Assembly: GCA_010909165.1 (NCBI GenBank)
Contig: VJWM01000186.1
Span: 1 to 64,000, forward strand
DNA length: 64,000 bases
Direction of reading: 5' to 3'
From: Anthoceros angustus
Lineage: Eukaryota; Plantae; Anthocerotophyta
The notes under the pieces are model-generated. The model saw only the letters and a program-made list of their open reading frames with translations. It did no database searches and had not been told where the DNA came from. The position numbers and the translations under genes were made by a program. Of the stretch, positions 1 to 64,000 are shown in pieces (position 1 is the stretch's first letter; the number at the start of each line of letters is the position of its first letter).

Positions 1-254
1 TGAGCCGCACTGCCGAGGAATATCTCGCCTGGGCCAAGGAGGTTTGCGTGAGTGAAAAAGAAATTGGAAAGGCTCGACAGCTCTTGTCGCTGGAGAATGA
101 AAGAACATACGAGACCTTTTGGATGAGGGTCAACAAACACTAGACAGATGGCCTTCGTGATCGGGTTGATGGGATAGAGGAAGATGATGCAGGCAATGAA
201 GGCGAGACACTTTCAAGACGCATGACAGCCGCTTTAGAAACATTACTGCCCCCG

Positions 255-349
255 ATGTGTCTATGTGGAGTGTGAACTTGTGTCAGGGACACCGAGGTCC
301 ATTTACCCTCAATGTCGAGGCCTAGGATTCTCTCCCCGAATGGTTTGTG
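255..349 (+). repeat. Left arm of a ~100 bp inverted repeat (partner 3925-4032)
   Basis: ATGTGTCTATGTGGAGTGTGAACTTGTGTCAGGGACACC...CCTAGGATTCTCTCCCCGAATGGTTTGTG aligns, with small indels, to the reverse complement of 3925-4032. Confidence 0.85.
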
Positions 350-380
350 AAGAGACACCGTTGAATGGTGTCTTGTCTGA

Positions 381-3250
381 GGTTAGATAATAAATGGTCC
401 TTGATCAAAACTCGATATTCCTTGGCCTTTAGTCTTCGAATATCGGTAGGAAGTCAATATATATGGGAGGGGGTCATTTGGTAGAGGCTAAGTCCATAAT
501 TTAGAGGTCATCCAACCAGGTAGTAATAAGTGTGAGGTTGCGACCGAAATGTGAGTTATGTTTCGAGAACTTGAATGACGGGCGTGGAAGGAAGCACAAG
601 GAGAAGAAGTCGAAGCCGACCCGGTAGGGGAAGTTTGTGAATTTAACCCTAAGAAAACTGAGGTCAAACGATTCAAACGGTGAACGGCTGGAGCAAGATC
701 GAGAGTGGAGCGTGAACCGAGCAGCTAGCGATGGTGGAGCGCGATCGGAGGAGTACCGATCGCCGGAGGACTAGAGGCAATCGAGGAAGGGCAGCAACCT
801 CACCGCTGAGGTCGGAGCCGCGACAAGGAGGGCGGCGCATCAAGGGCGCTGGCCGAGGAGGTAGGAACCTCGAGACCGACTGTGAATTTCGAGGCGAGGC
901 ATCACCGATTCGAGGCGCCGAGGCTGTGGAGGTTGGAGGAGGTAACACCATAAATTGTGACCGCCATACAATATAGACCATTGGAAGGTCCGAGCAAGAG
1001 CTTGGCTTTATGGAGAAGCGGAATTATGAACTTGGACTGTGAAGGAGGCGCGCCATCCAAGGGCAAGCAACCAAGAGGGAATTAGAGCACAAAGAGGAAG
1101 GGGTGGTTTGGTGATTGAACCTCTCAAAAGGAGCACAAAGAATGGCGTCAAGATAAAGCGATCGGGAGCCCAATGGCTGGTTGACCCAGAATTGGTATTA
1201 GCAAAGATGGGTCCGCCGATGGCTCTATTTTCTAAGCACAGGTGACTATTTGTCCGACCATTCGCCGCTTTCTCCATGAAGTTGTCAAGCCGAGGATCGA
1301 TTGGGGACGAATTCTTTGATAAGTGTGTGAAGAGAGGTTGAATTTGATCCCTTCCCCGCCCCTAATTACGCCATTCATCAGATGCGACGCAACTGCCGCT
1401 GAGGTAGAATTGTGGCCTTCACATGTGGAAGCTTAGGAGGTGAAGCGGAAGAGCCCAAGGAGGAAGAGGAGGAACGAAGCTGGGAGTCCGTGGCAACAGT
1501 TCGAGGAGGAAGGAATTTGCCACCAGCAGAAGAGAAAGGCCGGGGAGGCAAAGCTCAACGAAGAAGGTGAGGTGGACACGTCACTGTGTCAAGGGCGCCA
1601 AGGCCAGGAGAAAGAAGAAATGAAGGCCAAACGATTGATTTGGCGGAGGAGGAGGCGCGGTCCGAGGAAGACAATTTTGCCGACCGGATGCAGACTGAAC
1701 CGACCCCGAAGGATTAGGGACAGCGGACCCTCCTGGATGGGAAGAGGTTTTCCGTGAACCCATTGGCAATGAGGTCGACGCGGGAGAATTGGTTAGAGTG
1801 CGACCCCACCGGGAAGGAAGGTGCTTGACAGGGAATGGCGTCCGGAGGGCCTCCTCAGTGTGGATTTGAGCTAACCACATCTATGATCCGGCCCAACATT
1901 TGTTGGACACTGTTGGCCTCACATGGCTCATGCAAGGGCGAGAGGAAGTGGTGAAGGCCCGATTTGAGGAGGAGGAGGCTAAGCAAGCGGTGGAGGAGGA
2001 TAAGCGGACCTGGAGGAGATGAGGGTAAAATTGTGAGGATTTGGCGCAGGCCCAAGAGGAGTTGCGTCCATGACGAGCCAGGAAGCGCCATGGCCCAGAT
2101 CAAGGACGCCCACGAGGCTAATCAAGAAATGGGGAATTGGCGAGCCCAACAAGAGGCAGCCTGTGGAGAAGGCCCATAAGTTGGCGGACAGACAAGCGAG
2201 AGCATGAGGCACGTGGTTGAGCCGTGAAGGAGAAGGGAAAGGGAAGGCAAAGATGTCCACCGGGTAGTGGAAGGACCATCAAGAAAGGAAGGAGCAACCG
2301 AGGTAGCCAAACACCTACCGAGTCGCCAATGACGACGGTCGTGGAGTCCACTACCGCAGATGAGAGCCACCGATTGGGGAGCCCAACTAAGGCCATGAGC
2401 GGCGCTCTGCCCGACGTAACATCTCGCGAGGGCATGGATCAGGGCAACCGTGTAGCCCACGGAGGAGGGGGCACCTCACCATGAGGGGTCCTATTATGTT
2501 GCGCACATGGATGAGGAAACTTATGTTCCGGTCTATATGAATGGGGAACGCGTGCTTAACCTCGGTCCATGTGCGTGTGGAAATAGGAGGATGTGGCCAC
2601 AAGTGAGGACCAAGTGGATACTTCTTCCACCGCGCCTGAGTGTGTGGGGATTGGCCCCTATTATGCGGAGGCGATTTTGGAGGAGCTAACGGAGGAAGAA
2701 GTCCAGTGGGTGGACGAAGAGCCTGTAATAATCACAGGGCAAGCTGGAGTGGAGGGAGCTCAAAGGTGATATACCTAGGGACGCCCAGATGATAGTGAGG
2801 TGGAGGTCTTGTGGGATCGGTAGGGGGAGGGCTCGTGGCGGCGCACGGATATAAGGTTATCTAGTCGGGAAGGGCGCACAGAGCAAATAACAACAGGTGA
2901 TAGCATCCTAGGAATGGAATTTGTTAGATGCCACATCGACCTAAGATCGCAACAGTGTAGGCGCCTCTTCAATGAGCTGCTTTTAATCGAAAACTGGGGC
3001 TATGGCGCCACCGATGTACAAAAGGGGCGACCAGCCGATCATGCAGATGCACTCCCGGTTGAGATCCCCACGCTTGTGGCTAGTTGGACGTCCGATTGAC
3101 AGTGGGGCGCGAGACGCCTCCTAGGGGTGGTCGAGAGCTTGTCTGCAACGGGAGGAAGGTGAGAGAGTAATTACTTGGCTAAAGGAGGAGGAAACCAAGG
3201 GATTGGCACGGGCGGTCCGGAGCTTGCTCAACGTAGAACGCCCGAGGGTT
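381..3250 (+). mobile_element. Retroelement-associated segment (family X) with a decayed accessory ORF (conserved DWG domain followed by acidic/coiled-coil region)
   Basis: Collinear similarity to 14831-16740 starting at GGTTAGATAATAAATGGTCC. Frameshifted peptide FLHEVVKPRIDWG near 1270-1320 matches FLHEVVKGTRIDWGQIIFDK in ORF 15693-16076. Confidence 0.6.
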
Positions 3251-4032
3251 CTTCACCTTTGTTCTTGTTAGTCCCGTGAATCGAGAGAGTGTTGAGGGAT
3301 CGCTGTGGAAACTTGTGGGTCATCGAGGGAGGGAAAGAGAGAGAGAAGAGATCGCGAAGGAGAGAGATCGAATGTCAGACGCGAAGCGAGGTGTGAGATC
3401 GGAAGTGGAAAGAGAAGGAGAACGGATTGAGGGGTTAACAATGGGGATTGGTATGTGGAAATTGTGAAATCAAGCCGGTGCTGTCTGTGGAAAGTGCACA
3501 TGGGGAATAGTGTTCCCTGGAGAAAATAGTGTGTGTGTGGCGCCTTTGTTTGGGTGTGTGTGTGTGTGTGTGTGGAACGGGTGTGCGATAACCTAGGAAC
3601 TTCCGTTTCTAAGAATCGGTCTGAGCATAGAGCCTAAAGTGCAGAATAAAACCTGGCCTGTGAGTAGAGACAGCCACCCGTGAAAGGAAACTACGTCGCC
3701 GCGTGCCAGAGAGGAGGTGCTAGGGTTTGGTATGGGACCCACCACGGTAGTTGTAACCACTACCCGGTAGTGGGGAGAACCACCGTGGTAGTAGCTTAAG
3801 CCAGAGTGGAATGATCTACAGAAAGGCGAATGAAAGGATGAGAAGTTGAGTAGATAGATAGGGAGAGGTGATAGCAAGTCCCAACTTAGGCAAAGGTCAG
3901 AGTGATAGAAGTTAAGCCCTTGGCACAAACCATTCCTTGGGAGAGATCCTAGGCCTACAACGACATTGAGGAGGTAAATGTGGACCTCATGGTGTCCCTA
4001 GACACAAGTTCACACTCCACACCAGGACACAT
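3250..4032 (-). repeat. LTR-like segment containing the right inverted-repeat arm, CTACC-NN-GGT(A/G)G palindromes (~3740-3795) and a (TG)n tract (~3553-3574)
   Basis: The minus strand begins TGTGTC and carries the same palindromic motif seen in LTR-adjacent regions at 43200-43450 and 57340-57470. The other LTR end is not identified. Confidence 0.45.
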
Positions 4033-4324
4033 GTAATGCCCCATAAACCTAGCATTGGCTATCAGCGGTTTGACTATGTGTTTTTATGTGCAAGGCCACC
4101 GGTATGCCGGCATCCTACTATGGATTTAGGGTAATTACTTGAACGGTGCCCGGAACATTATCAATAAATGTTTATGTTTTCTCTTACAAATATACCGATG
4201 GTGCTGGCCAAAAAACACCAAAGTATATTCTATCGGTCCATTAAATGAAATAGCCGTATCCTGTAAACTAGGCTTTATTGAGTCTTGCATGCATAGTGTG
4301 GTCCAGTCGTTTCCGTTGTCTTAC

Positions 4325-5330
4325 TTAAGAGCCGAATCGGTAAGGGGACAAGAAAGAGGAACCGGCGGCAATGTTTGCGGAACCGGCGTTCATTATTCCG
4401 ACGGAAAGAACATTATGGTGTTGCTTCTTTAAAAGATGTCCATTCTGTGATTGTATGTGCTCAGTTACCCTGGGCAAAGTTAGCACCATAACTCCTCCAC
4501 CAGACCAAGGCATAACCCTTTAGAAAATTGCCGATAGTACCCAAGTAGTATTGCGGCTCAAGACCATATGAGGCAAGATAAGTTTCAACAGAGTAGATCC
4601 AATAATCAATGACTTGAAGACCCCTTTCTCCCTCATACTTATCTGGTAGAGAAAGTTTCATGCTCAAACTTGGATGGCACTTTGAAGATGCCTATTGCTT
4701 TTGCCACATAAATCTCTCTATTTTGTTCTTCCACATCTTCATCTTGTTAAGCTGTGGGCTCCAGATTCTTTTTCGCCTTTTTTTTGGAAGTCTTTAAATC
4801 TTCTAAGACTTCTGGGAGAACTTGGTAAAGGGATTCCACCATCTGCTTCCTCAAATCCTCTAATTCATCTTTAGATGACCCCACAGTATTTTTAGGCAGT
4901 GACTTCTCCTCGTCGCATTACTTGTCTTCTTCTAGTGATGAAGAATGTTCAGGCAGATGATGATCTTGAGGTAGATGATGAGTAGGAAGCTTCTTGAGCA
5001 TCTGTGGAACGAGAAAGTTTGGTCACTTAGGATGTAGTAAGGGATTATAGACTGTAGGGGAAATCACACAGGTAGGCAGCGGTAGGAAGTCATCGTCCGA
5101 CTTAGCAAGGATGCGATTCGAGTCGTCGTACTCAGTCAGTAGGACAACCGTTGGCATCGTAGGAGGGGTAGGACTTGAAGCTCCGGTAGGACCTATAACC
5201 CTTAGGCTAGGAGACGGTTGTAGCAACAGACTGTCAACAACGTTTAGTTTTATAGGTAGGAAGTCCTTGGTCTTTGGTAAAGAGTTGTAATTAGTAGGAT
5301 AACCTTGAGCTTCGGAGGTTAGGGTAGGTG
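4325..5330 (-). pseudogene. gag: Ty3/Gypsy gag remnant
   Basis: ORF 4461-4667 LPDKYEGERGLQVIDYWIYSVETYL...ALVWW matches the retrotransposon gag capsid pattern. Flanks are frameshifted. Confidence 0.7.
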
Positions 5331-5379
5331 ACCCTTGGTCTTCGGGCAGGTGAAAAGGCGGAAGAAAATTATCTCGAAG

Positions 5380-6290
5380 AGCAAGGAAGGCAACTTCCTT
5401 GGACCTCGAAATTCGCGCGCATGCAGGAAGGCTATATATGCATCAAAAGGGGGTTGGATATAGCAAATCAAGTTTGAATGGTGGCACTGATGGAGCCACG
5501 TAAGCGGACGCTTGGGGCGCACAAATCATCAAGATTTGCATGTACTGCAAACCCTTGGTTAGCCAAGGTTTGAATTTCCTTGGGGAGTAAAGCTGGAAAT
5601 ACTGGCGGCTGCGAGCGCAAGGAGCTCCACCAGGTCCACAATTTTGTGTTGAGACACACGATGGTTCTTGACCCCTTCCTACAGCTTTACAACGAAGAGT
5701 TAATGGAACTTGATGGTGATGAAGACAGGCAATCTTTCCGCGCGTGGGTTCATGTTGGCAGGGATTCTGGAAGGTGGGAGTCATTTGTACTTTTGACTGC
5801 TGATGTTGTGGCCATAATGGATGGGCCTTCTATTTCGGCGACTACTTACAGGCACATGTGGAGCAATGCTAGCCACCTACGCACTTTTGCAGCAGATGAA
5901 GACCGTCGCGCCACGCAGGACAGCGGAGTTTGTACAAAGTATGTAATGGGAGACGGTGTACAGCGGACATACTATGGCAATGTAGCGGAAATAATTCGAA
6001 AAGTCTTTGCAGCTGATTCGAGCCATTGGTCCTGAAGGTCAAGTGGTTTGAGTGTAATCCAAGTGGGAGATCCCAATCCATTCACGAAACTTATGGTGGA
6101 TTTGATCTCGTGTTCACCGGAAGGCACTGCAAGTATGTTGCAGATGGGGTTGACACCCCTTTCATATGGCCACATCAAGTTACCCAATGCATATTTCATG
6201 CTGATGCACAGGCGGAGAATAGAGGCTGGGCTTTAGCGGTGCCCACGCCTGCGCGTGGGTGGAGGGAGAGCGAGTCGACTGAATAAGGAC
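5380..6290 (+). mobile_element. CACTA (En/Spm) transposase C-terminal fragment (DUF4218/DUF4216-like), frameshifted
   Basis: MQEGYI near 5420; TQDSGV...YYGNVAEII (5580-6035); VLKVKWF...PFIWPHQVTQCIFHAD...GWALAV (6026-6286). These follow the CACTA TnpD C-terminal pattern. Confidence 0.8.
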
Positions 6291-6969
6291 GCGGGGGATT
6301 CATAGAATTTTCTTCTTATGAGACTTAAGTTTTAACACTTCTGTATGAACATGAACATGGGTTTCCATGAAGGAAAAAAAGGCAAAATTAGGCACAGCCA
6401 CTAATGACCGCGGTAGTGGGGAATGCCTCTGCCATCGGCGCACATGTGAGCGAGATTTGGCGGTGAAGTTATGGCGCGACCTCGGCGCACACTCCGCTGC
6501 TCTAAGGCGTGTTATCGCCGCAACGTCTCTGGACCGCTGAGTATAGGACCCACCATGTCTGCCGCTCTTCTCCAAACCATTCCGCGATGGGGAAATCCGG
6601 CACCATGTCCATTCACTGTGTAATATCTAGCAAACAGCGGCGGCCCACCTCTAGCACACGCCTCTAAGCATCCAAAACCTCACTCCGCAGTTGCAAAGCC
6701 GTCCGCCACGCTGCCTTCATCATCGCGGAAGTTGGGGTGCCGTGGTGGCAGCTGGCGGAGTGCCCATGCGTCCGCCCAGGTTTGGCGTATGGTTCCCTCC
6801 ACCTTGGCAAGAAATCGGTTGTATCTGTGGCCTGCATCCGGTCCTGCCGCCATGACCATCACAGCCCGCACACCTGCAAAGCCGCCCAAACCATAAGATA
6901 CGAAGAATAGCATTAGGATAGCGCAAAGATAATATGACCGAGAGTTGAATGCAAGGCAAAATCCAAGGC

Positions 6970-8335
6970 AACAGATTCTGACCGACTGGAGTCTTGAATG
7001 CAAAAACCAAATGGCAAAGGGTGGGAGGGAGGAGACAGAGCTAGGGGAAGGTCCTCCTCAATCTGTAGGTCCAACATAACTTGCAACTACTGTGGCAAGG
7101 TTGGACACATTGCGAGGAACTGTTTCAAGAAGCAAAGGGACGAGAAAGCAAGACCTCAAAGCAACTGTCAAGACTTTGATGAGGCCTTTGTGAGTACACA
7201 TCACCACTCAAATGAAGTCGACAGTGGTATATCAATTCAGAGCTTTGGAGCATATGACCAATAGGCGTGAATGGTTTCACTCTTTCAAACCCACTCCACC
7301 GCACCTAACATTTACTTGGGTGATAATTCGCTCAAAATGTGAGGGAGAAGGAGTTGTATTCTAACCATGACCACTCCTAAAGGGCCTATTCTGGATGTTA
7401 AAGAAGGTCCTCTATGTGCCAGCCTGAGCAAAACCTCTTCTCCGTTAGCGACTACCTCTCAAGGGTTGAGAGTGAGATTTGAGGAAGCTGGAGTGACCCT
7501 CACGAATGCAAAAGAAGAAGTGAGAGCACAAGGAGTGAAGGTTGGAAAGATGTATTGTTTAAGTGGGAGTACTATGGTGCCAAGCTCAAGAATGGAGGCA
7601 AATGTGGTACAAGAGCACAACAACAAGCTACTATTGTGGCACCAAAGATTGGGACACCTTGGAGTTCAAAACCTTCACTCAGACATCTGTGGCCCCATGA
7701 AGACCACATCTCTAGGAGGGGCCAAGTATTTCCTCACTTTCACAGATGACAAGTCAAGGTATACCAAGGTTTACTTCCTCAAATCCAAGGATGCCTGCTT
7801 ATCGAAGTTCAAGGAGTACAAAGCACTTGTGGAGAATCAAATTGGTAGAAAGATAAAAGTTTTCAGAAGTGACAATGGAGGTGAGTATATGTCCAAGGAT
7901 TTTGAAACTTTTGCAAGGAGCACTAATCATGCAACAATTTTCGTCCCTTACCCTCAGCAAATTGAGTTGCGAAAGGAAAATAGAACTTTGGTAGAATGTG
8001 CTAGGAGCATGCTTCATCATCAATAATTGGGCTATGAGTTTTGGGGAAGCCATTGCAACCACGCTACCTAACTAATAGAAGTGCAAGTGCATCACTAGAG
8101 GATATGACACGGAGGAATGTTGTTAGGAATATTTCTATTGCTTACTTGCATGTTTGGGTGTAGAGCCTTGCACATAAACCCAAAGAAGTCAGAGCAAGCT
8201 CGAAGGGAAGGCATTGGAGTGCATTTTTGTGGGCTATGATATTGATAGAAAGGCCTATAGATTGTATGATAAGGCATCTAGGCGCATCATCATAAGTACA
8301 GATGTGGTTTTTGATGAGGCGGAGACTATAGGCGG
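6970..8335 (+). mobile_element. pol: Ty1/Copia fragment (family Copia-A): gag zinc knuckle, protease, GAG-pre-integrase, integrase
   Basis: CNYCGKVGHIARNC; LWHQRLGH; HSDICGP...FTDDKSR...RSDNGGEY (ORF 7367-8026). Internal deletions and frameshifts present. Confidence 0.92.
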
Positions 8336-8337
8336 AG

Positions 8338-9356
8338 ACTCATAGCCCAATTGTTGATGATGAAGCATGCTCCTAGCAAATTCTACCAAAGTTCTATTTT
8401 TCCTTTCCGCAACTCCATTTTGCTGAGGAGTGTAAGGGGCCGAAAATTGTTGCATGATTCCGTGCTCCTTGCAAAAAGTTTCAAAATCCTTGGACATATA
8501 CTCACCTCCATTGTCACTCCTTAAAACTTTTATCTTTCTACCAATTTGATTCTCCACAAGTGCTTTATACTCCTTGAACTTGGCATCCTTGGATTTGAGG
8601 AAGTAAACCTTGGTATACCTTGACTTGTCATATGAAAGTGAGGAAATACTTGGCCCCTCCTAGAGATGTGGTCTTCATGGGGCCACAGATGTCCGAGTGA
8701 ATCAAATCTAGCACATGGTTAGCTCTACTTCCTCCCTTTGAAATGGAAATCGATGTTGCTTTCCCATCATGCAACCTCTACAAATACCTATATCTTCCTC
8801 CTCTCAAGCTCAAGTCCTCTTACCATCTTTTTCTTTCCATGAGCTTGATGTTTTGAACTCCAAGATGTCCCAATCTTTGGTGCCACAATAGTAGCTTGTT
8901 GTTGTGCTCTTGTACCACATTTGCCTCCATTCTTGAGCTTGGCACCATAGTACTCCCACTTAAACAATACATCTTTCCAACCTTCACTCCTTGTGCTCTC
9001 ACTTCTCTTTTGCATTCGTGAAGGTCACTCAAATCTCACTCTCAACCCTTGAGAGGTAGCGCTTAACGGAGAAGAGGTTTTGCTCAGGCCCGGCACATAG
9101 AGGACCTTCTTTAACATCCACAATAGGCCCTTTAGGAGTGGTCATGGTTAGGAATACAACTCCTTCTCCCTCACATTTTTGAGCCGAATTATCACCCAAG
9201 TAAATGTTACTTGCAGGAGTGGGTTTGAAAGAGTAAAACCATTCACGCCATTCATTTGAAATTTCACAAGTTGAAGTTGTTACCACCAAATTTGGAAATG
9301 ACTTGTAGTGTCACCATGCCTTGGGTGTGTGGGCCCATAACCTGTTGAGATTGGAA
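8338..9356 (-). mobile_element. pol: Second Copia-A copy in opposite orientation: LTR end, half-tRNA PBS, gag start (deleted), protease, integrase
   Basis: ORFs 8255-8557, 8788-9015 and 9029-9289 mirror 7265-8040. 9262-9356 is the reverse complement of 55525-55620 (TTCCAATCTCAACA-GGTTATGGGCCCA-gag). PBS at 9330-9342. Confidence 0.9.
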
Positions 9357-9394
9357 TCCAAGGGTTGATCCAGTGTGGAATCCAAGGGTTGAAT

Positions 9395-10050
9395 CCTGTG
9401 TGGATCCAAAGTGTCATCTACATAGCGCATTTCCGGTATCGTCAACTGCCGGTGATGCCTCAGGGTTGTCACACTGCTCACATTTGTCCAGAAGCTCCGC
9501 ACCCAGTGCGCGTACGAGCCTGTCTGCACGGCATCTATGATAAACTCCTCCCCCAACCAGCTCCTGAGTTGCTCATAGTGTTTCCTGACATACTCACGCT
9601 TGTCGAACGCACCACACATTTTCGAGCACGTACCAGTAGGTTGGGTTAGTCACCTGTACTTCCCGCAAAATCCGAATGACTTCCACTGCCAATTCCATAT
9701 CATTGCCAGCACCACGACCGGCCCTTGGAAAGGTTTTGCACTCCCATCCTGCAATCAACGTATCCACGGGGCACCTGATAGCTTCAATCTGTCGTTTCCC
9801 TACCAGCAGGATGTTTGAAGGTAACCTGCTTTGGCATCCTTTGATTGCCTCCCTACTCAACAACTCGGGGTTTTCCTTCTGCAACCGCATGATTCTGGCC
9901 CTAGCCACCGCATGCGCCCTCTCATCCAGCTCGACACATGTATACTTTCTTACCTGGATTCCACTCTTCAACACTGCCTCTAGCCCACTGCTGATCCCAG
10001 AACATAGTTCCATGAGATGGATTCCCCGACTGTCCGCTCTCTAGTGAATT
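9395..10050 (-). pseudogene. DNMT3-like C5 cytosine methyltransferase, N-terminal part (motifs I-VIII), inside Gypsy Pol
   Basis: Motif I GIHLMELCSGISSG, motif II VELD, motif IV LIAGWEC, motif VI VLENV (ORF 9594-10013). After a frameshift, motif VIII IDAVQTGSYAHWVRSFWTN (ORF 9311-9619), cf. DNMT3A IDAKEVSAAHRARYFWGN. Confidence 0.88.
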
Positions 10051-10154
10051 ACCTCATTGTTGATCTGCAACTTAGTCGGGTCCAAGATCCGTAATTTGGG
10101 CAGATGGATTTCTGGGCATAGACTGGTCACAAGACACCTCCGGGCGTGCTCTTG

Positions 10155-11450
10155 TCAAATGCGTTCTCTTGCCAACGCCTGTGCTAATTGCCGGGTGTTC
10201 CTTACCTGCACACAAACACCCGTCCTGCGCCCACACGGTGTTTCTTCATTTGTCAGTTCTTGGGTTTCTTCCCATACCTCTGCCCTGTGCACACTCTCTA
10301 CTATGCATGCGGTGACTGTCATCAGACTGCCCGGCTTTTCACCACTCCTCTTCATGTTGAGCGGAATCCTGGCTGTGCGTGAGAAGTCCTCGTCTCGCCA
10401 TCGCGGTCTGTAAAATGCCACCGAGTGCAGCGGATCTACTCCCATCGCCGGTCCATGTGTGGCATCAGCAACCAGCAATACATCATAATTCCTTGCATTA
10501 GACACCAGACAATGAACCTCGATGACCGAAGCATCTTCGGTGCCTGGTTTGAATTCTATGCGAATCGGATCCCGACTGACCCCCATCACCTGCTCTTTGG
10601 TACCCGCAGAAGTGGTGATGCGCACCTCACATGGCCTCAATCTGTCTCCGTATAGCTGGAGTGCCTTCTGCACACGGGCACCAAGCAGCACCAGGTCTGC
10701 ACCTGTATCCACCAGCACACATTCCGGGGCAAAACCATTCACGGTGACATCTCGACCTCGATTATCCACCATGGCGACTCCCCCTTTTCCTCGAGCAGCT
10801 GGTTTCAAGTGCTCACCGCACAGACTAGTGAACCCAGACATCACGTCAACCTCTGCGAATGCCTCTTTCATCCAGGCCTGCATTGCCTGCTTGAACGGTT
10901 GCACCTTGACTCCCAGATCGCGCAGGCTGACCATGGGCACATCCATTGCCTTGTCCAGTAAGAGCTCCATACTGGGCGGTTTTCTTTTTGAGAGGTTCAT
11001 GGACTCAGGGTCCTCCAACTGCCTGAAGGACTTGGGCATTTTGAGTTGATTTCTTTCCCCAATCCTTTTCCCTTTGACACCTTCCCCCATGTCAACGTCG
11101 CCTTTCATACCAGGGGCCACCCCCACGGTCATCAACGCGTACACTTCTTGGTCCGAGTCATACTCTTCCAGGGAAATGTCTGCGGTTCCCGATGTGCTTA
11201 CACTCATCGCCAACTGTTCTTGCAGTCTGTGCACCTCACTTAGAAGCGCCTTTCGGGTGTAGCCCACCGTCGGTTTCATTTTGTCACCCACCCGATCCCC
11301 AACTCCTTTGGGCTTGAATTCTAGGTGAGCTTGCCAACATGCTGCCTCCGTGTGACCTGTCTTGGCGCAGGTCTTGCACACCTCTTTTTCCTTAGCTCCA
11401 CCAACTCGATACTCGCACTCAAAGGCTTTGTGTGAACCCCTGCATCGCAA
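10155..11450 (-). CDS. pol: Ty3/Gypsy gag C-terminus (two zinc knuckles) and aspartic protease
   Basis: CLRCRGSHKAFEC and CKTCAKTGHTEAAC knuckles; protease VLVDTGADLVLLG; 431-aa open frame directly upstream of the MTase. Confidence 0.85.
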   Translation of the reverse strand: MRCRGSHKAFECEYRVGGAKEKEVCKTCAKTGHTEAACWQAHLEFKPKGVGDRVGDKMKPTVGYTRKALLSEVHRLQEQLAMSVSTSGTADISLEEYDSDQEVYALMTVGVAPGMKGDVDMGEGVKGKRIGERNQLKMPKSFRQLEDPESMNLSKRKPPSMELLLDKAMDVPMVSLRDLGVKVQPFKQAMQAWMKEAFAEVDVMSGFTSLCGEHLKPAARGKGGVAMVDNRGRDVTVNGFAPECVLVDTGADLVLLGARVQKALQLYGDRLRPCEVRITTSAGTKEQVMGVSRDPIRIEFKPGTEDASVIEVHCLVSNARNYDVLLVADATHGPAMGVDPLHSVAFYRPRWRDEDFSRTARIPLNMKRSGEKPGSLMTVTACIVESVHRAEVWEETQELTNEETPCGRRTGVCVQVRNTRQLAQALARERI

Positions 11451-11455
11451 GCACT

Positions 11456-12412
11456 TTACTGGCCGCTTGGTGGCCGACAGACTGCTGGACGCCCGATGTG
11501 CAAATTTCTCCGTAGAGCATTCCCTTGTGGCTGGTCACGATGGGAGCCCCTTCCTTGTAGCCTTTGTGTATTCGCGGCATGCTGATGCCCTTTGACGAGA
11601 TTATGTTCTTCCCAATACGCACTGGTCACAGCGTCTCCTTTCATGACCCTTTCCGCCATTTCATAAGCCTGCTCCAACTCGTAGTCTGCGCCATGCAGCA
11701 TGTGGAGAAAGTTGGCGATCACCCTCCTCTGTCTACCTGGAAGGGCGGCTATGTAGATTTGTGCGGCTTCTCGCATAGTCTTCACTGTGTCCTTTACCAA
11801 ATTTTAATCTCGTGACACGCTCAAGGGGCTCATTTAATGGTGAATCGACGCCTCCTGAATCTTCTCTATGGAAGATACTGGAAACATCTCTGCGAATCTG
11901 TTGAACATTTCATCCACCAGGTATGTGATGGCAGCCGCTTGCGTCGCACTGGATGTTTCCTCCTCTTCATCTCCTTTCGCAGCCCTTTTGGCTCTGTTTG
12001 CCCTCGCCAGGGACCGAGCATCCTGCAGAATTTGATCCTTGCAATCACGATAACACGTCAGCACCTCTCCTGCCAAGAATGTGCTCATCTTCCTCAGCGC
12101 CATCTCCGGGGTAAATTCCGACTTGTACTTGAGCACCATCTCATCAATTGCCCATCTGAACTTTTCTTCAAAGTTAGCAAGTGACATGCTGCCATGTCGA
12201 CCCGTGAATACATCATTCTTGCTGGGGGCTGCCTCATACTCCATCCTTACCTCACCACTGTTCTCTTCAAACTTTAGGGAGCGAATGGGGCTTCGATTCC
12301 ACTCAAACTGACCACCGACCCTGCAAACCGAAGGATATTGAGCAGCGGGACTGCGAGATTCCTGCACCGGGGTATTCTCGTTTGTCCAGCCCAAGCGCAG
12401 GAGCACCATCAC
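11456..12412 (-). pseudogene. gag: Gypsy gag capsid region of the MTase-bearing element (frameshifted)
   Basis: ORFs 11834-12412 (DVFTG...ANFEEKFRW...FLAGEVLTCY) and 11456-11800 lie in the gag position and orientation upstream of the knuckles. Confidence 0.6.
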
Positions 12413-12770
12413 ACGTCAATCTCGCCCCCTGCGTGAGATTATGTACGGCATTGCATCAAAGTTAGTGCTGGTACCTCCGTTCGTCCAGTCTGCTAACTAG
12501 GCCAACTTGTCAATAACTTCATCCCACAGCCTCCGCCACAGGTATGCAGGGTCTATCTCTGCCAGCACGGCCAGCTCAGAGATGGGACGGCCAGCATAAA
12601 ACAGCAAAGAGAAATCCACAACGTTCTCTTCGGAATACACCATCTACTTAGCTTTCGTCGGCAACCGTGGGCCCTCTTCGCAACGTATGTTGAAACACTT
12701 GGGTCTTCCACGAGCTCTTCGATGCTGGCAGTCGCAATGTCGAGCTCCAGAAGGTAGGGATTGCTAATGT

Positions 12771-13218
12771 GCAAAAGTCGATCACGTCCCCTTTGGGCCC
12801 GTCCGTCGATACCCCCCCTTTTTCTTCCAAGAGCCTCGCATCCACCGCCACTCTAGGAGCTGTATGGCTGTCCTTCCAGCCGAAAAACATCAGCAATCCG
12901 CCTCTCCTCGCGGATCGCTGCCCTTTTGACGACCCCCGCTTGGCGCCGTCCGCGACTAATCACGGGCGATCCACTTGGGAAGCCCGCGGCGCCGTCCGTG
13001 ATTCCGGTAGAAGCCGTAACCTCGCCGTAATTACATACAGCTTGGCGCTTCATGCTCGGCTTCTGTCTTTCGACTTGTTGCCGTGTCAAACCTCATACGC
13101 ATCGGAGATGGGCATACACATGCCCATAACAATCCATGCACATGAGCATGTGATGGTCACGCACACCCCGCATGCACACATACCCATTGCACTCTCTAAC
13201 ATCCTATTTGCCATGACA
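12771..13218 (-). repeat. 5' LTR-like repeat A1 of the MTase Gypsy element
   Basis: Starts TGTCATGGC on the minus strand at 13218. High identity (few substitutions and indels) to 50273-50728. Confidence 0.75.
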
Positions 13219-13239
13219 ACGCCCTTTCTGCAGAGAACT

Positions 13240-14685
13240 TTGGTTGGACAATTTACCTGCAGCAAGGGAAGGGAGCGCAAGTGCACCGAGCTCATCTGGA
13301 CTGAGGATCATGAGCGGAATCGGAGTAGGAGGGGGCTTGCAACAACCCCACAGTCGCCAGCAGTATGTCAAGTTTGGGGAAAAGAAAGGCTGACGACGCA
13401 GGCGTTGGCAAGCACTTTGAGCATGTCTCATGCTAACCGGAGGATACGGTTGCCGATCGGCTGCGCATCTTTCTTGGATTGCTGAGAGGGCATGCCCAAA
13501 GAAGCAGGCTGAGTCAATGGTGGCAAGTGCACCCGTAGATTGGGATTCTTTGAAGACTGCCTTTCTGAATCATTTTCGGGGTCTCAGTTACGCTCACCAC
13601 ATCCTGGCAAAATTGAGAACTCTCGATAGGAAGAAGAGGGAGTCCTTGTTTGATTATGTTGAGAGGTTCTATGGCTACTTAGATGGAGTGCCGAAGTGTG
13701 TGCCTATGATGCCGGGAAATCCACCCACATCAGGATACTCACAAGAGCAAGCGTTGGACTGGTTTGTGAGTGGGTTATCTCGAAAAATGGAGGTACACTA
13801 CAAGCGAGGGACGAAGACGTTGGCTGGAGCAATCCGATTAGCGGAGGAGTGGGAATCGGCTGAGCTAGGAAGGAGGAGGAAAAAGAGACGGAGTCACAAG
13901 AAGAGGAAGGGGTCCAAGAGGTCTAGCTCTTCTTCTTCTTCCTCCTCTTCCACTCATCCTCATCTTCTTCTTTTGAAAATGAGGAGAGTGGTACCCAGGA
14001 GAGCTCCACATCAGATGAAGAATCCGAGAAAGCCTACGAACGACGCATGAGGAAGGACTTGGAGAAAGTTAAGAAGAGGCAGGAAGAAGTTGAACGTGCA
14101 CTGAAGAAGGAGAGGAAAGAGAAGACGGTTTGACGGATGGAGAAGGGGGAAACTTCCGCTGCAGGAGGGGGGATTGCAAGACAAGTGGAGGCTTTGACAA
14201 AAAGATTGACAGAATTGGAGGTCAAGGCTGTGAAAAATCAAGCTCCACGGAGGTCACCTTCACCTGCAAGACAGTTGGTGTATTGCTCAATTTGTCATCA
14301 GACAGGACACACCAACCGGGAATGTATTTGAGCACCGCGGCATGTTGTGAATCACGTGGAATCTGTCATGCCTGGTGATTATTGGTACGTGGATGAAGCT
14401 TACCAAGTGCAGGTAGTCACTGGAAGTCGACCGCCTCAGTCGATGAGGGCGACTTACCAACCTGCAGTACCAGTCGCTGTGAGGTATGGATCACGGCCTA
14501 CCTCACTAGGACCATGGAGACCAGAACCGTCACAGAGGCCGATGGCAATTCCACCTGGGTGCTGCTACAATTGTGGGGCACCTGGTCATTATTCGAATGA
14601 TTGCCCAGAACCTCGAAAACAAATGGGTTTTGTACCTTTTTGTCAAGTATGCAAGGAGTTGGGGCACAAGGTTGGCGATCTGTAA
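13240..14685 (+). pseudogene. gag: Ty3/Gypsy gag with three zinc knuckles
   Basis: WDSLKTAFLNHF...ESLFDYVERF...WFVSGL (13430-14050); CSICHQTGHTNREC, CYNCGAPGHYSNDC, CQVCKELGHKVGD. Confidence 0.85.
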
Positions 14686-14830
14686 ACGATCTGGTATTGG
14701 AAACTCCTATTGCCTTGTGATTTTTTTTTTTTTTTTTGCTAAGTTTGGTGTCAAGAAGAGCTGGGTTGTTAGTAGGAAGGAATATTTATAGCATAAGTGT
14801 CCTTAGCCTATGGGTTTGGGTTGTTTCCTA

Positions 14831-16740
14831 GGTTAAATAATAAATGGTCCTTGGACCATAAACTCGATACTCCTTGGCCTTTGGTCTCGAATATCTAATA
14901 AAAGTCTATATATGTGGGGGGTCCTCATCGAGGTAGCTAAGTGCTAAGTCCATAGGCTAGTGGTCGAACCAACCGGAGCTGTAGTTGAACTAGTGTGTGG
15001 TCATCAAAAGTGCCGGCTATGTTCCATGGTAGGAGAGAACCGAAAGGTGGTCGCGAAGGGAGAAGTGAAAGGCCGGCGGGTCGGGGAATTTTGAGGATAT
15101 AACCCTAAGAAAACTCTAAAGGCCGGGAGGCGATTCATTTATGGAGCGCAACGATCACGGTCAAGCAAGCGCCGAGGAGCTAAGCGGGGCATGAAGCAAC
15201 TGGAGCGAGCCAGGGCGTATGAGCTGAAGCTGGGGGGCAGCACCGCAACCGGCAGGAAGGTGCGAGGCGCAGCAACGGAGGGAGGCAGCTTCGAACCCTC
15301 ATTGGTGAAGGCGGCGAGCTCGCGGCGCTGAAGAAGGAAGGCGCTGCTGGCGGAGGCAAGCTCGCGAGGCCGTGGAGGTAGGAACCCTGGGGGACTGACC
15401 AAGTTGGAAATTCTGAGGCGAGCTATCAACAGTTCGAGGCGCCGGGGGGCAGTGAGGTTGTTGTAGGAGCATGGCGCCCAAGGCCGCAGCAGAAATTTCG
15501 ACCGCCCAATGGCCGAATATGGACCATTGGAAGGTCCGAGCTGGAGGATTGGTGAGGGAGCTGGGGCTCAGCTTCATGGAGAAACGATGGAACTATGTGA
15601 GCCTAAGTTTGGTGCAGGAGTGTGCTCGCTAGCTAAAGGCTAAGCAACCAAGAGAAGGAATCAGAGCGAGGCCCCAGGATTGGGATATCGAATTGGTCAG
15701 GGAGGTGTATGGGCGCAGCGAGGAGGAAGCGGGAGGATTGGTGATTGAGCCCTCCCGGAAGAGGAGCAAAACGGCAGCAGCAGCGCCTCTGGTCAAGATG
15801 GGCGTAATTCGGGAACCCAATGGATGGTTGACCCGAGAAATGGTCTCTGCGCAGCTTATGGGTCTGGCTAGATGGCTCCTTTGCTTCCTGCAGCACAAGA
15901 AGCAAGATTATTTGTCTGACCATTTGCTGCTTTTTCTCCATGAAGTTGTCAAGGGTACAAGGATCGATTGGGGCCAGATTATTTTTGACAAGTCAGGTGG
16001 AGGAGAGGTCAATCGACCTCCCTTCCCTCGCCTCCTTAATTTCGCCCTTCCTGGTTCACCTGTATGCACACTCTAACTGTTTGCCTAAGATAGAGATTGT
16101 GGCCTCCCTCCACAGTGGAAGCGAGGTGGAGGTTCTGTGGGAGGATTTGTCAGATCAGCGGCGAGGGAGGAGGGCTCGTGGAGGTGACAGCAGAGGACGG
16201 AGGGCCAGGCGACCAAGTCGGAGGAGGGCGCGAAGATAACGTAGGCAAAGAGTAGTGGCATCCTAGGAATAGAACCTTGGATAGGGTGCCATCCTGGACC
16301 TAAGATCGTTCGAAATTGTAGGGGCGCGATAAGGAATCAAATCCAACAATTATCCAACAAGTGGTAGGAGGTAGGCCCTACAATTGTTTGTTGTTGGTAG
16401 GTCCCGAGGCGACTAAAGCAAACATGGGAGGCGCGGCCGCCGAGAGTTGGTGGTTGAGGATGCCAATTGTGGGAAGGCAATGGGAAAGGAATAGGACGAT
16501 CACGGGGTGGTGAAGTCGTTGCAACGTAGGGGGTCCCCGCGAGCCTCCACCTCCGTGGGGGTGTGGACCTATAGTCGAGGGTGGGCAGGTCGGAAGCTCC
16601 ACGAGGACGGAGGCGTGGCTCCTGCGGAGTGAGTTGAAGTTGACACTGTGTGAGGGAGCTTGGGGGTGGAGAGGTGTATGGTTTTGGATAACAGTGAGAC
16701 AAATAAGAGTCTCATGGGAAAACCTATTGTAGAAGGATAG
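14831..16740 (+). mobile_element. Family X paralogue with accessory ORF (15693-16076)
   Basis: Similar to 381-3250; peptide LARWLLCFLQHKKQDYLSDHLLLFLHEVVKGTRIDWGQIIFDK. Confidence 0.6.
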
Positions 16741-16759
16741 TGGACAAGTGTGGCCACTA

Positions 16760-18840
16760 GAGGGTGAATCTGGAGCCAGATTGACACAAGGTCAAAGGAA
16801 GAACCAAGCTCCATGGAGGTCTCCCTCGCCAACAAGGCGACGTTGGTGTATTGCTCAATTTGCCATCAAATGGGACACACCAACAGGGAATGTATTTGTG
16901 CACCACGAAACCATGTGGTCATGCCCTGGGACTATTGGTATGTGGATGAAGCTTACCGGTGCAAGCGGTCACCGTAAGTCGGCCACCTCAATCCATGAGG
17001 GCAACTTACCAACTGCAACACGACCCTCGAGGTATGGATCGCGACCGCCGCCAGTCCATGGAGGCCTCGATCCATCACGAGCCGATGGCGGCAATTCCAC
17101 AAGGATGTTGTTATAATTGTGGCACACTAGGACATTACTCGAATGATTGCCCAGAACCCCGAAAGCAAGTGGGTTATGTGCCCTTTTGTCAGGTATGCAA
17201 GGAATTGGGGCATAAGATGGGGGATCCCAGGTGTTCGGGGGTGGCGCGAGTGGCACCAACGCGACTGTGGGGTCGAGGTTCACGGTCATGGCGGAGGAGA
17301 CACGAACCAACCTCAAACCAAGGACATAAGAACCACGACGCCCATGTCAAGGTAGAATAACACGATTTCCTCGACGACTCGCATGTGACATCGTGAATTG
17401 TGGAAGGGTACGAGGAGAGATGAGCGGATGAAGGATTGATGGTGGCCAAGGTGACCACGCCGACGAGAAGGATCAAGGTGGAAAGAGGCGTGGCCACGAG
17501 GAAGAACGGAAGCGGAGGAGGGTGAGGGATGACTTGCCTTGGCCTCCGGAGACGCGGGGCACCCAGCCGCGCGAGGAGGGGGAGGAATGACCCCACCCTA
17601 CCGGGGTAGGGCGTATCATCATGCAGGTCCGGCACTCTGAGGGTAGGCGGGCACCTCGGTAGGGCGGAACGAGGAAAAGCTGAATGAGGGGGAGGAATGG
17701 TCTACGTTTCCGCCCGATATCAGCCGCGAAGTGGCGGCAATGCTGGAGGAAGAGTTGAAGCGGCTCACCCAACATTCGAGGGAGAAGGGAGCGGAGCCAG
17801 ACATTGTGGAGCCGCCGGGTATGGAGTCCCACCCGACTGGATGGACCGCGGATTCGGGAAGTTTACCAATAAGGTCGGAATCAACTAGCGTCAGGGCTGT
17901 AAACGGGGAGGAAACCTTGTCGATAAAATCTTGATTTGACACATTGCTGATCACAGTGGTCAACTTGAGGCAGCCATGAAGTCAAGGTCCCAAGATTGTA
18001 AAGGAAGCGATGGGGCATCCACGAGGCTATGGGGACGAGACGGCGTGGAGGTGAACGTGGGTAACTTGTTGATTTGGGGCACCCGAGATTGAGGTTGAGA
18101 TTGGATGTTTGGTGCCCAATGTGCCATTGATTCGGGATCGAGTCAACTTGATGACTGAGAAACGACTCATCAACTTGGGTTCACCAAGTTTCATCCGTCC
18201 GAGTATTTTTGCGGATACCGACCAAACAAGGAGGAAGCCACCGAGTGAAAGCGGAATGCCCAACCTGTGATTGAGGTCCTGCCTTCCACCTCACCTACAT
18301 TGTTATGAGGCCCGTGTCGGATTTAGGCTATAAGGTTTTGATAGGCGACCTTGGCTTATGGTACCTCTTGTGTCTTTGATTTCGTGAGTGGCGTCACCTT
18401 CAAGTAGGGAGGGACTGCGAGGTGGCTAGTCGTGTCATGGAGCAAGGCACCATGAGGAGGGGAGTCCGCGCCGGTCCGATGGGTACACCTCGGGAAATGC
18501 GGGTAAGCTCCTCCAAGGACAGCCAGACCCTCGGTTGAGGTCGGTGAAATAAAGAGTGATTTGGTGCATTCACGCTGTATGTAGAAGATGTCGTAGAAGA
18601 GTCAAGGATGAGGCACATAGGGAAGGAGTAGCCTTTTGGAGGGGTAAGGCCTATGATCGTGATTTTCCGAGGAGGGATCCGGAACTAGTGCGGTCAGGAG
18701 GGACATATGTAGACCCCGACAGTAGAAGACTTGGAGTTAGAACCTAGCAAGATAGTCAAGGTTTCTAAGCATCTAGGATAGAGAAAGAGGAGTTTTGTAG
18801 TGTGCTTAGGGAGTATGTCGATGTGTTTGCCTTCAAGATT
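16760..18840 (+). mobile_element. pol: Gypsy gag knuckles, protease and pre-RT linker remnant (second copy of the 13240-14685 family)
   Basis: CYNCGTLGHYSNDC and CQVCKELGH (16959-17360); frameshifted protease IDSGSxVNLMTE near 18120-18160; linker KIVKVSKHL...LREYVDVFAF near 18750-18835. Confidence 0.7.
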
Positions 18841-19517
18841 CTTGTGGCGCGACTTCGATAGCGGCATAATCCCGTGTTGTTGTACTAAGGGTCCGCTCCC
18901 AAGAGAATGATGGGCTCCGTTGTCGCCGATCGCGACTGTTTCGGACTCAAAACACATACGTTTATCGCTTCCATGCTATTACCCGTGATGTCCACCGAGC
19001 AGGGCTTGAGGAAACGTTTAAGACCTGCTTTGCGTCCGTATCATTCCATCGTCTCTCATACTTCTAGTCTGTCCTCTTACCACTCTCGTTACACTCATCT
19101 AAAATCACTCACGCCAAAATCTCCACATCTCGCGACACTCAACGTCCTTGAAAAAATGGGCGGGCTGTGGTCGGACCTCTCTCCGTCATTCACTGGGCCT
19201 CTCCATCCGGCTCTACACGCCTCCCGGAGTTCCTCCGCTCACCTGCCCGGCCCGCCAACGTTATTCGCTCGCGACGAGCAAGGGTCCCCTTGCCGTCGTC
19301 TGCACACCATATGTTAGGTCCGTCACGGGACCCGGATCCTCTCCGAGCGCCGTGCCTCCCGGTGACTCAGACTCACGTTAGCGAAGACGACAAGGGTCCG
19401 TAAGGAAGCCAGGCATCAACACCAAGAAAAGATCCTTTACTAGAGCAAACTCAGCCCTCTTATACTACGCCCAAGGTTGGCATCTTTATTACACTCCTAT
19501 TCTCGAAAGGCTACCAA
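18840..19517 (-). repeat. Probable LTR (family Y-related), continuing at 25381-25920 and split by the Copia insertion
   Basis: 25480-25650 is the reverse complement of the conserved block at 43460-43660 and 57470-57660. A TATAAGAGG-like box near 19460 resembles the one at 57712. Confidence 0.4.
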
Positions 19518-19522
19518 GGCTA

Positions 19523-22500
19523 TGTTTATTTTGCGAGGAGCAAAAAACAGACTTTGTAAAAATGATTCAACAAAAGTGTGTTGAACAAATACATATGGCC
19601 TCACTATATATGTAACTCAAAACAGGTTCACATGACCAACCCTAACTAGCCGCACCCTTTTATATTTAACACTCCCTCTAAAGGTAAGCTAGGTTAGGTT
19701 AAACGCGTTCACACCGCCTGAAAACCACGCCCGACTTCACGCTGTACCGTGACGCAAGCCTAGCGTAAACTCCCGCCGCCATAAGAATCCTCCACCATCC
19801 TCTTTACCATTTGCATGCTTCGTTATGCCTCTTCATCTCGAGCACTACTCCACGCAGAGCAATCGAAAGCATGAGAACTCGAAGGGAACGAGCTACGAGT
19901 GCCACAAGTGTATCGAGAAGGAAAAGGAAGGAGAATCCATGAGAGGATTCGATCACGCATAATCACCACCAGGGACACCATGTCCCACACTGGAATGAAA
20001 TTGGTAGTGTGTCAATCGCTACGCCTAAACATGGTCCTTTGCCGGGTCGAGGCGAAGGACGGAGGAGCAAGAGCATCAACGGGATGCGCTACTCCATACA
20101 TGCGCCCCAATCTTGGCCGCCAAGCTAAAGATGGCCATGGAAAGAATAATGAGTGGAGCTTATCTTTGGCGGCACCACCGCCGGGTGACAAAGAGGATGT
20201 GAAGCGCTATATGAGAGAAGTATCGCGTTGCTGTGAGATTAGGTCTTAAGGTAAGCTTCATCCTCCTCGCAAGGCGTCCATCTCCCTCTTCGTTTCACTA
20301 ACGAAATGTGTGGTGTCGCACTCTGTGTTCCTCCAAGGAAGACCGAGGCACAACACACCCAAGGGAACCTTCGGGTTCCCACCCCACCCCACCAGATTAA
20401 GTTATCCGAAATACTTGGTATAGCCCGTGCCTAGCCACGAAAGATGTTGGTAGTTTATGCTTTGCCAATCCTTTCGTTAGCACGGACGTTAGAATTGTGT
20501 GCACATAACCCACCTTCACGACTCCACGCTCCACTACATCTCTAATGTAGTGATGTTGAATTTCTATATGCTTAGTGCGGAAGCGCGTGGATTAGCGACA
20601 AGGGCTATGTTATCACACATGATAGGTGTCTGGTCTGTCGAGGTCATGAAGGAAGGTCCTTTCCCATTCACCTCCTTTGAAGCTCAATGATTTGTACGCT
20701 CATGGAAGATGGCTATGGAAGATTGCTTTACACTTCACCAAAATAAAGAAGGAAGATAATCAGTGAAGGGTGAGTGTCTCCTCCGATAGAAGAGTCCATA
20801 ATTGTGGGTTCCTTTGAGATAGCGGAAAATGGCTGACAAGAGCCAATGTGTTCTTCCCGGATTCTCGAAATTGTGATACTATGCTTACATCGGATATCCG
20901 CCTTGTCCTTCGCTAAGAAGATTAGATCCAATCGATGTCTCAGGGGACATCCTTCATGTCCTTAATTTCTTCCCGGGATTGTGGGCACCGGAGACTGGTA
21001 AGTTTCACATAGCGAAAGGAGTAGTCGAGGGTCTAGCTGTTTGAACTTGCGCAAAATGTCATTGATATATTTATGGTGAACTATCGAGCCCTTCCTCTCG
21101 CCTTAAGATTTGAACTCCCAACAGATTTAAGTTCTCTGTCTTTCATCTCGAACTTGGTACTTAGCTTATGCTTAACATCGCCTTAGAGTGTTCTTGTTAG
21201 GCAAGAATGACATCGTCAACATATAGGGCTAATATGACGGCCGCTCGATCGAGTCGGTAAACATTAGAGTCTGCTTTGGACAAAGGATATCGAGGTGAAA
21301 TATGCATAGTGATATACCATATTCGCCACTTTGTTTTAGTCCATATATACACTTGAGCAATTTAAGCACTTTGGTGGGATGTTCGGGATCTTCATATCCT
21401 TCAGTGTGCCATATACAGTCTTCATCCAGGTCTCCATAGAGGAAGGCTGCACACATCCATTTGTCAGAAGTCAAGGTTCAACTCTGAGCCGCAGATGCGA
21501 ATGGATTGTGCTCGAACAAGGTGAGAATGTTTCTGGTAATCTAGGCCCTCAACTGGTAAATCCTCTTGCCACCGTGGCTTTGTATCCGCAATCTCCCTTT
21601 GGAGTTTAAGTTTAAAAACCCACTTACAAGAGATGGCTTTGCGTCCGGTGGGAGGTCGATTTGCCGTCTTGTTCTTGAGCAAAGATTGGTATTCATCCTC
21701 CACCGCACCGCCACTTGGAGCAACTGGGCCATGGAGGGCTTCCTTGTATGATAGGGGTTCCTCGGAGGATATTCGTATAGCACCAAAAGCCAAGATGTCA
21801 AAAATCGATGGATTGATAATAGGGTTCTAACCATCGGTCCGAGGTGGCCTATGGCGTGTGGAGCGTCAGAGGGTGGTTCAGAGCGAGTCCTCGAATGCCG
21901 AACGGTCCGGTGACATCCTCCTCATCACCGAATTTGAACTATCATTTGCGGTGAGATCATCTGTTGGTTCACCCGGGTCACTGTAGGGTGAGGGGCAACA
22001 ATGGGGAGCCTCATGAGTCATCTACATCTGCAGATGGAAGGTTAGGGGTTCTTCACGTCATCCGTAGGGAAGGTGACGATCAAAGCTTTCATTTGCATCT
22101 ACTCCCTCTAAAGGGTTAGAGGGTGTGGGTTGGTAGTCGTGTGCAAAGGTTCTACGAAGGTGACACTGCGGCAAGGACTAATGATTGAGTGTCGGGTCAT
22201 AGAGTTTGTACGCTTTCACATGTTCACTGTACCCCACAAAAGTAGGCGTTGGCCCTCTAACTTCTTGCGTTTTCACAGGAATATAGGCGAAGGCCTTGGA
22301 TCCAAATACTCGGAGGTGGAGCAAACTAGGCTTTCGATGCGAAAACCTCATAAGGAGTGTCCGGATGTGGTAAGTATCCTGTTATATATATGGTCGTAAC
22401 AATGCCTCCGCCCAATACTCTTGAGGTAAGTTGGCATGAAGTAGCATCCTCGGTCATTCCAAGTAGCGTCGATTTTCGTCAGCAACTCCGCATTCGTTGT

Positions 22501-25375
22501 CGAGTGTATGGAACAATAAGTTGTCTTTGAATGCCTGTCTTGAAGGTAATCATCAAAGGCATTGTTGACAAATTACATCCCCATTATCACTGCGTAGGAC
22601 TTTAAGTAGGCATCCATTGTCTTTGTGCAAGTGGGAGCCACCGCTTAAAGTGCATGAGAGTGTCGCTGTGTGCATGGGAAAGGTCCGAGTACCGACTAAA
22701 GTCGTCGTGAGGTTAGATAGTAGTGCTCCACCTAGAGATGGCTCGTGGATCTTTCCAGATATCGCATGCACAAGTGCAAGGATGCTTTGCTCTATGCGCT
22801 TTTGGGGAATGGTAGCTCGCTTTGGCAAGGATGCACGACTCACGATGGGAAGATCCTAAAACAAGCGGTAGGGGTTCTCTGTGGCAACCTATGCGTGACA
22901 TGTCAATAAGTTTATGCTCATTAGCGTGTCCTAGCCGTACAGAGATGCTAAGCGGGTTGACTTCATATTGACGAAACGAATGACTTACAGGATGAGGAGA
23001 ACACCTTCTAACTCAGTAAGTCATGGTCGAGGATACCTCTAAATGCACATGCGCCAAAGGAATTCTTCGTAAAAGCAGAGCATCATCGCACGTATCTCAT
23101 ACGCTCGTCGCATGATCTTGCTCATTGAGAGAAGATTCTTGGCCATTTCACAAATAGAACTCCAGCGATCTTCAAAGTTGTGTTGTCACGAGAATGAAGG
23201 TACATTGCCCATGTCCTTCAACTTTAAGGCTAGTGTCACTCCTTTCATCACCAAGCGGACTTTATCCTTCATTCGCACATTGTTAAACTAGAAAATAAAT
23301 TCTTGTTGTTGCGATATGAGTGGCTCTGAGTCCAAGAACCAATCATATGGCGTGTGATGAAGTTGTCCTCTGCAGTGAGGATCTTCACCGTAGCCTTAGA
23401 GTTTTCTCCTTTCTCCTTGACAACAACATTCCGACGGGTCTTGTGGATTGTGGTCGTTGTGGCTCACCACCTTTCTTCTTGCGGCACTCACGTGCCCAAT
23501 GTCCAGCGGCACCACACCGATAGCTCGTCCGCTTGGGCACTTGAGGAAGATGGGGCACCATCGACCACCACCGTGTCCTACCCGATTTCTTAAACCGAGC
23601 GGTGAGCACCTTGTCGCTTTTGTTTCTAGATCCAGGCAAATAGGCGTCCTTGCTCTTCCGAAAAGGGCACCAATAACTTCAAGCTTAATGGTGACAGGTT
23701 ACCAAGCAGAGGATGCTGGTGAGCAATTCGGATGGGTCCATTTGTGTGGAGATAAAGTTTTGGTAGGAGGAGGGCTGCTCAATAGTTGAGCAATGACCTC
23801 TTGTCCATCTTGCAGCCAAGGGCAACTATTTGAGCTCTCGATGGCGGAACTTGGTGACATGAGATGCCACTTTGTCTCCCTCCCTCATCGCAGCCCATAG
23901 AATTCCTGGCGCACATAGGGTAAGAATATTATGTATATGTGGCTGCAAGTTGATTCCAAATCTCAAGCACGGTGAGATACTCGACATCGCACGAGGTCGC
24001 ATCCGTGCCTCCAATAAGTAGAGCAAGTGCTATTGAGTTCGTTGGTCCCACTTTTGGATGTCATTAATTAAGGGGAGGCGAGGAGTCGGGTCGTTTCTTA
24101 AGTGTAGCATCGACCACGCTCACACCTCGCGCAACGTAGTGGACTTCATTCGAACTTTCCGAGACTTGGTATCTTGTTCCATTGAATCGATCCTTTTCTT
24201 TGAGTTCGAGGTAAGGATGGTCCCGCAAGATTGGGAGATCGTCCCCGAGCCGAAGCCATGACGAGGTGGTATTCTCGCCCGGATTGTAAGTTGAGACGAC
24301 CAAGTTGTGTCGGGTTGATCTATAGACGCTAGGTACATGCGTAATGTGACCTTCCTGTTATGACTCGTGGAAGAGAAAACACTAATTACAATGTTACCCG
24401 ATTGACTTCCTTGCAGGACTTCTAATATTTGATTCGCAGGAAGGAAGTGTTCCAGAAGAGATAACTAAACCGTCGATATGTTGTGAAGAGGCGCGATCGT
24501 AGGTTCGGATCCCGAGGTCCCGAGATGCGGGGGTCGACGCCTTGATGACGCCGAGTGACATGGAGGATGCCAGCGACGCTTCATCAAGATTGGTGACGCC
24601 ACCTCCGTCCAGGCCAGCCTCCGCCGCTCTGTGGAAATGGTCAAGATGCAATCACCAGAGGGAGAGATTGCTTGATTTCTCTCCTCTGTTGGCGCCCAAG
24701 CTCAATCTTTTTCATGAGATCAACCACTTCATTGATCCGGTATTTGATTGAGCTTGATGCGCTTATGATTGCTCGTCCCGATGTGTTATCAAGGTGATCA
24801 ACTCTGGTCTTAATTTCTTCCGATTTGACAAAGACTTCGATAAGGATCTCTCGACCCTAGTGACGCTTGCAAATAGTCTAGCTCGCCTTGATCGCCTTGT
24901 CATTGGGTGTGACAATCACATGGTAGTTCGACGGAGGAGCCGTGAGGATTTGTTGATCGGTGATAAACAAATCCCCACCCCTCTAGCATCTTTCTGTCTG
25001 CATTGTCAACCATGTGATTCCCTGTAATGGACGTGATCTCGGTCCCGAGAGTGCCTTAGCAAAGTCCTTGACCGATGTAGGGGTAATCCTGCTCATGTGT
25101 CTAGAATAGTTTCTAGGGGTTATGTGCTTGTGGAGGAGAGATTCCTCCACGCCAGTGCGGCCTCTTCTATACCACTCACGCGGCTTCGACTCATCATTCA
25201 AGGAAGATAGAATCCAAAGTAGCTCGATACCATGTTTATTTTATGAGGAGCGAAAAGCACTTTGTAAAATGATTAAACAAAAGTGTGTTGAACAAATACA
25301 TATGGCCTCACTATATATGCAACTCAAAACGGTTCACATGACCAACCCTAACTAGCCGCACTTTTATATTTAACA
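19523..25375 (-). mobile_element. Structurally complete but frameshift-riddled Ty1/Copia element with very short LTRs
   Basis: LTRs 25233-25375 and 19523-19671 (TG...CA); PBS TGGTATC-GAGC (tRNA-iMet) 25221-25232; PPT TTAGAGGGAG next to 19672; TSD GGCTA/TGCTA (4/5). Peptides: gag KEKDRFNG, CYRCGAAGHWAREC, LRSDNG, KAISCKWVFK, RYLKGT, CDN...RTKHIEIQHHYIRD. Confidence 0.9.
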
Positions 25376-25919
25376 TGCTAGCCACTACTATCTCCCTTAT
25401 TCGCTATCGATGCCGTCGGGCGTGGGGCTGAGTTGCCCTGGTTCCACCTTGGGTGGCCCAAGCCCTAGCCCTCGATGTGGAACGTAAAGTTTGGGCAACA
25501 TTCCAAACGAGCCGAGGATGAGGGTCGATTTTTCTTGGTGAAAACAATTGAAGAGGGACATGTTGGGAATTTTCCGAGAAGCTTGGAGTCGAGTTGTAGG
25601 ATATTGTTAGGAAGGCAGAGAGGATATCGGGAAAAGAACGGGTCAAAATGACCCCAGACGAGTGTAGGCACCGAAAGGACGGTAGGTCGCCACACTACTG
25701 AGGTGAGCAAAAGAGTAGACTACCGCAGAGGCTAGCAGACTACGGGTAGGTCGAGCGACTCGGCCTAAACGGAAATTAGAATAAAGGGGATATCCACTAT
25801 ATATGCCTACCAATGGGGAAATAGATAAATAAGATTAATTAGAAGGTCCTTAGTTAGGGTAGCGGATAGGATAGGAAAATAGGCGGTTTAGGATTAGGTA
25901 TTTTAGAATGATCAACCCA

Positions 25920-27103
25920 ATCTAGGGTTGTGAAGCCTCAGTGGCGGTCATCCAAGGAGGGCAAAGTGCGCTTTGAAGCGCCAACTTCTTCGAGGAACGC
26001 CCACACTTCGTGAAGGACTGACTAGAGTCGGAGTAAGCCAAGGAGAAGGAAAAGAGTGACATCGCCATCGCTATCGCCGCCCAACTCGCGAACGAGAGGA
26101 AAGTGCCGAGAAAAGAGAAAGCCCTAATCGAGGCGGAGAAGAGGAAGGCATCCAACATCCCGGATTGTGGGAAGTTTTCTTTGAGTTCTGCAATCAGGAG
26201 AGCCAAGCCGGAGTGCCGGAAGTGAGCTCAAGACGGAGGCAGGTTGGAGCACCGAAAGCGTGAGGACCGGAGGTCGAAGAGCAGGAAGGAGCCCCACGGT
26301 TGCTTCACCGCGCGCCCGGAGGAGAAATTTAGAGGGGAATTGGCACTGAGGGCTCAAGCCGTGGCTAATGTGTACTTGTGCCTCAGTTGGATGTCGTTGC
26401 GGACAAGGAAGGAGGTTTGGGAGTGAAGCTTTGGAGCCCTCAACGCTTGGAATTGGGGAGTAATTTCTTCCTTAGAAGCGCTTGAGAGTGAAAAGGCGCC
26501 ATGCCTCGGCTGGAAAAGGCAAGGGAAGGAACCGCTAAGGGTTCCTCCTCACGAGGAGGAAAAGGAAAGAAGGCAGCAGCGAGGCTACCGCCAAGAGGGG
26601 TGAAGTCGAGATGCCCCAATTATTGTTTCAGGGCTCAACCCCGATTTGGTCGATTAAGAATGGGCGTAAGAAGACAACATCCAATTGGGATGGGTGTATG
26701 GCGCCAATGGGCCTACACCAATTTGGAGTTGATTGAGGAGTGTTACATCAACCTCCATCAATCAACCTTGCCACAGCAGAGGGAATGCTTGATCCACGCT
26801 GCTGGACGGTCGACCACAAGTGTATGGAAGGCGGAGGAGGAGAGCTCAGAATTGCTCTCGAGAGGACAAATGGAGGGAAGAGGATTGCCCTCTCGAGATT
26901 CCGCAGAGGTCCTCGATATGATGGATGGAGGAGTGAAGGCCCATGCCAAGAATGGATGGAAGGCGGATAGTATCAAGGAGCTGAAATGGAGGCTCTTTGC
27001 AAAGATTGTGTTGGGGTTGGTGAATTACCAGCGGACTTCTTACTTTGGCACCAACTGCAATTTTTGTGGAAGATTTCGAGGAGCCAAGCCGCATTGGGAC
27101 AAT
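25920..27103 (+). pseudogene. TE accessory ORF (family Y-related), basic N-terminus plus DWG-type domain, truncated
   Basis: ORF 26501-27112 ends GWKADSIKELKWRLFAKIVLGLVNYQRTSYFG...GAKPHWD. It reads away from the AT-rich LTR-like block at 25381-25920. Confidence 0.55.
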
Positions 27104-29723
27104 TCTTCATAATCCTCAAGCCATACTCCATGCTCACACTTGCTTTGTAAGCATCTCGCCCAAGGCCAGCTCACCGGTCTTGACATGGAGAGCCACATTC
27201 TCCGTCCTCTCATTCCGCAGCGGATCAATCTCTTGTAGGCATAATCCCGAAATCTGCCTCCTCACCGCCAACATATCCGCCACCATGACGGCCTTTCTCC
27301 TTTGCCATTTTCTTCCTCCAACTCCCTATCCTCCTAGGGAGTTGTGCACTCTGCTGTCTGGACTTCTCGCTCCATTTCCAATCTTTGGACAAAATGTGTC
27401 CGCTCTTCCAGCTCTTCTTCCTTCAATTCCAGCCTCGTGGATTTCTCCCAGCTCCTTTTCCATGTCACTAATCTTCACATGTGGCTATGACCCGCTCATG
27501 TGCGCCTACTTGCCTTTGTGCCCTCATTTGCTGCGAGATTGCTCTGCCTTGACCTTTCCTCCATTAGCAGCACTTGCTTGTCTTCCGCCTTCTTTTCCCA
27601 TGTGCGCACCATGTGAGCAAGTTGCTCCACCTTCTCCTCTCGAGCTGCCAATTGCTTGGTAAGAGCCTTGTTCTCCGAATGATGGTTGTTGCCTCGACTC
27701 TTTTCCAAGTGCTCCACTTGAGCCCATCCTCATAACATCCTCCAGCCCGCCACCGCAATTTCCCTTGCTTGGTAGGTCCTTGTCTTCTCCCGCCTTCAAG
27801 AATTCAACTCTCCTCTTGGCGATCTACTTTGAACATCTCCCTATGCGCAGCATCTCCTCCAACATGTCTAAGTCTCCTTTCTTACCTCCGGGAGACTCAA
27901 GGCCTTTGCCTTGCTCATGGGATCTTACATCCCTTGCTTCCCTATGATGAGCTCCCGCTCATCACTTGGGGCAACCTCCCACCGTGACTCCATCCGCCGC
28001 CCACCTAACGGGCCGGTTGCCTTCTTATCTCGCTTGGGAGCTTCCAAACCGTGACTTCCTTTCCTCCTACCGTGGTAGGAGGTGCTCCTACCACCGTGAC
28101 TACTTCCTACCGTGGTAGGACTAATTCCGCCAGTAGGCCTTGTCATGAGAGGACGAAGGGGTCCCAAACCACCGTGGGAACACCTCCCACCTCGCAGCGG
28201 GATTCCCCGCCATGGTAGGATCTATCCTACCTTCCATCTCCGCATCCTCCGTGGTCCAAACTTCAAATCCCCTACAACTTCTCCTTGCAAGTCCTCCTGC
28301 ACATCCTCCGGCCTATCTTTCTGAGGGATTCCTTCCAGAATAATGTCCGTGTGCCGCTGCACCTCCTTTAGCGCAAAGCACCAAGCACTCCTGTCCCTCT
28401 CCGGGTGTAAGTACACAATGTTAAAGGGATGCTTGGAATCATCCAACTCCTTACTTGTGAGTAGCCCTCTACTTCCCACAAATGCACTAGATAAGTGCTA
28501 AGATAGCATGCCTTGACCTCTTCATCCGACGCTTGGGTTTTTGAACTTCTCCGGTAGGTGTATGCTTCATACATGATGAGCCCCCAATCCGCTTCGCTCC
28601 TTGAGTGATCTTCCATAGAAAATGGAGGAAGGTAGTGCTGAAATATGACACCCTTGGATTGCTCACCAAGCCCAAAACAATTCTTGTGAACAATCTCCAC
28701 TTGGGCTCCAAGATTTGGTCCGTCTCCAACCGTTCTTGGACTTAGCCTTCATGCCCCTTGCATAAGTGTAAGGGCTCCTTGGGAAGATCCGCCGTTGATG
28801 CACGCTTGCCTCACTCGTTCCTTCCATCAACGTGATTCCGCTATCCTCGCTATCCGCCCGCCATATACCGGCGTATGCTCCTTACGCCCAACACCGTGGA
28901 TCCGTCATGCTTTCTATCCTAAGGCAGCCAATTCTTCTTCCTGCAAATTAGCAAAACACTCTCTATCAATTCAAGGTTGGTGTAAGACCAATGTCGCCCA
29001 TACACCCACTCTAGCTGAATATTCTCCTCTGCTGCCCAAGGTCGAAAGTCCGAAAGGTCTCTAGAGGATAGCTGGCGCGTAAATAAGGGCATGTCAAATT
29101 TCCACCGGTCCGATCCTCCCGCCTTAGACCTCTTGCTGCCTCGCCACCTCCCTTGGTGGACGCCCTTCCTTGGCTACTACCTCCTTGCCCTTGGTCATGG
29201 TAGGCTTGGTCATGGCCTCCTTGGTTAGTACTTGCACGAAATTGAAGAAAAGTGATGCCTCTGCACCCGCAGCCGCCGCCTTCTATCCTTGCAAACGCTT
29301 TCTCCTCCTCGGATTTGCTCTTGCTCACCTCAAAGGTCCTTGCCCTTGCTCTCCTCAGTCCTTACACCTTGGCGTCAAACCCCGATTTTTCCCGCAAGAG
29401 AAAGCTCAACAAAATTCTCCCGGACTCTTACACTGCCACAGCAATTTAGGAGCCCTTCCACGGTTTCCTAGCAATCTTGCCACGCTCCACCCTCCTAGGC
29501 ACCCTCACGAGCTTGGCAAGTGTTGCGCCCAACCTTCTTCTCCTTCTTCTTCCTCTTTTCCTCCTTCTTCCTCTCTTGGGCGCGCGGATTTCCGCCTCCT
29601 TGCGAGCTTGCGCCTCCTTCTCCTCAACAGGCGTGTACGGGCGCTGCTGTATGGGGCCTTGGGAAGCTTGAGGTGTGGCGGCGCCCGCCGTGAGGCCGCC
29701 TCAAGTTTCGAGTTGTGGCCTCC
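27104..29723 (-). pseudogene. TE accessory ORF family Y: DWG domain plus long coiled coil, frameshifted
   Basis: WRLFTRIVLGLVSNPRVSYFSTTFLHFLWKITQG (28487-28729), DWGLIMYEAY (28368-28700), coiled coil ENKALTKQLAAREEKVEQL (27496-27717). Reverse-complement paralogue of 45905-47700. Confidence 0.6.
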
Positions 29724-29974
29724 ACAAAGGGTGGAAGCGAGGTGGAGGTCTCCGTGGGAGGATTTGTCAGATCAGCGGCGAGGGAGGAGGGCTCGTGGAG
29801 GTGACAGCAGAGGACGGAGGGCCAGGCGACCAAGTCGGAGGAGGGCGCGAAGATAACGTAGGCAAAGAGTAGTGGCATCCTAGGAATAGAACCTTGGATA
29901 GGGTGCCATCCTGGACCTAAGATCGTTCGAAATTGTAGGGGCGCGATAAGGAATCAAATCCAACAATTATCAAC

Positions 29975-30812
29975 AACAATTATGGAGATAGTGTCAAGGA
30001 GAAGGATAGATTCAATGGTAAAGATTTTGACATTTGGTGCCTCAGAATGCGTGGAGTTCTACGCAATCCTGACTTATGGGACATCGTCAATGGAAATCTT
30101 ACGCGCCCCAATTGAGGCACTCATGAAACAAAACGTTCCTAGGATTCTAAAGACGAGCGAGCACAAGACACATTGATTCGTGGGCTTTCACAATATATGG
30201 TAAGACAAATATCTGAGGCAAAATCTTCAAGGGATATGTGGAACCAACTTGTTCAATTGTATTCGTCCAAGGATGTCATGAGCTTGATTACAGCCAATCG
30301 TAATTTCCACAACCTCAGAATGAAGGAATCGGATACTATTGAGCATCACATCAGTGCTTTTCGCATGGCCAGATCTCAACTTGAAGCTGCATCGAGTCAC
30401 AAACTTTCAGAGTTTAGAATGTTTTGTTACCCTCCTATCTTCCTTCCTATCCTCCTATAGACCTTTCGTTACAACTCAAAACACTATTCTAAGAAGTGCT
30501 CAAAGACAAATGGGCGAAGGCGTCGACGAATCAGACTTGAATATCAGTCTTACTGAGTTGATTGGAGCACTTATCCAGGAGGAGTCTAGCTGAAGACAAG
30601 ATTCCCGATCTAGCAGATAGCAAGTGATGTATGCAAGACATGGCAGATATGCCAGAGAGCGAGGCGGAGGTTGTGGCAAAGGACCAGTACCCACACACTC
30701 TGCCAATCCTATTGAACGTACTTTCGTTGGTGAAAGTTCATCTACTCAAACACTTGCAAGAGGTAACAAGAAGAGTGGAATTATTTGCAATTGGTGCAGG
30801 ATCCCAAATCGA
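29975..30812 (+). pseudogene. gag: Ty1/Copia gag fragment
   Basis: KEKDRFNGKDFDIW...; AKSSRDMWNQLVQLY...LRMKESDTIEHHISAF (30173-30460); ends at a truncated knuckle ICNWC. Confidence 0.85.
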
Positions 30813-33800
30813 CGAGGGGGAGGAATGACCCCACCCTACCGGGGTAGGGCGTATCATCATGCAGGTCCGGCACTCTGAGGGTAGGCGGGCACCTCGGTAG
30901 GGGAACGAGGAAAAGCTGAATGAGGAGGAATGGTCTACGTTCCGCCGATATCAGTGCCAAGTGGCGGCAATGCCGGAGGAAGAGTTGAAGGCTCACCCAA
31001 CATTCGAGGGAGAAGGGAGCCGAGACATTGTGGAGCCGCGGGTATGGAGTCCCACCCGATGGATGGACATGGATTCGGAAGTTTACCAATAAGGTCGGAA
31101 TCAACTAGCCAGGCTGTAAACGGGAGGAAACCTTGTCGATAAAATCTTGATTTGACACATTGCTGATCACAGTGGTCAACTTGAGGCAGCCATGAAGTCA
31201 AGGTCCCAAGATTGTAAAGGAAGCGATGGGGCATCCACGAGGCTATGGGGACGAGACGGCGTGGAGGTGAACGTGGGTAACTTGTTGATTTGGGGCACCC
31301 GAGATTGAGGTTGAGATTGGATGTTTGGTGCCCAATGTGCCATTGATTCGGGATCGAGTCAACTTGATGACTGAGAAACGACTCATCAACTTGGGTTCAC
31401 CAAGTTTCATCCGTCCGAGTATTTTTGCGGATACCGACCAAACAAGGAGGAAGCCACCGAGTGAAGCGGAATGCCCAACCTGTGATTGAGGTCCTGCCTT
31501 CCACCTCACCTACATTGTTATGAGGCCCGTGTCGGATTTAGGCTATAAGGTTTTGATAGGCGACCTTGGCTTATGGTACCTCTTGTGTCTTTGATTTCGT
31601 GAGTGGCGTCACCTTCAAGTAGGGAGGGACTGCGAGGTGGCTAGTCGTGTCATGGAGCAAGGCACCATGAGGAGGGGAGTCCGCGCCGGTCCGATGGGTA
31701 CACCTCGGGAAATGCGGGTAAGCTCCTCCAAGGACAGCCAGACCCTCGGTTGAGGTCGGTGAAATAAAGAGTGATTTGGTGCATTCACGCTGTATGTAGA
31801 AGATGTCGTAGAAGAGTCAAGGATGAGGCACATAGGGAAGGAGTAGCCTTTTGGAGGGGTAAGGCCTATGATCGTGATTTTCCGAGGAGGGATCCGGAAC
31901 TAGTGCGGTCAGGAGGGACATATGTAGACCCCGACAGTAGAAGACTTGGAGTTAGAACCTAGCAAGATAGTCAAGGTTTCTAAGCATCTAGGATAGAGAA
32001 AGAGGAGTTTTGTAGTGTGCTTAGGGAGTATGTCGATGTGTTTGCCTTCAAGATTCTTGTGGCGCGACTTCGATAGCGGCATAATCCCGTGTTGTTGTAC
32101 TAAGGGTCCGCTCCCAAGAGAATGATGGGCTCCGTTGTCGCCGATCGCGACTGTTTCGGACTCAAAACACATACGTTTATCGCTTCCATGCTATTACCCG
32201 TGATGTCCACCGAGCAGGGCTTGAGGAAACGTTTAAGACCTGCTTTGCGTCCGTATCATTCCATCGTCTCTCATACTTCTAGTCTGTCCTCTTACCACTC
32301 TCGTTACACTCATCTAAAATCACTCACGCCAAAATCTCCACATCTCGCGACACTCAACGTCCTTGAAAAAATGGGCGGGCTGTGGTCGGACCTCTCTCCG
32401 TCATTCACTGGGCCTCTCCATCCGGCTCTACACGCCTCCCGGAGTTCCTCCGCTCACCTGCCCGGCCCGCCAACGTTATTCGCTCGCGACGAGCAAGGGT
32501 CCCCTTGCCGTCGTCTGCACACCATATGTTAGGTCCGTCACGGGACCCGGATCCTCTCCGAGCGCCGTGCCTCCCGGTGACTCAGACTCACGTTAGCGAA
32601 GACGACAAGGGTCCGTAAGGAAGCCAGGCATCAACACCAAGAAAAGATCCTTTACTAGAGCAAACTCAGCCCTCTTATACTACGCCCAAGGTTGGCATCT
32701 TTATTACACTCCTATTCTCGAAAGGCTACCAAGGCTATGTTTATTTTGCGAGGAGCAAAAAACAGACTTTGTAAAAATGATTCAACAAAAGTGTGTTGAA
32801 CAAATACATATGGCCTCACTATATATGTAACTCAAAACAGGTTCACATGACCAACCCTAACTAGCCGCACCCTTTTATATTTAACACTCCCTCTAAAGGT
32901 AAGCTAGGTTAGGTTAAACGCGTTCACACCGCCTGAAAACCACGCCCGACTTCACGCTGTACCGTGACGCAAGCCTAGCGTAAACTCCCGCCGCCATAAG
33001 AATCCTCCACCATCCTCTTTACCATTTGCATGCTTCGTTATGCCTCTTCATCTCGAGCACTACTCCACGCAGAGCAATCGAAAGCATGAGAACTCGAAGG
33101 GAACGAGCTACGAGTGCCACAAGTGTATCGAGAAGGAAAAGGAAGGAGAATCCATGAGAGGATTCGATCACGCATAATCACCACCAGGGACACCATGTCC
33201 CACACTGGAATGAAATTGGTAGTGTGTCAATCGCTACGCCTAAACATGGTCCTTTGCCGGGTCGAGGCGAAGGACGGAGGAGCAAGAGCATCAACGGGAT
33301 GCGCTACTCCATACATGCGCCCCAATCTTGGCCGCCAAGCTAAAGATGGCCATGGAAAGAATAATGAGTGGAGCTTATCTTTGGCGGCACCACCGCCGGG
33401 TGACAAAGAGGATGTGAAGCGCTATATGAGAGAAGTATCGCGTTGCTGTGAGATTAGGTCTTAAGGTAAGCTTCATCCTCCTCGCAAGGCGTCCATCTCC
33501 CTCTTCGTTTCACTAACGAAATGTGTGGTGTCGCACTCTGTGTTCCTCCAAGGAAGACCGAGGCACAACACACCCAAGGGAACCTTCGGGTTCCCACCCC
33601 ACCCCACCAGATTAAGTTATCCGAAATACTTGGTATAGCCCGTGCCTAGCCACGAAAGATGTTGGTAGTTTATGCTTTGCCAATCCTTTCGTTAGCACGG
33701 ACGTTAGAATTGTGTGCACATAACCCACCTTCACGACTCCACGCTCCACTACATCTCTAATGTAGTGATGTTGAATTTCTATATGCTTAGTGCGGAAGCG

Positions 33801-36800
33801 CGTGGATTAGCGACAAGGGCTATGTTATCACACATGATAGGTGTCTGGTCTGTCGAGGTCATGAAGGAAGGTCCTTTCCCATTCACCTCCTTTGAAGCTC
33901 AATGATTTGTACGCTCATGGAAGATGGCTATGGAAGATTGCTTTACACTTCACCAAAATAAAGAAGGAAGATAATCAGTGAAGGGTGAGTGTCTCCTCCG
34001 ATAGAAGAGTCCATAATTGTGGGTTCCTTTGAGATAGCGGAAAATGGCTGACAAGAGCCAATGTGTTCTTCCCGGATTCTCGAAATTGTGATACTATGCT
34101 TACATCGGATATCCGCCTTGTCCTTCGCTAAGAAGATTAGATCCAATCGATGTCTCAGGGGACATCCTTCATGTCCTTAATTTCTTCCCGGGATTGTGGG
34201 CACCGGAGACTGGTAAGTTTCACATAGCGAAAGGAGTAGTCGAGGGTCTAGCTGTTTGAACTTGCGCAAAATGTCATTGATATATTTATGGTGAACTATC
34301 GAGCCCTTCCTCTCGCCTTAAGATTTGAACTCCCAACAGATTTAAGTTCTCTGTCTTTCATCTCGAACTTGGTACTTAGCTTATGCTTAACATCGCCTTA
34401 GAGTGTTCTTGTTAGGCAAGAATGACATCGTCAACATATAGGGCTAATATGACGGCCGCTCGATCGAGTCGGTAAACATTAGAGTCTGCTTTGGACAAAG
34501 GATATCGAGGTGAAATATGCATAGTGATATACCATATTCGCCACTTTGTTTTAGTCCATATATACACTTGAGCAATTTAAGCACTTTGGTGGGATGTTCG
34601 GGATCTTCATATCCTTCAGTGTGCCATATACAGTCTTCATCCAGGTCTCCATAGAGGAAGGCTGCACACATCCATTTGTCAGAAGTCAAGGTTCAACTCT
34701 GAGCCGCAGATGCGAATGGATTGTGCTCGAACAAGGTGAGAATGTTTCTGGTAATCTAGGCCCTCAACTGGTAAATCCTCTTGCCACCGTGGCTTTGTAT
34801 CCGCAATCTCCCTTTGGAGTTTAAGTTTAAAAACCCACTTACAAGAGATGGCTTTGCGTCCGGTGGGAGGTCGATTTGCCGTCTTGTTCTTGAGCAAAGA
34901 TTGGTATTCATCCTCCACCGCACCGCCACTTGGAGCAACTGGGCCATGGAGGGCTTCCTTGTATGATAGGGGTTCCTCGGAGGATATTCGTATAGCACCA
35001 AAAGCCAAGATGTCAAAAATCGATGGATTGATAATAGGGTTCTAACCATCGGTCCGAGGTGGCCTATGGCGTGTGGAGCGTCAGAGGGTGGTTCAGAGCG
35101 AGTCCTCGAATGCCGAACGGTCCGGTGACATCCTCCTCATCACCGAATTTGAACTATCATTTGCGGTGAGATCATCTGTTGGTTCACCCGGGTCACTGTA
35201 GGGTGAGGGGCAACAATGGGGAGCCTCATGAGTCATCTACATCTGCAGATGGAAGGTTAGGGGTTCTTCACGTCATCCGTAGGGAAGGTGACGATCAAAG
35301 CTTTCATTTGCATCTACTCCCTCTAAAGGGTTAGAGGGTGTGGGTTGGTAGTCGTGTGCAAAGGTTCTACGAAGGTGACACTGCGGCAAGGACTAATGAT
35401 TGAGTGTCGGGTCATAGAGTTTGTACGCTTTCACATGTTCACTGTACCCCACAAAAGTAGGCGTTGGCCCTCTAACTTCTTGCGTTTTCACAGGAATATA
35501 GGCGAAGGCCTTGGATCCAAATACTCGGAGGTGGAGCAAACTAGGCTTTCGATGCGAAAACCTCATAAGGAGTGTCCGGATGTGGTAAGTATCCTGTTAT
35601 ATATATGGTCGTAACAATGCCTCCGCCCAATACTCTTGAGGTAAGTTGGCATGAAGTAGCATCCTCGGTCATTCCAAGTAGCGTCGATTTTCGTCAGCAA
35701 CTCCGCATTCGTTGTCGAGTGTATGGAACAATAAGTTGTCTTTGAATGCCTGTCTTGAAGGTAATCATCAAAGGCATTGTTGACAAATTACATCCCCATT
35801 ATCACTGCGTAGGACTTTAAGTAGGCATCCATTGTCTTTGTGCAAGTGGGAGCCACCGCTTAAAGTGCATGAGAGTGTCGCTGTGTGCATGGGAAAGGTC
35901 CGAGTACCGACTAAAGTCGTCGTGAGGTTAGATAGTAGTGCTCCACCTAGAGATGGCTCGTGGATCTTTCCAGATATCGCATGCACAAGTGCAAGGATGC
36001 TTTGCTCTATGCGCTTTTGGGGAATGGTAGCTCGCTTTGGCAAGGATGCACGACTCACGATGGGAAGATCCTAAAACAAGCGGTAGGGGTTCTCTGTGGC
36101 AACCTATGCGTGACATGTCAATAAGTTTATGCTCATTAGCGTGTCCTAGCCGTACAGAGATGCTAAGCGGGTTGACTTCATATTGACGAAACGAATGACT
36201 TACAGGATGAGGAGAACACCTTCTAACTCAGTAAGTCATGGTCGAGGATACCTCTAAATGCACATGCGCCAAAGGAATTCTTCGTAAAAGCAGAGCATCA
36301 TCGCACGTATCTCATACGCTCGTCGCATGATCTTGCTCATTGAGAGAAGATTCTTGGCCATTTCACAAATAGAACTCCAGCGATCTTCAAAGTTGTGTTG
36401 TCACGAGAATGAAGGTACATTGCCCATGTCCTTCAACTTTAAGGCTAGTGTCACTCCTTTCATCACCAAGCGGACTTTATCCTTCATTCGCACATTGTTA
36501 AACTAGAAAATAAATTCTTGTTGTTGCGATATGAGTGGCTCTGAGTCCAAGAACCAATCATATGGCGTGTGATGAAGTTGTCCTCTGCAGTGAGGATCTT
36601 CACCGTAGCCTTAGAGTTTTCTCCTTTCTCCTTGACAACAACATTCCGACGGGTCTTGTGGATTGTGGTCGTTGTGGCTCACCACCTTTCTTCTTGCGGC
36701 ACTCACGTGCCCAATGTCCAGCGGCACCACACCGATAGCTCGTCCGCTTGGGCACTTGAGGAAGATGGGGCACCATCGACCACCACCGTGTCCTACCCGA

Positions 36801-39800
36801 TTTCTTAAACCGAGCGGTGAGCACCTTGTCGCTTTTGTTTCTAGATCCAGGCAAATAGGCGTCCTTGCTCTTCCGAAAAGGGCACCAATAACTTCAAGCT
36901 TAATGGTGACAGGTTACCAAGCAGAGGATGCTGGTGAGCAATTCGGATGGGTCCATTTGTGTGGAGATAAAGTTTTGGTAGGAGGAGGGCTGCTCAATAG
37001 TTGAGCAATGACCTCTTGTCCATCTTGCAGCCAAGGGCAACTATTTGAGCTCTCGATGGCGGAACTTGGTGACATGAGATGCCACTTTGTCTCCCTCCCT
37101 CATCGCAGCCCATAGAATTCCTGGCGCACATAGGGTAAGAATATTATGTATATGTGGCTGCAAGTTGATTCCAAATCTCAAGCACGGTGAGATACTCGAC
37201 ATCGCACGAGGTCGCATCCGTGCCTCCAATAAGTAGAGCAAGTGCTATTGAGTTCGTTGGTCCCACTTTTGGATGTCATTAATTAAGGGGAGGCGAGGAG
37301 TCGGGTCGTTTCTTAAGTGTAGCATCGACCACGCTCACACCTCGCGCAACGTAGTGGACTTCATTCGAACTTTCCGAGACTTGGTATCTTGTTCCATTGA
37401 ATCGATCCTTTTCTTTGAGTTCGAGGTAAGGATGGTCCCGCAAGATTGGGAGATCGTCCCCGAGCCGAAGCCATGACGAGGTGGTATTCTCGCCCGGATT
37501 GTAAGTTGAGACGACCAAGTTGTGTCGGGTTGATCTATAGACGCTAGGTACATGCGTAATGTGACCTTCCTGTTATGACTCGTGGAAGAGAAAACACTAA
37601 TTACAATGTTACCCGATTGACTTCCTTGCAGGACTTCTAATATTTGATTCGCAGGAAGGAAGTGTTCCAGAAGAGATAACTAAACCGTCGATATGTTGTG
37701 AAGAGGCGCGATCGTAGGTTCGGATCCCGAGGTCCCGAGATGCGGGGGTCGACGCCTTGATGACGCCGAGTGACATGGAGGATGCCAGCGACGCTTCATC
37801 AAGATTGGTGACGCCACCTCCGTCCAGGCCAGCCTCCGCCGCTCTGTGGAAATGGTCAAGATGCAATCACCAGAGGGAGAGATTGCTTGATTTCTCTCCT
37901 CTGTTGGCGCCCAAGCTCAATCTTTTTCATGAGATCAACCACTTCATTGATCCGGTATTTGATTGAGCTTGATGCGCTTATGATTGCTCGTCCCGATGTG
38001 TTATCAAGGTGATCAACTCTGGTCTTAATTTCTTCCGATTTGACAAAGACTTCGATAAGGATCTCTCGACCCTAGTGACGCTTGCAAATAGTCTAGCTCG
38101 CCTTGATCGCCTTGTCATTGGGTGTGACAATCACATGGTAGTTCGACGGAGGAGCCGTGAGGATTTGTTGATCGGTGATAAACAAATCCCCACCCCTCTA
38201 GCATCTTTCTGTCTGCATTGTCAACCATGTGATTCCCTGTAATGGACGTGATCTCGGTCCCGAGAGTGCCTTAGCAAAGTCCTTGACCGATGTAGGGGTA
38301 ATCCTGCTCATGTGTCTAGAATAGTTTCTAGGGGTTATGTGCTTGTGGAGGAGAGATTCCTCCACGCCAGTGCGGCCTCTTCTATACCACTCACGCGGCT
38401 TCGACTCATCATTCAAGGAAGATAGAATCCAAAGTAGCTCGATACCATGTTTATTTTATGAGGAGCGAAAAGCACTTTGTAAAATGATTAAACAAAAGTG
38501 TGTTGAACAAATACATATGGCCTCACTATATATGCAACTCAAAACGGTTCACATGACCAACCCTAACTAGCCGCACTTTTATATTTAACATGCTAGCCAC
38601 TACTATCTCCCTTATTCGCTATCGATGCCGTCGGGCGTGGGGCTGAGTTGCCCTGGTTCCACCTTGGGTGGCCCAAGCCCTAGCCCTCGATGTGGAACGT
38701 AAAGTTTGGGCAACATTCCAAACGAGCCGAGGATGAGGGTCGATTTTTCTTGGTGAAAACAATTGAAGAGGGACATGTTGGGAATTTTCCGAGAAGCTTG
38801 GAGTCGAGTTGTAGGATATTGTTAGGAAGGCAGAGAGGATATCGGGAAAAGAACGGGTCAAAATGACCCCAGACGAGTGTAGGCACCGAAAGGACGGTAG
38901 GTCGCCACACTACTGAGGTGAGCAAAAGAGTAGACTACCGCAGAGGCTAGCAGACTACGGGTAGGTCGAGCGACTCGGCCTAAACGGAAATTAGAATAAA
39001 GGGGATATCCACTATATATGCCTACCAATGGGGAAATAGATAAATAAGATTAATTAGAAGGTCCTTAGTTAGGGTAGCGGATAGGATAGGAAAATAGGCG
39101 GTTTAGGATTAGGTATTTTAGAATGATCAACCCAATCTAGGGTTGTGAAGCCTCAGTGGCGGTCATCCAAGGAGGGCAAAGTGCGCTTTGAAGCGCCAAC
39201 TTCTTCGAGGAACGCCCACACTTCGTGAAGGACTGACTAGAGTCGGAGTAAGCCAAGGAGAAGGAAAAGAGTGACATCGCCATCGCTATCGCCGCCCAAC
39301 TCGCGAACGAGAGGAAAGTGCCGAGAAAAGAGAAAGCCCTAATCGAGGCGGAGAAGAGGAAGGCATCCAACATCCCGGATTGTGGGAAGTTTTCTTTGAG
39401 TTCTGCAATCAGGAGAGCCAAGCCGGAGTGCCGGAAGTGAGCTCAAGACGGAGGCAGGTTGGAGCACCGAAAGCGTGAGGACCGGAGGTCGAAGAGCAGG
39501 AAGGAGCCCCACGGTTGCTTCACCGCGCGCCCGGAGGAGAAATTTAGAGGGGAATTGGCACTGAGGGCTCAAGCCGTGGCTAATGTGTACTTGTGCCTCA
39601 GTTGGATGTCGTTGCGGACAAGGAAGGAGGTTTGGGAGTGAAGCTTTGGAGCCCTCAACGCTTGGAATTGGGGAGTAATTTCTTCCTTAGAAGCGCTTGA
39701 GAGTGAAAAGGCGCCATGCCTCGGCTGGAAAAGGCAAGGGAAGGAACCGCTAAGGGTTCCTCCTCACGAGGAGGAAAAGGAAAGAAGGCAGCAGCGAGGC

Positions 39801-42800
39801 TACCGCCAAGAGGGGTGAAGTCGAGATGCCCCAATTATTGTTTCAGGGCTCAACCCCGATTTGGTCGATTAAGAATGGGCGTAAGAAGACAACATCCAAT
39901 TGGGATGGGTGTATGGCGCCAATGGGCCTACACCAATTTGGAGTTGATTGAGGAGTGTTACATCAACCTCCATCAATCAACCTTGCCACAGCAGAGGGAA
40001 TGCTTGATCCACGCTGCTGGACGGTCGACCACAAGTGTATGGAAGGCGGAGGAGGAGAGCTCAGAATTGCTCTCGAGAGGACAAATGGAGGGAAGAGGAT
40101 TGCCCTCTCGAGATTCCGCAGAGGTCCTCGATATGATGGATGGAGGAGTGAAGGCCCATGCCAAGAATGGATGGAAGGCGGATAGTATCAAGGAGCTGAA
40201 ATGGAGGCTCTTTGCAAAGATTGTGTTGGGGTTGGTGAATTACCAGCGGACTTCTTACTTTGGCACCAACTGCAATTTTTGTGGAAGATTTCGAGGAGCC
40301 AAGCCGCATTGGGACAATTCTTCATAATCCTCAAGCCATACTCCATGCTCACACTTGCTTTGTAAGCATCTCGCCCAAGGCCAGCTCACCGGTCTTGACA
40401 TGGAGAGCCACATTCTCCGTCCTCTCATTCCGCAGCGGATCAATCTCTTGTAGGCATAATCCCGAAATCTGCCTCCTCACCGCCAACATATCCGCCACCA
40501 TGACGGCCTTTCTCCTTTGCCATTTTCTTCCTCCAACTCCCTATCCTCCTAGGGAGTTGTGCACTCTGCTGTCTGGACTTCTCGCTCCATTTCCAATCTT
40601 TGGACAAAATGTGTCCGCTCTTCCAGCTCTTCTTCCTTCAATTCCAGCCTCGTGGATTTCTCCCAGCTCCTTTTCCATGTCACTAATCTTCACATGTGGC
40701 TATGACCCGCTCATGTGCGCCTACTTGCCTTTGTGCCCTCATTTGCTGCGAGATTGCTCTGCCTTGACCTTTCCTCCATTAGCAGCACTTGCTTGTCTTC
40801 CGCCTTCTTTTCCCATGTGCGCACCATGTGAGCAAGTTGCTCCACCTTCTCCTCTCGAGCTGCCAATTGCTTGGTAAGAGCCTTGTTCTCCGAATGATGG
40901 TTGTTGCCTCGACTCTTTTCCAAGTGCTCCACTTGAGCCCATCCTCATAACATCCTCCAGCCCGCCACCGCAATTTCCCTTGCTTGGTAGGTCCTTGTCT
41001 TCTCCCGCCTTCAAGAATTCAACTCTCCTCTTGGCGATCTACTTTGAACATCTCCCTATGCGCAGCATCTCCTCCAACATGTCTAAGTCTCCTTTCTTAC
41101 CTCCGGGAGACTCAAGGCCTTTGCCTTGCTCATGGGATCTTACATCCCTTGCTTCCCTATGATGAGCTCCCGCTCATCACTTGGGGCAACCTCCCACCGT
41201 GACTCCATCCGCCGCCCACCTAACGGGCCGGTTGCCTTCTTATCTCGCTTGGGAGCTTCCAAACCGTGACTTCCTTTCCTCCTACCGTGGTAGGAGGTGC
41301 TCCTACCACCGTGACTACTTCCTACCGTGGTAGGACTAATTCCGCCAGTAGGCCTTGTCATGAGAGGACGAAGGGGTCCCAAACCACCGTGGGAACACCT
41401 CCCACCTCGCAGCGGGATTCCCCGCCATGGTAGGATCTATCCTACCTTCCATCTCCGCATCCTCCGTGGTCCAAACTTCAAATCCCCTACAACTTCTCCT
41501 TGCAAGTCCTCCTGCACATCCTCCGGCCTATCTTTCTGAGGGATTCCTTCCAGAATAATGTCCGTGTGCCGCTGCACCTCCTTTAGCGCAAAGCACCAAG
41601 CACTCCTGTCCCTCTCCGGGTGTAAGTACACAATGTTAAAGGGATGCTTGGAATCATCCAACTCCTTACTTGTGAGTAGCCCTCTACTTCCCACAAATGC
41701 ACTAGATAAGTGCTAAGATAGCATGCCTTGACCTCTTCATCCGACGCTTGGGTTTTTGAACTTCTCCGGTAGGTGTATGCTTCATACATGATGAGCCCCC
41801 AATCCGCTTCGCTCCTTGAGTGATCTTCCATAGAAAATGGAGGAAGGTAGTGCTGAAATATGACACCCTTGGATTGCTCACCAAGCCCAAAACAATTCTT
41901 GTGAACAATCTCCACTTGGGCTCCAAGATTTGGTCCGTCTCCAACCGTTCTTGGACTTAGCCTTCATGCCCCTTGCATAAGTGTAAGGGCTCCTTGGGAA
42001 GATCCGCCGTTGATGCACGCTTGCCTCACTCGTTCCTTCCATCAACGTGATTCCGCTATCCTCGCTATCCGCCCGCCATATACCGGCGTATGCTCCTTAC
42101 GCCCAACACCGTGGATCCGTCATGCTTTCTATCCTAAGGCAGCCAATTCTTCTTCCTGCAAATTAGCAAAACACTCTCTATCAATTCAAGGTTGGTGTAA
42201 GACCAATGTCGCCCATACACCCACTCTAGCTGAATATTCTCCTCTGCTGCCCAAGGTCGAAAGTCCGAAAGGTCTCTAGAGGATAGCTGGCGCGTAAATA
42301 AGGGCATGTCAAATTTCCACCGGTCCGATCCTCCCGCCTTAGACCTCTTGCTGCCTCGCCACCTCCCTTGGTGGACGCCCTTCCTTGGCTACTACCTCCT
42401 TGCCCTTGGTCATGGTAGGCTTGGTCATGGCCTCCTTGGTTAGTACTTGCACGAAATTGAAGAAAAGTGATGCCTCTGCACCCGCAGCCGCCGCCTTCTA
42501 TCCTTGCAAACGCTTTCTCCTCCTCGGATTTGCTCTTGCTCACCTCAAAGGTCCTTGCCCTTGCTCTCCTCAGTCCTTACACCTTGGCGTCAAACCCCGA
42601 TTTTTCCCGCAAGAGAAAGCTCAACAAAATTCTCCCGGACTCTTACACTGCCACAGCAATTTAGGAGCCCTTCCACGGTTTCCTAGCAATCTTGCCACGC
42701 TCCACCCTCCTAGGCACCCTCACGAGCTTGGCAAGTGTTGCGCCCAACCTTCTTCTCCTTCTTCTTCCTCTTTTCCTCCTTCTTCCTCTCTTGGGCGCGC

Positions 42801-42938
42801 GGATTTCCGCCTCCTTGCGAGCTTGCGCCTCCTTCTCCTCAACAGGCGTGTACGGGCGCTGCTGTATGGGGCCTTGGGAAGCTTGAGGTGTGGCGGCGCC
42901 CGCCGTGAGGCCGCCTCAAGTTTCGAGTTGTGGCCTCC
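30812..42938 (+). repeat. ~12.1 kb direct duplication of 17578-29723, including a second copy of the complete Copia (32738-38590, minus)
   Basis: Identical ORF translations at a constant offset of 13,215 from ~18250 to 29723. 29715-29975 also copies 16099-16357. Confidence 0.95.
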
Positions 42939-42939
42939 T

Positions 42940-43662
42940 GCAGCACTGCACCACTTTTATAAGTCACCCAAGGGTTAGAAAAGTAACTACCATTCTATCC
43001 TGCCCTTGGATGTGGCCCCTTTCTCACCATTGATGTTAGTTTCCTAATTCCTTATACTAAAATACCATTTTCCCTATTTTTCTAATTTCTAATTACTGAA
43101 AATTAGCCTCTAATTTCTTAATTACCTATTTTGGCCTATTTATCTAGTCCACTAAAAGACTCTATATATAGCCTATCCCGCCTAAAACATAAGCTACTTT
43201 CCTTAGAACCTATCTCCCACTGGTAGGACATCCTCACCATGGTAGGCGTTTCCTTTCTCCTACCACGGTAGGAGTTACTCCCACGGTAGGATACCTTCCT
43301 ACTCCTACCATGGTAGGAGCTATTCCTACACCGGGTAGGTGATCAAAACACTAGGTGGTCATTCTCCCACGGTGGTAGGATCTCTCCTACCCTCTCTACC
43401 ATGGTAGGAGTTCTACGGTGGTAGGACACCTCCTACCACTCATGTAGGTTACCTTTTCTCCTCACCAGTAGGTCGTTTTGACCCGTTTCTTTTTCCCTGC
43501 ATATCCTCTCTGCCTTCCCGACATGGTCCTACAACTCCCGCTCAAAAAGGAGCAAAAAATTTCCTTGCATGTCTTCACCAAACCATTTCTAGCAAAAGAG
43601 TGTGGGCCTGTTTCAAAACGAACTCATTTAAGCTTGTTGCCCAAACTTTTATGCTCCACACG
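42940..43662 (+). promoter_or_regulatory. LTR/U3-like block of family Y: AT-rich tract, palindrome array (43200-43450), conserved block
   Basis: About ten CCTACC-NN-GGTAGG variants; 43460-43660 is similar to 57470-57660 and to the reverse complement of 25480-25650. Regulatory role is inferred. Confidence 0.5.
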
Positions 43663-45905
43663 ATGAATGTAACTATTCAGAGAGGATGCGAGTTTGTTGT
43701 CAAACTCGATTGCCTAATGGGTTTCGTAGCGGTTCATCGCATTCATCTTATTAACAGATCTCCTAATAAGGTCGTTGATGAGCAGTTCCAGAGGAGCTAT
43801 GGTCCGAAAGAAACCATCCTACAAGCATGAGTGTTTGTGAGGCATACCGCCATGTTCCAAAAGAGTTTCGGGACAAGTTGGCACCTAAGTCCAAGAAATG
43901 TATTTTTCTTGGCTATGGTGATTCGTGAGATGGGATACCGCTTGTGGGATCGAGCTAGAAAGGTTGTTCAGATTAACGACGTGTTCTTCAATGAGAACAA
44001 GATGCACAGAAGCCTACTCCAACCGTGGAGGTGCGAAGGGTGATCTTCCAAGAAGATGGACATGATCATCATGGGCGTTGATAACCGTGGTAATGCGTGA
44101 GCACATTCCTCCACCCAGATGAACCAAGAGTCGAACAAGCACCTATAGAGGTGCCTCGTGGTCAGGTCGTGCAGATTACACGACCTCGATGTATGATCCA
44201 TCTCGGATTATGTTATGCCGACAGACAGGGGAACCCTCTTCTTACAAAGAGGCCATGCCGAGTAACAAGAGAAGTGGGAGAAGGCCATGCAAATAAATGA
44301 ATTCCGCATAAGAACCAAACTTGGGAGTTGGTTCCGCTTGCTAAGGATAAGAAGGCACTACCGCAAATGGGTGTACAAGATGAAGGTCATATTTGATGGC
44401 AAACCAAAGTACAAGGCACGATTGGTTGCTAAGGGTTTCAAGCAACAACCGTGCATTGACTTTGATGAGATTTTCTCACCGAGTCAAAATGACAACTTTG
44501 CGATGTGTTCTTGCTTTGGTTGCTGTGAATGATATGGAACTTGTATGATGGATGTCAAGACGGCATTCTTGCATGGTGACCTTCAAGAGGAGCCTACATG
44601 AGAACCGTAAGGTTTTGTTGAGAAGGGCAAAGAGCATCCGTGTGCGTTGAGGAAGAGCCTTTATGGTTTGAAACAGCACCGAGAGTGGTATCACAAGTTC
44701 CACTCATTTATGCTTTCTCAAGGCTACAAACGAGCGATGAGGATCATTGCTATAAGCAAGCTAAGGATCAAAGCTTGCTCATTTTGATCCTCTATGTGGA
44801 TGATATGCTAATTGTCGAAAAGATCGATGAGATTTCATTGAAGTCAAAGTTGAATGCTCACTTTGAAATGAGACTTGGGAGAGGCGAGCCATACTTGGCA
44901 TGCGTTAATGCATAGCGCTTTATTTGTCTCATAATACATTAACAGTGCTTCAACGCTTCAACATGGAGAAGGGAAGCCATTGGGTACCCATTGCCTCCAT
45001 ATGTGAAACTTTCGCGGATTGCCCAAGCTCGAGGAGGACAAATGAAATGGAGAAGGTCCCATACTCATCACCGTAGGGAGTTTGATGTATGCAATGATTG
45101 CTACACGCCCCGACATTGCCTTTGCAAGAGTGGTTATTTATGTCAAACCGCAAGAAGCATTGGGAGGCGAAAAGGAGTTATGAGGTATCCGAATGGTACA
45201 AAAGCTTTGTGCATATGTTTTGGTAGTGAAGATGCGTGTGGTTGGGTACAGATGCGATTATGCGGGATATGGAAAAGGAGGTCCACATCGTTATGTCTTC
45301 ACGCACCGGAGGGGCGCCTCATGGCGATCTCGCTGCGGCATTACGCTATCTACCAGAGAGGTATGTTGCAAAGAATCGAGGCTTGCAAGGAAGCCATATG
45401 GCTTGCTCGCTTAGTGGGAGACTTGGGGATCAAGGTTGAGTCGCTGTTGCATTGTGATAGCAGTGCTATCCAATTGGCAAAGAATCCGTTTCATGCGAAG
45501 ACTAAACATGTGGATGTGAAGTATCACTTCATTCGAGAGGTGACAAGAGGGTACAACTTGTCAAGGTTCACACCCCAACCCCGCAGATATTCTTACCAAG
45601 GGACAAGCAATTTGCACAAGCTCGGACAGATGGGCATGAGATAGTCCATTCTCCCACGAAGGTAAATTGGCCTTTAAGTGGGAGGTTGTAAGGGTATTAA
45701 AGCTCAATGTACTTAGACTAATACACTTAGTCTAAGTTAGGTGTCGATATCATTAGTTTAGCTAAGCTAATCACTAGGAAGCTTCTTGTGCTCCTTCCTA
45801 GGAGCTTCTTGTGGAGCTGGGAGCCTATTGAGGGTATAACACCTCCAAGCCTCATCTCAATGAGAGAGCTACACTTGCCTCCTCCTCTCCTCTCCTCTCC
45901 CCTTA
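43662..45905 (+). mobile_element. pol: Ty1/Copia pol remnant (IN end, RT, RNase H) with PPT and start of 3' LTR
   Basis: KYKARLVAKGFKQ, DVKTAFLHGDL, LYVDDMLI, CDSSAIQLAKNPFHAKTKHVDVKYHFIREV; PPT AAGTGGGAGG 45676-45685; LTR TGTAAGGG from 45687. Confidence 0.92.
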
Positions 45906-48130
45906 TACCATGGGAAGTCTAAGAGTTCTGATGACCAAATCTTGGAGCCCAAGTGAGATTGTTCACAAGAATTGTTTTGGGCTTGGTGAGCAATCCAAGG
46001 TGTCATATTTCAGCACTACCTTCCTCCATTTTCTATGGAAGATCACTCAAGGAGCGGCCGGATTGGGGCTCATCATGTATGAAGCATACACCTACCGGAG
46101 AAGTTGAAACCCAACGCTGGATGAAGACACCCAAGGTCATGCTATCTTAGCACTTATCTAGTGCATTTGTGGGAAGTAGAGGGGCTACTCACAAGTAAGG
46201 AGTTGGATGATTCCAAGCATCCCTTTAACATTGTGTACTTACAGCCATGAGAGGGACAGGGAGTGCTTGGTGCTTTGCAGCTAAAGGAGGTGCCGGCAGC
46301 ACCACCTGGGACATTATTGCTGGAAGGAATCCTCCGAAAGATAGGCCAGAGGATGTGCAGGAGGACTTGCAAGGAGAAGTTGTAGGGGATTTGAAGTTTG
46401 GACCATGGAGGATGCGAGATGGAAGGTAGGATAGATCCTACCATGTGAATCTCCCGAGGGTGGAGGTGTTCCCAGGGTTTGGGACCCCTTCGTCCTCTCA
46501 TGACAAGGCCTACTGGCAGGAATTAGTCCTACCACGGTAGGGAAGTAGTCCTACGGGGAGCACCTCCTACCACGGTAGGAGGAAAGGAAGTCACGGTTTG
46601 GAAGCTCCCAAGAGGAGATAAGAAGGCAACCTGCTAGGTGGGCGAGCGGATGGAGTCACGGTGGGAGGAGTTGCCCCACCAAGTGATGAGCGGGAGCTCA
46701 TCATAGGGAAGCAAGGGATGTAAGATCCCATGAGCAAGGCAAAGGCCTTGAGTCTCCCGGAGGTAAGAAAGGAGACTTAGACATGTTGGAGGAGATGCGA
46801 TAGGGAGATGTTCAGAAGGTAGACATAGGAGCCGCCAAGAGGAGAGTTGAATTCTTGAAGACGGAGGGAGAAGACAAGGACCTACCAAGCAAGGGAAATT
46901 GCGGTAGGCGAGCGGAAACCCAGCGGGAGGATGTTATGAGGATGGAAGCTCAAGTGGAGCACTTGGAAAAGAGTCTTGAGACAAGGCAACAGAAACAAAC
47001 CATCATATTCGGAGAACAAGGCTCTTACCAAGCAATTGGCAGCTCGAGAGGAGAAGGTGGAGCAACTTGCTCACATGGTGCGACATGGAAAAGAAGGCGG
47101 AAGACAAGCAAGTGCTGCTAATGGAGGAAAGGTCAAGACGAGAGCAATCTAAAGAAATGAGGACAGACAAAGGCAAGTAGGCGACATGAGCGGTCATAGC
47201 CACGTGTGAAGATTAGTGACATGGAAAAGGAGCGGGAGAATCACGGAGGCTGGAATTGAAGGAAGAAGAGCTGGAAGAACGGACACATTTTGTCCAAAGA
47301 TTGGAAATGGAACGAGAAGTCCAAAGAACGGAGAATGCACAACTCCCTAGGAGGATAGGGGAGTTGGAAGGAAGAAATGGCAAAGGAGAAGGTCCATGAG
47401 GCGGTAAAAGATATTGTGAGGGAGGTAGATTTCGGGCTGATTATGCCCTACAAGAGAGATTGATCCGCCAACCGCAGTAATGAGAGGACGGAGAATGTGG
47501 CTCTCATGTCAAGACCGTGAGCTGGCCTTGGAGCGAGATGCTTACAAAAGCAAGTGTGAGCATGGAGTATGGCTTGAGGATTACGAAGAATTGGAGATGG
47601 CACAACAACGATTTGCAGCCCATCTTCACAACAAGGTGCTCAAGGCCACTAACGAGTTGCGACGTCGAGAGGAGGATGTTGGGACCTCATGACGATGATA
47701 GGAGGCCCTCATGCAAGTCCAACCGAAGCCTTAGACTTGGAGAGTGTCCCAAGCAACAGGGTGAAGAAACTTCGCACTGTGGAGAAGCGAGAAGCGGGAG
47801 AAGCCGCATGTGGAGAGAATCACCCTGTGAAGTAAGGAAGTGAGGTAGGAACTCCACCGTAGGAGGACTCCTACCGGAGGGACTCACTGTAGTAGGAGAA
47901 GGTCCTACCATGGTAGGCCGGAAGAAGCAGCGATTCAAAGGTCGCTAGCATGGATTTGACGGCAAGGGAGGCGAGTACCTTGGCCCTTGCAGGAAGAAGG
48001 AAGAGGGGTTGATCTTGCAGAATGGAGCAAGAATCACAAGGAGAAGACCAACCTCCCAACATGGGTGTGAGTAAAGGAGCTCACTTGCTCCACAAGTGAG
48101 AGGAAGAGGAGAAGTCGAGGATGAGCCTGG
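45905..48130 (+). pseudogene. Family Y accessory ORF copy (DWG domain plus coiled coil), frameshifted
   Basis: RLFTRIVLGLVSNP / SYFSTTFLHFLWKITQG / DWG (45910-46150). Nucleotide sequence is the reverse complement of 27104-28740. Confidence 0.65.
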
Positions 48131-48295
48131 CTAAGAGAGCCCCGGCTATTTTATTGGAGGAAGGAACTAGGCATCAAGATAAGGAAGGGATTCATAAGAA
48201 GTCCTTAAATTAGCTTGAAGACATGGGGCAAGATGCCACTTGGGAAGACTTTTCTTTAGAGGAGGACAGCATTAATGCTTGTCACCCAAAGAGAG
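48130..48295 (+). pseudogene. Possible chromodomain remnant (3' end of a chromovirus integrase)
   Basis: PAILL...KEGIHKKS(L)N*LEDMGQDATWE resembles the YLVKW...ATWE pattern and is followed by purine-rich AAAGAGAG then TGTGTTG. Short and degenerate. Confidence 0.3.
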
Positions 48296-48454
48296 TGTGT
48301 TGACTAGCTAGATAGGAATGTTGACAGAGCCATTAAGGCTCACATAGGTGAATTTGCTAGAATAGAATTTTACCCAAGATGCTTGGATGTCGAACTTAAA
48401 GTCCGACAGGATACACTAAAATAAGGAGTGAGGCGCTGTGAGGGCGAGGTCAGG

Positions 48455-49349
48455 TGAGGACCTCCCTATAAAAGGAGGGAGCTTGTGAAGTAAAATTATC
48501 GTGTCTTGCGCCCCCATCCTCCGAGTCCTTCACTTTGTGTGCAATTTCGCCGGGCCGCAAGCCAACGCAGGTCCGGTAGAGAGGAGAACGCGGGTCGGAG
48601 TGTGGGCGGAGGGCTTGCTGCAGCCCCGCCAGCCTCCCTTGTGAATGGTTGTTGTGTGAATTGTTTTGCTTTGAGTGTGTGGCGATGCTCAAGGAACTCG
48701 GCTTGAGGGTAGACTGTGGAAAGACTCCGGAGGTTCTCGTCTGTACAAACCACATAGCAACCGCCCAAGGAAGAACTAATTTCCTGACCGACCTGCTGTG
48801 CCGGGCGAGTTGGAATTAATGAGCCAGCAATTGGTGTTAGAGTAGGAGATTGTGGAGGAAGGAAGGGTAGATGAGTAGAGAAGAAGAGGCGTTGTTGATT
48901 GAGAGAGTTGTGAGGAGGAATTAGAGTGTAGGAAAACTAAGGCCACGGTGAGCCTAAGGGACGAATCCCAACTGCAAGTAAGAGGGCGCCTGTGTGGAGA
49001 AGAGTGTCTTAGGAGTAGGGACGGTTGCGGTGTGGGTCGGGGGTCCCCTGGCGCCGTGATAGACACCTTGTCCGTAAGACGACCGCAATTGTGTGGTGTC
49101 GTTGTAGGTTGAGGTTTGGTTTACGGCAAAGGCGTGGGCGCTGCTGTAGAGGGAGCGTGAGAGGGCGCCTTGCTTGTTTAGAAGGCTGAGGTAGTGTGTA
49201 GTCAGCGTAGTGACGATTTCAAGATCGACCGCCCAAGTCTCATGGGACGAAACCCAACGCATTAAACGACTGGGGATAAGTGTGGCCGCTTAGAGGGGAA
49301 TCTCGGAGTGCCCCGGTTTTCCTCCCACATTTTTGGCGCCTGCCGGGGA
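48455..49349 (+). repeat. Athila/Tat-type Gypsy LTR (3' part) ending CA at 49329, with tRNA-Asp PBS at 49334-49349
   Basis: TATAAAAGG box near 48467; LTR ends CCTCCCACA, then TTTT, then TGGCGCC-TGCCGGGGA (canonical TGGCGCCGTTGCCGGGGA lacking 2 nt). Paralogue at 57690-58345. Confidence 0.8.
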
Positions 49350-50132
49350 CTTGTATAAATTGAAATTTTGAGATTTTGTTGCTAGCTTGCAAGATGAGCC
49401 GAGAAGATCTTGTAAGGAGGTGGAGCGGGGTCTAGGAAGAAGCCTCGAACAGGAAGGAGGAGCCCACGCCTGAATGGTGTGATTTTGTGTTCCCGCAGCA
49501 AGAATGGCATGAGAGGAGTTGGCTGATTTTTCTTAACAACCGTGTTTTGGAGGCTATGAGGATGCTTGCAGGTATCTAACAGAGGGAGGGGGAGAGGAGA
49601 AAACCGTAGGAGGTCACCCCACCATCGCAAGAGATCTAAGAGCTGCAAGAAGAAATCAATGGAGGAGGAAAACGCAATGTGGTTGCACGCGGCCTGGAGG
49701 AGGAAGAGCTAAGGGCGCTTGAGGAGGAGGCTTTTTGCCCTTGCCTACAAGGGGAGCCAAGTGATCGTAAAACGCCTGTGAGAAGGGGCAAATCACCGAA
49801 TAAACAAAGGAGGTGGTTGAAGAGGAGTTGGTGTGCGAAGAGGAAAGCGAGGAGGAGGCACCATTTCTTGAGCGCAATTCAAATTCAGCTACCAGCACTG
49901 GGCCTTCTCAATGCTGGAACTTCCGGAGTGGTGGATCTAGCTTAACTTCCAGCAAAACAGAAAGTGAAGAAGGTGGGGTGAGCAGTGGGGAATTTTAGGC
50001 ATGGTCTGAGGATCTTGCGGAGCGCCTTGATAGAATCACTGCCCAGCTCACCCTCTTGGGCGCACACCTAGGGGAGACACATCCCACAAGAGTGCCCAAA
50101 TTTTTGTGGACATCACGACCACAACCAGATAT

Positions 50133-50728
50133 GCATGGAATCAAAGGTTTCATATCCAAGCCATAATCTACCCTAACGCACACCTCTCAAGCACATCCGT
50201 AAACGACAAGTAAACGACAATGTTCTACGCTAAACACCAAAGACTGATAAACACCAAAATGACACCAAAATGGCAAAAGTCGATCACGTCCCCTTTGGGC
50301 CCGTCTGTCGATACCCCCCTTTTTCTTCCAAGAGCCTCGCATCCATTGCCACTCCGGGAGCTGTATGGCTGTCCAACCTGCCAACAAACATCAGCAATCC
50401 GCCTCTCCTCGCGGATCACTGCCCTTTTGACGAGCCCCGCTTGGCGCCGTCCGCGACTAATCACGGGCGATCCGCTTGGGAAGCGCGCGGCGCTGTCCGT
50501 GATTCCGGTAGAAGCCGTAACCTCGCCGTAATTACATACAGCTTGGCACTTCATGCTCGACTTCTGTCTTTCGACTTGTTGCCGTGTCAAATCTCATATG
50601 CATCGAAGATGGGCATACACATGCCCATCACCATCCATGTCCATGCACATGAGCATGTGCCCATGGTCATGCACACCCCGCATGCACACATACCCATTGC
50701 ACTCTCTAACATCCTATTTGCCATGACA
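50133..50728 (-). repeat. LTR-like repeat A2 (50273-50728) plus repeat B2 (50133-50273)
   Basis: A2 matches 12771-13218; B2 matches 50755-50896. Confidence 0.8.
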
Positions 50729-50730
50729 GC

Positions 50731-51535
50731 TGTCGCGCCATAGCTGCATAGCGGGCATGGCACCGAAAGGTTTCATATCCAAGCCATAATCTACCCTAAC
50801 GCACACCTCTCAAGCACACCCGTAAACGTCAAGTAAATGACAATGTTCTATGCTAAACACCAAAGACTGATAAACACCAAAATGACACCAAAATGGCCCC
50901 CTTGCCAAAGTCGCAGCCACAAATTGAGCTGGTTGTGGCAGCACTTTGGACACTTAAATACCGTAAAATCGCCGGTAGAATCGCCTAAACTTGCTATCAC
51001 GTAGTTGAGGCTCCGATGGTTTCTCATGCTCCAGGCGTCCTGTGGCCAGAAGGGCCGCCACCCGCCGTTCCTCGGGATCGAAGTACTCATCCACCTGGGC
51101 CTTTCCTAATCACTGTCTTTCCCTGGCATGGTGTCGAGCCATCATTTCTTCTTCTTCATCGCTGTCTAGTTCTGTTTTGACCCTGGGAAGTTTTCAACTT
51201 GGCATGTTTCATGGTGTGATTCCATATACAGCAAGAAGGCCTGTAACTCCAGGAAGGTCTCTAGCCGTTCAGGCTTGCCAGGTTGATATTTACGTATCAA
51301 CGGGGTGCGCCACTTGTCCTCCCATGGCCGTTCAGGAAATTGTGGCACACTATGGTGCATCCTACGGAAACATGTCTTGCATGTGTGGTCTGCGTCCAAG
51401 TCCATGTTTGCCAGTTATTTGCGATGTTAAGCTACTAAACTTGCCAGGCCCTCCGACAACGCTCCTACCACCCTAGCACCACCGCTGCTTAACACTCATC
51501 ACTACGCTGGCTAGACGCCACCACCGGCCATGACA
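50731..51535 (-). repeat. Candidate 3' LTR of the MTase element (TGTCATGGC...GCGCGACA) containing repeat B1 and a small ORF
   Basis: TGTC/GACA termini; shares its first 9 nt with A1/A2 and its 3' ~140 bp (B) with 50133-50273. No clear PPT. Confidence 0.4.
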
Positions 51536-52098
51536 TGTACACCTACGCCAAACAGATCACCAACGCCGTGACCAGTGGCACATGGGCTGAAATTGTAGCC
51601 CATGATTCAAAGCCCATCACCTGTAGTACGACTGCTGGCATGTACTTGACAATCAGGATCGCCGCACCTTACAAGGGTAGCTCAACAGTCCTGCAACGTT
51701 GACGGTGACCCGCAGTCATGTTGTCCCTAAATCGCGAGTTGACCAACCGTGCAAATTGACAAGCAAATTAGTGAGCGCTCGCGCATCCTTTGCCCCGTTC
51801 CTTCAGTGAAATCACAACCATGCTCCTTGCTCCTCCAGTAACTCACTGGCTCCATGCCTTGCGGACGGAGCCCTTGTCAAGCTGCCCGCTGCTCTCGGCA
51901 CCTGCAGCTATCACACACTTCATCATAAATCACGCTCTACCTATGAGACTTTCGATTGCCCCTTTCTTCTGCCTGCGTGCAGTACTGTCACGCTTCCGCT
52001 CCGGATTACTTCGCCCCACGCTCTTGCCCCTCGGGTGTTGGTGCTATCTACATAAAATGCATACGGGCTTTATGCACCGGTTACCCTAAAAATGCTTT

Positions 52099-54840
52099 TT
52101 AACTCTTAGAAGCCGCGTCCGCGGTAAGCCATCCATACGGCCCCCCAGCCACTGTACCGGATCGCGGGAGGGCACATTGGTGACAATGCCACTCACCATC
52201 TGGTATCACCGTGAGTGGAGGCCGTAGGCAAAACACATGATAGCCCCGATTACATTTGTCACAAAGTATCATTAGCTCCGGGTCCGTGATGTGACCACAA
52301 AATTCGCAAGGCAAGTCAATCGATGGCTTCCAAGCCTGTGGCTGTGTCCTCGTGTCTAAGTTGGGCAGGTGACACGGTGCCAAGTGACGCATATGCTCCT
52401 TACAATGTCATCCATCCTGTCCTTCCAATTCAATGACACCCTGCTCACCCACACTCACCACCGTATCAGACATTACATCCAACGGCTCAAGGCGGTCTGT
52501 AAGTAAAAGTCCCCACTTCAAACTTCCTCGCCTTGGGTTTCCATGAGCCACCTCGCGTAAATGCATACCGGAGTTGGTCTCGGTGTTGTGCGATTGCTAA
52601 GTTGTCCATCGCCATTGGGATTACTCGCTGAAACAGCGTGGCTCGGTTTTGCAACTCCAAGAGACACTCTTCTGGATTCTGTGCCCAGTCTACCGGTTTG
52701 GAATAGGTATCAGCCACAATATTTGGCATCACAACGTTCCGTCCAAACATGATGTAATATGGGCTGAAGTTGCCCAGTGCATCTTGTACACTGATCCTAT
52801 ATCCCAATGCCACATGTGGCAACAACTCATCCCAGCAGCCGGGTTCAACCTCAGTGCAACATTTGCGGAGAGAATCCTTGAAAGTTTGTACTAACCATTC
52901 AGCCAACCCGTCAGCTTGAGGATGGTCCCGGGATGTGCGGCGGTGATCTATCAGCTTTGATCCAACAATGCTTGGAATTCACCACGAAACTCGTTGCCTT
53001 GGTCCGTCAATACTTCCGCACAGATCCCATATCTGCTGAGAACACACTGTAGAAATGCCTGGGCCATGTACTTGGAGCTTTTGATTGGAAGAAAAGCCAA
53101 CTCCACCCACTTTGAGAAGTGCTCTATCATCAACATGCAGTGCTTGTTGCCCTATCTTGTCACTGGCAGTTCATGCATCTGATCAACAGACCATCTAAAA
53201 AACAATCCCTTGATAGGCAGCGAATGTAATACCACATCCTGGCTGTTAAACCTTGCCTTCACTGCATCGCACGCAGCATCGCGCCACCACCTGTTCCACA
53301 TCAGCATACATACCTGACCAGAAGTATGTATTCTTCAGCATGTGATGTGTTCTCTTGACACCAAAATGCCCCAGCGTTTTGTGCACCTTGGTCACCAATG
53401 GTTTTCTTTCTTCCACGGGTGGCACCTCCTTGCTCACCCCTCGATCAATCATAAACACCTTACCGTCCTTGTATGTATAGCGAGCGATTCTTTGTTGTAA
53501 CTTCTGAAGAGCCATTGCATCCAAACCAGCTACATGCCCATCCCGCAACAACTGAATGGCACACTTGAGTTTCCATATGTCTCTACCCCCTTTTGATAGC
53601 TGTTGTTCGCTTCCTGGTTCCATGGACATCAATGCCAGGTACACGCTGGGCACGTGCTGAGTAAACCCGAAGTCTTGTCTGGCCCCAATGGTGTTTCCTG
53701 CCCCACACATCGGATTCCTGCTGAGCCTGTCGGCATTGAGATGCACCTTCCCTGCCCGGTGCACAATCTACATGTCGTGTTCTGACAACAGCAAAGCCCA
53801 TCTAGCAAGCTTCCCGCTCAGTTTCATATTTGTCATCAGCCAGTGCAATGGCTGATGATCCGTGACTAGCTGAAAGCTTCGGCCAAACAGATATACTCTA
53901 AAATGTAGAACCGCCCATATAGCAGCGAGACACTCTCCTTCATAGGACGAGTAATTGGCCTCCGCCGTGTTGTTAGATCTGCTCGCATAGGCGATGACCC
54001 GCTCTCTTCCTTCCTCATCAGTCTGTGCAAGCACGGCTCCGATGCCTACTGCAATGGCTGATGATCCGTGACTAGCTGAAAGCTTCGGCCAAACAGATAT
54101 ACTCTAAAATGTAGAACCGTCCATATAGCAGCGAGACACTCTCCTTCATAGGACGAGTAATTGGCCTTCGCCGTGTTGTTAGATCTGCTCGCATAGGCGA
54201 TGACCCGCTCTCTTCCTTCCTCATCAGTCTGTGCAAGCACGGCTCCGATGCCAACTGCACTCCAATCTGTATACAAGACGAAGGGCTTGTCAAATTTGGG
54301 CCTTTTAAGCATTGGTCTCTCTGCCAATTGTTCTTTTAACTCCTGCCATGCTTGCTCCTATTCCTTCTCCCATTGCCAATGGGCTTCCTTCTTGAGTAAC
54401 TCGTACAATGGCTTGCAGGTTCCGCTCATGTTTCTGATAAATCGGCGATAGTAATTCACCAGCCCCAGGAACGCTCTCAAGGCGGCTACATCTTTAGGTC
54501 TGGGCATAAGACTCACCGCTTGTACTTCAACTGTGGTAGCACTCCCCCTGGTACAATCTTATGCGCCACGTACTATATCTCCCTGTACGCGAATTTACAT
54601 TTCCTTGGGTGGGCCTTCAACCCAGACTTGGCTAGTCGCTGCAGCAGCACTTCTAAGTGTTCAAGGTTTCCTCCAGACTATTGCTGAATACTAGAATATC
54701 ATCAATGTAGCACTTGACAAACGACAACCCTTGTAGTTCCAAGTCAGCCACTCGTTGAAAGTATATGGATGCATTCTTCAAGCCGAATGGCATGGTTTCC
54801 CACTCCCACAGCTGCTCTTTGCCGTCCTTTCGGCACATGG
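52099..54840 (-). pseudogene. pol: Gypsy pol 3' half: RT (N-terminus deleted), RNase H, integrase, C-terminal PHD finger
   Basis: MPFGLKNA...YIDDILVF; YTDWS...VIAYASR...YEGECLAA...TDHQPL; HKTLGHFGV...CVRC; TDQGNEF...QADGLAE; PHD CEFC...CDKC...H..C...CHQC (52174-52308). Confidence 0.93.
53844..54255 (-). repeat. 206 bp tandem duplication within RNase H
   Basis: 53844-54049 repeated at 54050-54255 (ORFs 53768-54034 and 54046-54327 are nearly identical); ACTGCA-like microhomology at the junction. Confidence 0.9.
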
Positions 54841-55170
54841 CCATATGTATGGCCAAGCCCACACTTACCAGCCATCGCATACAAGCTATGTCGAAGGCTT
54901 GCCCGATCAACCTGCACCGGAATGATTCAGACACACCAGGTGTGAGAGTGCCACCTGCGCCAAACCCCATGGCCCGTTCTCGCTCTGTTATTGTAGGCTC
55001 CCCTACTTCATTTCCGTTCGTGTCCAGCACCATGCCTTCTCCTCCTTTAGGGTTTCTTCTCCATATGACTGTATGGTCCTGACGAGTGTGGGCCATGCCC
55101 TTCTCGGTTTTCCCACCACGTTCACTGGGTAGTGTGGCAACTTATCTCCCTTGCGCACTTGCTGTGAGCG
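54840..55170 (-). pseudogene. DNMT3-like C5 MTase C-terminal part (TRD end, motifs IX-X), in frame with RT
   Basis: QQVRKGDKLPHYPVNVVGKPRRAWPTLV, frameshift, then EPTITERERAMGF (IX) and RCRLIGQAFDIACMRWL (X; cf. DNMT3A RQRLLGRSWSVPVIRHL), running into RT in ORF 54653-55096. Confidence 0.85.
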
Positions 55171-55193
55171 TCAAGAAAGCAGGTGTTCATAAT

Positions 55194-56335
55194 TGTTGAG
55201 GATGCAGCTTACTGAGTTTGTTAAGATGGATATGAGTATGCGTAAAAGATGTAGGTGATTGAGCTTACTATAAGTATATAGAAGTGGGTAAATGGGAAAC
55301 ATATACCCCATATTGAGTAGGAAACGTGAGTGACACTTTTTAGGGTTTAAAAAGGGGTGAGACCAGCTAGCTATAGCAGGTTCAGTTCTTTGACTATTGT
55401 CTTGTGTTGTTTACTCAAAGTTGCTCTTCATTTGTGTTTTAAAGCCTCGTTTAGGTGGTCTTAGTTTTGAAATTCTGAACACCTGCTTTCTTGACTCTTC
55501 TGACCCTCTTGAAGCATGGCTAGCTTCCAATCTCAACAGGTTATGGGCCCACACACCCAAGGCATGGTGACACTACAAGTCATTTCCAAATTTGGTGGTA
55601 ACAACTTCAACTCGTGGAAGTTCAAGATGCAGATGCTGTTGGCTGAGAAAGGCTTGTGGAGGATAGTGTCAGGAACTAAGCAACGCCCTATAGAAGTGGA
55701 GTGACAATCCAAGTGGGACGAGAATGTAGGCAAAGCTTTTGCAACCATTTGCTTCAATTTGGACGATGCACAATTAATGCAGGTGACTTCTTGTAAAACT
55801 GCAAGGGAAGCTTGGCAAAAGCTGGAGGCGCTGTATGAGAACAAGAGCCTTGTGAACCGCTTGTTTTTGAGGAGAAGGTTCTTCACTCTTCAAATGGGTG
55901 GAGAAGAAATTCTTCCTCCGAGGAGATATCCAACAAGGGAGCATCGTCCACCAAGAGATTGGAGAGAAGGACCAGAGTTTACATCCATTGCTATGGAATA
56001 TGGGAGGGAACCAAGAACGATAGCTGAAGCACTACAAGGGAAGGATGCAAAGCAATGGAAAGAAGCTATGGATGATGAGATGAAGTCGTTGAGGAAGAAT
56101 GACACTTGGGTATTAACCTCCTTGCCTGTAGGAAGGAATGCTATTGGGAGCAAATGGGTGTTTAGAATCAAGAGAGATTCTAATGGTCAGATTGAAAGAT
56201 ATAAAGCAAGATTTGTGGTGAAGGATATAGCTAAGAACAAGGCATCAATTACAATGAGACCTTTGCTCCAGTGGCCAAATTTGTGTCAATAAGGACTTTA
56301 CTTGCAGTGGGAGCAATTGATGCTTTGGATATTGG
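55194..56335 (+). mobile_element. Copia-A 5' end: 345 bp LTR (55194-55538), half-tRNA-iMet PBS (55539-55551), gag, internal deletion, RT N-terminus
   Basis: TGTTGAG...CTCAACA termini; PBS GGTTATGGGCCCA; KFGGNNFNSWKFKMQMLL; AWQKLEALY; EPRTIAEAL...WKEAMDDEM...KWVFRIK...YKARFV. Confidence 0.92.
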
Positions 56336-58345
56336 GGTTAAGCTGCCCCTCAAAACAAGTAAATTGCGGCATCTCCAAGCCGCAACCGCCTTTGGCAATC
56401 CTCCTACTATTGGCTTCTTGCCTCTTCCTGTGCCGCCGCCTGAGGGCGAGCCCCTGGCGGGCGCTTCCTTCCCTTTTCCCCTCGCTCCTCGAGTCATGGT
56501 TCCTCCTTACTCCCCAAGTGTCTTCAAACCTGGAAGGAAATTGCTTCTCAATTCCAGGTTGCTTGGCAATCTCAGAGCTTTACTCCCAGGCACTTCTCCT
56601 TCTCGCTACTGGCAGCAAACCCCACCTGATGCACAATTGCAACGTTAGTCCTGGCTTGCCTCCCCAGCTGCTGTCCTTCTTCTTCGCGACACCTTCTTCC
56701 AGGGCAAGGCACCACCAGTACGGCAGGCTCGGTGCTCCTTCTTGCGCCCTCAATCTCCGCAGTTGCGACACACCAGGTGCTTTGACCTCGTGCCTCCAGC
56801 CCTTCACAACGCCTTCAACAACTCGCGGCGACTGGAGAGCTCCTCTCGCTCCGGGACTCCTTGCGCCTTCCTCTTCCCTTCTCCTTCTCCTTCTCGCCCT
56901 AGGGTTTCTGGCTGCTCTTTCTTGACTCGCTCACAGCCTCTTTCTCCTAGCAATTTGCTCGCGACGGCCGTGCTCCCTTTCCTTCTCTTCCTCCTCTTCA
57001 AGCTCGAGAGTAAGCACTTCGCGCGAAGTGGAGATGCTCCAGTTCGAGGTGAGAGATGGCGCTGCTTGAATTGGACTTTCCTCCCACAGATGTGCGCCAC
57101 GCGGCCGTTTCTTCACCCTAGATTAAGGCTATTGTCCTAAAATACTATTTTCCCCCTTAGGTGGCCTATTTACCTATTCGATTTCGACCGCTAATTAATG
57201 ACCCCCTAATTAATATACTCCTAATTAATTATTCCCTATTTTAGCCTGTTTATCTAATTTTCTATTGGTGGGCATATATAGCAGCTATATCCTGTCCTTA
57301 AATTCCTACTTCCTATTTGAGGTGTCCTTAGCCTACGACAGTGAACTGCCAGCCTACCGTGGTAGGCTGCCCGCATCCTTTGGGCTCCCCAGCCTATCGT
57401 CGCAGGGGCCTACGGTAGTAGGGTGTCAACCTACCGCCCACTTAGGCTACCTACCTGCTTCACTACGGGGTCATTTTGACCCGTTTCTCTTCCCCTCTAT
57501 ATCCTCTATGCCTGCCTGACAGTATCCTACAATTCCAACTTCAAAAGGAACAAAAAAGTTCCGGCATGTCTTCCCCAATTAATTCTTTACCAAAAGAGTT
57601 CGAACCTGTTCCAAATTAAATCAACTTAAACTAGTGGCCCAAATTTTTGCGTTCCACATAAGGCGGCGTAAGGTAACCGCGCCAGGGGGAGGTCATATGT
57701 GAGGTCCCCCCTATAAGAGGAAGGAGCTTTGTGAAGTAAAGTATCGTGTCTTGCGCTCCCATCCTCCCGAGTCCTTCGCTTTGTGTGCAGGAATTTCGTG
57801 CCGGCTGCAAGCCAACGCAGTGTTTGGTAAAGAGGTGCGTGGCTCGGAGTGCTAGGGAGGGTTTGCTCTGCAGCCCGCCGCCTGCCCCTTGTGAATGGTT
57901 GCTGTGTGAATTGTTTTACTTTGAGTGTGTGGCGATGCTCAAGGAACTCTCGGGTTGAGGGTAGACTGCAAGGAAAGACTCCCTGGAGGTTCTCGCTGTT
58001 TGGTGCAAACCACATAGCAACCGGCCCAAGGAAGAACTCATTGATTCATGGACGGACCCCAGGCAGTTGTGCCGTAAGGGCGAGTTGGAATTAATGAGCC
58101 AGCAAGAGGTGTTAGAATAGGAGATTGTGGAAGGAGAAGGATTAGATGAGTAGAAAGGAAGAGAGCATTGTTGGTTGAGGAGGTTGACAAGAGGATTAGA
58201 GTGTAGGAAAAGTGAAAGGCCCAAGGCAGAGCCTACAGAATGAATCCCAAATCTGCGGCAAGAGGGCGCTCCTAGTGTCGGAGGAGCTGGTCTTAGGGGT
58301 AGGGATAAAATCAAGGTGTGGGTCAGGGGGTCCCTGGGCACCTGT
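56335..58345 (+). mobile_element. Family Y segment: antisense accessory-ORF N-terminus (56340-57116, minus), AT-rich/palindrome block (57120-57660), LTR portion (57690-58345)
   Basis: Same order as 27104-29723 plus 42940-43662. 57690-58345 is collinear with 48455-49060. Confidence 0.6.
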
Positions 58346-58474
58346 GGCAGTCTCCTTGCTGCTAAGGTATGACATGCAATTGTGTTGTGTCATTGTAGGT
58401 CGAGAATTGTTGAATTTTCGGAGCAGTGCAGGTGGTGCAGCTGCTGTAAGGGAAAAATTAGTGGGCGTCTTGCT

Positions 58475-58965
58475 TGTTGAGTGTGAGAATGCAGCTTATT
58501 GAATTTGTTAAGATGGATATGACTATGCGTAAAAGATGTAGGTGATTGAGCTTACTATAAGTATATAGAAGTGGGTAAATGGGAAACATATACCCCATAT
58601 TGAGTAGGAAACGTGAGTGACACTTTTTAAGGTTTAAAAAGGGGTGAGGCTAGCTAGCTGCAGCAGGTTCAACTCTTTTGACTACTGTTCAACTCTTTGA
58701 CTACTGTCTTTGTGTTGTTTGCTCAAAGTTGCTCTTTATTTTTGTTTTAAGGCCTCGTTTAGGTGGTCTTAGTTTTGCAATTCTTGTTGAGATTGGAAGC
58801 TAGCCATGCTTCAAGAGGGTTAGAAGTGTCAAGAAAGCAAGTGTTCAGAATTTCAAAACTAAGACCACCTAAATGAGGCTTTAAAACACAAATGAAGAGC
58901 AACTTTGAGTAAACAACACAAAGACAACAGTCAAGAGCTGAACCTGTTATAGCTAGCTGGTCTTT
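58475..58965. repeat. Copia-A LTR (58475-58784, +) abutting an inverted Copia-A LTR end (58785-58965, -)
   Basis: The first part matches 55194-55480. From 58785 the sequence is the reverse complement of 55538 backwards (TGTTGAGATTGGAAGCTAGCC...). Confidence 0.9.
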
Positions 58966-58979
58966 CCACGGTCTCCCAC

Positions 58980-60140
58980 CATTTCATGGGTGCCAGAGGG
59001 AGAGGCACCCGATCACCCTCACACGGTAGGCTACCGCGATAGGCAAGCAGCTTATGGCAGTAGGGAAGCAACCTACCATGGTAGGGAAGCCACCTACGCC
59101 AATAGGCAGGCAGCCTACGGCGGTAGGGAAGGAGAAGGAAGGGCAGCGCGAGGCACCGAGGGCCGCGCCAAGACAGCAGCTGCCCGCATCAGGAGGGAGA
59201 GGAGATGGAGCGACGGTGCGGGGGTCTACCCCATCGCGCGGCGGTCAGGAGGCCAGCCAAAGAGATGTGAGGGCGCTGGAAATTCCCAGCAAAAGGCCGG
59301 AGGGGTCTGGATTGGAACCCCTAGGAGAATTGCTAAGTGTTTGTGAGACACTTAGCCGGGTAGACTTGAAGAAGGCAAGGAAAATGGCAGCCTCCCTTCT
59401 GGCATGTCAAGAAGAAGTCAGGGCGAATAAGGCCCGGGAAATGGAGGAAAGGCAGGCAGGGACCCGTTGGCAACTTGAAGCCATGGAGTCCGATGAGAAA
59501 GCGGTGAAGAGGGAGAAAATTGTGGAGAAACTCCAACAAGACATTGTGGATCACAAGCGAACAAAGAAGACCCTGGAAGGGAAGCTGTCCCAATTGGAAA
59601 AGAGGGCCGTCCAAGCCACCAATCAGCGAGATACATGGAAGCAAAAGGCGGAGGATCACTATGCCCAACTAGAGCAGGAGCGACGAGTGAAATCCAAGGC
59701 TCTAGGGAGGGAGAGGCGAGCAGCCCAACAAGTGGAAGCACAAGAGCAGGTTTTGACTGCCCAAGCCATCAAAATCCGGGATGTGGAAGAGGAGCTGCGA
59801 AAAACCCTGCTAAGCCTAGAAGTGAGGAGTACGGAGTTAATCAGGCAACATCTCCAAGTGCAAGGGCTAGAGCGTGAGAAGGATGCTTGACAGGAGGAGC
59901 AGGAGAAATTTGCCAAGCAAGTGGCAGACCTGGAGCAAAAGAAGAGTCCAGGAAGAGGAGCGCCACAAGAAGGTGGTGCACAGGATGCTGATAGTTAGGA
60001 AGAGACGGTTTCGGGCGGATTATGCCTTTCAATCGAAACTCAGCCAGCTCAAGGATGTCAATGAGGAGAATGTCGCTCTTCATGTAAGGGTAGGAGAATT
60101 AACGTTGGCAAGAGATGCCTACAAGGGTAGGTGCGAAGAT
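58980..60140 (+). pseudogene. Coiled-coil part of a TE accessory ORF (family Y-related)
   Basis: ORF 59054-59890 is E/K/Q/R-rich with heptad character. It starts with CTACC-NN-GGTAGG repeats (59030-59130) and its end parallels 47450-47560. Confidence 0.55.
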
Positions 60141-60876
60141 GGAGAGTCTCTACAGCTCTCTTCTCTTCTTAGCTGCTAGAGTATCTTCAAGCTCCTTCCT
60201 ACATGGCAACAGTCTGGTACTCTTAGTGGATGAAGCTATACAATAACATTCAAGCGTAAGAGGTATCAGATTTCTGGATAACCTGCCCTACCATTTTACG
60301 TGTGCTGGGCTCTATGGTGCTCCACCGTCTACTTCTGTGACGTAACCCAACAACACAAACTCCCTCACTAGTGCCCTGCACTCTATGGCAATCAGCGGAG
60401 TACTAGGTTCACCTCTGGAGGTTTGCGTGCGACCAAAGCCTCGAGTTTGTAAGTTCTGGCCTGCACTGCGCTCAATAGGTCACTAAGCTCTTTGCTCTTC
60501 TCCAGGATCTCCATAGGCTGCAGAGCAAGTTGCGATCAGCCATTGTTGGGGAGTCTGCTCTAGGAAGTGGATCTCTCTAGGAGTGAATTGGGGAGGTCTC
60601 CTAGACCGCTGGGAAGCCAACACTTCTTACTTCCTTATTGACTGCACTTCCTTATTGGCTACGCATTACTACAACAACTATTTTAACTAATAACCAACAG
60701 CTACTCATATTTATTTTATAAGCAAAATTAAAACAAAAAAACTTGATTGAACAAAAAATAAGTACTCACATTAGTAAAACGATGCAAATTATCAATCAAC
60801 CAATTAATTAATCAACTAAAATTTTGGATACCCCATGGTCACATTAGACTCTGTCGACCCAGAAAGACTATCCTCA

Positions 60877-63800
60877 TCAATTGAGTCCTTCCTTTGCGAG
60901 TTCCAGATCACCAGCTTCGTAGTTCCCGGACTCTATCCCGAGTTCCACTGGCTCGGGAGGTGGGTCACCCTACAGTCATGAAGACTTCATTGCATCAAGT
61001 AAATACTCGCTGATGTCTAAGAGATCAGGCAACAAGCACCACACCAGCTACCCTGTGTCCGTCCAAGATTCTTCACTGCCATATTCAAATTGAAGCTGAC
61101 AAAATGGGTTCTGTGAGATTACACACGCTTACAGTTGCATAGCTGTCATACGCCAGAACACTAGATGCAAGTCGCCATCTGACACATCCCTGTGAATACA
61201 CATAGCACCTGCAAAGACACCCACCTACTTAACAGCTCAGACTGAAGCGAGTATCACTCTCTGTTGATCTACTAAAACTCTTTGAAGATGATTTGCTACA
61301 GCCCGAAATGAAGAGCTATATCCTTGTCCTTCACAAGAAATGTAGAAACCTGCATAATCCTGCATCATATGTACTCTGACACCTCATGATGCACAATCCA
61401 ATATGAAGCCTTAAACGAGTTATTCCTAACCAAAGTTTTAGTTTGACAAAGTGGAAACCTGCGAAATCCAGCATCATATGCAAGCTGAGCAGCCCACGAG
61501 GCACGCCTGCTGGTTCTACCTGCTCTGATCAAGTGTTAGCATATCATAGTTCCATCTAACCCGGCTCCAGCTGAGCCCAATTCGAGAAAAAGAAAAAAAT
61601 GCTTGGCTGCAACTCTACCAGGCAACACAGATCTACTGGAAGCACCACCACCACCAGCTCTCACAAAAAGATGCAAAGCAGGATGGAAGTTGTAACAATA
61701 CAATGGAGAACGATGATGTCGCTAGGACAAAACTTCTGGAATCGGTACTGCCTTTCCCATTCCAATGACTCCATTGCCAATGCTCGGGGCCACTCCTCAA
61801 CTGCAAATCAGCAAACATAATGAGAACTTACAATTTCAGAAGCTGCTGAGAAGACACAATTCAGCATAATCTAGCCCAGTCAGGCACTCTGCAACCAAGT
61901 TTTTGGACACAAAGGAATGACATGTCATAAACTTATGAAACAAATCACAACAGAGATCTAGACACCCCTGCATCCTGGTAAACACCCTATACGCCAAGGC
62001 CCCAACCCCAACTTCAGGGGCCCTATGCAACAACCAGATGGCCACAAAAAAGGCAAGGATTTTAAGATGGAAACTCCACATTCTGGATCGAAAACCATGT
62101 TCAGTGATCAGTGATGAAATATTCTAGACAATACACCTTGGAAGAAGCTGCAACTTCCAGTAGCTTGGGTTCACAAAGAGCATGTCAGCCCATGACTGAG
62201 CTACAACTGAAATTTAGAGTGGAAGACGAATACTCCCTGCTCATCCCTACCCCAGGGGTTCGGTCACGTGCAAGATCATAATATGAATAATGGGCACATG
62301 CAAGCCTCCTGACAGTGCCTTAGCCATTTCCAATCGAAGTGTCTTACAACAATCAAGCTAGTTATGAGATTGAACAAAACCTGGAAGGTGGACAGATCCT
62401 TCAATAAAGCCATACAATGCTCTTTCGTCATGCCTCCGAACGTCAACGAATAGTAGTCTTCGCAAAGGAGTTAGATTGCAGACTTCCTTCCTCATCCTGT
62501 TAACAAGTAGTGCAGCAACTGCATCCCTGCATTTCAGAAGGAAAAATTTACTCTGTTACGGACATGCTGGAAGATATAGTGTGTAACGAATCATGTGGCA
62601 CAATGGGCATGCTTACATCTGAGCTTCCTGCAGAATATCCTGCAGTTCGTCTAGGCTCTACTTCACAGCCCATTCAGGTCAATCAAGAAAGTGCGTTTAT
62701 AGCACCAAGCATCATCTTGACGTCTTACGCCCTGAGAATTCAGTCATGCAACAGTCTGAACAGCTTGGGGAGTATGCGGTCAACGGCCCATAATGCTGAC
62801 AGCGTTGCAAGAACAATGCACACAGCTCATGGAAACCTCTGCATGTAGTAGCCCCGGATTTTGCAGGCAATGACGTGTCACAGGTAGAAGAAAGGAATCG
62901 AAGCTTCATATACACATCGACGCTGAGCCGGACCATGCCAATGGCCACTGGAAATGTATGAGGCACTATGAATACTGGTGAGAGTCATAGGAAACACTTG
63001 AGCAATCTAACTAAGAGAGCCTCAAAAAAGAACCAAGAAATTCTAGCTCCAGGTTCGTTATGGGGAGGCAAGTTCCACAACCAGGGAAAACTATTCAAGT
63101 CACACACAAGCGTTCTGCCACAGAGGATGATCACACAGTGCCGCTACGAGTACTCGACCAGTTGTAGTACCTGCTCTCACATCTGGACTTACCTAGAAAT
63201 TACATTTCTTGATCACACTGGACATACAGCCTACTTGCACTTCTCAACGTTGCTGATTGCAACAACAAACCCTATTCCAGAAGATTGAAAGCGAAGAGAT
63301 TACCTGCTGAGAAGCTTTGCTGGCGAGGCCTCAGGGTTGATAAGAGCCGTAAAGTACGCTGCAAGCCCACCCTCCACAACACAGCACCTGCATACACAGG
63401 CAATCTACCGAACAGTAAGAAAGTGCAAGCGATACAGGGGCCCTTGATGATGAGTTCACTGAGTTCAGTCGCACCACAGATGAAGGAGGCGCCTGACCCA
63501 TTCCCTTATCCAGAGAGGCGATTAAAAAGGATTCCTTGATTAGGTGTTCTGACCAGTAACCTATTCTAAGGTCCTGCTTGTCATGGAATGGTCGTTCCTG
63601 GACAATGTGCGGGAAAGTGGTTCCACATTGAAGTCTCTCCAAGCCCCTCCTAGGTTTTGAACAGTAAGATGGGATGCAAACGCACATGGATCACACATTG
63701 CAGGGTAACGAATACCCGCTGTAGCCGAGTTCCGCAGCCGCAGTTGCTGCTCGCTGCGCTCTTCGTCCTGTGGTCGACAGGAAGAGCAAGAGGTCGCCTC

Positions 63801-63960
63801 TGACAGGATGCTTCGCGGATGGGAACCGGCTCTTCCATTGTCTGTTCGAAAACTGTAAGCACAGCTTCAGCTCTAACTCTGCAAAACGCAGCAGATACAC
63901 CTGAGGCAATCCTGGAAACGGACAAGTCCCTCTAATGGTTGCCCAAATAGATCGTTTACC
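60877..63960 (-). CDS. Host gene: tandem (two-domain) rhodanese/sulfurtransferase-like protein, spliced; 5' end uncertain or outside the window
   Basis: Phase-consistent GT-AG exons 63716-63878, 63304-63387, 62381-62526, 61702-61800, 61459-61519, 61133-61208, 60877-60969. They translate without stops to ...FLSTTGRRAQRAATAAAELGYSGCCVVEGGLAAY...DVRRHDERALYGFIEGSVHLPVEEWPRAL...LHCRTSRRASWAAQLAYDAGFRRCYVYSQG...GDPPPEP...GLN*. Confidence 0.85.
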
Positions 63961-64000
63961 AGGAATGTTGACCAGTCGTACGCTGCAGAGGGAATCGGTT

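What the first reader, a model, noticed from the sequence alone, without database searches (positions are those of the whole stretch)
9395..13218. Ty3/Gypsy retrotransposon carrying a DNMT3-like cytosine methyltransferase between protease and RT
Seen: on the minus strand an LTR-like repeat, gag, two zinc knuckles and a DTGA protease are followed directly by C5-MTase motifs I (ELCSGISSG), IV (AGWEC), VI (ENV) and VIII (IDAxxxxSYAHxxRSFWTN). Established: motif VIII in this form is DNMT3-like. From memory, MTase capture by retrotransposons has been reported in dinoflagellates (Dnmt5) and charophyte algae (Dnmt3-like; de Mendoza et al. 2018, to be verified), so the class has precedent but this family may be new. 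Inference: the MTase is part of Pol and could methylate the element's own cDNA or insertion site (self-silencing or mimicry of host CG methylation). Cys is retained in motif IV but Pro is replaced by Glu (WEC), which may be a family signature rather than decay. This copy is disrupted.
Basis: partly seen in the sequence, partly recalled or inferred. Interest (0 to 1): 0.92.

Follow-up and report, generated by a model that had tools for sequence, protein, structure and literature searches.

The report
Split-repeat retrotransposon carrying its own methyltransferase
This is a dead, broken copy of a jumping-gene lineage already described from one green alga: it carries a DNMT3-type DNA methyltransferase behind its protease, and the ends of its relatives suggest that it likely primes its own copying and likely inserts by cutting open a DNA circle instead of using the free ends.

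Summary
9395-13218 (minus strand) has a repeat, gag, zinc knuckles, protease and two-thirds of a cytosine methyltransferase, but no RT follows. The missing third, with RT, RNase H, integrase, a PHD finger and B-A-B repeats, lies at 50133-55170; the two pieces abut in a family profile. The family matches DNMT3 best (PDB E 8e-29). It is no chimera: 54 of 57 relatives picked by RT carry it upstream. WEC is a family variant (39 of 79 domains), activity untested. It belongs to the KnitGypsy-Dnmt3 lineage (de Mendoza 2018), with relatives in Klebsormidium, Closterium, Coleochaete and a liverwort; this scan found the family before on other DNA. Not found in print: relatives end TG...CA with 4-bp target duplications; the internal B|A junction is always CA-NN-TG, while the A|B junction varies by small indels (13 of 24 against 0 of 24); there is no tRNA primer site but a self-priming helix; some lineages end ORF1 after the methyltransferase at a leaky-type stop. 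This suggests integration by opening a two-LTR circle (about 50%); why only one of two junctions is used is unexplained.

The parts
12771..13218 (-). 5' repeat A; begins TG at 13218, the left end of the element
   Evidence: same first seven bases as repeat A of the AT-rich relatives
12887..12899 (-). predicted self-primer: 13 nt, 116 nt before the end of A, complementary to the bases right after A
   Evidence: shuffle p 0.005; pairing probability 1.0 in the folded 154-nt leader
12758..12770 (-). primer-binding position; no TGG tRNA site, pairs with 12887-12899
11456..12700 (-). gag, broken by stops and frameshifts
   Evidence: match to P0003; no Pfam hit
11337..11453 (-). two atypical zinc knuckles
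   Evidence: sequence; aligned in P0002 and P0003
10380..10760 (-). aspartic protease (DTG)
   Evidence: PF13650 E 1.4e-4, PF13975 E 5.3e-4; 61% to P0003
9395..10037 (-). DNMT3-type methyltransferase, motifs I-VIII (about profile positions 3-221 of 327); frameshift near 9612, two in-frame stops upstream (about 10155 and 10041), motif IV and VIII substitutions
9331..9394 (-). break: filler with short internal repeats, then the end of a Copia LTR and its primer site
   Evidence: 9256-9356 is 97% identical to 55525-55625
54860..55170 (-). rest of the methyltransferase, motifs IX-X (profile positions 222-323), one frameshift; begins after a 24-base filler next to a Copia LTR
54361..54859 (-). reverse transcriptase, C-terminal part only; spacer and N-terminal part deleted
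   Evidence: PF00078 E 1.3e-8
53768..54357 (-). RNase H with a 206-bp tandem duplication
   Evidence: PF17919 E 9.8e-33, PF17917 E 5.4e-33
52487..53420 (-). integrase: H2C2 zinc domain and D,D(35)E core, frameshifted
   Evidence: PF17921 E 1.5e-14; PF00665 E 1.9e-8
52174..52308 (-). PHD finger at the end of pol
   Evidence: PF00628 E 9.2e-12
50897..50906 (-). polypurine tract, directly before B1
50731..50896 (-). repeat B1, ends in CA
50722..50735 (-). internal B|A junction, CA-2 nt-TG, a 10-bp palindrome; predicted integrase attachment site
50274..50728 (-). 3' repeat A
50133..50273 (-). repeat B2, lacking its last bases, so no target duplication can be tested here
   Evidence: 96.9% to B1

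Best explanation
This is a dead Ty3/Gypsy retrotransposon of the Gypsy-DNMT3 lineage, present as two complementary pieces, whose intact relatives encode Gag-protease-DNMT3-type methyltransferase-RT-RNase H-integrase-PHD between split repeats, and which likely self-primes, likely integrates by opening a two-LTR circle at an internal site, and likely methylates its own cDNA. Steps. (1) Shown: domain order, A-coding-B-A-B layout, TG...CA ends and 4-bp target duplications in relatives. (2) Inferred, about 85%: the RNA starts inside A and its first 12-13 nt pair with the bases after A, priming reverse transcription as in Tf1. (3) Inferred: the usual two strand transfers give a linear cDNA (B-A)-internal-(B-A), since the polypurine tract abuts B and the primer site abuts A. 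(4) Inferred, about 50%: the two cDNA ends are joined imprecisely (the A|B junction), and the DDE integrase cuts the CA-NN-TG site inside the 5' LTR and inserts those ends, which turns (B-A)-internal-(B-A) into A-internal-B-A-B. (5) Inferred, about 55%: the methyltransferase is packaged and released by the protease, in some lineages at Gag levels, and puts CG methylation on the new cDNA. (6) Inferred: the PHD finger reads histone H3 at the target.
For: DNMT3 first in a profile search of the PDB (E 7.9e-29; DRM2 1.9e-12, HhaI 6.7e-13, DNMT2 7e-6; no DNMT1 or CMT among the 60 hits at E up to 1). A model of a WEC-type relative (P0012, pLDDT 81) matches DNMT3B/3A at TM 0.80-0.83 of the target. 54 of 57 RT-picked loci with room carry the domain upstream of RT, none between RNase H and integrase. 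Both pieces have a Logan protein as sister in separate trees (0.96; 95/90), and those two proteins list the same longest contig length, 7980. The pieces cover profile positions up to about 221 and from 222. 4-bp target duplication: 7 of 15 elements 4/4, 5 of 15 3/4. B|A spacer 2 nt in 25 of 25 junction rows. Indels at A|B in 13 of 24 elements, at B|A in 0 of 24, at A|internal in 4 of 23 (Fisher p 2.6e-5 and 0.015). Self-priming helix at 116 nt from the end of A in the window and at 114-119 nt in 13 of 22 AT-rich relatives, with a different sequence. D,D(35)E in intact integrases; no tyrosine recombinase in the near-complete L002. Catalytic C, E, R, R all kept in 36 of 39 EC-type and 32 of 34 PC-type domains.
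Against: A two-LTR circle has two CA-NN-TG sites, and opening the other would give A-B-A-internal-B; 0 of 22 elements with a visible 5' end show that, so the model needs an unexplained asymmetry. 18 of 42 elements end after one B, which fits an opened one-LTR circle but also recombination between B1 and B2. 3 of the 13 altered A|B junctions (L017, L028, L055) may be later deletion or A-end duplications of the kind also seen at A|internal. The repeat counts come from one AT-rich family, not from the window's own family. 9 of 22 relatives do not give the helix at the expected place. 3 of 57 loci lack the domain upstream (L014, L022, L041; not examined further). No activity has been shown: the K. 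nitens domain was silent in yeast, and the proline before the cysteine is described as invariant and its loss as predicting inactivity (PMC2965745). The window copy itself cannot be active.
Confidence: 0.6

Rival explanations
1. Same element, but the split repeats are copied as in PAT/Ngaro-type DIRS elements: the RNA runs from A into the second B, template switches rebuild both ends, and integrase receives ends at A and B without a joined circle.
For: Gives only A-internal-B-A-B, as seen (0 of 22 of the other form). The layout is the one drawn for SymbioDIRS (PMC5890265).
Against: The A|B junction would be inherited, yet its commonest form is exactly end of A plus start of B (11 of 24) with scattered 1-3 nt indels. 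The polypurine tract at B1 and the primer helix at the end of A mark A|B as the two cDNA ends. No tyrosine recombinase.
Confidence: 0.25
2. The methyltransferase domain is kept, but in the EC-type lineages, including this one, it is a non-catalytic DNA- or RNA-binding module.
For: Proline of the PC motif replaced in 45 of 79 domains; even the PC-type K. nitens domain gave no methylation in yeast; PMC2965745 predicts inactivity without the proline.
Against: EC-type domains keep the cysteine (39 of 39) and the other catalytic residues as often as PC-type ones; EC and PC both occur in the upstream and the downstream architecture.
Confidence: 0.25
3. The two pieces are not one broken copy but two copies, or were placed 46 kb apart by an assembly error.
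For: The order is permuted (the 3' piece comes first on the minus strand). The window has fold-backs, a 12-kb near-perfect duplication and differences rich in indels, typical of noisy long-read assembly. No target duplication can be tested, and no reads were available.
Against: The pieces abut with no gap or overlap at codon resolution, both junctions carry filler joined to the same Copia family, and A and B pairs differ by similar amounts, mostly transitions (5.2% and 3.1%). This does not affect the family conclusions.
Confidence: 0.3
4. A one-off chimera of a Gypsy gag-protease with a fragment of a host DNMT3 gene.
For: At the given coordinates the domain is truncated and no RT follows.
Against: The same protease-methyltransferase order in many relatives, including named Klebsormidium and Closterium proteins; 54 of 57 loci; no introns.
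Confidence: 0.01

Closest known systems
KnitGypsy-Dnmt3 of Klebsormidium nitens (de Mendoza et al. 2018, PMC5890265; abstract, passages, sections 9 and 10, one supplementary table read; figures and the large supplementary PDF not seen)
   Same: Gypsy domains, unrearranged DNMT3-type domain, DIRS-like repeat layout. K. nitens GAQ93235.1 (knuckle-protease-methyltransferase) was hit by the window at E 2e-21 and its neighbouring gene model by the RNase H at 57%.
   Different: Another host and a distant subfamily (about 32% over the protease and methyltransferase); EC instead of PC in motif IV. The text I read does not mention a PHD finger, the domain's position, end sequences, target duplications, priming or stop read-through.
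SymbioDIRS-Dnmt3 of Symbiodinium (same paper)
   Same: DNMT3-type domain in Pol, A-coding-B-A-B repeats; CG methylation shown in yeast.
   Different: DIRS element with a tyrosine recombinase; this one has a DDE integrase and 4-bp target duplications.
Tf1/Tj1 and Tcn1 self-priming retrotransposons (PMC4600332, PMC6317226; passages)
   Same: Primer site complementary to the 5' end of the element's own RNA instead of a tRNA.
   Different: Chromoviruses with ordinary LTRs; no methyltransferase is mentioned in the passages read.
Foamy virus integrase cleaving palindromic 2-LTR junctions (PMC1180852; abstract and outline); IS3/IS30-family circle junctions (recalled, no call)
   Same: A DDE enzyme acting on abutted ends inside a circle.
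   Different: There the cut site is the junction of the two cDNA ends; here it would be a templated site inside the LTR, and the end junction is left inside the integrated copy.
EpiLTRs and DAM-LTRs (bioRxiv 10.64898/2026.05.21.726589; passages, supplements closed)
   Same: Gypsy-type elements with captured DNA methyltransferases; the preprint names 'streptophytes (Gypsy-DNMT3)' as known.
   Different: DNMT4-related or adenine enzymes, chromodomain, separate captures.

Membership tests
Ty3/Gypsy retrotransposon | order protease-RT-RNase H-integrase with Gypsy-type domains | tested here: met
   over the two pieces; intact in P0042, P0274, L002
Ty3/Gypsy retrotransposon | DDE integrase, TG...CA ends, 4-6 bp target duplication | tested here: met
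   relatives; in the window only the left end, the internal CA-NN-TG and the D,D(35)E residues
Ty3/Gypsy retrotransposon | two complete LTRs flanking the coding region | tested here: not met
   A-coding-B-A-B instead; also stated for KnitGypsy-Dnmt3
Ty3/Gypsy retrotransposon | tRNA primer-binding site | tested here: not met
   no TGG after A in the window or in 22 relatives; self-complementary helix instead
Gypsy-DNMT3 (KnitGypsy-Dnmt3) lineage | intronless, unrearranged DNMT3-type domain in the polyprotein | tested here: met
Gypsy-DNMT3 (KnitGypsy-Dnmt3) lineage | DIRS-like A-coding-B-A-B repeats | tested here: met
   window if the two pieces are read together; complete in 10 relatives
Gypsy-DNMT3 (KnitGypsy-Dnmt3) lineage | common descent with the K. 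nitens elements | tested here: met
   same RNase H clade (FastTree 0.87, 169 residues) and same methyltransferase family; deeper branching weakly supported; host DNMT3 genes were not in the tree
C5 cytosine methyltransferase, DNMT3 class | motifs I, IV (Cys), VI (ENV), VIII (RxR), IX, X | tested here: met
   family: Cys 78 of 79, Glu 76, Arg 76 and 74; the window copy has lost the first motif VIII arginine and three residues after the cysteine
C5 cytosine methyltransferase, DNMT3 class | invariant Pro-Cys | tested here: not met
   Glu-Cys here and in 39 of 79 domains, Pro-Cys in 34
C5 cytosine methyltransferase, DNMT3 class | SAM-dependent methyl transfer to DNA | not testable with these tools
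   needs an assay
DIRS/PAT tyrosine-recombinase retrotransposon | tyrosine recombinase, no DDE integrase | tested here: not met
   no Pfam hit in six frames of 50899-52099 or in the four long frames of L002; rve present
Chromovirus | chromodomain after integrase | tested here: not met
   PHD finger instead

The most novel reading that the evidence does not exclude
The Gypsy-DNMT3 elements are a widespread streptophyte lineage with a replication route of their own: self-primed cDNA is closed into a two-LTR circle and a retroviral-type integrase opens it at a site inside the LTR, making the circle the obligate precursor of integration. The built-in methyltransferase could supply the missing asymmetry: the right end carries a CG three bases from the cut in the window, the AT-rich family and L002, and strand-specific methylation of the first-made duplex would mark the two LTR sites differently (this last link is speculation, about 10-15%).
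Probability: 0.4. Interest if true: 0.85.

Novelty: new member of a known kind. Interest (0 to 1): 0.6.

Why it matters
The capture of DNMT3 by a Gypsy element is published for one alga, so the headline is not new. The value lies in what the relatives show. The lineage is broad and old, and near-intact natural copies exist for assays. Its ends read like a record of integration from a circle by a DDE integrase, whereas two-LTR circles are usually taken as dead ends (textbook view, recalled). Because these elements have no paired LTRs and no tRNA site, structure-based LTR finders would be expected to miss them (inference). The EC variant offers a natural test of whether the 'invariant' motif IV proline is needed.

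Tried and rejected
No genome is held for this window, so copy number and intact copies in this host were not tested. Sequencing runs: none was listed, no RNA holder listed; no reads could be laid. A word-based search with the 148-aa piece among longer proteins found nothing (0 of 718 candidates). Single-sequence PDB searches were weak (E 0.13 to a cytosine methyltransferase) or chance hits only. Viral contigs gave no match for the RNase H piece; the scan with alignment A1 could not run. The third homologue search (16 hits of 7995 scored) brought no named host DNMT3, so no tree with host DNMT3, DRM or bacterial enzymes was built; the DNMT3 call rests on profile and fold ranks. dN/dS among decayed copies (0.069/0.166 over 56 non-independent pairs; 0.043/0.079 for one pair) is below 1 but mixed with decay after insertion, so I give it little weight. 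No target duplication could be found for the window copy. The 1.2 kb between PHD and B1 has no Pfam hit in six frames. I could not name the host: CG and CHG depletion in the neighbouring Copia (0.28 and 0.33) and the named relatives point to a streptophyte; grouping with the liverwort and AT-rich elements has only 0.61 support. Literature searches that found no description of the end structure, priming or land-plant members: (0 papers for 'split LTR'); subscription journals, Repbase and theses are not covered. A look-up of earlier scan notes for the circle and self-priming reading returned nothing.
Full report
What is at the given coordinates. On the minus strand the sequence runs from a 448-bp repeat (13218-12771) through a broken gag, two atypical zinc knuckles and a DTG protease into a cytosine methyltransferase with motifs I, IV and VI in one frame and motif VIII in the next. 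The protease and methyltransferase share a frame with two stops between them. Pfam sees the protease at E 1.4e-4 and PF00145 at E 0.0024, both below their cut-offs. The Gypsy sequence ends at 9395, where 38 filler bases join it to the end of a Copia LTR and primer site; no RT follows.

The other piece. A self-comparison of the window found repeat A again at 50728-50274, between two copies of a second repeat B. Upstream of it on the same strand, 55170-52099 encodes the last third of the methyltransferase, a truncated RT, RNase H, integrase and a PHD finger. Against a 327-position profile built from 26 relatives, the first piece matches positions 3-151 and from 150 to about 221, and the second 222-258 and 261-323; nothing else in the six frames matches. 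The pieces are thus complementary and meet at one point. Both junctions carry filler next to the same Copia family. The simplest reading is one copy broken inside the methyltransferase and rearranged. But the window also has fold-backs, a 12-kb duplication at 99.75% and indel-rich differences, so assembly error cannot be excluded, and frameshifts here may be partly sequencing noise. No genome or reads were available.

It is a family, not a chimera. The protease-methyltransferase stretch found 439 proteins at E up to 0.001, of which 150 were listed; I scanned 35 of them with Pfam and mapped all against the window's pieces. Two architectures appear: methyltransferase between protease and RT (P0042, P0092, Closterium and Klebsormidium proteins), and between RNase H and integrase (P0032, P0039, P0043, P0109 and others). 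Named members of the first are Closterium GJP34393.1, CAI5973665.1 and CAI7850249.1 and Klebsormidium nitens GAQ93235.1. The RNase H piece found 852 proteins, 120 listed, with Closterium, Klebsormidium, the liverwort Calypogeia fissa and a Coleochaete scutata transcript among the named close ones; for the last two the methyltransferase itself was not seen, only the RT side. Of 57 with room upstream, 54 carry the methyltransferase before RT, three do not, and none has it between RNase H and integrase. In an RNase H tree of 158 rows the window groups with P0157 (0.96) inside a clade holding the upstream-type elements (0.87), beside the downstream type; two upstream-labelled rows, P0242 and P0261, sit with the latter. 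In a methyltransferase tree of 53 rows the N-terminal frame groups with P0002 (95/90).

Which methyltransferase. The family profile ranks DNMT3A first in the PDB (E 7.9e-29), then DNMT3B and 3C, then DRM-type and HhaI at 1e-12 to 1e-15 and DNMT2 at 1e-5. An AlphaFold model of the WEC-type Closterium protein P0012 (mean pLDDT 81, 51 rows) has DNMT3B and DNMT3A as all 31 listed Foldseek hits, counting one DNMT3C entry among them. Among 79 complete domains, near-duplicates included, the cysteine is kept in 78 and is preceded by Glu in 39, Pro in 34. The EC type keeps the other catalytic residues as well as the PC type (36 of 39 and 32 of 34). So WEC is a family variant, and retention argues for activity, against the published expectation that loss of the proline inactivates (PMC2965745, passages). 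The window copy is dead: the first motif VIII arginine, present in all 76 relatives with a residue there, is tryptophan.

Relation to print. De Mendoza et al. 2018 describe K. nitens Gypsy elements with Dnmt3 in the polyprotein, purifying selection and DIRS-like repeats (PMC5890265, sections 9 and 10 read whole; the figure and the large supplementary PDF could not be seen and may show domain order and ends). The Symbiodinium DIRS domains methylated CG in yeast; the K. nitens one did not, called inconclusive. A 2026 preprint lists 'streptophytes (Gypsy-DNMT3)' as known (passages); PMC12344493 repeats the 2018 result (passages). Earlier notes of this scan report the same family in peat-moss-like genomes. 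The element is therefore a new member of a known kind.

What the ends show. One AT-rich family among the loci gave many complete ends. Ten elements are A-coding-B-A-B and five A-coding-B with both ends in view; A starts TG, B ends CA, and a 4-bp target duplication is perfect in 7 of 15 and one mismatch off in 5, while 3-, 5- and 6-bp registers do not fit. The internal B|A junction is CA, two bases, TG in 25 of 25 rows, in the window and in the unrelated L002. A G-rich tract abuts B1. No tRNA site follows A; instead the next 12-13 bases pair with a site 116 nt before the end of A in the window and 114-119 nt in 13 of 22 AT-rich copies, with a different sequence, about 30 nt after a TATA-like box in the one copy I read; folding gives pairing probabilities of 1.0, 0.98 and 0.98 for the window and two chosen copies. 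This is the arrangement of Tf1-type self-priming (PMC4600332, PMC6317226, passages).

Mechanism inferred. With a primer site at the end of A and a polypurine tract at the start of B, ordinary reverse transcription yields (B-A)-internal-(B-A). The integrated form A-internal-B-A-B is a circular permutation of that molecule, opened at the B|A site of the 5' LTR. The A|B junction would then be the two cDNA ends joined anew each cycle, and it does vary: indels in 13 of 24 distinct elements, against 0 of 24 at B|A and 4 of 23 at A|internal; three of the 13 may have other causes. The integrase has its D,D(35)E residues and no tyrosine recombinase was found. Integrase cleavage of palindromic circle junctions is reported for foamy virus (PMC1180852, abstract); IS3- and IS30-type circles are a recalled parallel. 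The weak point is that the mirror product A-B-A-internal-B occurs in 0 of 22 elements. I put the circle step at about 50%, and a PAT-like copying route at about 25%.

Expression of the methyltransferase. In L002 a 1369-aa Gag-protease-methyltransferase frame ends at TAG CAG TTA and RT-RNase H-integrase-PHD follows in the same frame. L035, L039 and L077 have TAG CAA at the like place and L019 has TGA CGG ten codons after the domain; UAG CAR YYA and UGA CGG are listed read-through contexts (PMC13517186, passages). Six of 23 protease-methyltransferase proteins, including the K. nitens one, end 8-9 residues after the domain, while seven continue into RT, and the AT-rich family has no shared stop. 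In those lineages the enzyme would be made at Gag levels, which suits action inside the particle. The window copy has lost this region.

Verdict. Interest comes from the end structure, which points to an unusual integration route and can be tested directly. Interest 0.6.

Noticed in passing
proteins P0032, P0039, P0043, P0045, P0059, P0063, P0098, P0109, P0128, P0149: A sister group carries the same DNMT3-type domain, with catalytic motifs, between RNase H and integrase and also ends in a PHD finger; the domain has moved within Pol. Hosts unnamed.
   Followed up: partly
L002:5083-5091; L035, L039, L077; L019: In-frame stops in read-through contexts between the methyltransferase and RT, absent in other lineages.
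   Followed up: partly
L007, L008, L015, L020, L025, L040, L047, L075 and ten more: 18 of 42 AT-rich elements end after a single B; five with both ends in view are A-internal-B, two with a perfect 4-bp duplication. Opened one-LTR circles or B-by-B recombination.
   Followed up: partly
P0313 (CAA9586175.1): An RT-integrase protein of this lineage is deposited under an uncultured cyanobacterium, probably eukaryotic DNA in a metagenome bin.
   Followed up: no
window 6998-9356: Two head-to-head Copia fragments forming a fold-back (7264-8039 against 8338-9249) that differ by about as many gaps as substitutions; real inversion or chimeric read.
   Followed up: partly
window 17572-29723 and 30810-42938: 12-kb direct duplication at 99.75%, holding a Copia (LTRs about 19522-19671 and 25232-25375) whose coding region is riddled with single-base frameshifts; suggests a noisy assembly.
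   Followed up: partly
window 55195-58963: Internally deleted Copia on the plus strand (gag joined to RT), with a fold-back of its right LTR at 58697-58963; the family found at both break points of the Gypsy element.
   Followed up: partly
window 13421-14791 and 16778-17226: Gag (PF03732) and zinc-knuckle remnants of another LTR element on the plus strand, just upstream of repeat A.
   Followed up: no
window 50907-52098: 1.2 kb between the PHD finger and the polypurine tract, against about 65 nt in the AT-rich family; no Pfam hit in six frames.
   Followed up: partly
window 5574-6236 and 59030-59890: A broken frame that by eye resembles the C-terminal part of a CACTA transposase (recalled, no Pfam hit) and a 286-aa coiled-coil-like frame with no Pfam hit.
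   Followed up: no
bioRxiv 10.1101/2022.06.16.496473, Fig. 8 legend: The active Chlamydomonas element Gypsy-7a_cRei has a PHD finger and 'LTR subparts'; worth checking for the same split ends.
   Followed up: no
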